Part shown: positions 1-45,797 of the stretch, one piece after another | Layout: each line of letters opens with the position of its first letter | How positions within the stretch are numbered: the stretch's first letter is position 1 | Origin: an uncultured bacterium | GTDB lineage: Bacteria > Babelota > Babeliae > Babelales > JACPOV01 | DNA: 45,797 nucleotides | Reading direction: 5' to 3' | Assembly (NCBI GenBank): GCA_963744715.1 | Contig: CAVUUR010000003.1 | Coordinates: forward strand, 1 to 45,797 | Made by a program: the position numbers and the translations under genes | Notes under the pieces: model-generated | Database searches by the model: none | What the model saw: the letters and a program-made list of their open reading frames with translations, nothing else | What the model was told of the DNA's origin: nothing

Positions 1-388
1 AGCAACATTTTAACATAATGGTTATGTACTTACTAGCTTTCCATCAGCAACGTTTGCCTTTCGGGTGATGCTGGTGCTCTTCAAACAAAATGGATTTATC
101 CTTGCGGCGGGAACAACAATAACTCCCCCTAGTACTAACGATGTTATATCTCTTGCTCGTTATCAAAATTCAAATTCGTTGCTACCAACAATACTTGTTT
201 TATCGGGGAACACTCTTTCGGGTACAGCACAACCCAAGGGCCTCGTTGAAACTTTTCAAGGCACTACGCCAATCTGTACAACTGATAGATATAACTGGCC
301 CATGGACTTGCTCTGGCGCGGTATCAACGTCATTACCATCAATTTGCTCACTGTCAGCAGTAGCTTCATTATGTTGGCGGTTATGTGA
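1..388 (+). CDS. 3' end of a delta-60-repeat / Ig-like surface protein (partial, frameshifted)
   Basis: Joining frames gives F-NHNGYVLTSF...GDAGALQ-NGFILAAG...SLARY, which is the delta-60 repeat pattern. It is followed by LSGTAQPKGLVETFQG, resembling a bacterial Ig-like strand. The 5' part lies outside the window. Confidence 0.45.
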
Positions 389-658
389 ACATTGCTAGTA
401 CAACAGTATATTCGCCCATAAGCTTTGCTATATATCAAATATATTGTCTTGGTATTTAACATACTTTAGTTTTCTATTATTAGATAAAGATATCAAAAAA
501 GTAGTAGTAGATATAAAAATATCTCTCTCTTTTTTGTAATTGAAGCTTATTTTCTAAGATACTCAGATGTTACCGAGTAGCATATTATTGAAAAAATATT
601 TTATGATAAGTACACGTCATTTTTGATTGCTAAGTTTTTACTTTGTGTGAAGGATGTT

Positions 659-1909
659 ATGAAAATAACAAACATTAAAGGTAGAGAAATTTTTGATTCT
701 CGTGGTTTTCCTACACTTGAATGTAATGTATTTTTGGAACATGGTATATCGATATCAGCATCAATACCTTCAGGTCTTTCAAAAGGTTCTTATGAAGCAT
801 ATGAATTACGTGATGGTGGCAAGCATTTAGAGGGTAGAGGTGTCTTAAAAGCTATTGAACAATTGGAGACTGTTATTGCTCCCGTATTACGTAATAGAGA
901 ACCTAATATTATTGAAATGGATCAAGAAATAATTGAGTTAGATGGCACCGATAATAAAAGTAAATTAGGTGCAAATACAATGCTGGCAGTAAGTATTGCA
1001 CTTATTCGAGCACAGGCATTTATTGAGCAATGTGAGTTGTATGAATTTATTGCACAACTATGTGGAGCGCAAACGGTTACGCTTCCATTTCCTATATTGA
1101 ATATGATCAGTGGTGGCTCGCATGCACGTAATAATATGCGTATTCAAGAATTTCTTATTGTTCCCATTGGGGCAAATAATTTTCGTCAGGCGATGGAACA
1201 AGGTGTTATTTTTTTTCATACCTAAAACGGTTTCTCTTCAAAAAGAAAATGGTAGTATCTTCACTGCCGATGAAGGAAGTTTTGCACCAAATTTTTCTGA
1301 TGATATGAAGGCACTTGATGTGCTGATGGAAGTTATAGAAGCACTAAGTCCTGATTATAACTACAAACTAGCCCTGGATGTTGCAGCATCACAATTTTTT
1401 AATGAAGCTACCCATCGCTACGATTCGCATGGAACTATGTAGAAACGAATCAATTAATAGAATGGTATGCAGATCTTATTAATAATTATCCTATTTATTC
1501 GTTAGAGGATCCGCTGAGCGAAAATGATTGGGAAGGATGGTCTGCATTAATGGAATTGATAGGGCAAGAGGTGCAATTAATAGGAGACGATCTTTTTGCT
1601 ACTGATCCAATACGTATATGGCATGGCATAGAATTAAATGCTGCAAATTCTGCATTAATAAAACCTAATCAAATTGGTACGATAACTGAAACATTGCAAG
1701 CTATTCAGTTATGTCAGCAATATGGATTGAATACTGTAATCTCACATAGATCAGGCGAAACTAATGATACCTTTATTGCTGATCTTGCGGTAGGCGTCAG
1801 CGCGGGACAAATCAAAGCGGGATCATGTTGTCATGGTGAGCGGTTAGCGAAATATAATCGATTACTCAATATTGAAGATCAATTAGCTTTCTCTTTGATT
1901 AACGTTTAA
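659..1909 (+). CDS. eno: Enolase, split over three ORFs by about two frameshifts (~1222, ~1440)
   Basis: Motifs [70 protein letters not shown] occur in order. AAGGA RBS lies before ATG 659. Confidence 0.9.
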
Positions 1910-4333
1910 TAAAGGATTTTCTTCATTCATAACCAATTGCCGAATATTTTCTGCATCAGTGGATGATTGATCATCATAAGCTAAAGCCTTTCTTATATTT
2001 GGCCGGACAGCATTGAAATAATAATCAGTTTTTTCATCCTCTTTATGTTCTGCATAATGTCTGTAATCTTTAATGACATCGTATCCAAAATTCGGTTGAG
2101 GCTTAAAGAACCAACGCGTTATTGGATCGCGCAAATTTTCAAAATTAAGATGATCATCCAAATCCCCTTGTGCGTAATCTAATTTTTTCTCGGTATAGCA
2201 GTCGGTACCACCTTGCAGACGCGGTTCAATGATCGTTGGGCAAATTAAAATCATGAGATTATTTTTAATTACAACTTTTTGTTCCCCCTTAAAGAGCCAC
2301 CCTATAATAGGAATGCTACCCAATAGTGGGACTTGCGATACGGTAATACTGTTATTGTGTCTCGTTAATCCTCCGATTGCTAATATTTGACCATTACCAA
2401 CGTTGGCACTGGTTTGTACGACACGGGTATTTCTATTATTACTGGTGTTGCTGTCAAATTGATTTAAATTAACCGTAATTTGTAAATTAACGTTATTAGT
2501 CAAACTAATATGGGGTAAAATATCAACGGTTAAGCCGGCAACAACCGTTTCAAATTTAATACCGACAGCAGTATTACTGGTATCAGCATCACCCGGCAAC
2601 AATCGCTCTTCTTGGATTGTCAGTGTTGTTTGTTGATGGTTTGCCGTTACGACAAAAGGCTGTGCGAGAATTGTGGTATTAATAAATTGATTTAAAATTT
2701 GAAATAATCCCCACACGCCAGTAACGCCATCATTTATTGAAACCAGGAAAGAACCGGGCGTTGTATTATTAGCAAGGTTAGTTACACCATCAGGAAAAAA
2801 TTGTAAAAGATTTGCCATAAGGCCATTAGGCGTAAAGCCAACTATTGGGTTGCCAAATTGGTCAGCAGCATTGGTTCCCGTTCTTATTATCGGCTGCCCT
2901 ATATTTGCCACTTGGAAATCAACATGTGGTGATAAACTATCTTTCATTCCTGTTTTATCTCTAATTTGGCTAGCAACTGTTTTATCTTTTTCTGCTGTTA
3001 GATCCACAATAAGAACTTCTAAGGCAACTTGAGGTTGTGGTTTATCCAAATCTTCAATAAGTTTTTTAATACGAAGCCAATCTTTTTTACGCGCAGCAAC
3101 AATGAGCCTATTGCCACCAAGTTGTGTTCCTTCAGAAATAGGTTGTGCACTACCGGTTGGCGTTCCGCCTGGTTGCGTTGGCTGGATAAGTTCTGTTCTT
3201 CTGGTCAATTCTGCTTGTACAATAACATCTTTAAAATATTGTTGAACATTACCCGCTACTTTACCAGTTGTTTGTGTTTGTTGTCCTAATCCAGGTGTAA
3301 CAATTTGTTGTAAAATAGGTGCAAATTGTTGTGCATTTAAATATTTTAATTCATATACATGCAAGATTGATTTGCCCGATTCTAACGGTCGATCAATATA
3401 TTTAACGATAAAATCTTTTACCGTGTCAATACCATGTGGCGTGCCCATGATAACCAAAGAGTTAGTGCGATCAAGCGCAAGAATCTTGGTATTTTTTGGG
3501 AAAAATAATGGTGACGATGATCCTTGGCCGGCTAATACAGCTTGGTTTGGCGTAAGTAGTTGTTTATTAAACAAATCATCAATTACTTGTGCTGATGCAT
3601 AGTAGAGTGGCAGAACCTCAATACTATCTCTAATGCCACCTTGATCAAGCTCGTGAATAATCTTCATAACACTTTTTATATTGACCGATTTATCGGTTAA
3701 TATAATGGCATTTGTTTTGATATCAATTTTAATATCAGCACTTGGTGATAACATATCTTTTAATAACAGAAGAATGTCATTACCGCTTACTTTGATACTT
3801 AAATTAGCAAGATAAAATATTGTTTTAATAACCTCTTGAGTAGCTGGTAATGATTCAAGCGGGGCATCAATAAATAATCTAAATGGTTCTCGCGCTAAAT
3901 TAGGCCCATCATTTTTTACTATAGAAAGCATGTTTCCAGCTTCAGGACGAATAGTATAATTAAGGAGAGCTATGATATTTAATAACCGACTCCATGCTTC
4001 ATCGACAGTAAATTTTTCCTTAAGTTGATACGTTACCTTTGCGGTTATAGCCTGTGCACCTTGTGGTAATATAATATTGAGCTGCTTTTCCCCGGCCAAT
4101 TCATTGATCAAATCGACCAAAGGTTTATTGGCTACATTAAAGGTAAAAGTTTTTTTCGTACGATTTTTTCGTTCTTGGCGTTTAGATAATTTTTTATTGT
4201 TATTTTGTACTGTGGTATTATTTTCTTCAGAAGTAATAACCGTATCCGGTTTATTACTATCATTGGCATCGGCGGCCTTGCATGTTGACATAAACATGCT
4301 AAAAAAAAGGAGTACAAAGAAGCTAGTATTCAT
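1883..4333 (-). CDS. gspD: Type II secretion secretin, copy 2
   Basis: Signal peptide, N0 and repeated N domains ([14 protein letters not shown]), [16 protein letters not shown], and the secretin motif IGGL...[15 protein letters not shown]...[10 protein letters not shown]. Confidence 0.9.
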
Positions 4334-4336
4334 GCG

Positions 4337-4906
4337 TTACTCCTCCAACACCGGGGTTTCTATTTTAGGTTCAATAGTAGCAATAAGAACATTAACATTA
4401 ATGGTAGGGCTGTGATTTGGTTTGTATATCTCAATTTCCTTTGTATAAATTCGTTCACTTTGTTCAATGGTATCTAATAATTCAGCCAGTTTTTGCATGG
4501 TAAGATTCGAGAAACTTGCATATAATTTTCGTTCGGTATATCCATTATCAAGATCTTCGGAAGAAGTTTCTGGTTCTCGTGTCTTGTTTTGCGCAATACC
4601 TAATTTTGTAACGGTAGTATTAAAATAACCGCCAATTACAAAATCTTTATCTTTTGATAATAATGCATCAACTTCTGCCTGTTGTTTTTTTACAATGTCA
4701 TAGCGTTCAAGCAGTTGTTTTAAATCACTGCGTTTATTATTAATAAATACAATTCTTTTCTTTAAGGTCGATACTTGGCTGTAATAACGATAAACAATAA
4801 TGCCAGCTATCGAGAAAAGAATTGCAAAATAGATAGCTACATATAATTTAAATTTTCTTTCATCAAGAGACTGCAGTTTTTCTTGGATTGTTGTTAATAT
4901 CTGCAT
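4337..4906 (-). CDS. GspM-like inner-membrane platform protein
   Basis: N-terminal LDER-K motif, single TM helix, coiled segment and a ferredoxin-like C-terminus (LTMQKLAELLDTIE). It lies directly after the GspL-like gene. Confidence 0.65.
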   Translation of the reverse strand: MQILTTIQEKLQSLDERKFKLYVAIYFAILFSIAGIIVYRYYSQVSTLKKRIVFINNKRSDLKQLLERYDIVKKQQAEVDALLSKDKDFVIGGYFNTTVTKLGIAQNKTREPETSSEDLDNGYTERKLYASFSNLTMQKLAELLDTIEQSERIYTKEIEIYKPNHSPTINVNVLIATIEPKIETPVLEE

Positions 4907-6522
4907 TATGCATGTTCCCCATTTTTCTTTAATAATAATTTTTCACTAAAGGTTAATTCTTGTAATGGTGGCACCGCTATAAATAAATTAGACTCACGCA
5001 ATTCTCGCTCTAGAATTTTTAATTCCTGAAACCCTTTAACTTCTCCCTCCAGCGTTATAGTGTTTGCAGTAATAATTAATTTTTTTAGGTTGAGACCTGT
5101 AGCTTTTTTATCAATGGAGGTGCTCAATTCTTGTAGCGCTTTAAGAAACGAAAAGCGACTTTGCCGTGAAAATGCAAACCATATTTCTTCCTCTTTGCTA
5201 ACCTTTTCCTGCGCATCATCAAGCGCTTGCGTTAAATTTTTAGCATCAGTTAGTTGCCGTTCTTGCAATGATACGATGATTTCACGTTCCATGCTCGTGA
5301 CAACGTGTTCAAATTTTTTTGTTTGCATAAAAGTATTAATACCTAAAACAATAAGAATGACCATGGTAAGCACTAGCGAGGTTAATAATTGCCAGTTCAT
5401 CACTGCTACCGATGAAGAGCGTAACTCTTTATCTGCCAGATTAAAGTCTTCTGTTTGAGGATTTTTAAAGGCAGTACTTAAGCTAATATAATGCGAATGT
5501 GGTATTCGTTGAATATTTTTTAATGATAAAACATGATACTTTAAAAGCTCATTACTATCAAATAAAAGACAGGGAATACCAAGAATTTCGGTCATACTCG
5601 TTGGTAATTGATTAATCTCAGCACCATTACCAAGTAAAAAAATTTCAGTAATGGTGTATTCTGTTCCTAATTGAGATATAAAAGATTGAAGTGTGAACTG
5701 AATTTCTTGAAAAAAGTTTATATAAGCTTTATGTGCAGCTTTTGTGTAATTGGGATTATCATTATTTTCAAGCCCAAATCGTATAACTTGTTCAAGTGCA
5801 TCCCCGTTAGGAATACTAAGTTCTTGCCCAATAATTTTTGCTACCTGCGCCGTGCCTTTGGACAGTGTGCGAATGAGCTTCAGTTGTCCATCAATAATAT
5901 ATGCGAGTGTTGTTGTGTAAAGGGAAATATCAATAAGTACAACACCATTTTTTTTCTGAGAATAGCTTGGGATTGCCTTATATAAACCATACACATCAAA
6001 CATATCAACCGTTACCGCCGTTGGCTTCAAACCAGCAGTTGTAAAATAATTGATTTGCTCAATAACGTAATTTTTCTGCACAGCAGCTACAAGAACCGTT
6101 GTCTGTTTTGCTTCCGGATTTTTTTTAGTAATAATAAAGTTTATAAAAGCATTAGCAAGGGAAAAAGGTAATAGTGGTTCTAATTCAAAATTTAATACCA
6201 ATTCAATGCTATCGCGATCGGTGAATGGTAGCGTTAATTCTTTGAACAAAGCAATTGAACTCGAAATTGATGTTCGTATTTCATCAACGTTATCTAATTG
6301 TGTAGATAATTTTTTGAGCGTATTACTTACTCTTTGTGCGTAAGGAATAGAGGCATCGGTATCGATTGGTTCTTGTAAAAATTTTTCTGCAACGATAGCA
6401 TTTCCGGAAAAAAAGAGCTGTGTGGCATATATATGGGTTTTATTAATATCAAAACCTACAATTCGTTTTGCCAAGAGATAATAAGAACCAATTTTTTCAG
6501 GAAGAAAAATATCTGCTATCAT
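4906..6522 (-). CDS. GspL / PilM-PilN-like protein
   Basis: Actin-like domain (IVGFDI, VLIDIS, IFLLGNGA), one TM helix and a PilN-like C-terminus (ITLEGEV). It is coupled to its neighbours by 1-4 nt overlaps. Confidence 0.75.
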   Translation of the reverse strand: MIADIFLPEKIGSYYLLAKRIVGFDINKTHIYATQLFFSGNAIVAEKFLQEPIDTDASIPYAQRVSNTLKKLSTQLDNVDEIRTSISSSIALFKELTLPFTDRDSIELVLNFELEPLLPFSLANAFINFIITKKNPEAKQTTVLVAAVQKNYVIEQINYFTTAGLKPTAVTVDMFDVYGLYKAIPSYSQKKNGVVLIDISLYTTTLAYIIDGQLKLIRTLSKGTAQVAKIIGQELSIPNGDALEQVIRFGLENNDNPNYTKAAHKAYINFFQEIQFTLQSFISQLGTEYTITEIFLLGNGAEINQLPTSMTEILGIPCLLFDSNELLKYHVLSLKNIQRIPHSHYISLSTAFKNPQTEDFNLADKELRSSSVAVMNWQLLTSLVLTMVILIVLGINTFMQTKKFEHVVTSMEREIIVSLQERQLTDAKNLTQALDDAQEKVSKEEEIWFAFSRQSRFSFLKALQELSTSIDKKATGLNLKKLIITANTITLEGEVKGFQELKILERELRESNLFIAVPPLQELTFSEKLLLKKNGEHA

Positions 6523-9146
6523 GCGGCAACCCCTGCCATTTTATCCGGTACGAATTCAGTTAATGAACGTTGTTGTTTTTTCATTCTTTTTGTTTTTATT
6601 ATTGGTTTTTCCTGCGCTATTAAGTCTGTTTTTGCACGTGGTTCTTCTTTAATAGTGTCAGGAATGTTATCAGGTGGCGATGTTGATTCAGCGCCTTTCA
6701 CGGTAATTTCAGGATGCTGTATTACCTGATCGGGGTTACGTTGGCCGAAACTACAATACGTCACATCATCTTCCGGTATACAACTTGAATTGTTTTTGTA
6801 GAATACTGACTCACGTATATCATGATGTTCTGCTTGATATTTTTTATTAACAAAATTATCCACCTGTTCAACGTTTTCATTAGGATAATCTCTAAAAAAC
6901 CAACGATGAATAATATCCCGCTTTTCACTCTGGCAGCGCATTTCTTTCATTGTTTGTTTAGAAAATTCTGCCTTTTCACGTGAATAACCATCAAGACCGC
7001 CTTCAAGCTTCGGCTCAACGATGCGTGGCGAAATAAAGACTAATAAATTATCTTTTGATTTTATTTTGGTTTTATTTTTAAACAACCAACCAAAGATTGG
7101 AACATCTCCTAAAACGGGAACTTTGTTTGTTTGGTCAACTTCATTAGTTTGTAATAAGCCGCCCAATGCGAGTACTTGTTTATTACCAACGTTCGCGATA
7201 GTTTTAATGGTTTTTGTATTTTTCGTTGGACTTGTAGGATCAGTTGCACTTGTAAAAGCATCGATACTGATATTAATGGTAAGGTTAATATTCCCTTCAT
7301 TGTTAATCAAAGGGGTAATATTGACGGTTAAATTCGCCGAAATATCGCCAAAGGTATTTGATGTTAATTGTGATTGCACTTGTCCAGTCAGAACACGACG
7401 TGTTTCACCCATGGAAACTTGGGCAGTATAGTTATTGGTCGTTACTAAAAATGGATTCAAAATAAGGTCAGTATGAACGAGCGATTCCAATACTTTGAAA
7501 ATTCCCCATACACCATTTGCCATATCGGATATTGTTAATAACGCTGCACCAGGGCTTTGGTTCTGGGCTAACTGTATTAGATTAGCCACTAAACTGCCGG
7601 TAGTAGGATTAACAAGAGGGGATGCTGGAACACCGCCAAGTAATGGTAACCCCGAAGTTTGAAAATTAACGTTATCTGCATTACGAGGATTTTTATTGCG
7701 AAATTGTATACCCAGTTCACGATCATCATTTGAAAGAACGTTAACGATGAGCACCTCGATTGCTACTTGCGGTTGTTTTACATCCAATTGCTTAATCACT
7801 TCAAGAACTTTTAAATAATCTTCTTTTTCAGCATTGATAAGCAAGCGATTGCCCGATGGTTCAGCCTGAAAACTCATTGGTCTTAAATATTTATCACCAT
7901 CGCGTACGCCTCCACTTTGTGAGGCTGGTGACTCCGGAGCAAATTTAGTGACATTCGTTAAGATGGTGGCGATGTCCTCAGCTTTTGTGTATTGCAATTC
8001 ATAAATGTAGAGTGGGGAATAAGGAGTTTTTAATTCTGTATCCACGTAATTGATAATAAATTTTTCTATTTTATCAATACCTTCTTGAGTGCCTAGAATA
8101 ATGAGCGTATTAGTTCTACGTTCTGCAAACAATCGTAAATTATCAGGAAAATAAACTGATGTTGGTAATTTTTTTGTTCCTAATAATCGCGCTGCCAATC
8201 CTCTGGTATCTTCTGTTTTGGTTAAATTTTCGTAAAATGCTTTTACATCTTCAGCATCAGCATATTTTAGTTTTAGTACCGACATTACTTCGGGTAAACT
8301 AGATCCATCAAGTTCTTCCACCAGTTGCATGATAGAACGAATATTGAAGGATTTGTCGATAAGAATAAAAGCATTGAGGTCTTGCAATGATTTTAAAGAA
8401 GAGGTGGGGCTTCTGAATGCATCAACAAGACTTTGAATAGTGGCTAAACTACTATTTTTTACATAATACGCGTATCGAATTTTTTGTTCGTTATCCGGTA
8501 ATTCTTGCCAAGATACATTGATAAATGATGGCAATGGCGATCTGTTTGCCGAACGTGGCGCATTAGGATCTGTCGAGACTACTTTATAAAAATTGGACAT
8601 TGAACCTTGCACAAGGCTTAAGCCAAAGACATCAAGAAACGTAAGAAAAAGATCCCATGTTTGTTTTTTGGTTAATGGACTGTGTGTTTTAAAAGTTATT
8701 TTTCCGGTAACGGACTTCCCACCCTGTGGCAATGGATTAATGGCATCATCCGTAAGAAAAGTAACGGCAAAAATATCGGAAACCCATAGTAATAAATTTT
8801 GTATATCGGTATTGTCAAAATTAATTTCGACCATGTCATTTTGATCATCAGTGGCGGTTACTGGCCGTATATTTCTTTCTTCGGTTACCGTTTTTGTTGA
8901 TAGAAAATCTTTGTCAGGAATTTTATTTTCATAATTTGATGATTCATCTTTTTGAAAATGATCCGAAGGATGCGGATGCGGCAAAGGTTCGGTTAAAAAC
9001 TTTTCATCAAAATCTAGAGTATCTTTTTCTGTGTTTGCCGCAAACGTTGGGTAAAATAGCAATGAAGCTATGCTCAGTAAAAGAAAAAAAACGCGTTTAC
9101 TATTCATAGAATTACCCATATTAGTCTGGTTGAACATTACGTACAA
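6519..9146 (-). CDS. gspD: Type II secretion secretin, copy 1 (start may be 9107)
   Basis: INFDNTDI N0 start, LKYADAEDV and RTNTLIILG N domains, LDVKQPQVAIEVLIV, and LGGLL...KVPVLGDVPIFGWLFK...LLVFISPRIV. Confidence 0.92.
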   Translation of the reverse strand: MYVMFNQTNMGNSMNSKRVFFLLLSIASLLFYPTFAANTEKDTLDFDEKFLTEPLPHPHPSDHFQKDESSNYENKIPDKDFLSTKTVTEERNIRPVTATDDQNDMVEINFDNTDIQNLLLWVSDIFAVTFLTDDAINPLPQGGKSVTGKITFKTHSPLTKKQTWDLFLTFLDVFGLSLVQGSMSNFYKVVSTDPNAPRSANRSPLPSFINVSWQELPDNEQKIRYAYYVKNSSLATIQSLVDAFRSPTSSLKSLQDLNAFILIDKSFNIRSIMQLVEELDGSSLPEVMSVLKLKYADAEDVKAFYENLTKTEDTRGLAARLLGTKKLPTSVYFPDNLRLFAERRTNTLIILGTQEGIDKIEKFIINYVDTELKTPYSPLYIYELQYTKAEDIATILTNVTKFAPESPASQSGGVRDGDKYLRPMSFQAEPSGNRLLINAEKEDYLKVLEVIKQLDVKQPQVAIEVLIVNVLSNDDRELGIQFRNKNPRNADNVNFQTSGLPLLGGVPASPLVNPTTGSLVANLIQLAQNQSPGAALLTISDMANGVWGIFKVLESLVHTDLILNPFLVTTNNYTAQVSMGETRRVLTGQVQSQLTSNTFGDISANLTVNITPLINNEGNINLTINISIDAFTSATDPTSPTKNTKTIKTIANVGNKQVLALGGLLQTNEVDQTNKVPVLGDVPIFGWLFKNKTKIKSKDNLLVFISPRIVEPKLEGGLDGYSREKAEFSKQTMKEMRCQSEKRDIIHRWFFRDYPNENVEQVDNFVNKKYQAEHHDIRESVFYKNNSSCIPEDDVTYCSFGQRNPDQVIQHPEITVKGAESTSPPDNIPDTIKEEPRAKTDLIAQEKPIIKTKRMKKQQRSLTEFVPDKMAGVAA

Positions 9147-10272
9147 GCATGTTTTTTGTACTGTTTATTTTTTTCCTATTAGTAATCATAGCTTGTTTTT
9201 CTTTTTTATGTAATTCATGCATTGTTGGCGCAAAATGATTTTTCTGTTGTGCCAATGCAACTTTTATTTCATTAATATCAGTTTCTGTAGGTTGAGCTTC
9301 TTGGGCAGGCTGCTCCGGTTGTTGTATGTTTACTACCGGCGCTTTTTGTGGTTGCTCTAATTTTTCTAATTGATAGGTAATAGTAAGTGGGGTGTTTTTT
9401 CGGCGTAATTTTACCGCAATGGTATCACCAATATTCATATCCATAATTGTTTTATAGATCTCAAATCGCGTTTGTGTTTCGGCTGCTGATATACCATTAA
9501 TTTGTTCAATAATATCACCGGGCATTAATCCTAGGGCAATACCAGGAGAGCCCGTTTGCATTTTCCCTACGCGGCATCCAATACTAAGCCCTCGTTGATA
9601 AACCGTAGTTAAATTAAGCATATCAATAAATTGTGCAAGATTTTTTACTCGTTCGATAAAGAGATCAGGGTCTATTTTGTACACATTATCAGAATCTTTT
9701 TGAATAATAGTACTCCAGTTATTGAGCGGTGATAATAATTGCTCCATTTCTGCATCATGAGGGTTGACATAGAGCGTTTCTTGCTGTCCATTAGAACGAA
9801 CTAGGAGAATTTTATTTTTGAAAATACGCATTAATTGGGCATCTTCAATTTTATCACCAATTTTATAATTTTTTGATAGTGCTTCTTTGGTATTTTCAAT
9901 AATGGCTATATCGAGTGATTCGTCATTGCCCACAATGATACCTTTTAAATTAATTTGTAATGGCTCCAAGAAATGTGGTGGCTGTCTAACGGGCAACCTT
10001 CCTTCTTCTGGTTTTGGTGGCTTTGGTACCGATTTAATAAGTTCTGCTTCTTGACCCGATGGTATCACTGGTGATTGATAGGTATCAAAAAGATCATTAG
10101 TGTAAATTTTACTTAAATCAATTTTAGGTAATTCTTTTTTCAGAGGTTTAACTTCGGAAGGTTCAAAGGAAACGCGTACAGGAATTTTTTGCTGAGCAAA
10201 AAAAATAAAAATAAGGACGATTATAAAAATTATGAGCAGCACACTATTTACAAGCCACCAAGGATGTTTCAT
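9121..10272 (-). CDS. gspC: GspC-like protein (TM, HR domain, PDZ domain)
   Basis: N-terminal TM, HR domain (LKGIIVG...AIIE...YKIGDKI...NGQQETL), PDZ signature LGLMPGDIIEQING. It sits immediately upstream of the secretin. Confidence 0.8.
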   Translation of the reverse strand: MKHPWWLVNSVLLIIFIIVLIFIFFAQQKIPVRVSFEPSEVKPLKKELPKIDLSKIYTNDLFDTYQSPVIPSGQEAELIKSVPKPPKPEEGRLPVRQPPHFLEPLQINLKGIIVGNDESLDIAIIENTKEALSKNYKIGDKIEDAQLMRIFKNKILLVRSNGQQETLYVNPHDAEMEQLLSPLNNWSTIIQKDSDNVYKIDPDLFIERVKNLAQFIDMLNLTTVYQRGLSIGCRVGKMQTGSPGIALGLMPGDIIEQINGISAAETQTRFEIYKTIMDMNIGDTIAVKLRRKNTPLTITYQLEKLEQPQKAPVVNIQQPEQPAQEAQPTETDINEIKVALAQQKNHFAPTMHELHKKEKQAMITNRKKINSTKNMLVRNVQPD

Positions 10273-10402
10273 AATGCCCCTTTTTTACGACTACCTTCAA
10301 ACAATACTCTTGCTCTCTTTGATTTGTCAAGCGGAATCTTTTTATCGATCTCTTGATACGTATGTAGAAATAAAAAATAGAGAAAATTTAACATCTTTTT
10401 TT

Positions 10403-11392
10403 CTACGGTGCCGGTATTGTTGTTAATATAGTTTTTACTACTTCATCAGGTTTGATCGCATCTGCTTCGGCTTCATAGGTTAATGAAATTCTATGGCGCA
10501 TAATGGCAGGAGCTACAAATTTTACATCATCAGGTATTACAAAATGTCTACCCTTTAGTAAAGCATATGCCTGACTAGCTGAATATAGCGCTAACGTTGC
10601 GCGCGGAGAGACTCCATAACTAATTAAAGAAGTTAAATTAGAAAGATTATATAATCCAGGTGTTCTCGTTGCAAATACAATATTAACAATATAATCAATA
10701 ATTTTTTCATCAATATATATTTTTTTCACAAGCTCTTGCGCTGCTAGGAGCTCATCTCTTGAAAAAATCTGTTTAATAGTATGCGATCGATTTGTTTTTA
10801 ATAAAATTTCACGTTCCTGATTCATGGTTAAATATTCAATAATTAATTTGAACATAAAACGATCAACTTGTGCTTCGGGAAGGCGATAGGTACCTTCTTG
10901 TTCAATTGGATTCTGTGTAGCAAAAACAATAAAAGGTTTTTCTAATGCAAACGTTTCAGATCCAATAGTAACTTGTTTTTCTTGCATCGCTTCAAGGAGC
11001 GCTGCTTGGACTTTTGCTGGGGTTCTATTAATTTCATCCGCGAGAATAAAATTGGCAAAAATAGGCCCTTTTTTAGTTTCAAACTCTTGAGTTTTTGGAT
11101 TAAAAATTAACGTTCCGATTAAATCAGCAGGTAATAAATCGGGAGTAAATTGAATTCTTTTAAAAAATAAACCGAGTGCCTGGCTAATAGTTTTTATGGT
11201 GGTTGTTTTTGCAACTCCTGGAACACCTTCAAGAAGTAGGTGGCCTTCGCACAGCAGGGCAATAATACTAAAATTAATTGCTTGCTCATTGCCGACAATA
11301 ACCGTACTAATTTCATTTTTTAATTGTTGAAAATGCAAAGAAGTTTCTTTAATCGAATCAATAACGTTACTTGAGAGCGATTCGGCTTCCAT
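10403..11392 (-). CDS. MoxR-family AAA+ ATPase
   Basis: GHLLLEGVPGVAKT, RIQFTPDLLPAD, LADEINR, ATQNPIEQEGTYRLPEAQVDRF, GVSPRA. Confidence 0.95.
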   Translation of the reverse strand: MEAESLSSNVIDSIKETSLHFQQLKNEISTVIVGNEQAINFSIIALLCEGHLLLEGVPGVAKTTTIKTISQALGLFFKRIQFTPDLLPADLIGTLIFNPKTQEFETKKGPIFANFILADEINRTPAKVQAALLEAMQEKQVTIGSETFALEKPFIVFATQNPIEQEGTYRLPEAQVDRFMFKLIIEYLTMNQEREILLKTNRSHTIKQIFSRDELLAAQELVKKIYIDEKIIDYIVNIVFATRTPGLYNLSNLTSLISYGVSPRATLALYSASQAYALLKGRHFVIPDDVKFVAPAIMRHRISLTYEAEADAIKPDEVVKTILTTIPAP

Positions 11393-11579
11393 ATAATTAC
11401 CTTATTATTATGTACATGATAATCATGAAGATAAAATTCAGAATAGATATCTAAAATATTTATGACAAGATATAGTTTAACAATCTTTATTGTAATTACA
11501 ATAATGGCTTATATTATTGCTTTTTTTTGTAAGGCTGTTCTATGCTCAATACTAGAAAAACTTAAAAAAGGAGACCCTT

Positions 11580-11789
11580 ATGAATTTCAATACTTATTAT
11601 CAACGTTCTATGTCATATTTTTCTAGGCATGTATTACTTGGCAACACGGCGCACGCTGCTGCTGGTTTTGGTTTAGCAATAGTTTTACAACATCATATTA
11701 TGGGTAATAGTTTCTTACCATTTTGGATCGGTTGGATTTGTATCATATTTTCTGTAATGGTACATGTGCTTTCAGTTATTAAAAAATAA
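11580..11789 (+). CDS. Small two-TM membrane protein
   Basis: AAGGAG RBS, 69 aa, two hydrophobic segments, first gene of a co-directional run. Confidence 0.65.
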   Translation: MNFNTYYQRSMSYFSRHVLLGNTAHAAAGFGLAIVLQHHIMGNSFLPFWIGWICIIFSVMVHVLSVIKK

Positions 11790-11896
11790 ATAAAAGTATT
11801 ACTACTTCAATATATAGACTTTTGGAATAATCAATACGTACTATTAGGACAGGTATTACTATAGTGCGGTATTATATTTATTCTTAGGAGTAGTTA

Positions 11897-12307
11897 ATGA
11901 ACATTGCTACCAATACTTATAAAAAATTTATACATGCATGGTGGTTGTTAAAAATTACGTATGGATTGGTTTTTATCGTGGCTGGCGTTGATAAATTTTT
12001 TAATCTTATCACGCAATGGGATAACTATGTTAATCCTCTGATAGCGGCATTTTTTCCTATTTCTATTGTACATACAGTTTTTGTTGCAGCTCTTATTGAA
12101 ATAACTCTTGGATTGATGATTCTTACTCGATGGACTCGCGCCGGCGCATACGCACTGGCGGCATGGCTTGGTATTATTATTGTTAATTTGCTTTTATTTG
12201 GTATTTATTTTGATATTGCGGTTCGTGACGCTGTTATAGCAATAGGAGCTATTGCTCTTGCTTGGTTGACTGATGTTAAGGAAGAAATTTTTTTTAATAA
12301 TTACTAG
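11897..12307 (+). CDS. DoxX-family membrane protein
   Basis: AGGAG RBS. Pattern LKITYGLVFIVAGVDKF...IEITLGL...DIAVRD with four TM helices. Confidence 0.75.
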   Translation: MNIATNTYKKFIHAWWLLKITYGLVFIVAGVDKFFNLITQWDNYVNPLIAAFFPISIVHTVFVAALIEITLGLMILTRWTRAGAYALAAWLGIIIVNLLLFGIYFDIAVRDAVIAIGAIALAWLTDVKEEIFFNNY

Positions 12308-12318
12308 AAGAATAGGTT

Positions 12319-13605
12319 ATGAAAATTCTTAAACCCAACGATCAAGTATTCTGGTGTTTAGAAAATAAGCTGTCTGCGCCACTACGAACATCAATTAAAA
12401 CTGATGTAGTGATTATTGGCGGTGGCATGGCAGGATTAACTGCAGCACAAAGTTTTCGCAAAAGAGGATTATCGGTTGTGTTGCTTGAAAAAAATTATTG
12501 CGGATCTGGTGCGAGCGGTAAAAGCTCAGGATTTATAACGCCAGACTCAGAAATTAATCTGAATCATTTTATACGCTATTACGGCGCAGAGCGCGCTGAT
12601 CAAATTTGGAAATTTGGACTTTCTGGTGTCCACCTTATTAAAGATAATATTAAAAATTTTTCTATCGCATGTGATTATGTGGAAGAAGATACGTTGGTAG
12701 TGGCCAATTCTCACCGAGGATTTAAGTATGGGCCGCAACAAGAATATGACGTACGTCAACAATTGGGGTATCCAAGTACATTATATTCTCAAGAAACATT
12801 GCCAAGAATATTAGGATCATCTGCCTATTACGGCGGCATCCACTATTCTGGTACGTTTGGCATTAATACGTATCGTTATTGCCAAGCAATGAAAGAAGTT
12901 TTAATTGATTCTGGTGTAACAATCTATGAAGATACGCCGGCTCTTAAATTATATGAAGGAGGCGTTGATACCTTTAGTGGATCAGTTAAGGCTGATTATA
13001 CTATTGTGTGCGTTGATCGCTTTATGCCAGATCTAGATGCATTAGCGTCAAAAGTGTATCACGTTCAAACGTTTTTAATGATTTCTGCCCCGTTATCCGA
13101 CAAACAAGTGCGCGATATGTTTCCCGAAAAAAATTTTATGATGTGGGATACGGATTTGATTTATACGTATTTTCGCCTTACCGGAGATAATCGGTTGTTA
13201 TTGGGCGGTGGCAATGTACTAACGAGCTATGATACGGTTGAAAAACATAATGCCACAAGAATGGCTAAGCAATTAATACATTATTTTAAGAAAAAATTTC
13301 CAACGATAGCTGTTAATTTTGAATACATGTGGCCAGGATTAATTGGTATCAGTAAAGATGTTGTGCCGATTGCGGGGCGTGATAAAAATATTCCGAGCAT
13401 TTATTATGTTACCGCAGCTACCGGTTTGCCGTGGGCTGCTGCATTGGGGAATTATAGCGCTATGGCATTACTTGATAAAGAAATCAATTTTGATGAATTT
13501 TTTTCGCCATACCGCTCATATATTTTGGGGGATACGTTTCGATCTATTTTTGGGACGCGGTTGACCTTTGCTTTATCAAATTTTATCAGCATTTGTCTAA
13601 AGTAG
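12319..13605 (+). CDS. FAD-dependent oxidoreductase (DAO / PuuB-like)
   Basis: DVVIIGGGMAGLTAA, GSGASGKSSG, YFRLTGDNRLLLGG, WPG. Confidence 0.85.
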   Translation: MKILKPNDQVFWCLENKLSAPLRTSIKTDVVIIGGGMAGLTAAQSFRKRGLSVVLLEKNYCGSGASGKSSGFITPDSEINLNHFIRYYGAERADQIWKFGLSGVHLIKDNIKNFSIACDYVEEDTLVVANSHRGFKYGPQQEYDVRQQLGYPSTLYSQETLPRILGSSAYYGGIHYSGTFGINTYRYCQAMKEVLIDSGVTIYEDTPALKLYEGGVDTFSGSVKADYTIVCVDRFMPDLDALASKVYHVQTFLMISAPLSDKQVRDMFPEKNFMMWDTDLIYTYFRLTGDNRLLLGGGNVLTSYDTVEKHNATRMAKQLIHYFKKKFPTIAVNFEYMWPGLIGISKDVVPIAGRDKNIPSIYYVTAATGLPWAAALGNYSAMALLDKEINFDEFFSPYRSYILGDTFRSIFGTRLTFALSNFISICLK

Positions 13606-13670
13606 TATAGATGCAACGCCCATTATTACATGCGCTATTGTATTTGCATTTATATTATTTCAAGATTGTT

Positions 13671-14879
13671 TTACGAATTCGTTATCTTGTATTGCGTAAA
13701 GAAACGTTGAACTTTTTGATCGAAGTCTTTTGTGCTTTTTAGTATATGGCGGAGCCCGCCGATCTGTTTTTCATGATTTCCATTAGACGCGAAATCTCGA
13801 GCTAAAGTCACCTTTTGTTTTATAATTTCAAGTTGTTGATCAATATTGTGATAATTATCTGCAACCATAGGTTGTCGCGCAGATCTTTCGAATTGATTTC
13901 TTTGCATCAATAATAACTGTTCTTCTAATTGTTCAATTTTTTCTTGCTGTTTAGTAATCGTTTGTTGATCTTCATTGAAGTATTCTTCAAGTGTGGAAAC
14001 TTTTTCCGATAGTAATTGCTTTATTTCTTTGTGCTCTGATATTATCTCCCGCAATTGCTTTATTTCATTTTCTTTTTCAGCTATTGTTTGCGGATCTTGA
14101 TTTAATGCAAGGACTAGATCGGTTGAAAGATCTTGCTTTTCTTGCAATTGTTCTTTTAAATCTTCTACTTGTTTTTGCAGAGAAATATTATTCTGAAGAG
14201 TTTCCTGCGAAGAAAGATTTTTTCGTTGTTTTTTTTCTATTATCTCTTCCATTATTTTTAATTCTCTATGTAAGGCAATAGTATCATCATGCTGCTTAAG
14301 TGAAGTTTTTAATAGTGTCTCGAAGTCTGCGAAGTCTGCGAGATCTTTATCTTTTTGACGTTGAGCATTGTATTCCAATAAGCGCTGCACTTCTTGTTGT
14401 TGATATTCTTTTTGTTCTTGTTCAAACGAATCATTATATTCAACTTCTTTATAATGTTTTTTTAAGCATTTATTTATAGCTATTTCTTTCATAGATGCTT
14501 GCGCATTTTGTCGAGTGTAAACATAAGGTTTGTTCTCATAGCTTGGCTGACATAATGTATTCAATCCTGTTAGGTTTACGTTTTTTTTGTTAGGGAACCA
14601 TCCTGAAGCAAATTTGTATGCAGCGGCAGCGGCAAATCCGGTTAAAGCGGCTATGCCTAACGAAGTTTTATGGCCATTTATGATATTTTTAAATGAATTA
14701 CCAAGTGCGGCAGAAACAGTGGGTATTGGTGTATACAAAAGGGGAGTTGTAGCAGACGGGAACCAGCAAGAAGGATTTTGTATTATCGCTTCAGGAATAT
14801 ACATTGCTTGTTGCGCAGTTGGCACAACGATACTTATTAAAAATGTTAGATATGCTGTATATTTTTTCATGGTATTCAC
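13671..14879 (-). CDS. Secreted or membrane coiled-coil orphan protein
   Basis: Signal peptide (MKKYTAYLTFLISIVVPTAQQA-M), a hydrophobic segment (SLGIAALTGFAAAAAY) and a long Q/E/K-rich heptad region. Confidence 0.7.
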   Translation of the reverse strand: MNTMKKYTAYLTFLISIVVPTAQQAMYIPEAIIQNPSCWFPSATTPLLYTPIPTVSAALGNSFKNIINGHKTSLGIAALTGFAAAAAYKFASGWFPNKKNVNLTGLNTLCQPSYENKPYVYTRQNAQASMKEIAINKCLKKHYKEVEYNDSFEQEQKEYQQQEVQRLLEYNAQRQKDKDLADFADFETLLKTSLKQHDDTIALHRELKIMEEIIEKKQRKNLSSQETLQNNISLQKQVEDLKEQLQEKQDLSTDLVLALNQDPQTIAEKENEIKQLREIISEHKEIKQLLSEKVSTLEEYFNEDQQTITKQQEKIEQLEEQLLLMQRNQFERSARQPMVADNYHNIDQQLEIIKQKVTLARDFASNGNHEKQIGGLRHILKSTKDFDQKVQRFFTQYKITNS

Positions 14880-15086
14880 CTTGCTTTATTATTAACGAAC
14901 TACTCTTTTTTTGTTAATCTTTTTAATTAAAATTTTATAATAGAAAAATATAATTAATTATAAAACTACTATAATTATCTATAGAATCACATATTTTTGA
15001 CCCTTTGTCAAATGATAGGAACTCTTTTACAGTTGTGTAATCACATGATATCTTGAAAGTACACATGATTTTACTAAAGGGTTTTT

Positions 15087-15854
15087 ATGGAACAAAATAC
15101 TAAAAATATATCTTTTGCAACAGGCCATATTGAGCATGCGGTTGATCCATTAGGTGATGGTATAAGCACCGTTGAGCTCATTCGCGTTTCTGGTAGTGAT
15201 TTGGACATTGTTAATGCTGCCCGGGTTTCATATGGTAAAGTATCAAAAACAGTAAGTGAGCGGGATAAGCAGCTTATTGCTTTTTTAATGGAATATAATC
15301 ATACAAGCCCGTTTGAGCATAATCAGCTTTCATTTCGTATAAAATTACCTATTTTTATAGCGCGCCAATGGATGCGACATCGTATGAACTCCTATAATGA
15401 AATTAGCTATAGGTTTGTTAAGGCTCCTCTTGAATTTTATATACCAAAAATGTGGCGCAAGCAAGACGTTGTTAATAAGCAAAGCTCAGTTGGTGCCTTT
15501 GAAGATCCGGCATTGTACGAAGAATATAAAAAAAGCATAGAAAGTAGTGTTAAAACCTATGAATCTCTTTTAGCGCAAGGTGTATGCCGTGAACAAGCTC
15601 GCTGCGTATTGCCTGTTTGTACCTATACCGAGTTTATTTTTACCTGCAATCTGCATTCTCTGATGCATTTTTTGCGGTTGAGACTTGATGCCGGTGCTCA
15701 GTATGAAATTCGTCGTTATGCGATGGCATTATTTACCCTGGCGCAGCCCCATTTTGAGATTTCATTGGCAGAATGGAAGCGCATTCATATGCCGACAATC
15801 AAGGAGCATGAATGGTGCCTTGACTTTGTAACAAATCTTAGTAATACTAAATAG
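15087..15854 (+). CDS. thyX: Flavin-dependent thymidylate synthase
   Basis: NAARVSY, HTSPFEH, ARQWMRHR..SYNEISYRF, EQARCVLP, AQYEIR. Confidence 0.95.
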   Translation: MEQNTKNISFATGHIEHAVDPLGDGISTVELIRVSGSDLDIVNAARVSYGKVSKTVSERDKQLIAFLMEYNHTSPFEHNQLSFRIKLPIFIARQWMRHRMNSYNEISYRFVKAPLEFYIPKMWRKQDVVNKQSSVGAFEDPALYEEYKKSIESSVKTYESLLAQGVCREQARCVLPVCTYTEFIFTCNLHSLMHFLRLRLDAGAQYEIRRYAMALFTLAQPHFEISLAEWKRIHMPTIKEHEWCLDFVTNLSNTK

Positions 15855-15934
15855 CAACTAAAAGACAGAAAATGACTTTTTCTCATTTCTATTTACTATC
15901 AAAAAATAACATGAACTGTTAAGGATAATAAGCG

Positions 15935-16195
15935 ATGGCAACTAGTAAATCGGGTGGTTCCACCCAGAATGGTCGCGATAGTCATAGTAAGCGACTTGGC
16001 GTAAAATTATTTGATGGTCACGTGGTACATGGTGGAGAAATCCTTGTGCGTCAACGTGGAACCTGTTTTCATGCGGGTAAACATGTAGGTATGGGAACTG
16101 ATCATACCTTATATGCAAAAGCTCCAGGAATTGTTAAATTCCATTATGGAACTAAGGGACGTAAGCATATTTCTATTATTCCTCGTCCTTCGTAA
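15935..16195 (+). CDS. rpmA: 50S ribosomal protein L27
   Basis: [34 protein letters not shown]. Confidence 0.97.
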
Positions 16196-16301
16196 TGCAG
16201 AATTTAAGGTACAGTTTGCTTTCTTGCAAAAATCTTGTTATAACCTTCTGCATAAGTCTTGTTAATAAATGAACTCAATATGATATCGTGTGGAGAGTTA
16301 C

Positions 16302-17188
16302 ATGATTGATTTTCTTAAGTATCGATGGATATGTGGTCTTTTTTCGCTCAGCATTATGCTTTTGTTTGTAGGATTATATACCTACAAAAAGATAACCTAC
16401 GGACACGCATTTACCTACAGCGTTGAATTTACGGGCGGAACTCAACTTTTATTCGGATTTAACAAAAAAGTAAGCAGTAATCAATTGCTTGATATTCTTG
16501 CTGCTAATGGTTGGAGTGGCGCGAGTACGCGAGAATTTGCCAACAACGAAGTGTTGGTCAGAATTAAAGATTTTTCACATGATACAACAGCATTAGCTGA
16601 ACGTATTAAAACTATTATTATGCAACAAATTCCTGATCTATCAATTACTATATTGCAAGTTGATAGCATCGGGGAAGGGATGGCGCGGCTTTAAGTTGGA
16701 ATTCAATTAAAGCAGTGGTGTTGGGTCTTATATTAATGTTGATGTATATCGCTTGGCGCTTTTGGTCTTTTGCCTATGCAAGTGGTGCTATTGTAGCTCT
16801 TTTCCACGATGCCATTGTAATTTTGTTGTTTTTCTTATTATTCGATAAAGAAATTTCCATGAATGTGATTGGTGCAATAATGGCAGTTCTGGGATATTCA
16901 GTTAACGATACCATTGTTATTTTTTCGCGAATTCGTGAAAATTTAAAATCAATGCGTGGTGTATCTACAGACCAGGTTGTTAATATAAGTCTTAATCAAA
17001 CATTACGAAGAACTATATTAACCAGTGCATCAACAGGATTAGTGGTAATGGCACTTATTCTCTTAGGGGGAGAAGCTTTACGAGATTTATCATTGGCATT
17101 ATTTATAGGAATAGTATTTGGTACATATTCTTCCATTTATATTGCAAGCCCTGTTATGTTATTGCTATATAATAAAGAACAGAAGTAA
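16302..17188 (+). CDS. secF: Protein translocase subunit SecF (one frameshift near 16680)
   Basis: MIDFLKYR, VEFTGGT, ALFHDA, GYSVNDTIVIFSRIREN, QTLRRTILTS, GTYSSIYIASP. Confidence 0.9.
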
Positions 17189-17404
17189 AAAGCATTTCAT
17201 TGTTAATTAGTTGCTCAATGTTATAAACGTACTATAAAGATTATTCTTTATTGAAGTCTGTACGTTGTTTGTGTAAAAACTATCATTACGTATGTTTTTG
17301 TTACTTTTTTATTTTTCATGTGAAAGTTATTCGCGGTTAAGAGATGTTTAATTTTTTAATAATTGCTAACTACTATAAGGTTATTAGTAAGGAGATTTAT
17401 TGAT

Positions 17405-18710
17405 ATGACCTTAGATGAATTGCGACATATTAGCCTTATTGATTTAAATCATCAGGCTCGCAGGCTAGGCATTATTGGCGCTAGTTTAATGAATAAAGAA
17501 GAATTGATTAAAAAAATTCTTGAATTACAAGAAAATCCTGATAAAGAAATTGAAGTTGAAGGGGTCTTAGAAAAATTGCCAGATGGCTTTGGATTTTTAC
17601 GATCAGCGAAATTTGATTATGTTTCAGGACCAGATGATATTTATGTTTCCCCATCTCAAATTCGACGTTTTAATTTACGAACTGGTGATACTGTAACTGG
17701 TGTTATTCGAAAGCCAAAAGATGGTGAAAAATATTTTGCTCTTATTAAAAGTTAATAAAGTTAATTATGTCAAGATCCATGCAACGTTAGGTGATCGACT
17801 TAATTTTTGATCGTCTTACGCCATTGCATCCGGATAAAAAATTTAATCTTGGAATATGATCCTGCGTTTTATTTCAACCCGTATAATGGATATTTTTACT
17901 CCTATTGGTAAAGGGCAACGTGGTTTAATTGTTGCTCCGCCTAAAGCTGGTAAAACGGTACTTTTAAAAGAAATTGCACAAAGCTATTATTGCAAATCAT
18001 CCTGAAGTTTATTTGATTATATTGCTTAGTTGATGAACGTCCTGAAGAAGTTGCTGATATGCGGCGTATCAATTAAGGGCAAAAATGCTGAAGTTATCAG
18101 CTCTACTTTTGATGAATCAGCTGAGCGTCATGTGCAAGTTGCAGAAATTGTTCTTGAAAAAGCAAAACGATTAGTTGAAGTTGGCAAAGATGTGGTTATT
18201 TTGCTTGATTCTATTACTCGTCTTGCACGTGCATATAACACAACTGCTCCTGCTTCAGGAAAAGTATTAACTGGTGGTATTGATGCTAATGCTTTGCAAC
18301 GACCAAAACGATTTTTTGGTGCTGCGCGTAATACCGAAGAAGGTGGTTCATTAACTATTATTGCAACTGCACTGATCGAAACTGGTTCGCGTATGGATGA
18401 AGTAATTTATGAAGAATTTAAAGGTACTGGTAATATGGAAATGCATTTGAGTCGTAAACTTTCTAATCGACGTGTGTTTCCTGCCTTTGATCTGCTTGTT
18501 TCTGGTACTCGTCGTGAAGAATTATTGCTTCCCGAAGATGAGCTTAATAAATCATGGGTATTGCATAAATTCTTATCAACCATGAATACCGTAGAAGGTA
18601 TGGAATTTCTTATCGATAAGATGAAAAAACATAAAACAAATGAAGAATTTTTTGAATCTATTCAAAAAAAGAGTGGTGAATCTAAAAACGATAGCTCTAA
18701 TGGTAACTAA
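17405..18710 (+). CDS. rho: Transcription termination factor Rho (several frameshifts in ~17750-18075)
   Basis: [89 protein letters not shown] lies before 17405. Confidence 0.95.
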
Positions 18711-18753
18711 ATAAGTTATCAAGATTACCACTTTATCCTTTTTTTGGACCCAA

Positions 18754-18782
18754 TTGACATATATTCAAATAGAATATATAAT
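18754..18782 (+). promoter_or_regulatory. Consensus sigma70 promoter
   Basis: TTGACA (18754-59), 17 nt spacer, TATAAT (18777-82), upstream of the orphan membrane gene. Confidence 0.75.
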
Positions 18783-18830
18783 GGTTTTACTAGGTTAAAT
18801 AAGTAATTAATGAGTTCAAAGAGGTTTACT

Positions 18831-19367
18831 ATGATTTTTAAAAAAATAGCATTACTATCCGTTCTAGGAATAACTACTGTTGCGCTACAGGCTGAAACAT
18901 ACCGTGAAATACTTTCAAATGCAGCCAATTATGGTCTTATGGGATCGGCAATTTTTTCTAGCGGTTATTTAGGTAAAAATGCCTTTTTTATGGGTAAAGA
19001 AGCGATAAGAACGGCCCGTTTTAACCCTTTTAGCGTTGGTCCCACCTTAGCAGTAGGTGCAGGACTTTTTCTAGGTGGAGCGGCAAAACAAGCTTATAAT
19101 GCCTATTCTCTTGGAATAAACGATAATGATAATGAAAACGTAGAGCAAGGAAATGCTACAAGTTTGCTTTCAGCATTTAATACTACAATTTTAGGCAGTA
19201 CTGCATTAAGTCAATTTCGTTATTTGCCCCATAGATCATTGTCGGTTGGTTTAGGGGTGGTTTTTGGTATTGGTGCCTATGTTGAAGCGAGAAATCTTAA
19301 AAACGCAAATTTCCAGATGCCACACGTTACTCGATTAAAAGAAGAGCTACATAAAAAAATAGCATAA
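18831..19367 (+). CDS. Signal-peptide, multi-TM orphan protein
   Basis: AGAGGT RBS before ATG 18831, signal peptide ending ALQA, several Gly/Ala-rich hydrophobic segments. Confidence 0.65.
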   Translation: MIFKKIALLSVLGITTVALQAETYREILSNAANYGLMGSAIFSSGYLGKNAFFMGKEAIRTARFNPFSVGPTLAVGAGLFLGGAAKQAYNAYSLGINDNDNENVEQGNATSLLSAFNTTILGSTALSQFRYLPHRSLSVGLGVVFGIGAYVEARNLKNANFQMPHVTRLKEELHKKIA

Positions 19368-20382
19368 AAATATCTAAGGTATAGTCGGCAAAAAGGCCTT
19401 GTTTGGCTTTATAAGAGCCGACGAAAGCTATCATAGCGGCATTGTCAGTGCAATATTGTGCTGAAGGTGTAAAAAACTGGATATTACTATCCGTGCAAAA
19501 ATCACGCATTTGTTGCTTAATAAATTTGTTGCAGGCGACGCCCCCAACAAAAGTCACTGCTTTGATAGTAGGATATTTTTTGAGCGCCAACGCGATTTTT
19601 GCTTTAAAAATATCATTGATACATACCAATAAAGAACTGGAAACGTGTTGTTTATCCAATTCAGTTATCGTATGGGAAAGTTGTTTAGTTGCCATAGAAT
19701 ACAAATTTTTATCAACTAAATCATATAAAACGGCTGTTTTAAGTCCGGAAAAACTGAAATCAAAGGTTTTGTGTGTTACACGTGGATAATGGCAAAAATC
19801 AACGAAATTAACAGCTTGGGCGTAACGTTCAATAACAGGTCCTCCAGGATATGATAACCCTAAAACTTTTGCTATTTTATCAAAGGCTTCCCCAGCCGCA
19901 TCATCTAATGTTTGTCCTAACAATTCAAATACACCAAAATCATGCACCAAATATAAAGCAGTGTGTCCTCCCGAAGCAGTTAAGCATAGATGCGGGAATG
20001 GTACTGAATGTTCTAAAAAAGATGAAAAAATATGCCCTTCAAGATGATTTATACCTATAATTTTTTTCTGAGCTGCCCATGCCATTGCTTTAGCAAAACA
20101 AACTCCTATGAGTAATGATCCTGCAAGCCCAGGCTTGTTAGTAACGGCAACAACATTAATATCAGATAAATTCATACCAGCTTTATCTAAAGCTTGCGAA
20201 ACAATACCATTCATTTTTTCTAAATGAGATTGCGATGCAAGTTCTGGTATAACGCCGCCATATTGTTTATGTAAATCAATTTGTGAGAAAATTATATTTG
20301 AAAGAATGCCATCTTTTGTAGAATATACTGCAGCAGCCGTTTCATCACATGAACTTTCAATACCTAATATTGTTAATGCCAT
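19327..20382 (-). CDS. tsaD: tRNA N6-adenosine threonylcarbamoyltransferase
   Basis: ILGIESSCDETAAA, YGGVIPELA, NHLEGH, SGGHT, TLDDAAGEAFDK, SFSGLKT, CTDNAAMIA. Confidence 0.97.
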   Translation of the reverse strand: MALTILGIESSCDETAAAVYSTKDGILSNIIFSQIDLHKQYGGVIPELASQSHLEKMNGIVSQALDKAGMNLSDINVVAVTNKPGLAGSLLIGVCFAKAMAWAAQKKIIGINHLEGHIFSSFLEHSVPFPHLCLTASGGHTALYLVHDFGVFELLGQTLDDAAGEAFDKIAKVLGLSYPGGPVIERYAQAVNFVDFCHYPRVTHKTFDFSFSGLKTAVLYDLVDKNLYSMATKQLSHTITELDKQHVSSSLLVCINDIFKAKIALALKKYPTIKAVTFVGGVACNKFIKQQMRDFCTDSNIQFFTPSAQYCTDNAAMIAFVGSYKAKQGLFADYTLDIFMLFFYVALLLIE

Positions 20383-20392
20383 AGTTACCGTA

Positions 20393-21145
20393 TTAGCAGT
20401 TATAACCGCGTGGCGTAAATGGCATAGAAAGAATATGATTATTCGTATAAGGTACGAAGGCTTTAAGCGGCTTTTTGTGTAAAAATTTAAAATCTAAAAA
20501 TGCTAATTTCATCTTTGCTGAAACATCTCGTAGTGTAGCAAGAGTAAGCGTGTCTTTAAGTATAATAATTGGTAATTTTACACTGGTATTATTGCTAAGC
20601 CAAACTACCGTTTCGAGGCGATCCACAAGTTCGACCGGCATAAAAAGAATAAGGGCATTATCAGGGATAGTAATGCCTGATTTGCTATTATCAAGCTCTT
20701 CGATGTCCCATGAATCTTTCAAATCGGTTAATGGTCGCGGTTTAATGCTATTAAAGTCTTGGCTTTGTATATCAGTTTCAATTAATGAATATCGTGTTAA
20801 TCTAAAAATTCTGTAGGAATGATCAGGTGATGTTTGCAAGTGTTCAACATTATTCTCCGAAGGAGTTTTTAAGTATTCAGTAATAATAATATGTAATTGC
20901 GTTGGTTTTTCATCATCGTATAATTCAAAATCAGCCTTTTTTGTGTCGGCATCAGATTGAACCATAATTTCATATTCACACCCTTTGTATACAATAGGTA
21001 ATCCTGCTAAATAGTGTATTCCTTTAGGGCTGTATAAAGATCCAAATAGAGTACTGTTTTTTATAGCTGATCGTTCGTTTTTGGCATGGGATAGAGGAAA
21101 TATGCCAAAAAGAGAAATTATTATCACGTATGGAATTATCTTCAT
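20393..21145 (-). CDS. Exported hypothetical protein
   Basis: 250-aa ORF with a signal peptide ending SHA, 10 nt upstream of tsaD. Confidence 0.65.
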   Translation of the reverse strand: MKIIPYVIIISLFGIFPLSHAKNERSAIKNSTLFGSLYSPKGIHYLAGLPIVYKGCEYEIMVQSDADTKKADFELYDDEKPTQLHIIITEYLKTPSENNVEHLQTSPDHSYRIFRLTRYSLIETDIQSQDFNSIKPRPLTDLKDSWDIEELDNSKSGITIPDNALILFMPVELVDRLETVVWLSNNTSVKLPIIILKDTLTLATLRDVSAKMKLAFLDFKFLHKKPLKAFVPYTNNHILSMPFTPRGYNC

Positions 21146-21253
21146 GGCTTGCCTATTGTAATAATTGTTTTTATTTTGAATACTTAGTTTATACTAGTAT
21201 AACGTAGCGCAAATAAAAATCTTTTTCAAAATTTTAAGCAATTTAGTCACTGA

Positions 21254-21739
21254 ATGCTGATACTTTATAATATCCGACAGTTTTTTCAATCTATGGCCTA
21301 TCAGGAATTGTCTCCTAGTACCTTAGCATTGTCGTTTTGCATTGGTAGTTATATTGCATTTTCCCCCTTTATTTTTTTGCATACGGTAATGGTTTTTATT
21401 TTTGGATGGCTCTTTAAATTAAATATTCCGGTTACTTTTGCCGCTTCCTGCGGTATTAATAATCCATGGACTGCGGTACCAATCTATGTCATCGATTATG
21501 TATTTGGTTATTGGATGGTGCATTCAGTAGGAAAAATGGAATTATCTAATCCATCCTGGATGTGTTGGATAGAGAATTTTATACAGAATACTCTACATCT
21601 TTCAAAGCCCTGTTTATGGTCATTTTTGATCGGCGGTAATCTATTAGGTATTATAGTAAGTATAGTCCTTTATCCGGTTATGAAAAAAATATTTACCTTA
21701 CTGATGAAAGAAAAATCATTACCTACGCATGGTATTTAG
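21254..21739 (+). CDS. DUF2062-family membrane protein
   Basis: SPSTLALSFCIGSYIAFSP, NNPWTAVPIY..DY.FG, FLIGG. Confidence 0.75.
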   Translation: MLILYNIRQFFQSMAYQELSPSTLALSFCIGSYIAFSPFIFLHTVMVFIFGWLFKLNIPVTFAASCGINNPWTAVPIYVIDYVFGYWMVHSVGKMELSNPSWMCWIENFIQNTLHLSKPCLWSFLIGGNLLGIIVSIVLYPVMKKIFTLLMKEKSLPTHGI

Positions 21740-22189
21740 ATGAAAATTATTGCACAAAATAAAAAAGCTTTTCATGAATATACTGTTTTAGAACATTTAG
21801 AAGCGGGCATTGTCCTTACGGGCGATGAAGTTAAATCAGTGCGCGCAGGGCATATTTCTTTAAATGGGGCTTATGCAAATGTTCATCAGGGAGAATTGTT
21901 TTTGATTAATTGTAATATTACTCCGTATGCTCGAGCGTATCAAAAAAAAGATGATGCGACCAAGAGCAGAAAACTTTTGGTTCATAAACGAGAGTTGATG
22001 CAGTTGATCGGTGATATTTCTAGAAAGGGGATAACTATTATTCCTCTCAAAATTTATTTGAATGAAAAAAACCTTGTAAAAGTAGACCTTGGACTTTGTA
22101 AACATAAAAAAGCTGCTGATCGAAAACAAGAAATTAAAGAGCGTGACATTAAGCGAGAAACTGTGCGTGCTTTAAAGCGGCATGATTAA
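21740..22189 (+). CDS. smpB: SsrA-binding protein
   Basis: IAQNKKAFHEY, EAGIVLTGDEVKSVR, RKLLVHKRE, IPLKIY. It lies adjacent to the tmRNA. Confidence 0.97.
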   Translation: MKIIAQNKKAFHEYTVLEHLEAGIVLTGDEVKSVRAGHISLNGAYANVHQGELFLINCNITPYARAYQKKDDATKSRKLLVHKRELMQLIGDISRKGITIIPLKIYLNEKNLVKVDLGLCKHKKAADRKQEIKERDIKRETVRALKRHD

Positions 22190-22234
22190 AAAATTAAGAT
22201 ACCCTATTGTTTGCATAATTTTTACAAAAGCTGA

Positions 22235-22263
22235 TTGACATTATCTTGCTAATTTGTTACAAT
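22235..22263 (+). promoter_or_regulatory. Sigma70 promoter of tmRNA
   Basis: TTGACA (22235-40), 17 nt spacer, TACAAT (22258-63). Confidence 0.75.
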
Positions 22264-22310
22264 CTGAAATGAATATAAATACGAATTTATACGTAATCTT
22301 TGACATTTTT

Positions 22311-22741
22311 GGGGGCGCCAAGGCTTCGACGTAGTATATAATACTCAAGAAGCATGCCAAGTTTCGGCTGAGAACTTGTAAAAAAGCAGTCAAAACAAGA
22401 AATGCAAACACTAATAGTGTTGGATCAAGAATAGAGAACGCTGTAGCTACTTTAGCTAACCGTGTTTCTGCTTTCACAGGACAAGGCGCAGTTGCTTTTG
22501 CGTAATTATTTTTGATTTCTTGTCAGCAAAACCTGCCTATTGGTTGAACTGACTCGTAGTACAAAAGATAGGACGGTTCTTTTAGATCTCTTAGGGTTGT
22601 ATAAGAAACGTAGCACTACCCTGATTCATATTCATGATCACTGTTTTCGAGGAAGAGTATGAATATATTCGAAGACTAAGCATGTAGCGTTTTAAGTACT
22701 TTATAGTGCGGACATGGGTTCGATTCCCATCGCCTCCACCA
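22311..22741 (+). ncRNA. ssrA: tmRNA, 431 nt; tag frame 22404-22505 encodes ANTNSVGSRIENAVATLANRVSAFTGQGAVAFA
   Basis: 5' end GGGGGCG..AGGCTTCGAC. 3' end has the T-arm ATGGG-TTCGATT-CCCAT followed by CGCCTCC-ACCA, forming an Ala acceptor stem with G3:U. It lies downstream of smpB, and the tag starts AN and ends AFA-stop. Confidence 0.95.
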
Positions 22742-22761
22742 AAAATGTTTTCTTAGTCAAT

Positions 22762-23604
22762 TTATGTAGATTTTTTAGTTAAAAGAATTTTCGTAACCAC
22801 ACTACCACATGCAAAACCAAATAAACTTACACCTAAAAGAATGGCAGTGCGGGCTCTTGTTACTTGTTGTATTTTATCATTAATGACCTTATTAAATGCT
22901 TTTTGCTTTTCAGTATCTTCAAAGGGAACTTCACTAAATTCCTCATTCATAAGATGTTGGGCTGTTTCGAATCGGATTTTGTCTTTTAATGGCCCAAAAA
23001 ACGATGAATTGTAATCTGCTAATTCTTTACTTAATTCTTCATCGATAAATAATGATTTTAAACCATCAAAATCTTTAGGAACTACTGCTTTTCGCTCAGT
23101 ATAATCTGATAGTTGTTTTCTTAGATATATTTGATAGAGGTCATATAATACCGGGCGTTGATTAATGGAGATTGTCATTTCTTCTAGTTTTTTAAATTTT
23201 TCAAAGGCACCGACTAAAACACCTGTTTCGATACATTCCATTGTTAATGCAATCAGTTGTTCATCATACTCTGTTCGTGAGATTTTTTTTTGCGCAATTT
23301 CATTATTCCATATTCCATATTTTGCCTTGATGTATTCTAATGATTTATTATTAGTAGTAGGCGATGCGTCTAATACTGCACCCAGATAACCGCCATCACG
23401 AGCAATCTCAGGAAATACTTTGAGTTGCGAGGCTTTTGTTGGTGATGAGAAATTTCCCGACTCTATTGCCGACTCTATTGATACAACCTTCCAGTCAGGA
23501 CTCATTGTTGAGCGATTCAGGTCATTCAGTTGACTATCTTCCATAGCATAGATAGAGTTTGCACAAACAATAATGATAGCAATTGATATAATATTTTTAT
23601 TCAT
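22762..23604 (-). CDS. Exported orphan protein with C-terminal TM anchor (paralog A)
   Basis: Signal peptide MNKNIISIAIIIVCANSIYA-ME, motifs DGGYLG and FFGPLKD, C-terminal TM followed by VTKILLTKKST. Confidence 0.75.
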   Translation of the reverse strand: MNKNIISIAIIIVCANSIYAMEDSQLNDLNRSTMSPDWKVVSIESAIESGNFSSPTKASQLKVFPEIARDGGYLGAVLDASPTTNNKSLEYIKAKYGIWNNEIAQKKISRTEYDEQLIALTMECIETGVLVGAFEKFKKLEEMTISINQRPVLYDLYQIYLRKQLSDYTERKAVVPKDFDGLKSLFIDEELSKELADYNSSFFGPLKDKIRFETAQHLMNEEFSEVPFEDTEKQKAFNKVINDKIQQVTRARTAILLGVSLFGFACGSVVTKILLTKKST

Positions 23605-23605
23605 A

Positions 23606-24583
23606 TTATGTACTTTTTTTAGTTAAAAGAATTTTCGTAACCATACCCCATCCAACAAAAATGGTGCTTATAACAAGTAGACCAACACGACCTGTTTTAT
23701 TGAATTTTCGCATGTGGCGATTGTATTCTTTTTGATTTTCGGGATTATTAAGTGCCACTCCATAAATAGTTCCATTCGTGAGACGCTGTATCATTTCAAC
23801 TTTGACTTGATCCTTTATTGGTCCAAAAAATAGTGAAGTATTATTTGCCAGTTCTTTTTTTACTTCTTGTTCAATAACAAATCTTTTCAAAGCATCGAGA
23901 TCTTCATGCGATGTACCTTTCTTATAATCAGCAATTTTCTTTTTTAAATAGGCTTTATAAGCACCTTCAAGCGCCAGCCCTAAATCAAGATCTATCCTGT
24001 TAATTTGACTTCTGTTAAAGCACTCAAAAGCATCAACGAAGACGCCTTCTCCAAAGCTTTTTAATGCAAAATTAAGAAATTGTTTATCGTATTCATTTTG
24101 TTGTATTGTCTTTTTTTTAACATCATCATTCCATGACTCATACTGCTGCTTGAGTGAGTCGAGCGATTTGGCATTGCAACCTGGCAGATCAAATAAATTT
24201 CCTAAATAACCACGATCATAGATAAATTCTCCTACTGGAAGTTCCTGGATTTGTAATGATGAACTTGAGAATCGTTGAGATGTCGGGCTTTGTTGCGAGA
24301 TAACTGTCGACTGATTTTCAGCGGGTAATGTAACCACATGCCCTTGATCATGAACAATAGTAGGCAATACTTGTACTTGCGGTAAAAATTTTCCTGATTG
24401 TGTATCGTAGACACCCAATGTGTCTGAGTATGCTCCAATGAGTTTGGTACTTGATTCCGATGGGATAAATTTCCAGTCATTTTGACTATCCATAAGTGAG
24501 CTATTTAGGGGCGTTTCTTCCATTGGATGTGTAAGATTTGCAAAACCAATAATGATGGCAAGTAATATACTATTTTTATTCAT
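23606..24583 (-). CDS. Exported orphan protein with C-terminal TM anchor (paralog B)
   Basis: Signal peptide MNKNSILLAIIIGFANLTHP-ME, motifs DRGYLG and FFGPIKD, same VTKILLTKKST tail, AAGGAG RBS. Confidence 0.75.
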   Translation of the reverse strand: MNKNSILLAIIIGFANLTHPMEETPLNSSLMDSQNDWKFIPSESSTKLIGAYSDTLGVYDTQSGKFLPQVQVLPTIVHDQGHVVTLPAENQSTVISQQSPTSQRFSSSSLQIQELPVGEFIYDRGYLGNLFDLPGCNAKSLDSLKQQYESWNDDVKKKTIQQNEYDKQFLNFALKSFGEGVFVDAFECFNRSQINRIDLDLGLALEGAYKAYLKKKIADYKKGTSHEDLDALKRFVIEQEVKKELANNTSLFFGPIKDQVKVEMIQRLTNGTIYGVALNNPENQKEYNRHMRKFNKTGRVGLLVISTIFVGWGMVTKILLTKKST

Positions 24584-24596
24584 CTATTCTCCTTGT

Positions 24597-26399
24597 TTAT
24601 TCCAATGAAACCGTGCCGGTTATTAATTGTTGATAATATGCAGAAACATTTGCTAATTCTTGTTGCGAGTAAAAGGTAAGCTGTTTTTGTTGATGTACTA
24701 AAGAAAAATCAAGAATACCTAATGCCTGTTGAATTGTTTTTAGCCGATGCGCAATTACCATCGTGAGTGCGCTATGTGCTAATTCAAGCATCATGGCGGT
24801 AATTGCTTGTTCGCTGACTTCATCCAAGCTGCTGGTAGGTTCATCAATTAAAATAAGTGGTGGTTTATAATAATTAGCACGCAAATAAAGACTTGCAAAA
24901 TTGAGGCGTTGGCGCTGCCCGCCGGATAAAGTTAATCCGCCTTCACCAACTTTACTTGCTAATCCTTGTTTCGTTTTAAACATGCTCCATAACCCAACAC
25001 GTGCTAAAACATTTATTAAATACTCATCCGGGTACACTTGTTCCTGTGGCGGTAACCCAAACAAAAGATTATGTTTTAAGGTTCCCCGGAAACTGGTTGC
25101 TGTTTGACCTTGCAATGCAATCAGTGACCTTCGAGTAATATCATCAACGGTATAAATATCAATATCGTTAATAACAACGTTTCCTTTTTTAGGATGCAGT
25201 TGGCCGCCAATAATTCCTAATAAGGTACTTTTTCCTATGCCGGAGGGGCCAATAATGCCATATAATTTTAGCGGCTGTTTTTGTGGGATGTTTAAAAGTA
25301 ACGAATGGTTATCAAAAATATGAATATGATGGTTATACCAAAATGAAATATTGTTGGCATGTACAGAAATTGTATCTTTTTGTTGCATTGGCAACGGAAC
25401 AGCCGATGTTTGTGTTAACACCGGAAATGTTTGTTTGCCAAAACTTGGAATAAAATGATAAAGATCTTTAATGCGCGTTAATGATCGCAACGCAACGCGC
25501 ACGGGGCGTTCAAGACTGATAATGCCATAAGTCCCCTGAATATACATAATCATTAACGAAATACTGGTCACAATAGTTAATTCATTGGTATATATTGCAT
25601 GTAATAAATAACTACCAAGAATAAATACGGTTAGTAGATACATTACTTTTATGCTGGTCCACATGGTGATATTTGCATTGCGCAACCGTTGTTCTTGATA
25701 AATAATATCGTTATCTTTTGTGTGCAATAGATTATTAATTTCGTTACTTGAGAAATAAGAACGAATAAAATTAATTTGTGATAGATTTTCTTGGCTAATG
25801 CTTTTTACTGCATCATCGGTTTTAATAAGATTAAGTTCTAATGGAATAATAAATATTTTTGCTAGTTTTATATTGATTATGCTAATGCATACTAACAAAA
25901 AACATAAGAGTAATGATAACAGGAAACTTTCCTGCATTAATGAAATAATGGCAGTAATAATACCGGCTATGTAACCAAAAAGATCAATAATAACGGCATC
26001 GATGAGTGTTTCATAACTACGAGCGCATCGATCGATTTTACTTAAAATAGCACCACTATCTTTGTGAGCATGATACAACGGGTCAACCGTTAACAAATGC
26101 TGATGAGCATTAAAGTGAACACTATGAACGCAGCGCAATTCAAGGCGTGCATTTATTTTTCTAATAACATCCTGAAGAATAATCACAACCAACCAGGCGC
26201 CAGCAAAATAGATAAAATAATCATATCGTTGGTGCGAAAAAGCGGCAGCTACCAAAATAGGGATAAGCGTTTCAAAAACGTTGGTTAAAATTTCTTGGAT
26301 CATTACTATAATAACCAACCATTTTTGAGCCAGGAGAAGATGCCACCATGGTTTGGTAAAATCGATGGCAACCAATAATGATTTTTGAGTCTTGACCAT
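24597..26399 (-). CDS. ABC exporter (fused TMD-NBD)
   Basis: N-terminal TM domain, GPSGIGKST, LSGGQRQR, ILIDEPTSSLD, IAHRL. GAGGGAG RBS lies before 26399. Confidence 0.92.
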   Translation of the reverse strand: MVKTQKSLLVAIDFTKPWWHLLLAQKWLVIIVMIQEILTNVFETLIPILVAAAFSHQRYDYFIYFAGAWLVVIILQDVIRKINARLELRCVHSVHFNAHQHLLTVDPLYHAHKDSGAILSKIDRCARSYETLIDAVIIDLFGYIAGIITAIISLMQESFLLSLLLCFLLVCISIINIKLAKIFIIPLELNLIKTDDAVKSISQENLSQINFIRSYFSSNEINNLLHTKDNDIIYQEQRLRNANITMWTSIKVMYLLTVFILGSYLLHAIYTNELTIVTSISLMIMYIQGTYGIISLERPVRVALRSLTRIKDLYHFIPSFGKQTFPVLTQTSAVPLPMQQKDTISVHANNISFWYNHHIHIFDNHSLLLNIPQKQPLKLYGIIGPSGIGKSTLLGIIGGQLHPKKGNVVINDIDIYTVDDITRRSLIALQGQTATSFRGTLKHNLLFGLPPQEQVYPDEYLINVLARVGLWSMFKTKQGLASKVGEGGLTLSGGQRQRLNFASLYLRANYYKPPLILIDEPTSSLDEVSEQAITAMMLELAHSALTMVIAHRLKTIQQALGILDFSLVHQQKQLTFYSQQELANVSAYYQQLITGTVSLE

Positions 26400-26588
26400 G
26401 TGCTCCCTCTTTTTTGGTGGCATTAAGAATCAAACTTATAATAAAGTATATACGCATCCGCTTTGAACGATCAATCGATTGGTCATGATTATTTTTTTAA
26501 CTGAATCATAAAAGATTTTAAAGATCCCTATAAAAATCTATAAGTAACGATAAACTAATACATAGTAGGTTCTATCGAGTGGGGGATT

Positions 26589-28559
26589 ATGTTTATTCAA
26601 GTTCAATTATTGCATGGCTTTTCTGAGCTTCTCTGGTATAAAGTTCCTGCGACCTGGCCCGCGGTTGATTTTGTTGGTTGTTTAGTAACGGTGCCGTTGC
26701 GCAAAAAAATAATTGCCGCAATGGTGCAACGTGTTTGCGCAGAAAAACCGAATGTTTCTTTTGTTATTAAAGAAGCACACTCATGGCAACCGTTGCCGAG
26801 TGACCCTTGTTATAAAAAATTTATTGATTCTCTTTCTTATTATTATCAGCTTTCCAATGTGCAATTATTCAAAAGAATCAGACAATTTCTCATACAAGAA
26901 CAAACGGACATTGTAACATCGCAGCAAGAGTATCAACAACCGACGTCCACCATTCAATTGACCGGAGAGCAACAGCAGGTTGTAGATTTTTTGATGCCAA
27001 CGATTGGCTCTAATACCTATGTTCCTACACTTTTGCATGGTGTTACCGGTTCAGGAAAAACAGAAATTTATAAAAAGCTGATCGAACATGCACAAATGCT
27101 TGATAAAACCGTATTGTTATTACTGCCAGAAGTTTCATTAGCGGTACAATTTACGCAGTTACTCAAACAGCAACTACCATCAAGCATAGAAATTTTTGGT
27201 TTTCATAGCGCAACCAGTGTTAAAGAAAAGCGATTATTATGGCAAAGGCTCTTACAAAATTCACCGGTTCTCATCGTGGGAGTCCACTTACCTGTTTTAT
27301 TGCCAATAAGTAATTTGGGGTTAATTATCGTTGATGAAGAGCATGATACAGGATTTCAAGAAAAAAAATATCCGCGCATCAATAGCAAAGAAGCTGCATT
27401 ATGGCGCGCGCAGCACAATAAGATTCCCATTCTTTTGGGTTCGGCAACACCATCTATTTCATCGTTGTATAATGTCAAAAAAAAAGGATGGCACTTTTTT
27501 CAACTCAAACAACGTTTTGCGGGTCAATTTCCAAAAGTTACGATGGTGCAGCTTGATAATGCTACTAAACGAAAAAATTTCTGGATAAGTAAAAAATTAG
27601 AACAATCTATAGAACATAGGTTAGCCGTTGGCCAACAAACAATATTGTTTTTAAATAGGCGCGGATTTAGTTTTTTTGTTCAATGCAAGCAGTGTAACTT
27701 TGTTTTTTCGTGCAGTAATTGCTCGGTAAGTTTAACGCTTCATGATCACAATATGCTCATGTGCCATTATTGTGGGCTTTCTATGCAACAAGCATCACAT
27801 TGTCCTGCATGCAAGGTTGATCAAAAAGAATTTTTAAAAAAAGGAATCGGTACGCAGCAGCTCGTAACTATATTGCAAAAAATATTTCCTCATGCGCGTA
27901 TTGGCCGTGCCGATTTGGATGCGACGATTAACAAAAAAATGTGGCAGGCAACCATACATGATTTTGAACAAGGTAAGCTTGATATTTTAATTGGTACACA
28001 AACTATTACTAAGGGGTACCATTTTCCTCGCGTGACGTTGGTAGGTATTATATGGGCAGATTTAAATTTGCATTTCCCACTTTTTAATGCTTCTGAAACA
28101 ACGTTACAACAATTAATTCAAGTTGCCGGTCGCGCAGGAAGGCAACTTCCAGGCAGTGAAGTGATTGTTCAAATGATGATGGATCATGCTATTTTCGATT
28201 ATATTCATGAAATTGATTATGTTTCTTTTTACAATCAAGAAATTGAAGCGCGTACTGCTGTGGGATATCCGCCGGTTATGCGATTGGTTGAAGTTGAATT
28301 AAAATATAATGACGAATCAGTTGTAGAAGCGGATGCAAAACATTTATGCGCTTCATTGGTTGAGCAATGCAGCCTTTTGAAATATCACATTACCATTTTG
28401 GGCCCAGCAAGGCCGTTGGTGCACAAAATTAAAAATAGCTACAGCAGAAAAATCTATCTTAAAGGTGCGAGTATACAAGAACTTATTAATCTTTTTGTAG
28501 CAAGCACGCGTCGATCATACACAAGTAGTACTGCATTCACACCAAATCCATTGTCATAA
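26589..28559 (+). CDS. priA: Primosomal protein N'
   Basis: LHGVTGSGKTEIY, DEEHD, LGSATPS, LNRRG, four CxxC pairs, QVAGRAGR, YPP. Confidence 0.97.
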   Translation: MFIQVQLLHGFSELLWYKVPATWPAVDFVGCLVTVPLRKKIIAAMVQRVCAEKPNVSFVIKEAHSWQPLPSDPCYKKFIDSLSYYYQLSNVQLFKRIRQFLIQEQTDIVTSQQEYQQPTSTIQLTGEQQQVVDFLMPTIGSNTYVPTLLHGVTGSGKTEIYKKLIEHAQMLDKTVLLLLPEVSLAVQFTQLLKQQLPSSIEIFGFHSATSVKEKRLLWQRLLQNSPVLIVGVHLPVLLPISNLGLIIVDEEHDTGFQEKKYPRINSKEAALWRAQHNKIPILLGSATPSISSLYNVKKKGWHFFQLKQRFAGQFPKVTMVQLDNATKRKNFWISKKLEQSIEHRLAVGQQTILFLNRRGFSFFVQCKQCNFVFSCSNCSVSLTLHDHNMLMCHYCGLSMQQASHCPACKVDQKEFLKKGIGTQQLVTILQKIFPHARIGRADLDATINKKMWQATIHDFEQGKLDILIGTQTITKGYHFPRVTLVGIIWADLNLHFPLFNASETTLQQLIQVAGRAGRQLPGSEVIVQMMMDHAIFDYIHEIDYVSFYNQEIEARTAVGYPPVMRLVEVELKYNDESVVEADAKHLCASLVEQCSLLKYHITILGPARPLVHKIKNSYSRKIYLKGASIQELINLFVASTRRSYTSSTAFTPNPLS

Positions 28560-28567
28560 ATGAGTTG

Positions 28568-29119
28568 TTACGGTATAAAAAAATGCGTTCGATAGTTTTT
28601 TAATTCTTCTATCGATTCACGAATATCAATCAAAGCGCGGTGTGTGTCCGTTTTAGGGAAATCGATGTAAGGACTTTCTGGATACCAGCGTTTTATTATT
28701 TCCTTAATCGAACTAACATCAATGAGCCGGTAATTGATAAATGAAGTAAGAGTAGGCATGTGCTCCGATAAAAATAAGCGATCTTGCCAAATGCTATTGC
28801 CACATAATCGCGCTGTTCCCGGTGGAAAATATTGTTTGATAAACGTAAGCGTCTCCTGCTGGGCATCAGTTAATGTTGTTGTTGATGCTTTTACGGCATC
28901 GGTGAGCCCAGAAAGGTTATGTTGTTTTTTACACCAATCATTCATTGATTCTAATACAGAATCCGGTTGATGAATAACGAGGTTAGGCCCTTCTGCAAGA
29001 ATAGTTAGTTGCGCATCAGTAACAATAGAAGCAATTTCAAGAATAAAATCGTTGCGCACATCTAATCCGGTCATTTCCAAATCAATCCATAATAAATTAA
29101 ATTCACTTTTCATAAACAA
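28568..29119 (-). CDS. orn: Oligoribonuclease
   Basis: WIDLEMTGLD, LCGNSIWQDR, YRLIDVSSIKE, HRALIDIRESIEELKNYR. Confidence 0.96.
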   Translation of the reverse strand: MFMKSEFNLLWIDLEMTGLDVRNDFILEIASIVTDAQLTILAEGPNLVIHQPDSVLESMNDWCKKQHNLSGLTDAVKASTTTLTDAQQETLTFIKQYFPPGTARLCGNSIWQDRLFLSEHMPTLTSFINYRLIDVSSIKEIIKRWYPESPYIDFPKTDTHRALIDIRESIEELKNYRTHFFIP

Positions 29120-29260
29120 TTCCTTGTATTGGCATATGAATTAAGTTCTAAGGTTCTCTATTATCTTACCAAAATTCATAGTATCCTTTTACATAAAAAA
29201 GAATGACATCGTGCGATTGCTATGAAATAATCAATATCTCGGGATAAAAAAAGAAAGCTG

Positions 29261-31480
29261 ATGAGTATGCACAAAATACGTATTGGTGTTTTAATGGGAG
29301 GAAAATCAGGAGAGCGAGAAGTATCGTTTAATTCTGGCAGAACGGTGTGCGATCATCTTGATACAATGCGTTATGCTATTATTCCATTGTATCAAACCAC
29401 TGATGGAAATCTTTTTGTGTTGCCATGGTCATTTTTGCATCGTGGAAAAACAAGTGATTTTGAGCAGCGTCTTGTTTGCCAAGCGCAGCAGATTATGTGG
29501 GATGATCTAAAAAATTTAATTGATTGTGTGTATATTGCTATGCATGGGCAATATGCAGAAGATGGAACGGTGCAAGGCATTTTTGAGCTTTTAAAAATTC
29601 CATACGTAGGTTCAAAAGTTTTTGCTAGTGCATTGGGTATGGATAAAATTATGCAAAAAAAATTCATGCGGATGCATACCATTAACGTGCCCAACTATGT
29701 AGTGGTGAATCCTGTTGATATTGAAGAAGATAATATTGCTCTCATCCTTGAACGTATGCACGATAATAAAATTACATTTCCCTGCATAGTAAAACCAGGC
29801 AATGAAGGCTCAAGTTTGGGAGTATCAATTGCTGCTAACTGTGATGAATTATATCTGGCATTGATGCGCGCCTGCTATGAAGGTGCAATAAGACCGCGTA
29901 AGGTACTAATTGAAGAAAAAATTAAAGGAATGGAATTTTCGTGCATTGTATTAACTGATTATCGCACCAATACCTTATTGCCATTACCACCCACTGAAAT
30001 TATTGCGGATGAAAGTATCGGTTTTTTTGATTATGACCAAAAATATATGCCCGGAAAATCATTACAAATTACGCCGGCGCGTTGTTTACAACAAGATATT
30101 GAACGAATTCAAGAAACGTGTGTTAAGGTTATGCATTGTTTAGAGTTCACCAATCTTGGGCGCATTGATGGATTTTTAACCGACGGCGGAGATATTATTA
30201 TTATTGATCCCAATAGTTTTGCTGGTGCAGCACCCGCAAGTTTTTTATTTAAACAGGCTGCTCAGATTGGGATGAACCATACTGCGTTAATTAATTATCT
30301 TATCCAAACGGAATTACATTATTATGGCATGACACCTATGATAGAAAAAGATTTTGATACACAAGAACAAAAGAGTGCAGGAAAAATTCGCGTTGCCGTG
30401 TTATTGGGAGGCTCTTCTAATGAAAAAGAAATATCATTAGAATCAGGCAGAAATGTGCTCTATAAATTATCACCGCATAAATATGAACCGATAGCTATTT
30501 TTGTTACCGATTCATTACAGTTATTTCGCATTGATGAACGAATACTATTATCAAGTTCCACGAGTGTGATTGAACAAGAAATAACGAATGAAATGCAAAT
30601 TAAATGGAGCGATCTACCAACTATTGCTGATTTCGTTTTTATTGCATTACATGGTGGCCAAGGAGAAAATGGTTGCGTGCAAGGAATGTTAGAAATGCTT
30701 AACCTTCCTTATAACGGTTCATCAGTGTTGACCAGTGCATTGTGCATGGATAAATATAAAACAAATTCGTTACTCGCAATGAACGGTTTTGATGTTCCTG
30801 CAAATATGCTTGTTAACTTGCAAGAGTTGCATAATCCAACCGAATTATTAAATCAAATAGAGGATACTTTTATTTTTCCTATTATTATTAAACCGCATGA
30901 TGATGGCTGCAGTGTGCTGGTACATAAAGTAATGGATAAAGCAGAAGTTCTTCCGATTTTGCAAAAATTTGTGCTTGAAAAAAAACAGTATGCGTTGATT
31001 GAAGAATGTATACGGGGCACGGAATTGACGGTTGGTGTGCTTGGTAATGAGAATCCGGTTGCATTGCCGCCAAGCCAAGTAATGGTACAAGGTGCCATAC
31101 TTTCTATTGAAGAAAAGTTTTTACCAGGTGCTGGAGAAAATCAAACACCAGCATTATTGCCACCACAAACTATTACGTTAATTCAAAAAACTATCGAATC
31201 GGTGTATGCCATCGTTAATTGCAAAGGCTATGCACGCATTGATTGCTTTTATCAATCAGCTGAACAAAGCCCTACCAATAAAGAACGAATTATTATTATT
31301 GAAATTAATACACTGCCGGGATTAACACCAGCAACCTGTATTTTTCATCAAGCGGCAGAAATTGGATTAAAACCCATGGATTTTATTGACCTAATTATCG
31401 AATATGGTTTTAAAGAACATCTGCATATACGTTCAAATAATTATCAAGAACAAGTATCAACGATGCTCATTAATGGCTAA
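29261..31480 (+). CDS. D-Ala-D-Ala ligase family protein with two complete ATP-grasp ligase domains
   Basis: Two full motif sets: GGKSGEREVS/MHG..EDG/MDK/KP..EGSS/RID and GGSSNEKEIS/LHG..ENG/MDK/KP..DGCS/RID/EINTLPG. Confidence 0.9.
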   Translation: MSMHKIRIGVLMGGKSGEREVSFNSGRTVCDHLDTMRYAIIPLYQTTDGNLFVLPWSFLHRGKTSDFEQRLVCQAQQIMWDDLKNLIDCVYIAMHGQYAEDGTVQGIFELLKIPYVGSKVFASALGMDKIMQKKFMRMHTINVPNYVVVNPVDIEEDNIALILERMHDNKITFPCIVKPGNEGSSLGVSIAANCDELYLALMRACYEGAIRPRKVLIEEKIKGMEFSCIVLTDYRTNTLLPLPPTEIIADESIGFFDYDQKYMPGKSLQITPARCLQQDIERIQETCVKVMHCLEFTNLGRIDGFLTDGGDIIIIDPNSFAGAAPASFLFKQAAQIGMNHTALINYLIQTELHYYGMTPMIEKDFDTQEQKSAGKIRVAVLLGGSSNEKEISLESGRNVLYKLSPHKYEPIAIFVTDSLQLFRIDERILLSSSTSVIEQEITNEMQIKWSDLPTIADFVFIALHGGQGENGCVQGMLEMLNLPYNGSSVLTSALCMDKYKTNSLLAMNGFDVPANMLVNLQELHNPTELLNQIEDTFIFPIIIKPHDDGCSVLVHKVMDKAEVLPILQKFVLEKKQYALIEECIRGTELTVGVLGNENPVALPPSQVMVQGAILSIEEKFLPGAGENQTPALLPPQTITLIQKTIESVYAIVNCKGYARIDCFYQSAEQSPTNKERIIIIEINTLPGLTPATCIFHQAAEIGLKPMDFIDLIIEYGFKEHLHIRSNNYQEQVSTMLING

Positions 31481-31583
31481 TTCTTTCAACAGTTACTACT
31501 GCTAGGCTTTTCCACAGTATTTCTTATCATTATTTAGTATAAAAACACCCAAATAAGACAGGTGTGTAGATGAAAAAAGGCAT

Positions 31584-31612
31584 TTGACAAGCGTAGCTTT
31601 TTATTCTATTCT
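31584..31612 (+). promoter_or_regulatory. Sigma70-like promoter
   Basis: TTGACA (31584-89), 17 nt spacer, TATTCT (31607-12). Confidence 0.6.
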
Positions 31613-31678
31613 TACTATTAGTAATTAAATTGATAATGTTATTAAGAATTTATTAAATTTATCTGTAAAAGGTGTTTT

Positions 31679-32326
31679 ATGAAAAAACTTCTATTATTGG
31701 TCATTGCGCTTACCTCGTATAATGGTTTTGTGCAAGGAATGGGCACAATCAACTTGACATTGGGAACAGATTTTGGTAATGATATTGTAAAAAACAATAC
31801 GTTTCCTCGATGGAATAGTTGTGGATTATGGGCACATAAGCCCATGTTTCATCTTGCAAGTGAGGAAGCACAAGGGGATCTTAAGCGGCATATTTTAACA
31901 ACTTTAGATAGTGCACCCGCACTAGATTTGACTCAAGGTAACATGTTTGGCCATCCTAATGCTCCCAAAGCTACTCTAAGCCTTGGAGAAAGGAGTATTT
32001 TAAATAACGATCTCGATGCTATTGAAGGCTATTGCACTAGTCAGGCAAAAATAAGTAATCGCATAACATGGTTATGCGCATTAGCTGGGATTGCGGCAGT
32101 AACTGCTCCCGTTGCTTATGTAATTTATAACAATGGAACACCAAGTGTTTCATTTAATGATATTAAAAATATTGCATGGCAAAAACCAGCACTTGCCGGT
32201 ACCCTTTTTGGTGTTGCTGCAGGATTGAATTATGGTAGTATTACAAGGCATATCAATGGCCGCAAGAATGAGATACAGAAAATAAAGGGCATTGTGAACG
32301 AAATACCTCTGGACGTATTGGATTAA
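31679..32326 (+). CDS. Exported two-TM orphan protein (paralog 1)
   Basis: MKKLLLLV signal, motifs FGND and APVAY...KNIAWQKPAL, two hydrophobic helices. Confidence 0.75.
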   Translation: MKKLLLLVIALTSYNGFVQGMGTINLTLGTDFGNDIVKNNTFPRWNSCGLWAHKPMFHLASEEAQGDLKRHILTTLDSAPALDLTQGNMFGHPNAPKATLSLGERSILNNDLDAIEGYCTSQAKISNRITWLCALAGIAAVTAPVAYVIYNNGTPSVSFNDIKNIAWQKPALAGTLFGVAAGLNYGSITRHINGRKNEIQKIKGIVNEIPLDVLD

Positions 32327-32354
32327 ATTTTATTTTTATAAAAAGTAAATGATC

Positions 32355-32390
32355 ATAAGAGCGGTCAAGGATGGCCGCTCTTATTGTTTT
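32355..32390 (+). terminator. Intrinsic terminator
   Basis: Stem ATAAGAGCGGTCA / TGGCCGCTCTTAT with a 4-nt loop, followed by TGTTTT. Confidence 0.8.
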
Positions 32391-32508
32391 AATTTTTCTT
32401 CTTGCCTTTGTTGTCAAAAACATCTACCTTGTATGATGCAAAAAGAAGAGTAGCAATAATGCAAATGATTGTTGTTTTACTTACATCACATTTTATGAAA
32501 GGTTTTTT

Positions 32509-33069
32509 ATGAAAAAACTTTTGTTGCTAGTCGCAGTTAATTCCGCTGCTTTTATGCAAGCGGGTACTGGAGTGGGGTTTGATTCAGCATTCGGCAATAA
32601 TTTTCTAAAAAATAAATCCAGCAATTGGCGTAGTTGGGGTATATCAGGTTTGGTGAATCCTATAATTACAAATGATCGAGACGCCCTTGAGGATATACTT
32701 AAAAAAAACTCAGGCGAAAAGTTTGAATTGAGTAAAAAATTACAGCAAGCCGATAAACAAAGATTAATAACTGATATTAATAAGAAAAAAGAATTGTGTG
32801 CCTATGATAATCAGATGACTAAAAGCAAGATAGCGACAGGCCTTTTTTTTGCTACTGGCCTCGTTTTATTAGCTGCGCCTGTTGCATATATGTATCAAGA
32901 TGGCTTTAAGAATATTTCATGGGAAAAAGCAGCATTAAATGCTGGTGGCGTTACAACTGCTTTTGGATGTGCAGTTTTGCAAAATAATGCTACAAACAAA
33001 ATGATGAGCGAGAAGATCGATTTACACGGGCTTGGTGAATGTGCAGAAAAACTTGAAATCGAAAGCTGA
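32509..33069 (+). CDS. Exported two-TM orphan protein (paralog 2)
   Basis: MKKLLLLV signal, motifs FGNN and APVAY...KNISWEKAAL. Confidence 0.75.
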   Translation: MKKLLLLVAVNSAAFMQAGTGVGFDSAFGNNFLKNKSSNWRSWGISGLVNPIITNDRDALEDILKKNSGEKFELSKKLQQADKQRLITDINKKKELCAYDNQMTKSKIATGLFFATGLVLLAAPVAYMYQDGFKNISWEKAALNAGGVTTAFGCAVLQNNATNKMMSEKIDLHGLGECAEKLEIES

Positions 33070-33101
33070 ATAGATTTTGTTAATTAACAATAAATAATAA
33101 T

Positions 33102-33135
33102 ATAAGAGCGGTGTAACAGCCGCTCTTATTGTTTT
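33102..33135 (+). terminator. Intrinsic terminator, same stem as 32355
   Basis: Stem ATAAGAGCGG / CCGCTCTTAT followed by TGTTTT. Confidence 0.8.
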
Positions 33136-33243
33136 ATACCATTCTTATAGTATGTAGGCATCCTTTACATTCTCGATAGTGGCGTTATAGTACAATTCAT
33201 TGTTAGCATAAAAAAGTTTCTTGTTTTCAATGAAAGTATTGAT

Positions 33244-33546
33244 ATGAAATATGTTTGTTTAATTTCATTATATGTAAGTATGCATGGTATGGATCTATAT
33301 AGTATGAATGAGTACGTTCCAAGTCCAAAATGTAGTAGAAATCGTAGTGTGTTAATGTTGTGTGTAGAAAAAAAATTACAAGAACACGGAATGGAAGTTG
33401 ATGCAGAGGGAACTATCGATGAATGCAAACAGTCGGAACCTATGGTATTCCAAGATAAAAGCTATGATTATGTGTGGGTAATAAAAAAAGATATTTGCAA
33501 AGAACTTGTTAACTATTATTCTGATAAATTCAAAAAAAATAATTGA
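33244..33546 (+). CDS. Small exported hypothetical protein
   Basis: Short signal peptide MKYVCLISLYVSMHG-MD, 100 aa. Confidence 0.55.
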   Translation: MKYVCLISLYVSMHGMDLYSMNEYVPSPKCSRNRSVLMLCVEKKLQEHGMEVDAEGTIDECKQSEPMVFQDKSYDYVWVIKKDICKELVNYYSDKFKKNN

Positions 33547-33575
33547 TATACTTGATCCATCTTGTGATCAAGGCT

Positions 33576-34874
33576 CTAGGTAGTAAGAATTTTTTTGTGG
33601 CACAGTGATAAATACACAATGCCCAGTACATTTGGAATTGCTACCAATGGAAGCATAACTTCCATAATAGCCCACACTAAAGGAACGTTACTGATGGCAC
33701 CAAAAAAAATAGTGCAACAGACAAAGAGATAATACCATAATAGCCAACGATCATGCGTAATAGTAGCAAAACTTTGTCGGCCATTAAAACTGTTGCCAAG
33801 AATAGTTCCTATTACGAACATGGTAATAGAAAAAATTAAAATCGGTCTGCCCACAACCGGAAAATGTTGTTGAAAAACTTGATACATTAAGGCATTGCTT
33901 ACGCATTCAGTTTTCCATGCACCGGTTATGAGTATCAGTAATCCGGATAAAAGGCACAAAAAAGTATCAACAAATACGGACATCATTGCCAAAATTCCTT
34001 GATCAGTTGGTTTTTGCACGTTTGCAATAGCATGGGGAATTGATGCGGTGCCCATTCCTGCTTCAGTAATAAATGCTCCCTTATAAATTCCGGAACAAAA
34101 AGCGGCCATTATTGATGATCCTAAGAAACCGCCAATGGGGGCCATGGGAGAAAAAATTGATGTTATCATAAGAGCAAAGGTGTCATACAATAAGGTGCGA
34201 TATTGTAACACAATAAGTAATCCTGCGCTGACATAAAGGGTAAACATGATTGGTACTAATCGACTGTTAAAAAAACCAATGCGCTCCGCGCCACCTTGTA
34301 ACATAATAAATACGAATAATGCCAATAATAATCCAGTGCACCAGGTAGGCAAATATTCTACCGAAAGCATTTCTGCAATAACGTTTGCTTGCAATCCGGA
34401 CCATCCTGCAAATAAAAACATAGTTGTTGCAGCGTACCACGTTCCCAGCCAGGGAACTATCGTAGCTAAATATTGCATTGGCCCACCCACCAAAAATCCA
34501 TTTTTTTCTTTTCTAAAGTGTACGGCAAAAGTTACTTCCGCAAATTTAGTTACAGAACCAAAAAAAGTATAAAATAATAACCAACATAATGCGCCGGGCC
34601 CGCCGGTAAGGATAGCAACTGATGGCCCCACAATGGTTCCTATGCCAATGGAAGTGGACATGGCAGTAAAAAGTGCATAAAACGGATTAATGGCTGCACT
34701 ATTACTATTTTTACCTTGTACGCCATACCTTATTAATGAAAAAAAACGTGGCAACGCTCTCAATTGAATACATTTTAGATAAATGGTGAGCCATACTGCC
34801 ACCACAAAAAGTAATAATGCTGATGGTAAGGCTAAATAATAATTAAGATGGGTAAAAAATAGGAGTAGATCCAT
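33576..34874 (-). CDS. Alanine/glycine:cation symporter (AGCS family)
   Basis: GGPGALCW, GGPMQY, EAGMGTA, DT.LC, AIPNVLG and many TM helices. Confidence 0.9.
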   Translation of the reverse strand: MDLLLFFTHLNYYLALPSALLLFVVAVWLTIYLKCIQLRALPRFFSLIRYGVQGKNSNSAAINPFYALFTAMSTSIGIGTIVGPSVAILTGGPGALCWLLFYTFFGSVTKFAEVTFAVHFRKEKNGFLVGGPMQYLATIVPWLGTWYAATTMFLFAGWSGLQANVIAEMLSVEYLPTWCTGLLLALFVFIMLQGGAERIGFFNSRLVPIMFTLYVSAGLLIVLQYRTLLYDTFALMITSIFSPMAPIGGFLGSSIMAAFCSGIYKGAFITEAGMGTASIPHAIANVQKPTDQGILAMMSVFVDTFLCLLSGLLILITGAWKTECVSNALMYQVFQQHFPVVGRPILIFSITMFVIGTILGNSFNGRQSFATITHDRWLLWYYLFVCCTIFFGAISNVPLVWAIMEVMLPLVAIPNVLGIVYLSLCHKKILTT

Positions 34875-34880
34875 CAGTAG

Positions 34881-35474
34881 TTACTTTCTTTTTGCTAGAA
34901 ATGATAATGCTTTTCGTAATGCTTGATCAAATGATTCAGGAATTTGTTTGTCGGTTTTTAACGTACTGAGAGCTTGAGCCACTTCTTGACGAGAATAATT
35001 GAGAGAAATGAGAACGTCAGAAAGTTCTTTCCAATAACTAAGTTGTTGATGTTGATCGATTGCCATGATTGTAATGAGTTTACTAACTTTATCTCGCAGT
35101 TGAACGATCATTTGCTCTGCTTTTTTTGTGCCGATGCCATTGATTGCGGTGAGTGTTGCAATGCTATTGGTTTGCACTGCTATTAAAAAATTTTCAATAG
35201 TTATGTTGGCTAAAATAGATAATGCAATTTTAGGCCCTATGCCCGGGCAACTTATAATCAGCAAAAAAACTGTTTTTTCATTCTCCGAACGAAAACCAAA
35301 CAACGTCGGGCCTTGTTCTTGATTCCAATGCAGGTGTATATGAAGAGCAATGGTTTGCCCAACCTGTAGCGCGTAGGCATTAGGAATGTAAACACCAAAT
35401 CCTATACCATTTTGTTGGATGGTAATGCTGTGTTCATCAATCTGCTTAATAGTTCCTTCAAGCCACGTAATCAT
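34881..35474 (-). CDS. ruvA: Holliday junction branch migration protein
   Basis: MITWLEGTI, LFGF, GIGPKIALSIL, GIGTKKAEQMIVQLRDK, LISLNYS. Confidence 0.95.
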   Translation of the reverse strand: MITWLEGTIKQIDEHSITIQQNGIGFGVYIPNAYALQVGQTIALHIHLHWNQEQGPTLFGFRSENEKTVFLLIISCPGIGPKIALSILANITIENFLIAVQTNSIATLTAINGIGTKKAEQMIVQLRDKVSKLITIMAIDQHQQLSYWKELSDVLISLNYSRQEVAQALSTLKTDKQIPESFDQALRKALSFLAKRK

Positions 35475-35685
35475 TACGGCAAATTCTTTCGATAGAGCGG
35501 TACAAATCTTATTTGTAAGAATTACCATAAAAAAAATATTTTGTATATTTATGCAGAATTTTTTTACATGAGATAGAAAGCTATATACCGATTAACATAA
35601 AAATTGTTGATAGCATGAAAGTCTCAATACTACAATTACCTTAGGTTGCTTTATATTTAGGGTTTTTAATACAAGAGGTGGGCCG

Positions 35686-36072
35686 ATGTATGTTCCTTTA
35701 TTATTATGTGTAACATTTTTTTCGTATGCACAAGCAATGGATAAAGCGGGAAAAAAAGTTGCAACTACACGAAGTGGAGCAATTGAAAAATTACTCAATT
35801 TTGACTCGGAAACAGAAGATGAAAAATATTGCCAATCGCATGAAATAATTCTTAAAAATGATAATGCATCTGCTGCCAACATTAATCCCTCTGAAAATGT
35901 TATACGATTGGCAAATTTATTAATTAATCAAAATGCAACCAAAGAAGAACTGTGTACTTTACTGAATAGGTTTGAAAATTTACACAAAGGAATTTTGGAA
36001 ACGGTGTGCTATTTACCTGAACTTGGTGTAAGTAGGGAAGACATTACTGATTTAATCGATAAGCTTGGGTAA
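35686..36072 (+). CDS. Small exported hypothetical protein
   Basis: GAGGT RBS and signal peptide ending YAQA-MD. Confidence 0.6.
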   Translation: MYVPLLLCVTFFSYAQAMDKAGKKVATTRSGAIEKLLNFDSETEDEKYCQSHEIILKNDNASAANINPSENVIRLANLLINQNATKEELCTLLNRFENLHKGILETVCYLPELGVSREDITDLIDKLG

Positions 36073-36078
36073 CGTAAG

Positions 36079-37212
36079 TCACTGATCACCAGGGACAGTA
36101 TCATCTTCTTGGCTTGAACGCTGAAGCGCTTCAATAAGTTGTTTCTTAGTTGCGGGAGCATCTTGCCATATAATTTTACCGTTCTTAAAGAGTAAGAAAT
36201 AGGGAACGCGCGCAATATTAAAATGTTCAATAATTTCTAACGCATCGTCATGTTCTGCTTGTAACGTAATATGAGTATCTGCATGTTGGTTGGCTAATGC
36301 TTGTACAATCGGTTGCATAGACCTACAACTCGGGCACATTGGAGCATGCATATAAAGAAGTACAAATTTGCCATCGGCAGTTTGAAGAATCTTTTGAAGT
36401 TCACTAAGAGATTTTATGGTCTTAATGTTTGATGTTTCAGTTTTTTGAACATGGAAGAATTTTGGCTCTAATTGTTTGGCGTTATCGGGGTTGAGGCCTA
36501 CGTTTTCAAGAAATGTAATAACATCCATGGCGGCCTTTATGCCGCTTCCTGCTGCGACACCAGATTTTCCATACGGTTTATCTGCAACAGAAACTATACC
36601 AGCAGCGTAAAATCCCGGTATTATGGTTCGTTGTGTGTTGCATTGCACGACAATATAGCCATCTTTATCAGTTTTTATCACCGAATTAACCAAATCAGAA
36701 TTGGGATGATAACCAATGGCAAAATAGACGGCATTAAGAGGGATGGTTGATTTTTCACCCGTTTTATTATTGATAATGTCAATCTTGGTTACCGTTTTGT
36801 TGTTTCCTTCAATGCTTACTATTTCAGTATTGTATAAAATTTTTATATTTTCAGCCGATTTTAAATATTTTTGTACCGTTGCAATAGCATCAAGCTCAGA
36901 TTCTCGTACAATCATTAAAACACTTTTTGCATAGGCAGATAATTGCAATGCGCGTTCGGCGCTGGTGTCACCGCCACCAACAACAGCAACATCTTGCCCT
37001 TTATTAAAGGGGGCATCGCAAATGGTGCAAATGCCTATTCCTTTTCCCCAGTATTGATCGACGCCGGGAACCATTAATTTTTTGGGGATTCCGCCAGTAG
37101 CGAAAACAATTGATAACGGATGAAGCTGAAGTTCATTTTCCGTTACTACGGTAAAAGGCCATGAATTCAAATCAACCTTTACCGCGGTATCATAGATAAC
37201 TGGAATCGACAT
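36079..37212 (-). CDS. trxB: Thioredoxin reductase-thioredoxin fusion, 5'-truncated at the junction
   Basis: FATG, GKGIGICTICD, VVGGGDTS, FAIGYHPNS, GFYAAG, then a thioredoxin domain (APMCPSC...VPYFLLFKNGK). The N-terminal FAD-binding GxGxxG region is absent, and an in-frame stop lies 3 codons upstream. Confidence 0.85.
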   Translation of the reverse strand: MSIPVIYDTAVKVDLNSWPFTVVTENELQLHPLSIVFATGGIPKKLMVPGVDQYWGKGIGICTICDAPFNKGQDVAVVGGGDTSAERALQLSAYAKSVLMIVRESELDAIATVQKYLKSAENIKILYNTEIVSIEGNNKTVTKIDIINNKTGEKSTIPLNAVYFAIGYHPNSDLVNSVIKTDKDGYIVVQCNTQRTIIPGFYAAGIVSVADKPYGKSGVAAGSGIKAAMDVITFLENVGLNPDNAKQLEPKFFHVQKTETSNIKTIKSLSELQKILQTADGKFVLLYMHAPMCPSCRSMQPIVQALANQHADTHITLQAEHDDALEIIEHFNIARVPYFLLFKNGKIIWQDAPATKKQLIEALQRSSQEDDTVPGDQ

Positions 37213-37264
37213 TGGGTGCTATGTAGTATTAACAGATTATTTTTTTTTTCGGCCTTTCGGGATT

Positions 37265-37420
37265 TTAGCGCCCCGAGGTAATCTGGAGGGTCGCCCCGGG
37301 TCTCTTGGTGACTTGCTGGTATTTGCTTGCAATATCGCTACCGAGTTGTGCGAGTTTGGCTGTCTCATGTACCACGTGTTTTACAGAGTCAAACATTGTT
37401 GCTATACTATCCATGGACAT
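37265..37420 (-). CDS. 51-aa protein downstream of the minor capsid gene (not in the ORF track)
   Basis: MSMDSIATMFDSVKHVVHETAKLAQLGSDIASKYQQVTKRPGATLQITSGR. It starts 2 nt after the upstream stop and exactly fills the gap. Confidence 0.55.
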   Translation of the reverse strand: MSMDSIATMFDSVKHVVHETAKLAQLGSDIASKYQQVTKRPGATLQITSGR

Positions 37421-37422
37421 TA

Positions 37423-38280
37423 TTATTTTTTAGCCTTGCACTTCTTTTCGGATTTCTTAAGACTTTCCATAATCGCTTTGCGCCGCTCCAGTGCAATACA
37501 CTGTAAAAAAGTTTGGTTCAACGTCTCCAAGGCAGCGAGAATATCCACCTCCATATCTTGCACGGTCTCTACGGCGACGCTGCAGTACCAGTACGAATTG
37601 AGCGTGAGTGGTGTGCTGGATGCATTTGTGAGGGAGAAGTCCAGACTCTGTAGGTTTCTCCTCTGCCTATCAATGACAGCATACTCCCCAGTTGGGTCGG
37701 TAAAATTGAGCGTCTCATAGGGTTGTGCAAGGTTTGCAATCTGGCACAAAATCTGCGAGTGCGTCGTATCTCCACGGATGACTTCATAGTGCGACGTTGG
37801 AAGATTACTAATCACGTTGATGACATCGTGCTGCGCCAATAAGATTGTCCGAGGGTGGCATGAACCCCTCGGTGATTGTATAGGTCTGCCCCTGGACAAA
37901 CCCCAGGAGAGACGCACACGAGTTGGTGCTTGTAAAATCCAAGGCATAGAAGTGTCTGTATGGAACACAAGGAAATTGCTCTCACTCTACGTGCACACGA
38001 CACCATACGTGCTCAAGTCTGTGATAATGTCCTCGATGGTCGGTTTCCCCTGCTGCAAGTTGATGACCACCCCATCTTTGACAAGCACATTACAGGCGGC
38101 ATTGAGTGTCCAATCATTTATCAAGACGATATTGTTCACCCAGATACGGAAATACACATTTGGGTTGTTCAATTGGAATGACGTGGGCTCAAGCAACATA
38201 CGAAAATACGAGGGGTTGCTGTTCATAGTGATAGTGTCGTGTGAGTTGAAATACACAAAGTTTCTCTGCAGCACTCGCAT
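37423..38280 (-). CDS. Minor capsid (penton) protein, single jelly-roll type, interrupted
   Basis: N-terminal FVYFNS...PSYF...INDWTLN..CN...INLQQGKPTIEDI, a central SLLGF in a shifted frame, and C-terminal INVISNL...SQILCQI...PYETLNF...LDFSLTN...LTLNSYWYCSVAVE. One in-frame TAG at 37987-89 joins the two track ORFs. Confidence 0.7.
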
Positions 38281-38314
38281 CTACTATACGGGTAGATTTT
38301 TATACGAGGGATTC

Positions 38315-38953
38315 TCAAGGATGCTGCTCAAGTGTGAGGGTGGTACATCGGTCCGTTTGGCAGTTGTTGATCTTGCCCTGTAAATCGTCTAAAGATTTGC
38401 GAGACACTGAGGCGTTGGCAGCGGATGGAACGGACAAATATCCATCAACAGACAATCGCATAGTCTCGTCATCCTCTGTAATATTATTAAAGTTTCGAAT
38501 GAAAACCATTGCCCCTATTGTCTCTTGTAACTCGTTGAAGGATAGGAATTAAGCAAGTACGCTTTCCCCTGAAAGACCATATACAATTGTAGCGCTTTCC
38601 CACTGAGCGTCTTGTCCCAGATGGGCGACAGGAGGTTCTCTATACGCTTGGGCATCTTATCTGTGGTCTTTTTGTTGAGCAAGTTTTCGCTCCCTGCAAA
38701 GTTCATATCTGTGAAATGGGCTATTACGGACCGTTTTATCCTTGCCGATACATGCATAATTCCATCCCTCCACATGGTTACCTATCGGGTATAAACTCTT
38801 AAGAACCATCCCCCCCTTGACAGGTAGGATAATTATGTTATTATTTTTAGCATTTTCGTAAATGTGTCCGTACCCGTCATCTGCCGTTTGAACGTTACGA
38901 CAGCACGTGAAACCTTTAAAATTGAAAGAAAAAATTGAGCCAATCAATGACAT
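38315..38953 (-). CDS. PAS-fold-like protein, split by about two frameshifts
   Basis: The reassembled sequence ENLLNKKTTDKMP...IWDKTLSGKALQLYMVFQGKAYLLNSYP-NELQETIGAMVFIRNF follows the PAS/PAC pattern. Confidence 0.5.
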
Positions 38954-39004
38954 AGTATATTGCGATATTGCGCAAGTTTTATGTCATGGAGATGATATAA
39001 CACA

Positions 39005-39448
39005 ATGGACTATCTACTACGGGACAAGATACATGGGTTGAAACGCTACGGCAAATTTCACGAGGCAATTGATTACCTGCTGGAGACCTTTCCAGACATG
39101 GGTGAAGAGTGCAAGGACGAATTGATTGGTATGAAGATGGCAGAGGCGGTTCAAACAGCGTTTGCCGAGAAATATCCCCAGAGTGCTTCTGCCTACCGTA
39201 AGCGCCTGCATGATGACATCGAGGCTATCCACAACGAGATACACGTGTTGGAAAAGGATAAAGCCAGTATCGAGGAGGACATCGAATATTTGGAAGGAGA
39301 GTTGCACAGACTGCAAGACGTGGAGGAGAAGCCAGTGAGACCCAAAAAGCCCCGAGCACCCCGAAGAAAAAAGGGGTCGAGGTGCAGACACAAACGGACT
39401 AGCCAAGTTTTCCCACAACCAATTCTGCGAGGTCGTTGGTGGTTTTAG
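39005..39448 (+). CDS. Coiled-coil protein with basic tail
   Basis: Acidic heptad stretch followed by KPVRPKKPRAPRRKK (NLS-like). TATAACACA precedes ATG. The 3' end is uncertain because it overlaps the convergent ORF. Confidence 0.65.
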   Translation: MDYLLRDKIHGLKRYGKFHEAIDYLLETFPDMGEECKDELIGMKMAEAVQTAFAEKYPQSASAYRKRLHDDIEAIHNEIHVLEKDKASIEEDIEYLEGELHRLQDVEEKPVRPKKPRAPRRKKGSRCRHKRTSQVFPQPILRGRWWF

Positions 39449-39623
39449 AGACCTGTTCTGGTGTGATATATCCCAAAGTCCCCAAGATGGTTTTAATTTT
39501 CTCAAAGGCTATCAAGATGTGGTCGTATTTCTCCTTGTGGCATACAATTTCCTGTTGCTTTAAGATAAGCACAATTTTGATTTCCGTTTTATCATAACCA
39601 CTTGTAAAGTTGATGTGTTCCAT
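39399..39623 (-). CDS. Small hypothetical protein (74 aa)
   Basis: MEHINFTSGYDK...VVGKLG. AATATACA precedes ATG, and it follows the MTase stop. Confidence 0.55.
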   Translation of the reverse strand: MEHINFTSGYDKTEIKIVLILKQQEIVCHKEKYDHILIAFEKIKTILGTLGYITPEQVSKTTNDLAELVVGKLG

Positions 39624-39652
39624 TGTATATTGTATGGTACGTAAAAAAAAAA

Positions 39653-40369
39653 TCACATTTGAACGTGTGTAAGCCCCTCAACTCAGCAACGTTGAAGTAG
39701 CTATCGTTCATTTCAATACCACAAATTCTCTCTTTGTGTTGAAAGACGCTTCTCCCGTTGAGCCCGACCCCATTGTGAAATCCAATACAGTTTCGCCTTC
39801 GTTGGAATAGGTCTTGACAATCCATTCCAACATGTCTACTGGTTTTTGGGTCCCATGCAACCTCCCCCTTTCAGGAGGTCTATTAAACTCTATGATAGTA
39901 GTAGGATGACGTGTTCAAAGTTTCCCGTATCAACATTTTAACTTTCGTGAATATAGGTCAGATCGAATAGTCGTAACAGATTTCCTCTCCGGCCTTGGAG
40001 GATGCCCACTGACGAGTTTGTGGGTTATAGGTCGTGGGCGTCTTGTAGAAAATGTACACATGTTCATGAATCCGTAGCGGCATTTTGTTGGCATTTAGAA
40101 AGCCTGTGGGTTTTTGCTTACGCCATACTAAATCGTATCTATACCACGAAGGGTTCGAGTTTGTCAGCATCACCCCCAACTTAAAGTTGCCAAACATAGC
40201 AGCACGTGTCTTTGCACACCCGTTTCAATTCCGCCCACATCTTTTCCAAGTCGATAGGTATATCCCATTTACAACTCGTACACCCATACGGCAGGTCAAC
40301 CACGATGAAATCCATGCTCTTCTCATCAAGCATTGGCAGCACATCAAAACAGTTGCCTTTATAGAGCAT
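39653..40369 (-). CDS. N4/N6 DNA methyltransferase, beta class, frameshifted
   Basis: LYKGNCFDVL, motif IV DLPY, YDLVWRK, HEHVYIFYK, HGTQKPVDMLEWIVKTYSNEGETVLDFTMGSGSTG, GIEMN. Confidence 0.88.
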
Positions 40370-40429
40370 TATAGAAGTATCGCAAGTATTTATTCATCAT
40401 CCCAATAAACGGGCTCTGCATACCCGTCA

Positions 40430-40724
40430 TCAACAGGCTCGGGGATTGTGTTGGACGGACAGCGATCTTACCCACGTATGGCGTGCTAAGCGGACTGTCC
40501 GGTGACTCTCATCGGTGTGCCTTGTCCCCGTCTTTGCCTTGGAAATTGCGGCCCGTGCTTCTGGAGTATGTGTACCCAACCGATATTTCGGCCGTCCTAT
40601 CAACTTTTGGCGTATTTTCGGTGGCCTCCGTCTGATGCGTTCCCAGACGGCCATTTCCACGTCCCTTTTTAGCAGCGGACATTTTCTGCCGTGTCTCGAG
40701 CGTATGTTTTTCACCTTTGCGCAT
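40430..40724 (-). CDS. NUMOD3-repeat DNA-binding protein without nuclease domain (one frameshift)
   Basis: KHTLETRQKMSAAKKG, THQTEAT-KIRQKLIG, HTPEARAAISKAKTG, RHTDES. Confidence 0.7.
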
Positions 40725-40758
40725 TGGTATCATCACGCAACCAAAAAATCCTACAATT

Positions 40759-40946
40759 TTAACACACACCAGTTCCAAAAACATACACGCTATCATCCCA
40801 TACTACCAAGTCCCCATCCACGTTGATTTTGGTCGTCTTCATCAGTGAGCATTTTGTTGAATTTTTCATTCGCCTCATGACTCGAACTGTACGCTTTGTT
40901 GAATATCTGCACTGTCCCATCATAATTTTATGGACGCTGTGTTCAT
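40759..40946 (-). CDS. Small protein, paralog B (frameshifted)
   Basis: Reassembled MNTASIK-YDGTVQIFNKAYSSSHEANEKFNKMLTDEDD-KINVDGDLVVWDD. TAATG overlap with the upstream gene. Confidence 0.5.
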
Positions 40947-41201
40947 TATATCCTGACCTCCAGATACAATTCGTGAGGTATAACTGCGCATACACGTACA
41001 GGAACGATGGGGTTGTTTGTCTTGTGAACTTTGTATAATCCATACACCTTGTCCCCGTCAATATGTATCTTAGGGTCATCTGCATCTGTAAGCATCCTTT
41101 TTATTTTCTCATACGCTTTCATAACATCGTCATACTCCTCGGTACAACACCGTTTCGACAGCTCCTGATTGCCCCAGATACGTCAGTTTAAGTGTTGCCA
41201 T
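40946..41201 (-). CDS. Small protein, paralog A (frameshifted)
   Basis: Reassembled MATLKLTYLGQSGAVETVLY-EEYDDVMKAYEKIKRMLTDADDPKIHIDGDKVYGLY...LEVRI. Confidence 0.5.
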
Positions 41202-41235
41202 TATACTATGAGAAACCAAAAAAATCCTACCTATT

Positions 41236-41408
41236 TTAACACGCCATCTCAGCAATTCTCCTGAGCAGTCTCTTGCTTGCACACCAAATAACGTGGATTG
41301 CTGATACAGGTTCTCCAACAGCGCTGAATGACCCGTGCCTGAGGAAAAAAACGTGTGCCTCCAAAACCGCTGGATGGTTGTAGTATTCTTGTTCATAGCC
41401 CCCATCAT
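41236..41408 (-). CDS. Small protein with two IQ-like motifs (frameshifted)
   Basis: TTIQRFWR followed, in a shifted frame, by ARVIQRCWRTCISNPRYLVCK. Confidence 0.5.
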
Positions 41409-41436
41409 ATGGCGTCGAGAGGTTCTGTTGGATTTT

Positions 41437-41682
41437 TTATGTACAATACTGCGCAAGAGGCACGGTGGCAGTCCACACGGGCAATTGGTGTTCGGCATGG
41501 AACCATTCCATACAACACGCAACACACGTGTATGGTGTATCGTCTGGGAGCTCGTGAAATATAAACAGGTTGTTTTTCCCTGAACAGTTGAAACATTGGC
41601 GGAGAGGCCTGCACGTGATAGTTTCCACAGTGCCTACACTCACGTCAACAATTGTATTGCTGTGAAAATATTCAGTGCGCAT
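41437..41682 (-). CDS. Small CxxC...CxxC zinc-binding protein (81 aa)
   Basis: CFNC...CVAC. ATG 41682 lies 39 nt after the shared GTGTTAAAAT motif. Confidence 0.55.
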   Translation of the reverse strand: MRTEYFHSNTIVDVSVGTVETITCRPLRQCFNCSGKNNLFIFHELPDDTPYTCVACCMEWFHAEHQLPVWTATVPLAQYCT

Positions 41683-42170
41683 ATGATGTATGGGATGGAA
41701 AAATGTGTGTGATTTTAACACACGCCCTCTTTAAGTCCCTTCAAACCCAGTGCAACCTGAACACGCCAACGCCAACTTCCCCCAATTTCGGCCCTGCCCT
41801 TTGTTCCGTCCGGTGCACACCCCAACGTGGACTCCAAACACCCACGTATCCTACACGTGACTCACCCACGCCTTGGGAAGGCGAGATGAACATCTGGGAA
41901 ACGTGGCATGGCGTGGTTTGGTGTGGCGTGGCGGAGATGGTGTGTGGATGTCCCCGGGCTCGTTTCTGGCTCTGCCCGATGGGTGTGTCTGGTCAGTCTG
42001 GGCAAAAAATATAGCAACTCTAAAAAGAAATACGGAAGTAAAAATGAAATCCGAGTGAGACCCACGCATTCTTAAAGTGGGATTGTGGAAAAGTTGGGAA
42101 TTTGTCGATTGCGGGTTCGTGGGGAGCATGGCGTGGTTTGGCGCATGGTTGCGCATGGCATGGTTGGTTA

Positions 42171-42230
42171 CGGGAAGGTGCGGGAAGGTGCGTGGAGGTG
42201 CGGGAAGGTGCGGGAAGGTGCGTGAAGGTG
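42171..42230. repeat. Six tandem 10-mers (CGGGAAGGTG with variants)
   Basis: cgggaaggtg cgggaaggtg cgtggaggtg cgggaaggtg cgggaaggtg cgtgaaggtg. Confidence 0.95.
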
Positions 42231-42482
42231 GCAGATGGCTTTGCGGCGCGCACGATTTCTGGCGGAACTAAATCTTTAAGTGGGTTTTCACAGGCGTTTT
42301 GCCGTAGGTGTGATCATTCTGGTGGTTTTAGAGAGGTCTAAATTCTTTCTTTAAGTGGGTTTTAGACGCTGGTCTTGGTTCGCAAACGGTTTGGCACGGC
42401 TTTATTACCCACTTAAAGACGATTTATGTAGGGCTAATGGGGTTGCTCTATTATTTACCCCTGGTGATGACGTCATCTGTCT

Positions 42483-42527
42483 TGATTATAGGATGATAAT
42501 AGTATGATAATAGGGTGATAATAGACT
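42483..42527. repeat. Four tandem 11-mers TGATwATAGnn at the candidate element terminus
   Basis: tgattatagga tgataatagta tgataataggg tgataatagac t. Confidence 0.9.
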
Positions 42528-45500
42528 TATTGTGTTCTTTTATTGAATAAATGTGTAACATGCAAGTTGTCTTTTTGAGAGTTTGTGACTTCAACTTGGT
42601 CTGAGGGTTTGAGGTACTTGGGTCACACTACCATGTGGATGAGCAGGCTTTTTCCTGAGGGCCATACCACTTGGGTCACTTCCCTGAGCGTTGAGGTACT
42701 TGAGATACTATCCAGCATGGTCCTTGAGTCTGCTTCACTGTTATTACTTGTGCATTGAAAATGTAATCAACCAACGGGAAGGGTGTTGTAATCCTGTGCA
42801 CTCAATATGCGGTGGACACACTTGCTGATGACACCTAATAATTTAATATACAAGCCAGGCACCCATTGGAAGAAGGACACTGTACATGCAAACACACACA
42901 GCGTTGGATAGGATTGCTGTGCAACACAGGCAAAAAAATACACATGCGGGTCAGGAACCTATGCCTCGGCTGTGAGACCTGAACAAAATTGATAAAACAG
43001 CGCTATAAGAAAAAAGAATAGGCCTTGCCAAATACGACGTAAAAATTGATCATGTTTTCACATTCAAAGACTGCCGCTATAGTCACTTAATTTCACCTTA
43101 TAGTTGGGGCCAGTTAGACAAAAATAGCTTGTTAGGGACCCCAGGGGTGCACTTCGTTCATTATCACCATGCATTGTTTAGTCGTTCGTTATAGGTTGAC
43201 AGTAATCAGTCAGGAGCTTGGAAACAAGATTCCAGGCAAAAAATAGATGAGTTTTTAGTTTACAATTATAACGCCACATCGTGGCTATGCTGCCGGTCAC
43301 TTGTTTCAGCTCACATCACGAAAATGTCATTTGCTAGGGATAACATCAAGTATGCTTCATGCCGGCAGACACAATCTCAATGATGCTAAGCCCTGGGCAC
43401 AGCAGCAGTCAGAATGGCGGCCCAGGGGGTGTCTCCCAGAAGAGAGGCTTTGGGGCAAAGGAATTGGAGGGGGTGGAGAAGACGATAAAGGCTACCACGG
43501 CAGAGACCGACTAGTATATGGATGGGGCTACTTGAGATATATTGGATGAGGCTACTTTGCTCTTATTTATAAGCTTTGTTCTTTCGTTGAAGGAACTCCA
43601 ATTGCTGAAGGGCTGTCATATCACCCCATTTGATGCGGTCGTGTAACTGGACTTTCCTTTGAATTCTTTTCGGACGAGGACCTGATTTCATGTTGTCCAC
43701 GACCAATCTCCATCTTCTTCAACGAACACCTACAGCAGGGCTGGAGACGAAGGGGCATGACTATCTGTTCTGTTCGACAAAGATGCAAAATAATACTTCA
43801 AACCCACCTTTTCTGGTTTGACGTCTATATAAAAAACTGTTCTTTTGTTCATTGGTGGTCGCATTTTTTTTTAATATGAAAATATTAACGTTACGCTCCG
43901 AGTATAACTAGGGTGTATAATTTTAAAGTAAATTTCTGTGAAACCACAATAGCAGCGGCTAAAAATTCCATACACTTATCTACCCAAGTTGCCAGCATTA
44001 TTGCGTTACTTTGGCAACTTGGATTTATCACCTAAACATAGAGCGTAGTGACTATGTACACATATTGATGTATGCTTTTCTCTTCATGCAAAGGTGCAAA
44101 AAAATGTAATGGGCAAAATGCAATCATTACTCCTGAAGAACTGGTTTTGCATCAGTTGGTAACAGCGTCAACAATTTAGGCAACTCTTAACACTTGTGGT
44201 CATGCGTCCCAAATCTCAAGGAGACATAAGTGGTCCAGTTTCGAGTGTACGTAGATGGGAAATATGCACAATACTTACACACATTCACAATTCCAAAACG
44301 CTGCCCTGTTGATTCCCCTACATTTTCCATCGATGCTTAAGAAATACTACGGGCTCAGAAGGGGACTATATACGGTAGCATGCACTTATCAAGTGTTGGG
44401 GCTGGATCCCCTATTATCCACCAAAGCTCTAGGCAGTATCTAGTAATATTATGGCAAACCACGAAGGCGTCTTAGAATTCAAAACGTCCCAAAGGCCAAA
44501 TTTACGTTCAAATGCACAATTTTTGAGTTATTTTTAATCATGACAGTGCCTCCCTTCACTTTTAGGGAAGGCTGCTACTGGATTACCTGGATTCCTACAG
44601 TCCCCCCTAGCTACATGGTTGTCAGAGAACTGTCGCAGGCCGTGGAAAAAGTACTTCTACTATCTACGTAGCCCAAGCATGTTGGGGAATGAAAACGCGC
44701 CCATGAGAAAAACATCGCAATCTCCATCACAAACGGCACAGGCTCCAATAGCTGTCGCGTGGCTCGCTTGACTCCACCTCAGTCCCGACCTGCATCAAAA
44801 TCAATCACGCCGATTCAAGTTTTTGCATCAAAGGGTAGAAGGTACCTTGCACAATAGGATTTGATGTTTAAAATCCTTTGCCTTACTTGCGTATTGTAGG
44901 TCGCACAAACAATGGCAACGTACCCTGTGGCCGCCATAAAATCTAACAAACCATCGTCGATCGCTAATCCGTTATGTCCCAGGTGCCACTCACTAAGCGC
45001 TGGAGCATATGCCCGGGCCAAAAAGTATGTACCCTGGCTACATTAATTTAGCCACAGTTGAGCCAAGTACACAAATTGAAAAGTGTGTACTTGGCCACAG
45101 AGCGCATTTCCACATCAGCTCAGCTACAATGGGCCAGAAGCACAGCAACAAATTGTGCTACATACATTATCAAGGACATCACTCAGAATTAAGTATTGCC
45201 GCCGACTGAATCTACTTAGACCGCACTGACCATCGTCATAACAGGATTAAAAGGGCACGCGTCTTGCACAGCCAGGGTTGGGTTACTCAGCAGATCCCCG
45301 CGTGTCTAAATTGTAGTTTAGCCGGCCGCACTGACAAAGGCGAATTCGAGGACAGAAGTGCTGGTGGGACCAGACCATGTGGCGGGGAACACGCATTTGC
45401 CAGCCAGGAAGAGACAGGAACCCGTTCGAAAATCTCAGAACCAACCCAAGTGTTTCAAAATGTCCAAACATCTGCTCGTGTTGAATCCCTTGTTCTTAGT

Positions 45501-45797
45501 AACTCCTGGTCGTGACGGAACCAAAAGAAAAAAATCAAAAATAAGGATTTTTGGCAAAGCGCATACGCCTATAGACAGTGCTGCCTTGGTTTTTTTTACT
45601 GGGCCATGCCAGTTTACTGCATCCCACGTTTAACCCAAAGCCTGCATTCATCCTGCCATCTAGGAGGCAGGAGGACTACATGTCAAACAACAATAGAATT
45701 GATTTCCCCCACTGCTATCAATCACAGCTGCATAAGTTGGTCTCCACAATTGTGCCATCTGGGATGGGCGCTTGGGCGGTATCTCGCCTCCCAAACA
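42528..45797. other. Gene-poor DNA, probably eukaryotic host flank
   Basis: No ORF above 91 aa and none recognisable over 3.2 kb. It contains scattered short repeats and hairpins. Confidence 0.5.

Follow-up and report, generated by a model that had tools for sequence, protein, structure and literature searches.

Probable end of a Polinton-like virus on an unpolished, probably chimeric tail of a Babeliales contig

The penton fold is common to giant viruses and adomaviruses, and the termini of Polintons end in CT. Virophages such as mavirus and Sputnik are reported to integrate in protist genomes. Polinton-like viruses (PLVs; Aquintoviricetes etc.), exemplified by Tetraselmis viridis virus S1 (TVS1), TsV and PgVV/Gezel, are given a genome range of 14–40 kb in one account (PMC12220804), while another reports methyltransferases (MTases) in about half of PLVs and virophages and states that PLVs can have zinc fingers (PMC9356565). 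The locus described here resembles PLVs in its ~285-aa penton, with the best TM score to TVS1-type proteins, and in its accessory MTase, long terminal non-coding stretch, 18–25 kb homolog contigs and probable integration. It differs in that the penton has no family-level match in Pfam, and in being a fragment that carries no major capsid protein (MCP), ATPase or integrase gene.

The window, i.e. the whole analysed stretch of 45,797 nt, is contig C3 of a Dependentiae/Babeliales metagenome-assembled genome (MAG), which is a species-representative genome. Three compositional regimes are found along it. Behind the bacterial DNA lie about 9 small broken genes, then a repeat-rich stretch of ~830 nt and a CpG-poor one of 3.3 kb, both of them non-coding. 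The composition switches near position 37250 (Markov model), with the GC content rising from 35.5% to 45% across the bacterial/viral boundary, and the CpG o/e is 0.90 in the element compared to 0.62 in 42528–45797. The first-pass annotation had described a compact array of about 11 small genes after the bacterial DNA, mostly on the minus strand, with ~800 nt of repeat-rich non-coding DNA behind it. This description agrees with ours, as we count 9 gene units (37237–41682), within the frameshift ambiguity of the earlier number, 8 of them on the minus strand. It had also placed the major capsid, packaging ATPase, polymerase and integrase genes outside the window, and none was recognised within it. 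The claimed lack of Shine-Dalgarno sites holds for 6 of the 9 starts and is weakened by matches of 3 nt at two others and 4 nt at one. This evidence is soft, since a Shine-Dalgarno match of at least 4 nt was present at only 3 of the 18 bacterial starts that were tested.

We consider it likely, with a probability of about 0.72, that the window contains a PLV end on an unpolished long-read tail joined to a Babeliales contig. The join would have cut the bacterial trxB gene, and the tail would consist of one ~5.3-kb PLV end (penton, accessory genes and terminal non-coding repeat), then eukaryote-type DNA, probably of the host chromosome. The intact element might span ~18–25 kb, with genes for the major capsid protein, the A32 ATPase, replication and integration lying past the cut; in the whole MAG, neither Pfam Pox_A32 nor the one distant candidate MCP query gave a match, the element being cut at the junction. 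Its DNA would be packaged in an icosahedral double-jelly-roll capsid with the penton at the vertices, and the element may alternate between a protist-integrated state and free virions, possibly in dependence on a giant virus. Within this reading, the PLV-type assignment itself, made from the ~5.3-kb end with its penton and accessory genes, is probable. The penton fold, the MTase, the NUMOD3 protein and the 18–25 kb homolog contigs bear out the earlier proposal of a Polinton-like or virophage end, in the form of the end of a small eukaryotic Polinton-like DNA virus, most likely an additional member of a known group of viruses of single-celled eukaryotes. An origin from a tailed phage or prophage was rejected: for the 21 proteins compared, PHROGs matches were confined to the MTase, the NUMOD-type protein and two weakly matching families, the best 10 of 35 phage BLASTN records all match the MTase only, and the structural gene is a penton. 

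The repeat-rich end region (41700–42527) is a candidate terminal inverted repeat. It contains tandem arrays (period 10 × 6, period 11 × 3.8 and period 5 × 6.4) and a 13-bp perfect inverted repeat (42348/42407), has a fold z of −2.6, and ends in CT at 42527. A second copy was not found in the MAG, and the bacterial/viral junction (37201–37236) has no repeat partner of this stretch. The following non-coding, CpG-depleted DNA (42528–45797) is, by its composition, probably a eukaryotic flank, or else another piece of the chimera. Its CpG/GpC ratio is reduced (Fisher p 2.5e-4), with the drop in the segment starting at 42437, and the change point of the palindrome rate lies at 42247–44397. It is gene-poor, as had been noted: none of 70 stop-free frames of at least 33 aa matches Pfam, the longest frame (103 aa) is reached in length by 113 of 200 shuffles, and no Rfam match was found. 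These features suggest that the region is more probably true host DNA than not, as a putative eukaryotic flank, and that an endogenous state of the viral element is plausible. The PLV end could instead come from a free genome, with the 3.3 kb after 42527 being a third, unrelated fragment of a multi-part chimeric read. We regard this as a lesser possibility. Several contigs of the assembly have chimeric ends, the small contig C8 has mixed GC, the flank has no identifiable gene, and chimeras from three or more sources are described as not uncommon (10.1101/2025.04.22.649783). However, the CpG drop near 42437 directly follows the repeat-rich end, as expected of a real virus–host boundary, and joins made at random would be expected to fall within coding DNA more often, like the one at 37201–37236.

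The region 37423–38280 (minus strand) encodes a penton (minor capsid protein) of ~285 aa, with a single jelly-roll and an insertion domain. An in-frame stop interrupts the gene, as do two frameshifts that compensate each other. The intact homologs P0003 and P0004 are 45% and 43% identical to it over the full length, or 51–52% in a frameshift-aware comparison, and the fold was assessed on P0004, whose model has a pLDDT of 83.8. In Foldseek, the comparison that the first-pass annotation had proposed, the P0004 model matches the mavirus penton as the best solved structure (E 7.8e-9) and TVS1 protein M4QZG2 in BFVD (E 2.4e-13, TM 0.61), which confirms the penton gene that it had predicted. An alignment against PDB sequences returned only unrelated weak matches. 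The longest homolog contigs measure 18.2, 18.2, 19.5 and 25.1 kb, within the 14–40 kb PLV range; many others are short, and two reach 52.7 and 61 kb. No close relative was confirmed in IMG/VR, JGI metagenomes or GTDB, an absence that is weak since these scans need near-exact peptide words. The PLV-like penton family has few sampled relatives (~15 proteins), to which this locus adds one more partial member, and the 18–25 kb contigs would be the place to define the lineage.

The penton also raises the alternative that the fragment terminates a genome, endogenous or free, of giant-virus (Nucleocytoviricota) or Mriyavirus/Zora-like type. The top VIA match is PBCV-1 capsid chain 8h2i_bG (Z 15.0, rmsd 11.5, 261 aligned residues), ahead of the mavirus penton (Z 12.2, rmsd 8.2, 223 aligned). 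Many of the BFVD matches are giant-virus proteins, among which a Pyramimonas orientalis virus protein ranks equal to TVS1, and most of the ESM Atlas neighbours carry the label Nucleocytoviricota, a labelling that rests on few members. Additionally, NCLDV-related groups of PLV size exist (10.64898/2026.06.19.733378), and copies of AAAATTGA (see below) are present. Against this, the closest penton homologs lie on contigs that cluster at 18–25 kb when long, and the 5.3 kb contain no recognisable giant-virus core gene. We consider a giant-virus end unlikely and retain the PLV assignment.

The N6-adenine/N4-cytosine DNA MTase (39670–40369, minus strand; ~235 aa) is split by 4–5 breaks. One piece matches Pfam N6_N4_Mtase (E 7.2e-13), three pieces match PHROGs, and, with frameshifts allowed, the protein is 43–52% identical to three intact viral MTases over ~230 aa, in agreement with its earlier designation. 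Among the 80 viral loci kept of 595 matches, the best is on L011, a PLV-type contig (recombinase and ATPase), and the fourth-best on L086, another PLV-type contig, from IMG/VR (A32 ATPase, E 3.8e-13, and a penton), with near-tied scores for PLV-type and other loci (234, 230, 220 and 216 bits); the PLV-type markers come from those two contigs themselves. L086 and our element have the MTase subfamily in common, and their pentons are homologous (20% identity, hhalign probability 91). L086 also avoids palindromes strongly and has a small basic ORF (73 aa) at the corresponding position directly behind its penton. It differs in that the penton is distant, the other genes are unshared and the avoided words are different. 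Its 459-aa ORF, a tentative MCP candidate, gave a single close relative and nothing in the PDB. Adjacent to the MTase is a NUMOD3-repeat protein of ~100 aa in two frames (40430–40724, minus strand), with one Pfam NUMOD3 match passing the cut-off (E 5.1e-6) and one missing it (E 0.0013). A nuclease domain was not detected in it, as expected of the NUMOD3-only protein described before.

The element avoids the palindromes GATC, CGCG, AGCT and CTAG, unlike the flank. GATC occurs 4 times versus 18.5 and CGCG once versus 11.2, with 0 of 300 simulations in each case. The MTase and the avoidance of these words would most likely protect against restriction enzymes met in co-infection. Palindrome avoidance beside an MTase fits such pressure, an idea that is not new; a limited literature search returned nothing relevant on palindrome avoidance in virophages.

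The remaining genes are mostly ORFans. A frameshifted small basic protein of ~60 aa (37237–37420, minus strand) is possibly a core or cement protein, by analogy with the basic ORF of L086, to which its similarity is undetectable (E 6.1). The ORFan at 38315–38809 (minus strand; ~165 aa in three frames) bears at most a tentative resemblance to PAS. Its separate pieces have no Pfam or PDB-sequence match; they gave 23 candidate homologs, none significant, and no homologs of greater length. A marginal IMG/VR match (E 3e-4) was discarded as it fell to E 0.10 on re-test, and a single-sequence model of the middle piece was uninformative (pLDDT 57). A limited literature search found no report of PAS in a PLV or virophage. 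It is improbable, taken together, that the DNA, although artefactually joined, comes from the very protist hosting the bacterium and that the element represents a PLV lineage not yet classified, whose penton gene has a separate PAS-like sensor gene beside it. The only plus-strand gene (39005–39448) encodes a putative coiled-coil protein of ~135–147 aa with a basic tail; its coiled-coil matches in Pfam and PHROGs are all sub-threshold. Two copies of AAAATTGA lie upstream of it (38918–38938, plus strand), matching the core of the giant-virus early promoter (10.1101/2022.07.28.501842). The element contains 3 copies compared to 0.43 expected (5 of 500 simulations reach 3), an enrichment that is weak because two further copies lie in the flank. 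A 74-aa ORFan (39399–39623, minus strand) has a short motif in common with an ORFan of ~135 aa in several frames (40793–41201, minus strand), with 10 of 20 residues identical (pairwise E 1e-5) and a DNA repeat, D3, of 72%. The latter contains an internally repeated motif and has no family match in Pfam or PHROGs.

The outermost gene (41236–41682, minus strand) encodes a Cys-rich ORFan whose C-terminus bears an IQR-like motif, in which a zinc finger and IQ had been seen by eye; it has no Pfam or PHROGs match and no IMG/VR relative. No tool (Pfam, PHROGs, PDB sequences or IMG/VR) supported the PAS, IQ and zinc-finger labels of the first-pass annotation. Its view of the cargo as unusual is likewise not supported, MTases and zinc fingers being already reported in these groups. 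An upstream motif, GTGTTAAAAT (40743–41721, minus strand), has exact copies at 40756, 41233 and 41712, each preceding a different one of the three outermost genes by 20–35 nt, and none in the rest of the window. It is probably a promoter, judging from its placement and its frequency (0.018 expected; 0 of 500 simulations reach 3, for a motif picked after seeing the data). Four IMG/VR contigs matched the promoter pattern and were set aside, as none was related by tblastx.

The fragmentation of the genes matches read error in unpolished contig tails. There are 3 breaks in 855 nt in the penton gene and 4–5 in 700 nt in the MTase gene (3.5–7 per kb), compared to 4.2, 11.3 and 9.8 per kb in three bacterial genes in the tail of contig C6 of the same assembly and none in two bacterial genes of the window; some bacterial genes of the window are also split. 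As ordinary bacterial genes in the C6 tail are as frameshifted, we ascribe the breaks to read errors. An old, decayed endogenous copy would account for the in-frame stop of the penton gene and for breaks away from homopolymers, but it is a rather improbable origin, since the C6-tail genes break at an equal or higher rate and the element, unlike the flank, has retained its CpG content (0.90), still avoids palindromes and carries exact copies of the promoter. Two more specific causes were rejected, namely homopolymer errors (longest run 1–3 at all breaks) and TAG reassignment (a single TAG, most breaks being indels).

The likeness to virophages lies in the penton fold and in their known integration. 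The end of a virophage (Virophaviricetes) is nevertheless quite improbable, even with the mavirus penton as the best solved-structure match and an Atlas cluster scoring 0.94 in which Sputnik V18/19 accounts for 52% of the members: TM scores are 0.38–0.41 to mavirus and 0.35 to Sputnik, compared to 0.56–0.64 to TVS1, Pyramimonas virus and adomavirus proteins, a lower similarity than to PLV/NCLDV-type pentons, and the Pfam V18-19 profile matches 0 of 10 family members. Maverick-Polintons (Polintoviricetes) share the penton fold (adintovirus and MELD-virus matches) and the CT end at 42527, with weaker structural scores; a single element end is present here, in which neither pPolB, RVE integrase and maturation protease genes nor paired terminal inverted repeats and a target-site duplication are seen.

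On the bacterial side, a TrxB–thioredoxin fusion gene (36079–37212, minus strand) has its 5′ end cut off, as indicated by Pfam and by orthologue lengths. The Pyr_redox_2 match begins at profile position 74, the open frame has 379 aa compared to 459–503 aa in the six best orthologues, and homology stops at 37200 (orthologue residues 116–128), a loss of ~115–125 N-terminal residues; a search of the rest of the MAG did not recover the missing piece. The junction, from the last TrxB-homologous codon to the stop of the first viral gene (37201–37236), is a probable chimeric join. We are highly confident that it is an artefact, a long-read chimera, because contigs C2 and C6 also carry foreign tails (that of C6 matches Alphaproteobacteria), C6 and C10 have fold-back ends, none of nine family relatives of the bacterium carries the penton, and frameshifts are alike in another tail. 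The viral stretch is most likely not part of the bacterium and was glued on in sequencing or assembly, an almost certain artefact that the earlier reading had overlooked, together with the match of the fragmentation to read error. True insertion of virus and eukaryotic DNA into the chromosome is very improbable: Babelota are described as living strictly inside protist cells, and other TrxB paralogues in the MAG could make the loss tolerable, but the join lies inside trxB as well as inside the virus, with no terminal repeat, bacterial DNA never resumes, the error density jumps at the join, and neither the foreign ends of other contigs nor the penton-free relatives fit it. If the join were real, the bacterium would carry in its chromosome part of the genome of its protist host, with an endogenous PLV in it; a viral element would then have passed from a eukaryote to a bacterium, and the host would be named by it. 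Multi-domain chimeric contigs in long-read metagenome assemblies are described as having abrupt GC and taxonomy shifts at cross-domain joins (10.1101/2025.04.22.649783), a likeness judged here from the assembled sequence. Such a chimera in a species-representative bacterial genome leaves viral and eukaryotic DNA open to misreading as bacterial genes.

The viral element at ~37237–42527 likely works as a Polinton-like virus (PLV), and we put its membership in that group at about 80%, on the strength of one core gene out of three. Its genes include those for a vertex protein, a DNA methyltransferase (MTase) and a protein with DNA-binding repeats, and some upstream motifs are shared. The first-pass annotation had reported a compact array of small genes after the bacterial DNA, and this array is indeed present, consisting of nine gene units past 37236 (GC 45%), eight of them on the minus strand. 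A lack of Shine-Dalgarno sites had also been noted; six of the nine starts are without any match, but this absence says little because bacterial starts are also weak (a match of at least 4 nt at 3 of 18 tested). As described earlier, the array is followed by a repeat-rich non-coding stretch of ~830 nt that includes tandem arrays and a 13-bp inverted repeat, and then by 3.3 kb without recognizable genes. In this 3.3-kb stretch, 0 of 70 frames match Pfam, Rfam gives no match, and the longest frame is ordinary compared with shuffles. A perfect 12-bp palindrome is located at 42466–42477 in the terminal non-coding stretch, just ahead of an 11-bp tandem array.

The protein encoded at 37423–38280 has two intact full-length homologs (43–45% identity). 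A wider search brought in 17 proteins and a later profile search five more; three wider-search proteins resembling repeat-driven chance matches and five longer forms were left out of the alignments. The structure of the intact homolog P0004, which stands in for the window gene, was modeled using 10 sequences (pLDDT 83.8). Among solved structures, the model best matches the mavirus penton (E 7.8e-9), followed by the vertex proteins of PBCV-1, adenovirus and Sputnik. The best named matches among predicted viral structures are from Tetraselmis viridis virus S1 (E 2.4e-13, TM 0.61), Pyramimonas orientalis virus (TM 0.63) and adomavirus (LO5, TM 0.64). VIA-align superposed the model onto PBCV-1 and mavirus chains with Z-scores of 15.0 (rmsd 11.5, 261 aligned), 13.2 (rmsd 3.5, 149 aligned) and 12.2 (rmsd 8.2, 223 aligned), and the first non-viral fold follows at Z 7.0. 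Therefore, the modeled fold identifies the 37423–38280 product as a penton of eukaryotic jelly-roll viruses, in agreement with the original assignment. The penton fold by itself does not tell PLVs from giant viruses, and the labels of penton neighbours in the Atlas are mostly Nucleocytoviricota. Penton homologs are carried by contigs of 18.2, 18.2, 19.5 and 25.1 kb; other such contigs are shorter, and two are longer at 52.7 and 61 kb. PLV genomes are given as 14–40 kb in one report (PMC12220804).

Pfam and PHROGs confirm the MTase (39670–40369) and the NUMOD3 repeats (40430–40724) proposed earlier. The PAS, IQ and zinc-finger labels, in contrast, were backed by none of the approaches used (Pfam, PHROGs, PDB, homolog searches and folding of the pieces) and remain by-eye resemblances only. 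[quoted passage not shown]

From 595 MTase matches, 80 viral loci were kept and ranked by summed score. Among these 80, PLV-type loci take ranks 1 (L011, where an MTase is accompanied by genes for a small ATPase and a tyrosine recombinase) and 4 (L086, an IMG/VR contig on which an A32 ATPase gene, a lipase-like gene and a penton gene were recognised). This ranking backs the PLV reading in a supportive role only, because the scores are near-tied with those of other loci and the markers were drawn from L011 and L086 themselves. L011 (IMGVR_UViG_GVMAG-M-3300006802-11_000001) is filed under a giant-virus MAG and looks PLV-like. After the penton, L086 has first a small basic ORF and next a 459-aa ORF, which we take to be the major capsid protein (MCP); database searches gave no support for this assignment. 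The window likewise has a small basic ORF after the penton, with no detectable similarity to that of L086, and the junction comes next. By analogy, the MCP may have come next in the uncut virus. L086 and a second viral contig, L098, form a PLV-type pair with candidate capsid proteins that are 89% identical.

The window holds three exact copies of GTGTTAAAAT, located immediately ahead of the three outermost genes, one copy per gene; this count was reached in 0 of 500 simulations, for a motif picked after the fact. AAAATTGA, the core of a giant-virus early promoter that PgVV uses as well (10.1101/2022.07.28.501842), has two copies ahead of the plus-strand gene. It is a weak promoter signal here because copies are also present within the penton gene (one) and in the flank at 42528–45797 (two). 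Additionally, of 12 words tested, four are rare in the element: GATC (4 observed vs 18.5 expected), CGCG (1 vs 11.2), AGCT (3 vs 10.9) and CTAG (1 vs 7.1), with counts as low in 0, 0, 2 and 4 of 300 simulations, respectively. Avoidance of these four words is absent from the flank and from a bacterial control, and similar avoidance is seen in several other MTase-bearing viral loci. L086 contains zero GATC, TCGA and GTAC. Methylation and palindrome loss would probably guard against restriction during co-infection. As inferred from known PLVs (10.64898/2026.06.19.733378), the intact genome would span 18–25 kb, an A32 ATPase would package it into a double-jelly-roll capsid, and the element would integrate in a protist, possibly relying on a giant virus.

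The element is a low-quality fragment of a known virus type, preserved in a chimeric contig, and the fragmentation of its genes is read error. Over 855 nt, the penton gene has three breaks (one stop, two frameshifts), and the MTase gene has 4–5 over 700 nt. Three ordinary bacterial genes in the foreign tail of contig C6 from the same MAG show 4.2, 11.3 and 9.8 breaks per kb, and two bacterial genes of the window show none. The contrast is not clean: the viral breaks lie outside homopolymers, and some further bacterial genes of the window look split by eye. These enolase-, SecF- and Rho-like genes (623–1909, 16290–17188 and 17363–18710) probably contain indel errors.

The left junction, between bacterium and virus, is almost certainly an artefact. 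At 37201–37236 it interrupts a TrxB-thioredoxin gene, with TrxB homology stopping at 37200; the six best orthologues have frames of 459–503 aa, and a search of the MAG did not recover the missing 5' part. The junction also cuts the virus internally, and the terminal stretch has no copy there. The penton is present in 0 of 9 family relatives. Foreign tails are found elsewhere in the MAG, at the end of C2 (~1.5 kb, 61–66% GC) and the start of C6 (1–3500, ~3.5 kb, 63–69% GC), the latter matching Azospirillaceae at 68–69% over 71% of its length, and the ends of C6 and C10 carry fold-backs of ~3 kb (91.7% and 94.5% identity). Cross-domain chimeras are documented for long-read assemblies (10.1101/2025.04.22.649783). 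The C6 tail is an alphaproteobacterial fabG/glycosyltransferase/oxidoreductase cluster rich in frameshifts, and two small contigs, C1 (3.3 kb, 61% GC) and C8 (5.4 kb, mixed GC), also appear not to belong to the 35% GC genome.

Across the right-hand boundary, CpG frequency declines from 0.90 of expectation in the element to 0.62 in the flank (CpG/GpC p 2.5e-4). The drop begins near 42437, and the shift in palindrome rate is located between 42247 and 44397. Non-coding, CpG-poor DNA is characteristic of a methylated eukaryotic chromosome. Since the flank looks eukaryotic in this respect and the change comes directly after the repeat-rich end, a virus-host boundary is somewhat favoured, and a second chimeric join is less likely. 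The exact end was tentatively placed at 42527 on the terminal dinucleotide of Polintons.

The window is the entire contig C3 of a 1.26-Mb MAG (12 contigs, 86% complete), and its bacterial bases (1–37200) have a GC content of 35.5%. A scan with the ThyX gene yielded 36 loci (56–74% identity), where the top locus and the majority of those with a taxonomic name belong to Dependentiae/Babeliales/TM6, and five are labelled uncultured Pseudomonadota. Dependentiae/Babeliales reportedly live strictly inside protist cells (PMC12172432, PMC6561590). By eye, the bacterial part also contains a type II secretion-like cluster with two secretin (GspD-like) genes (1883–4333 and 6519–9146) and a 739-aa ORF (29261–31480) resembling a tandem pair of D-alanine-D-alanine ligase domains. 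A tmRNA directly follows an SmpB-like gene (22311–22741).
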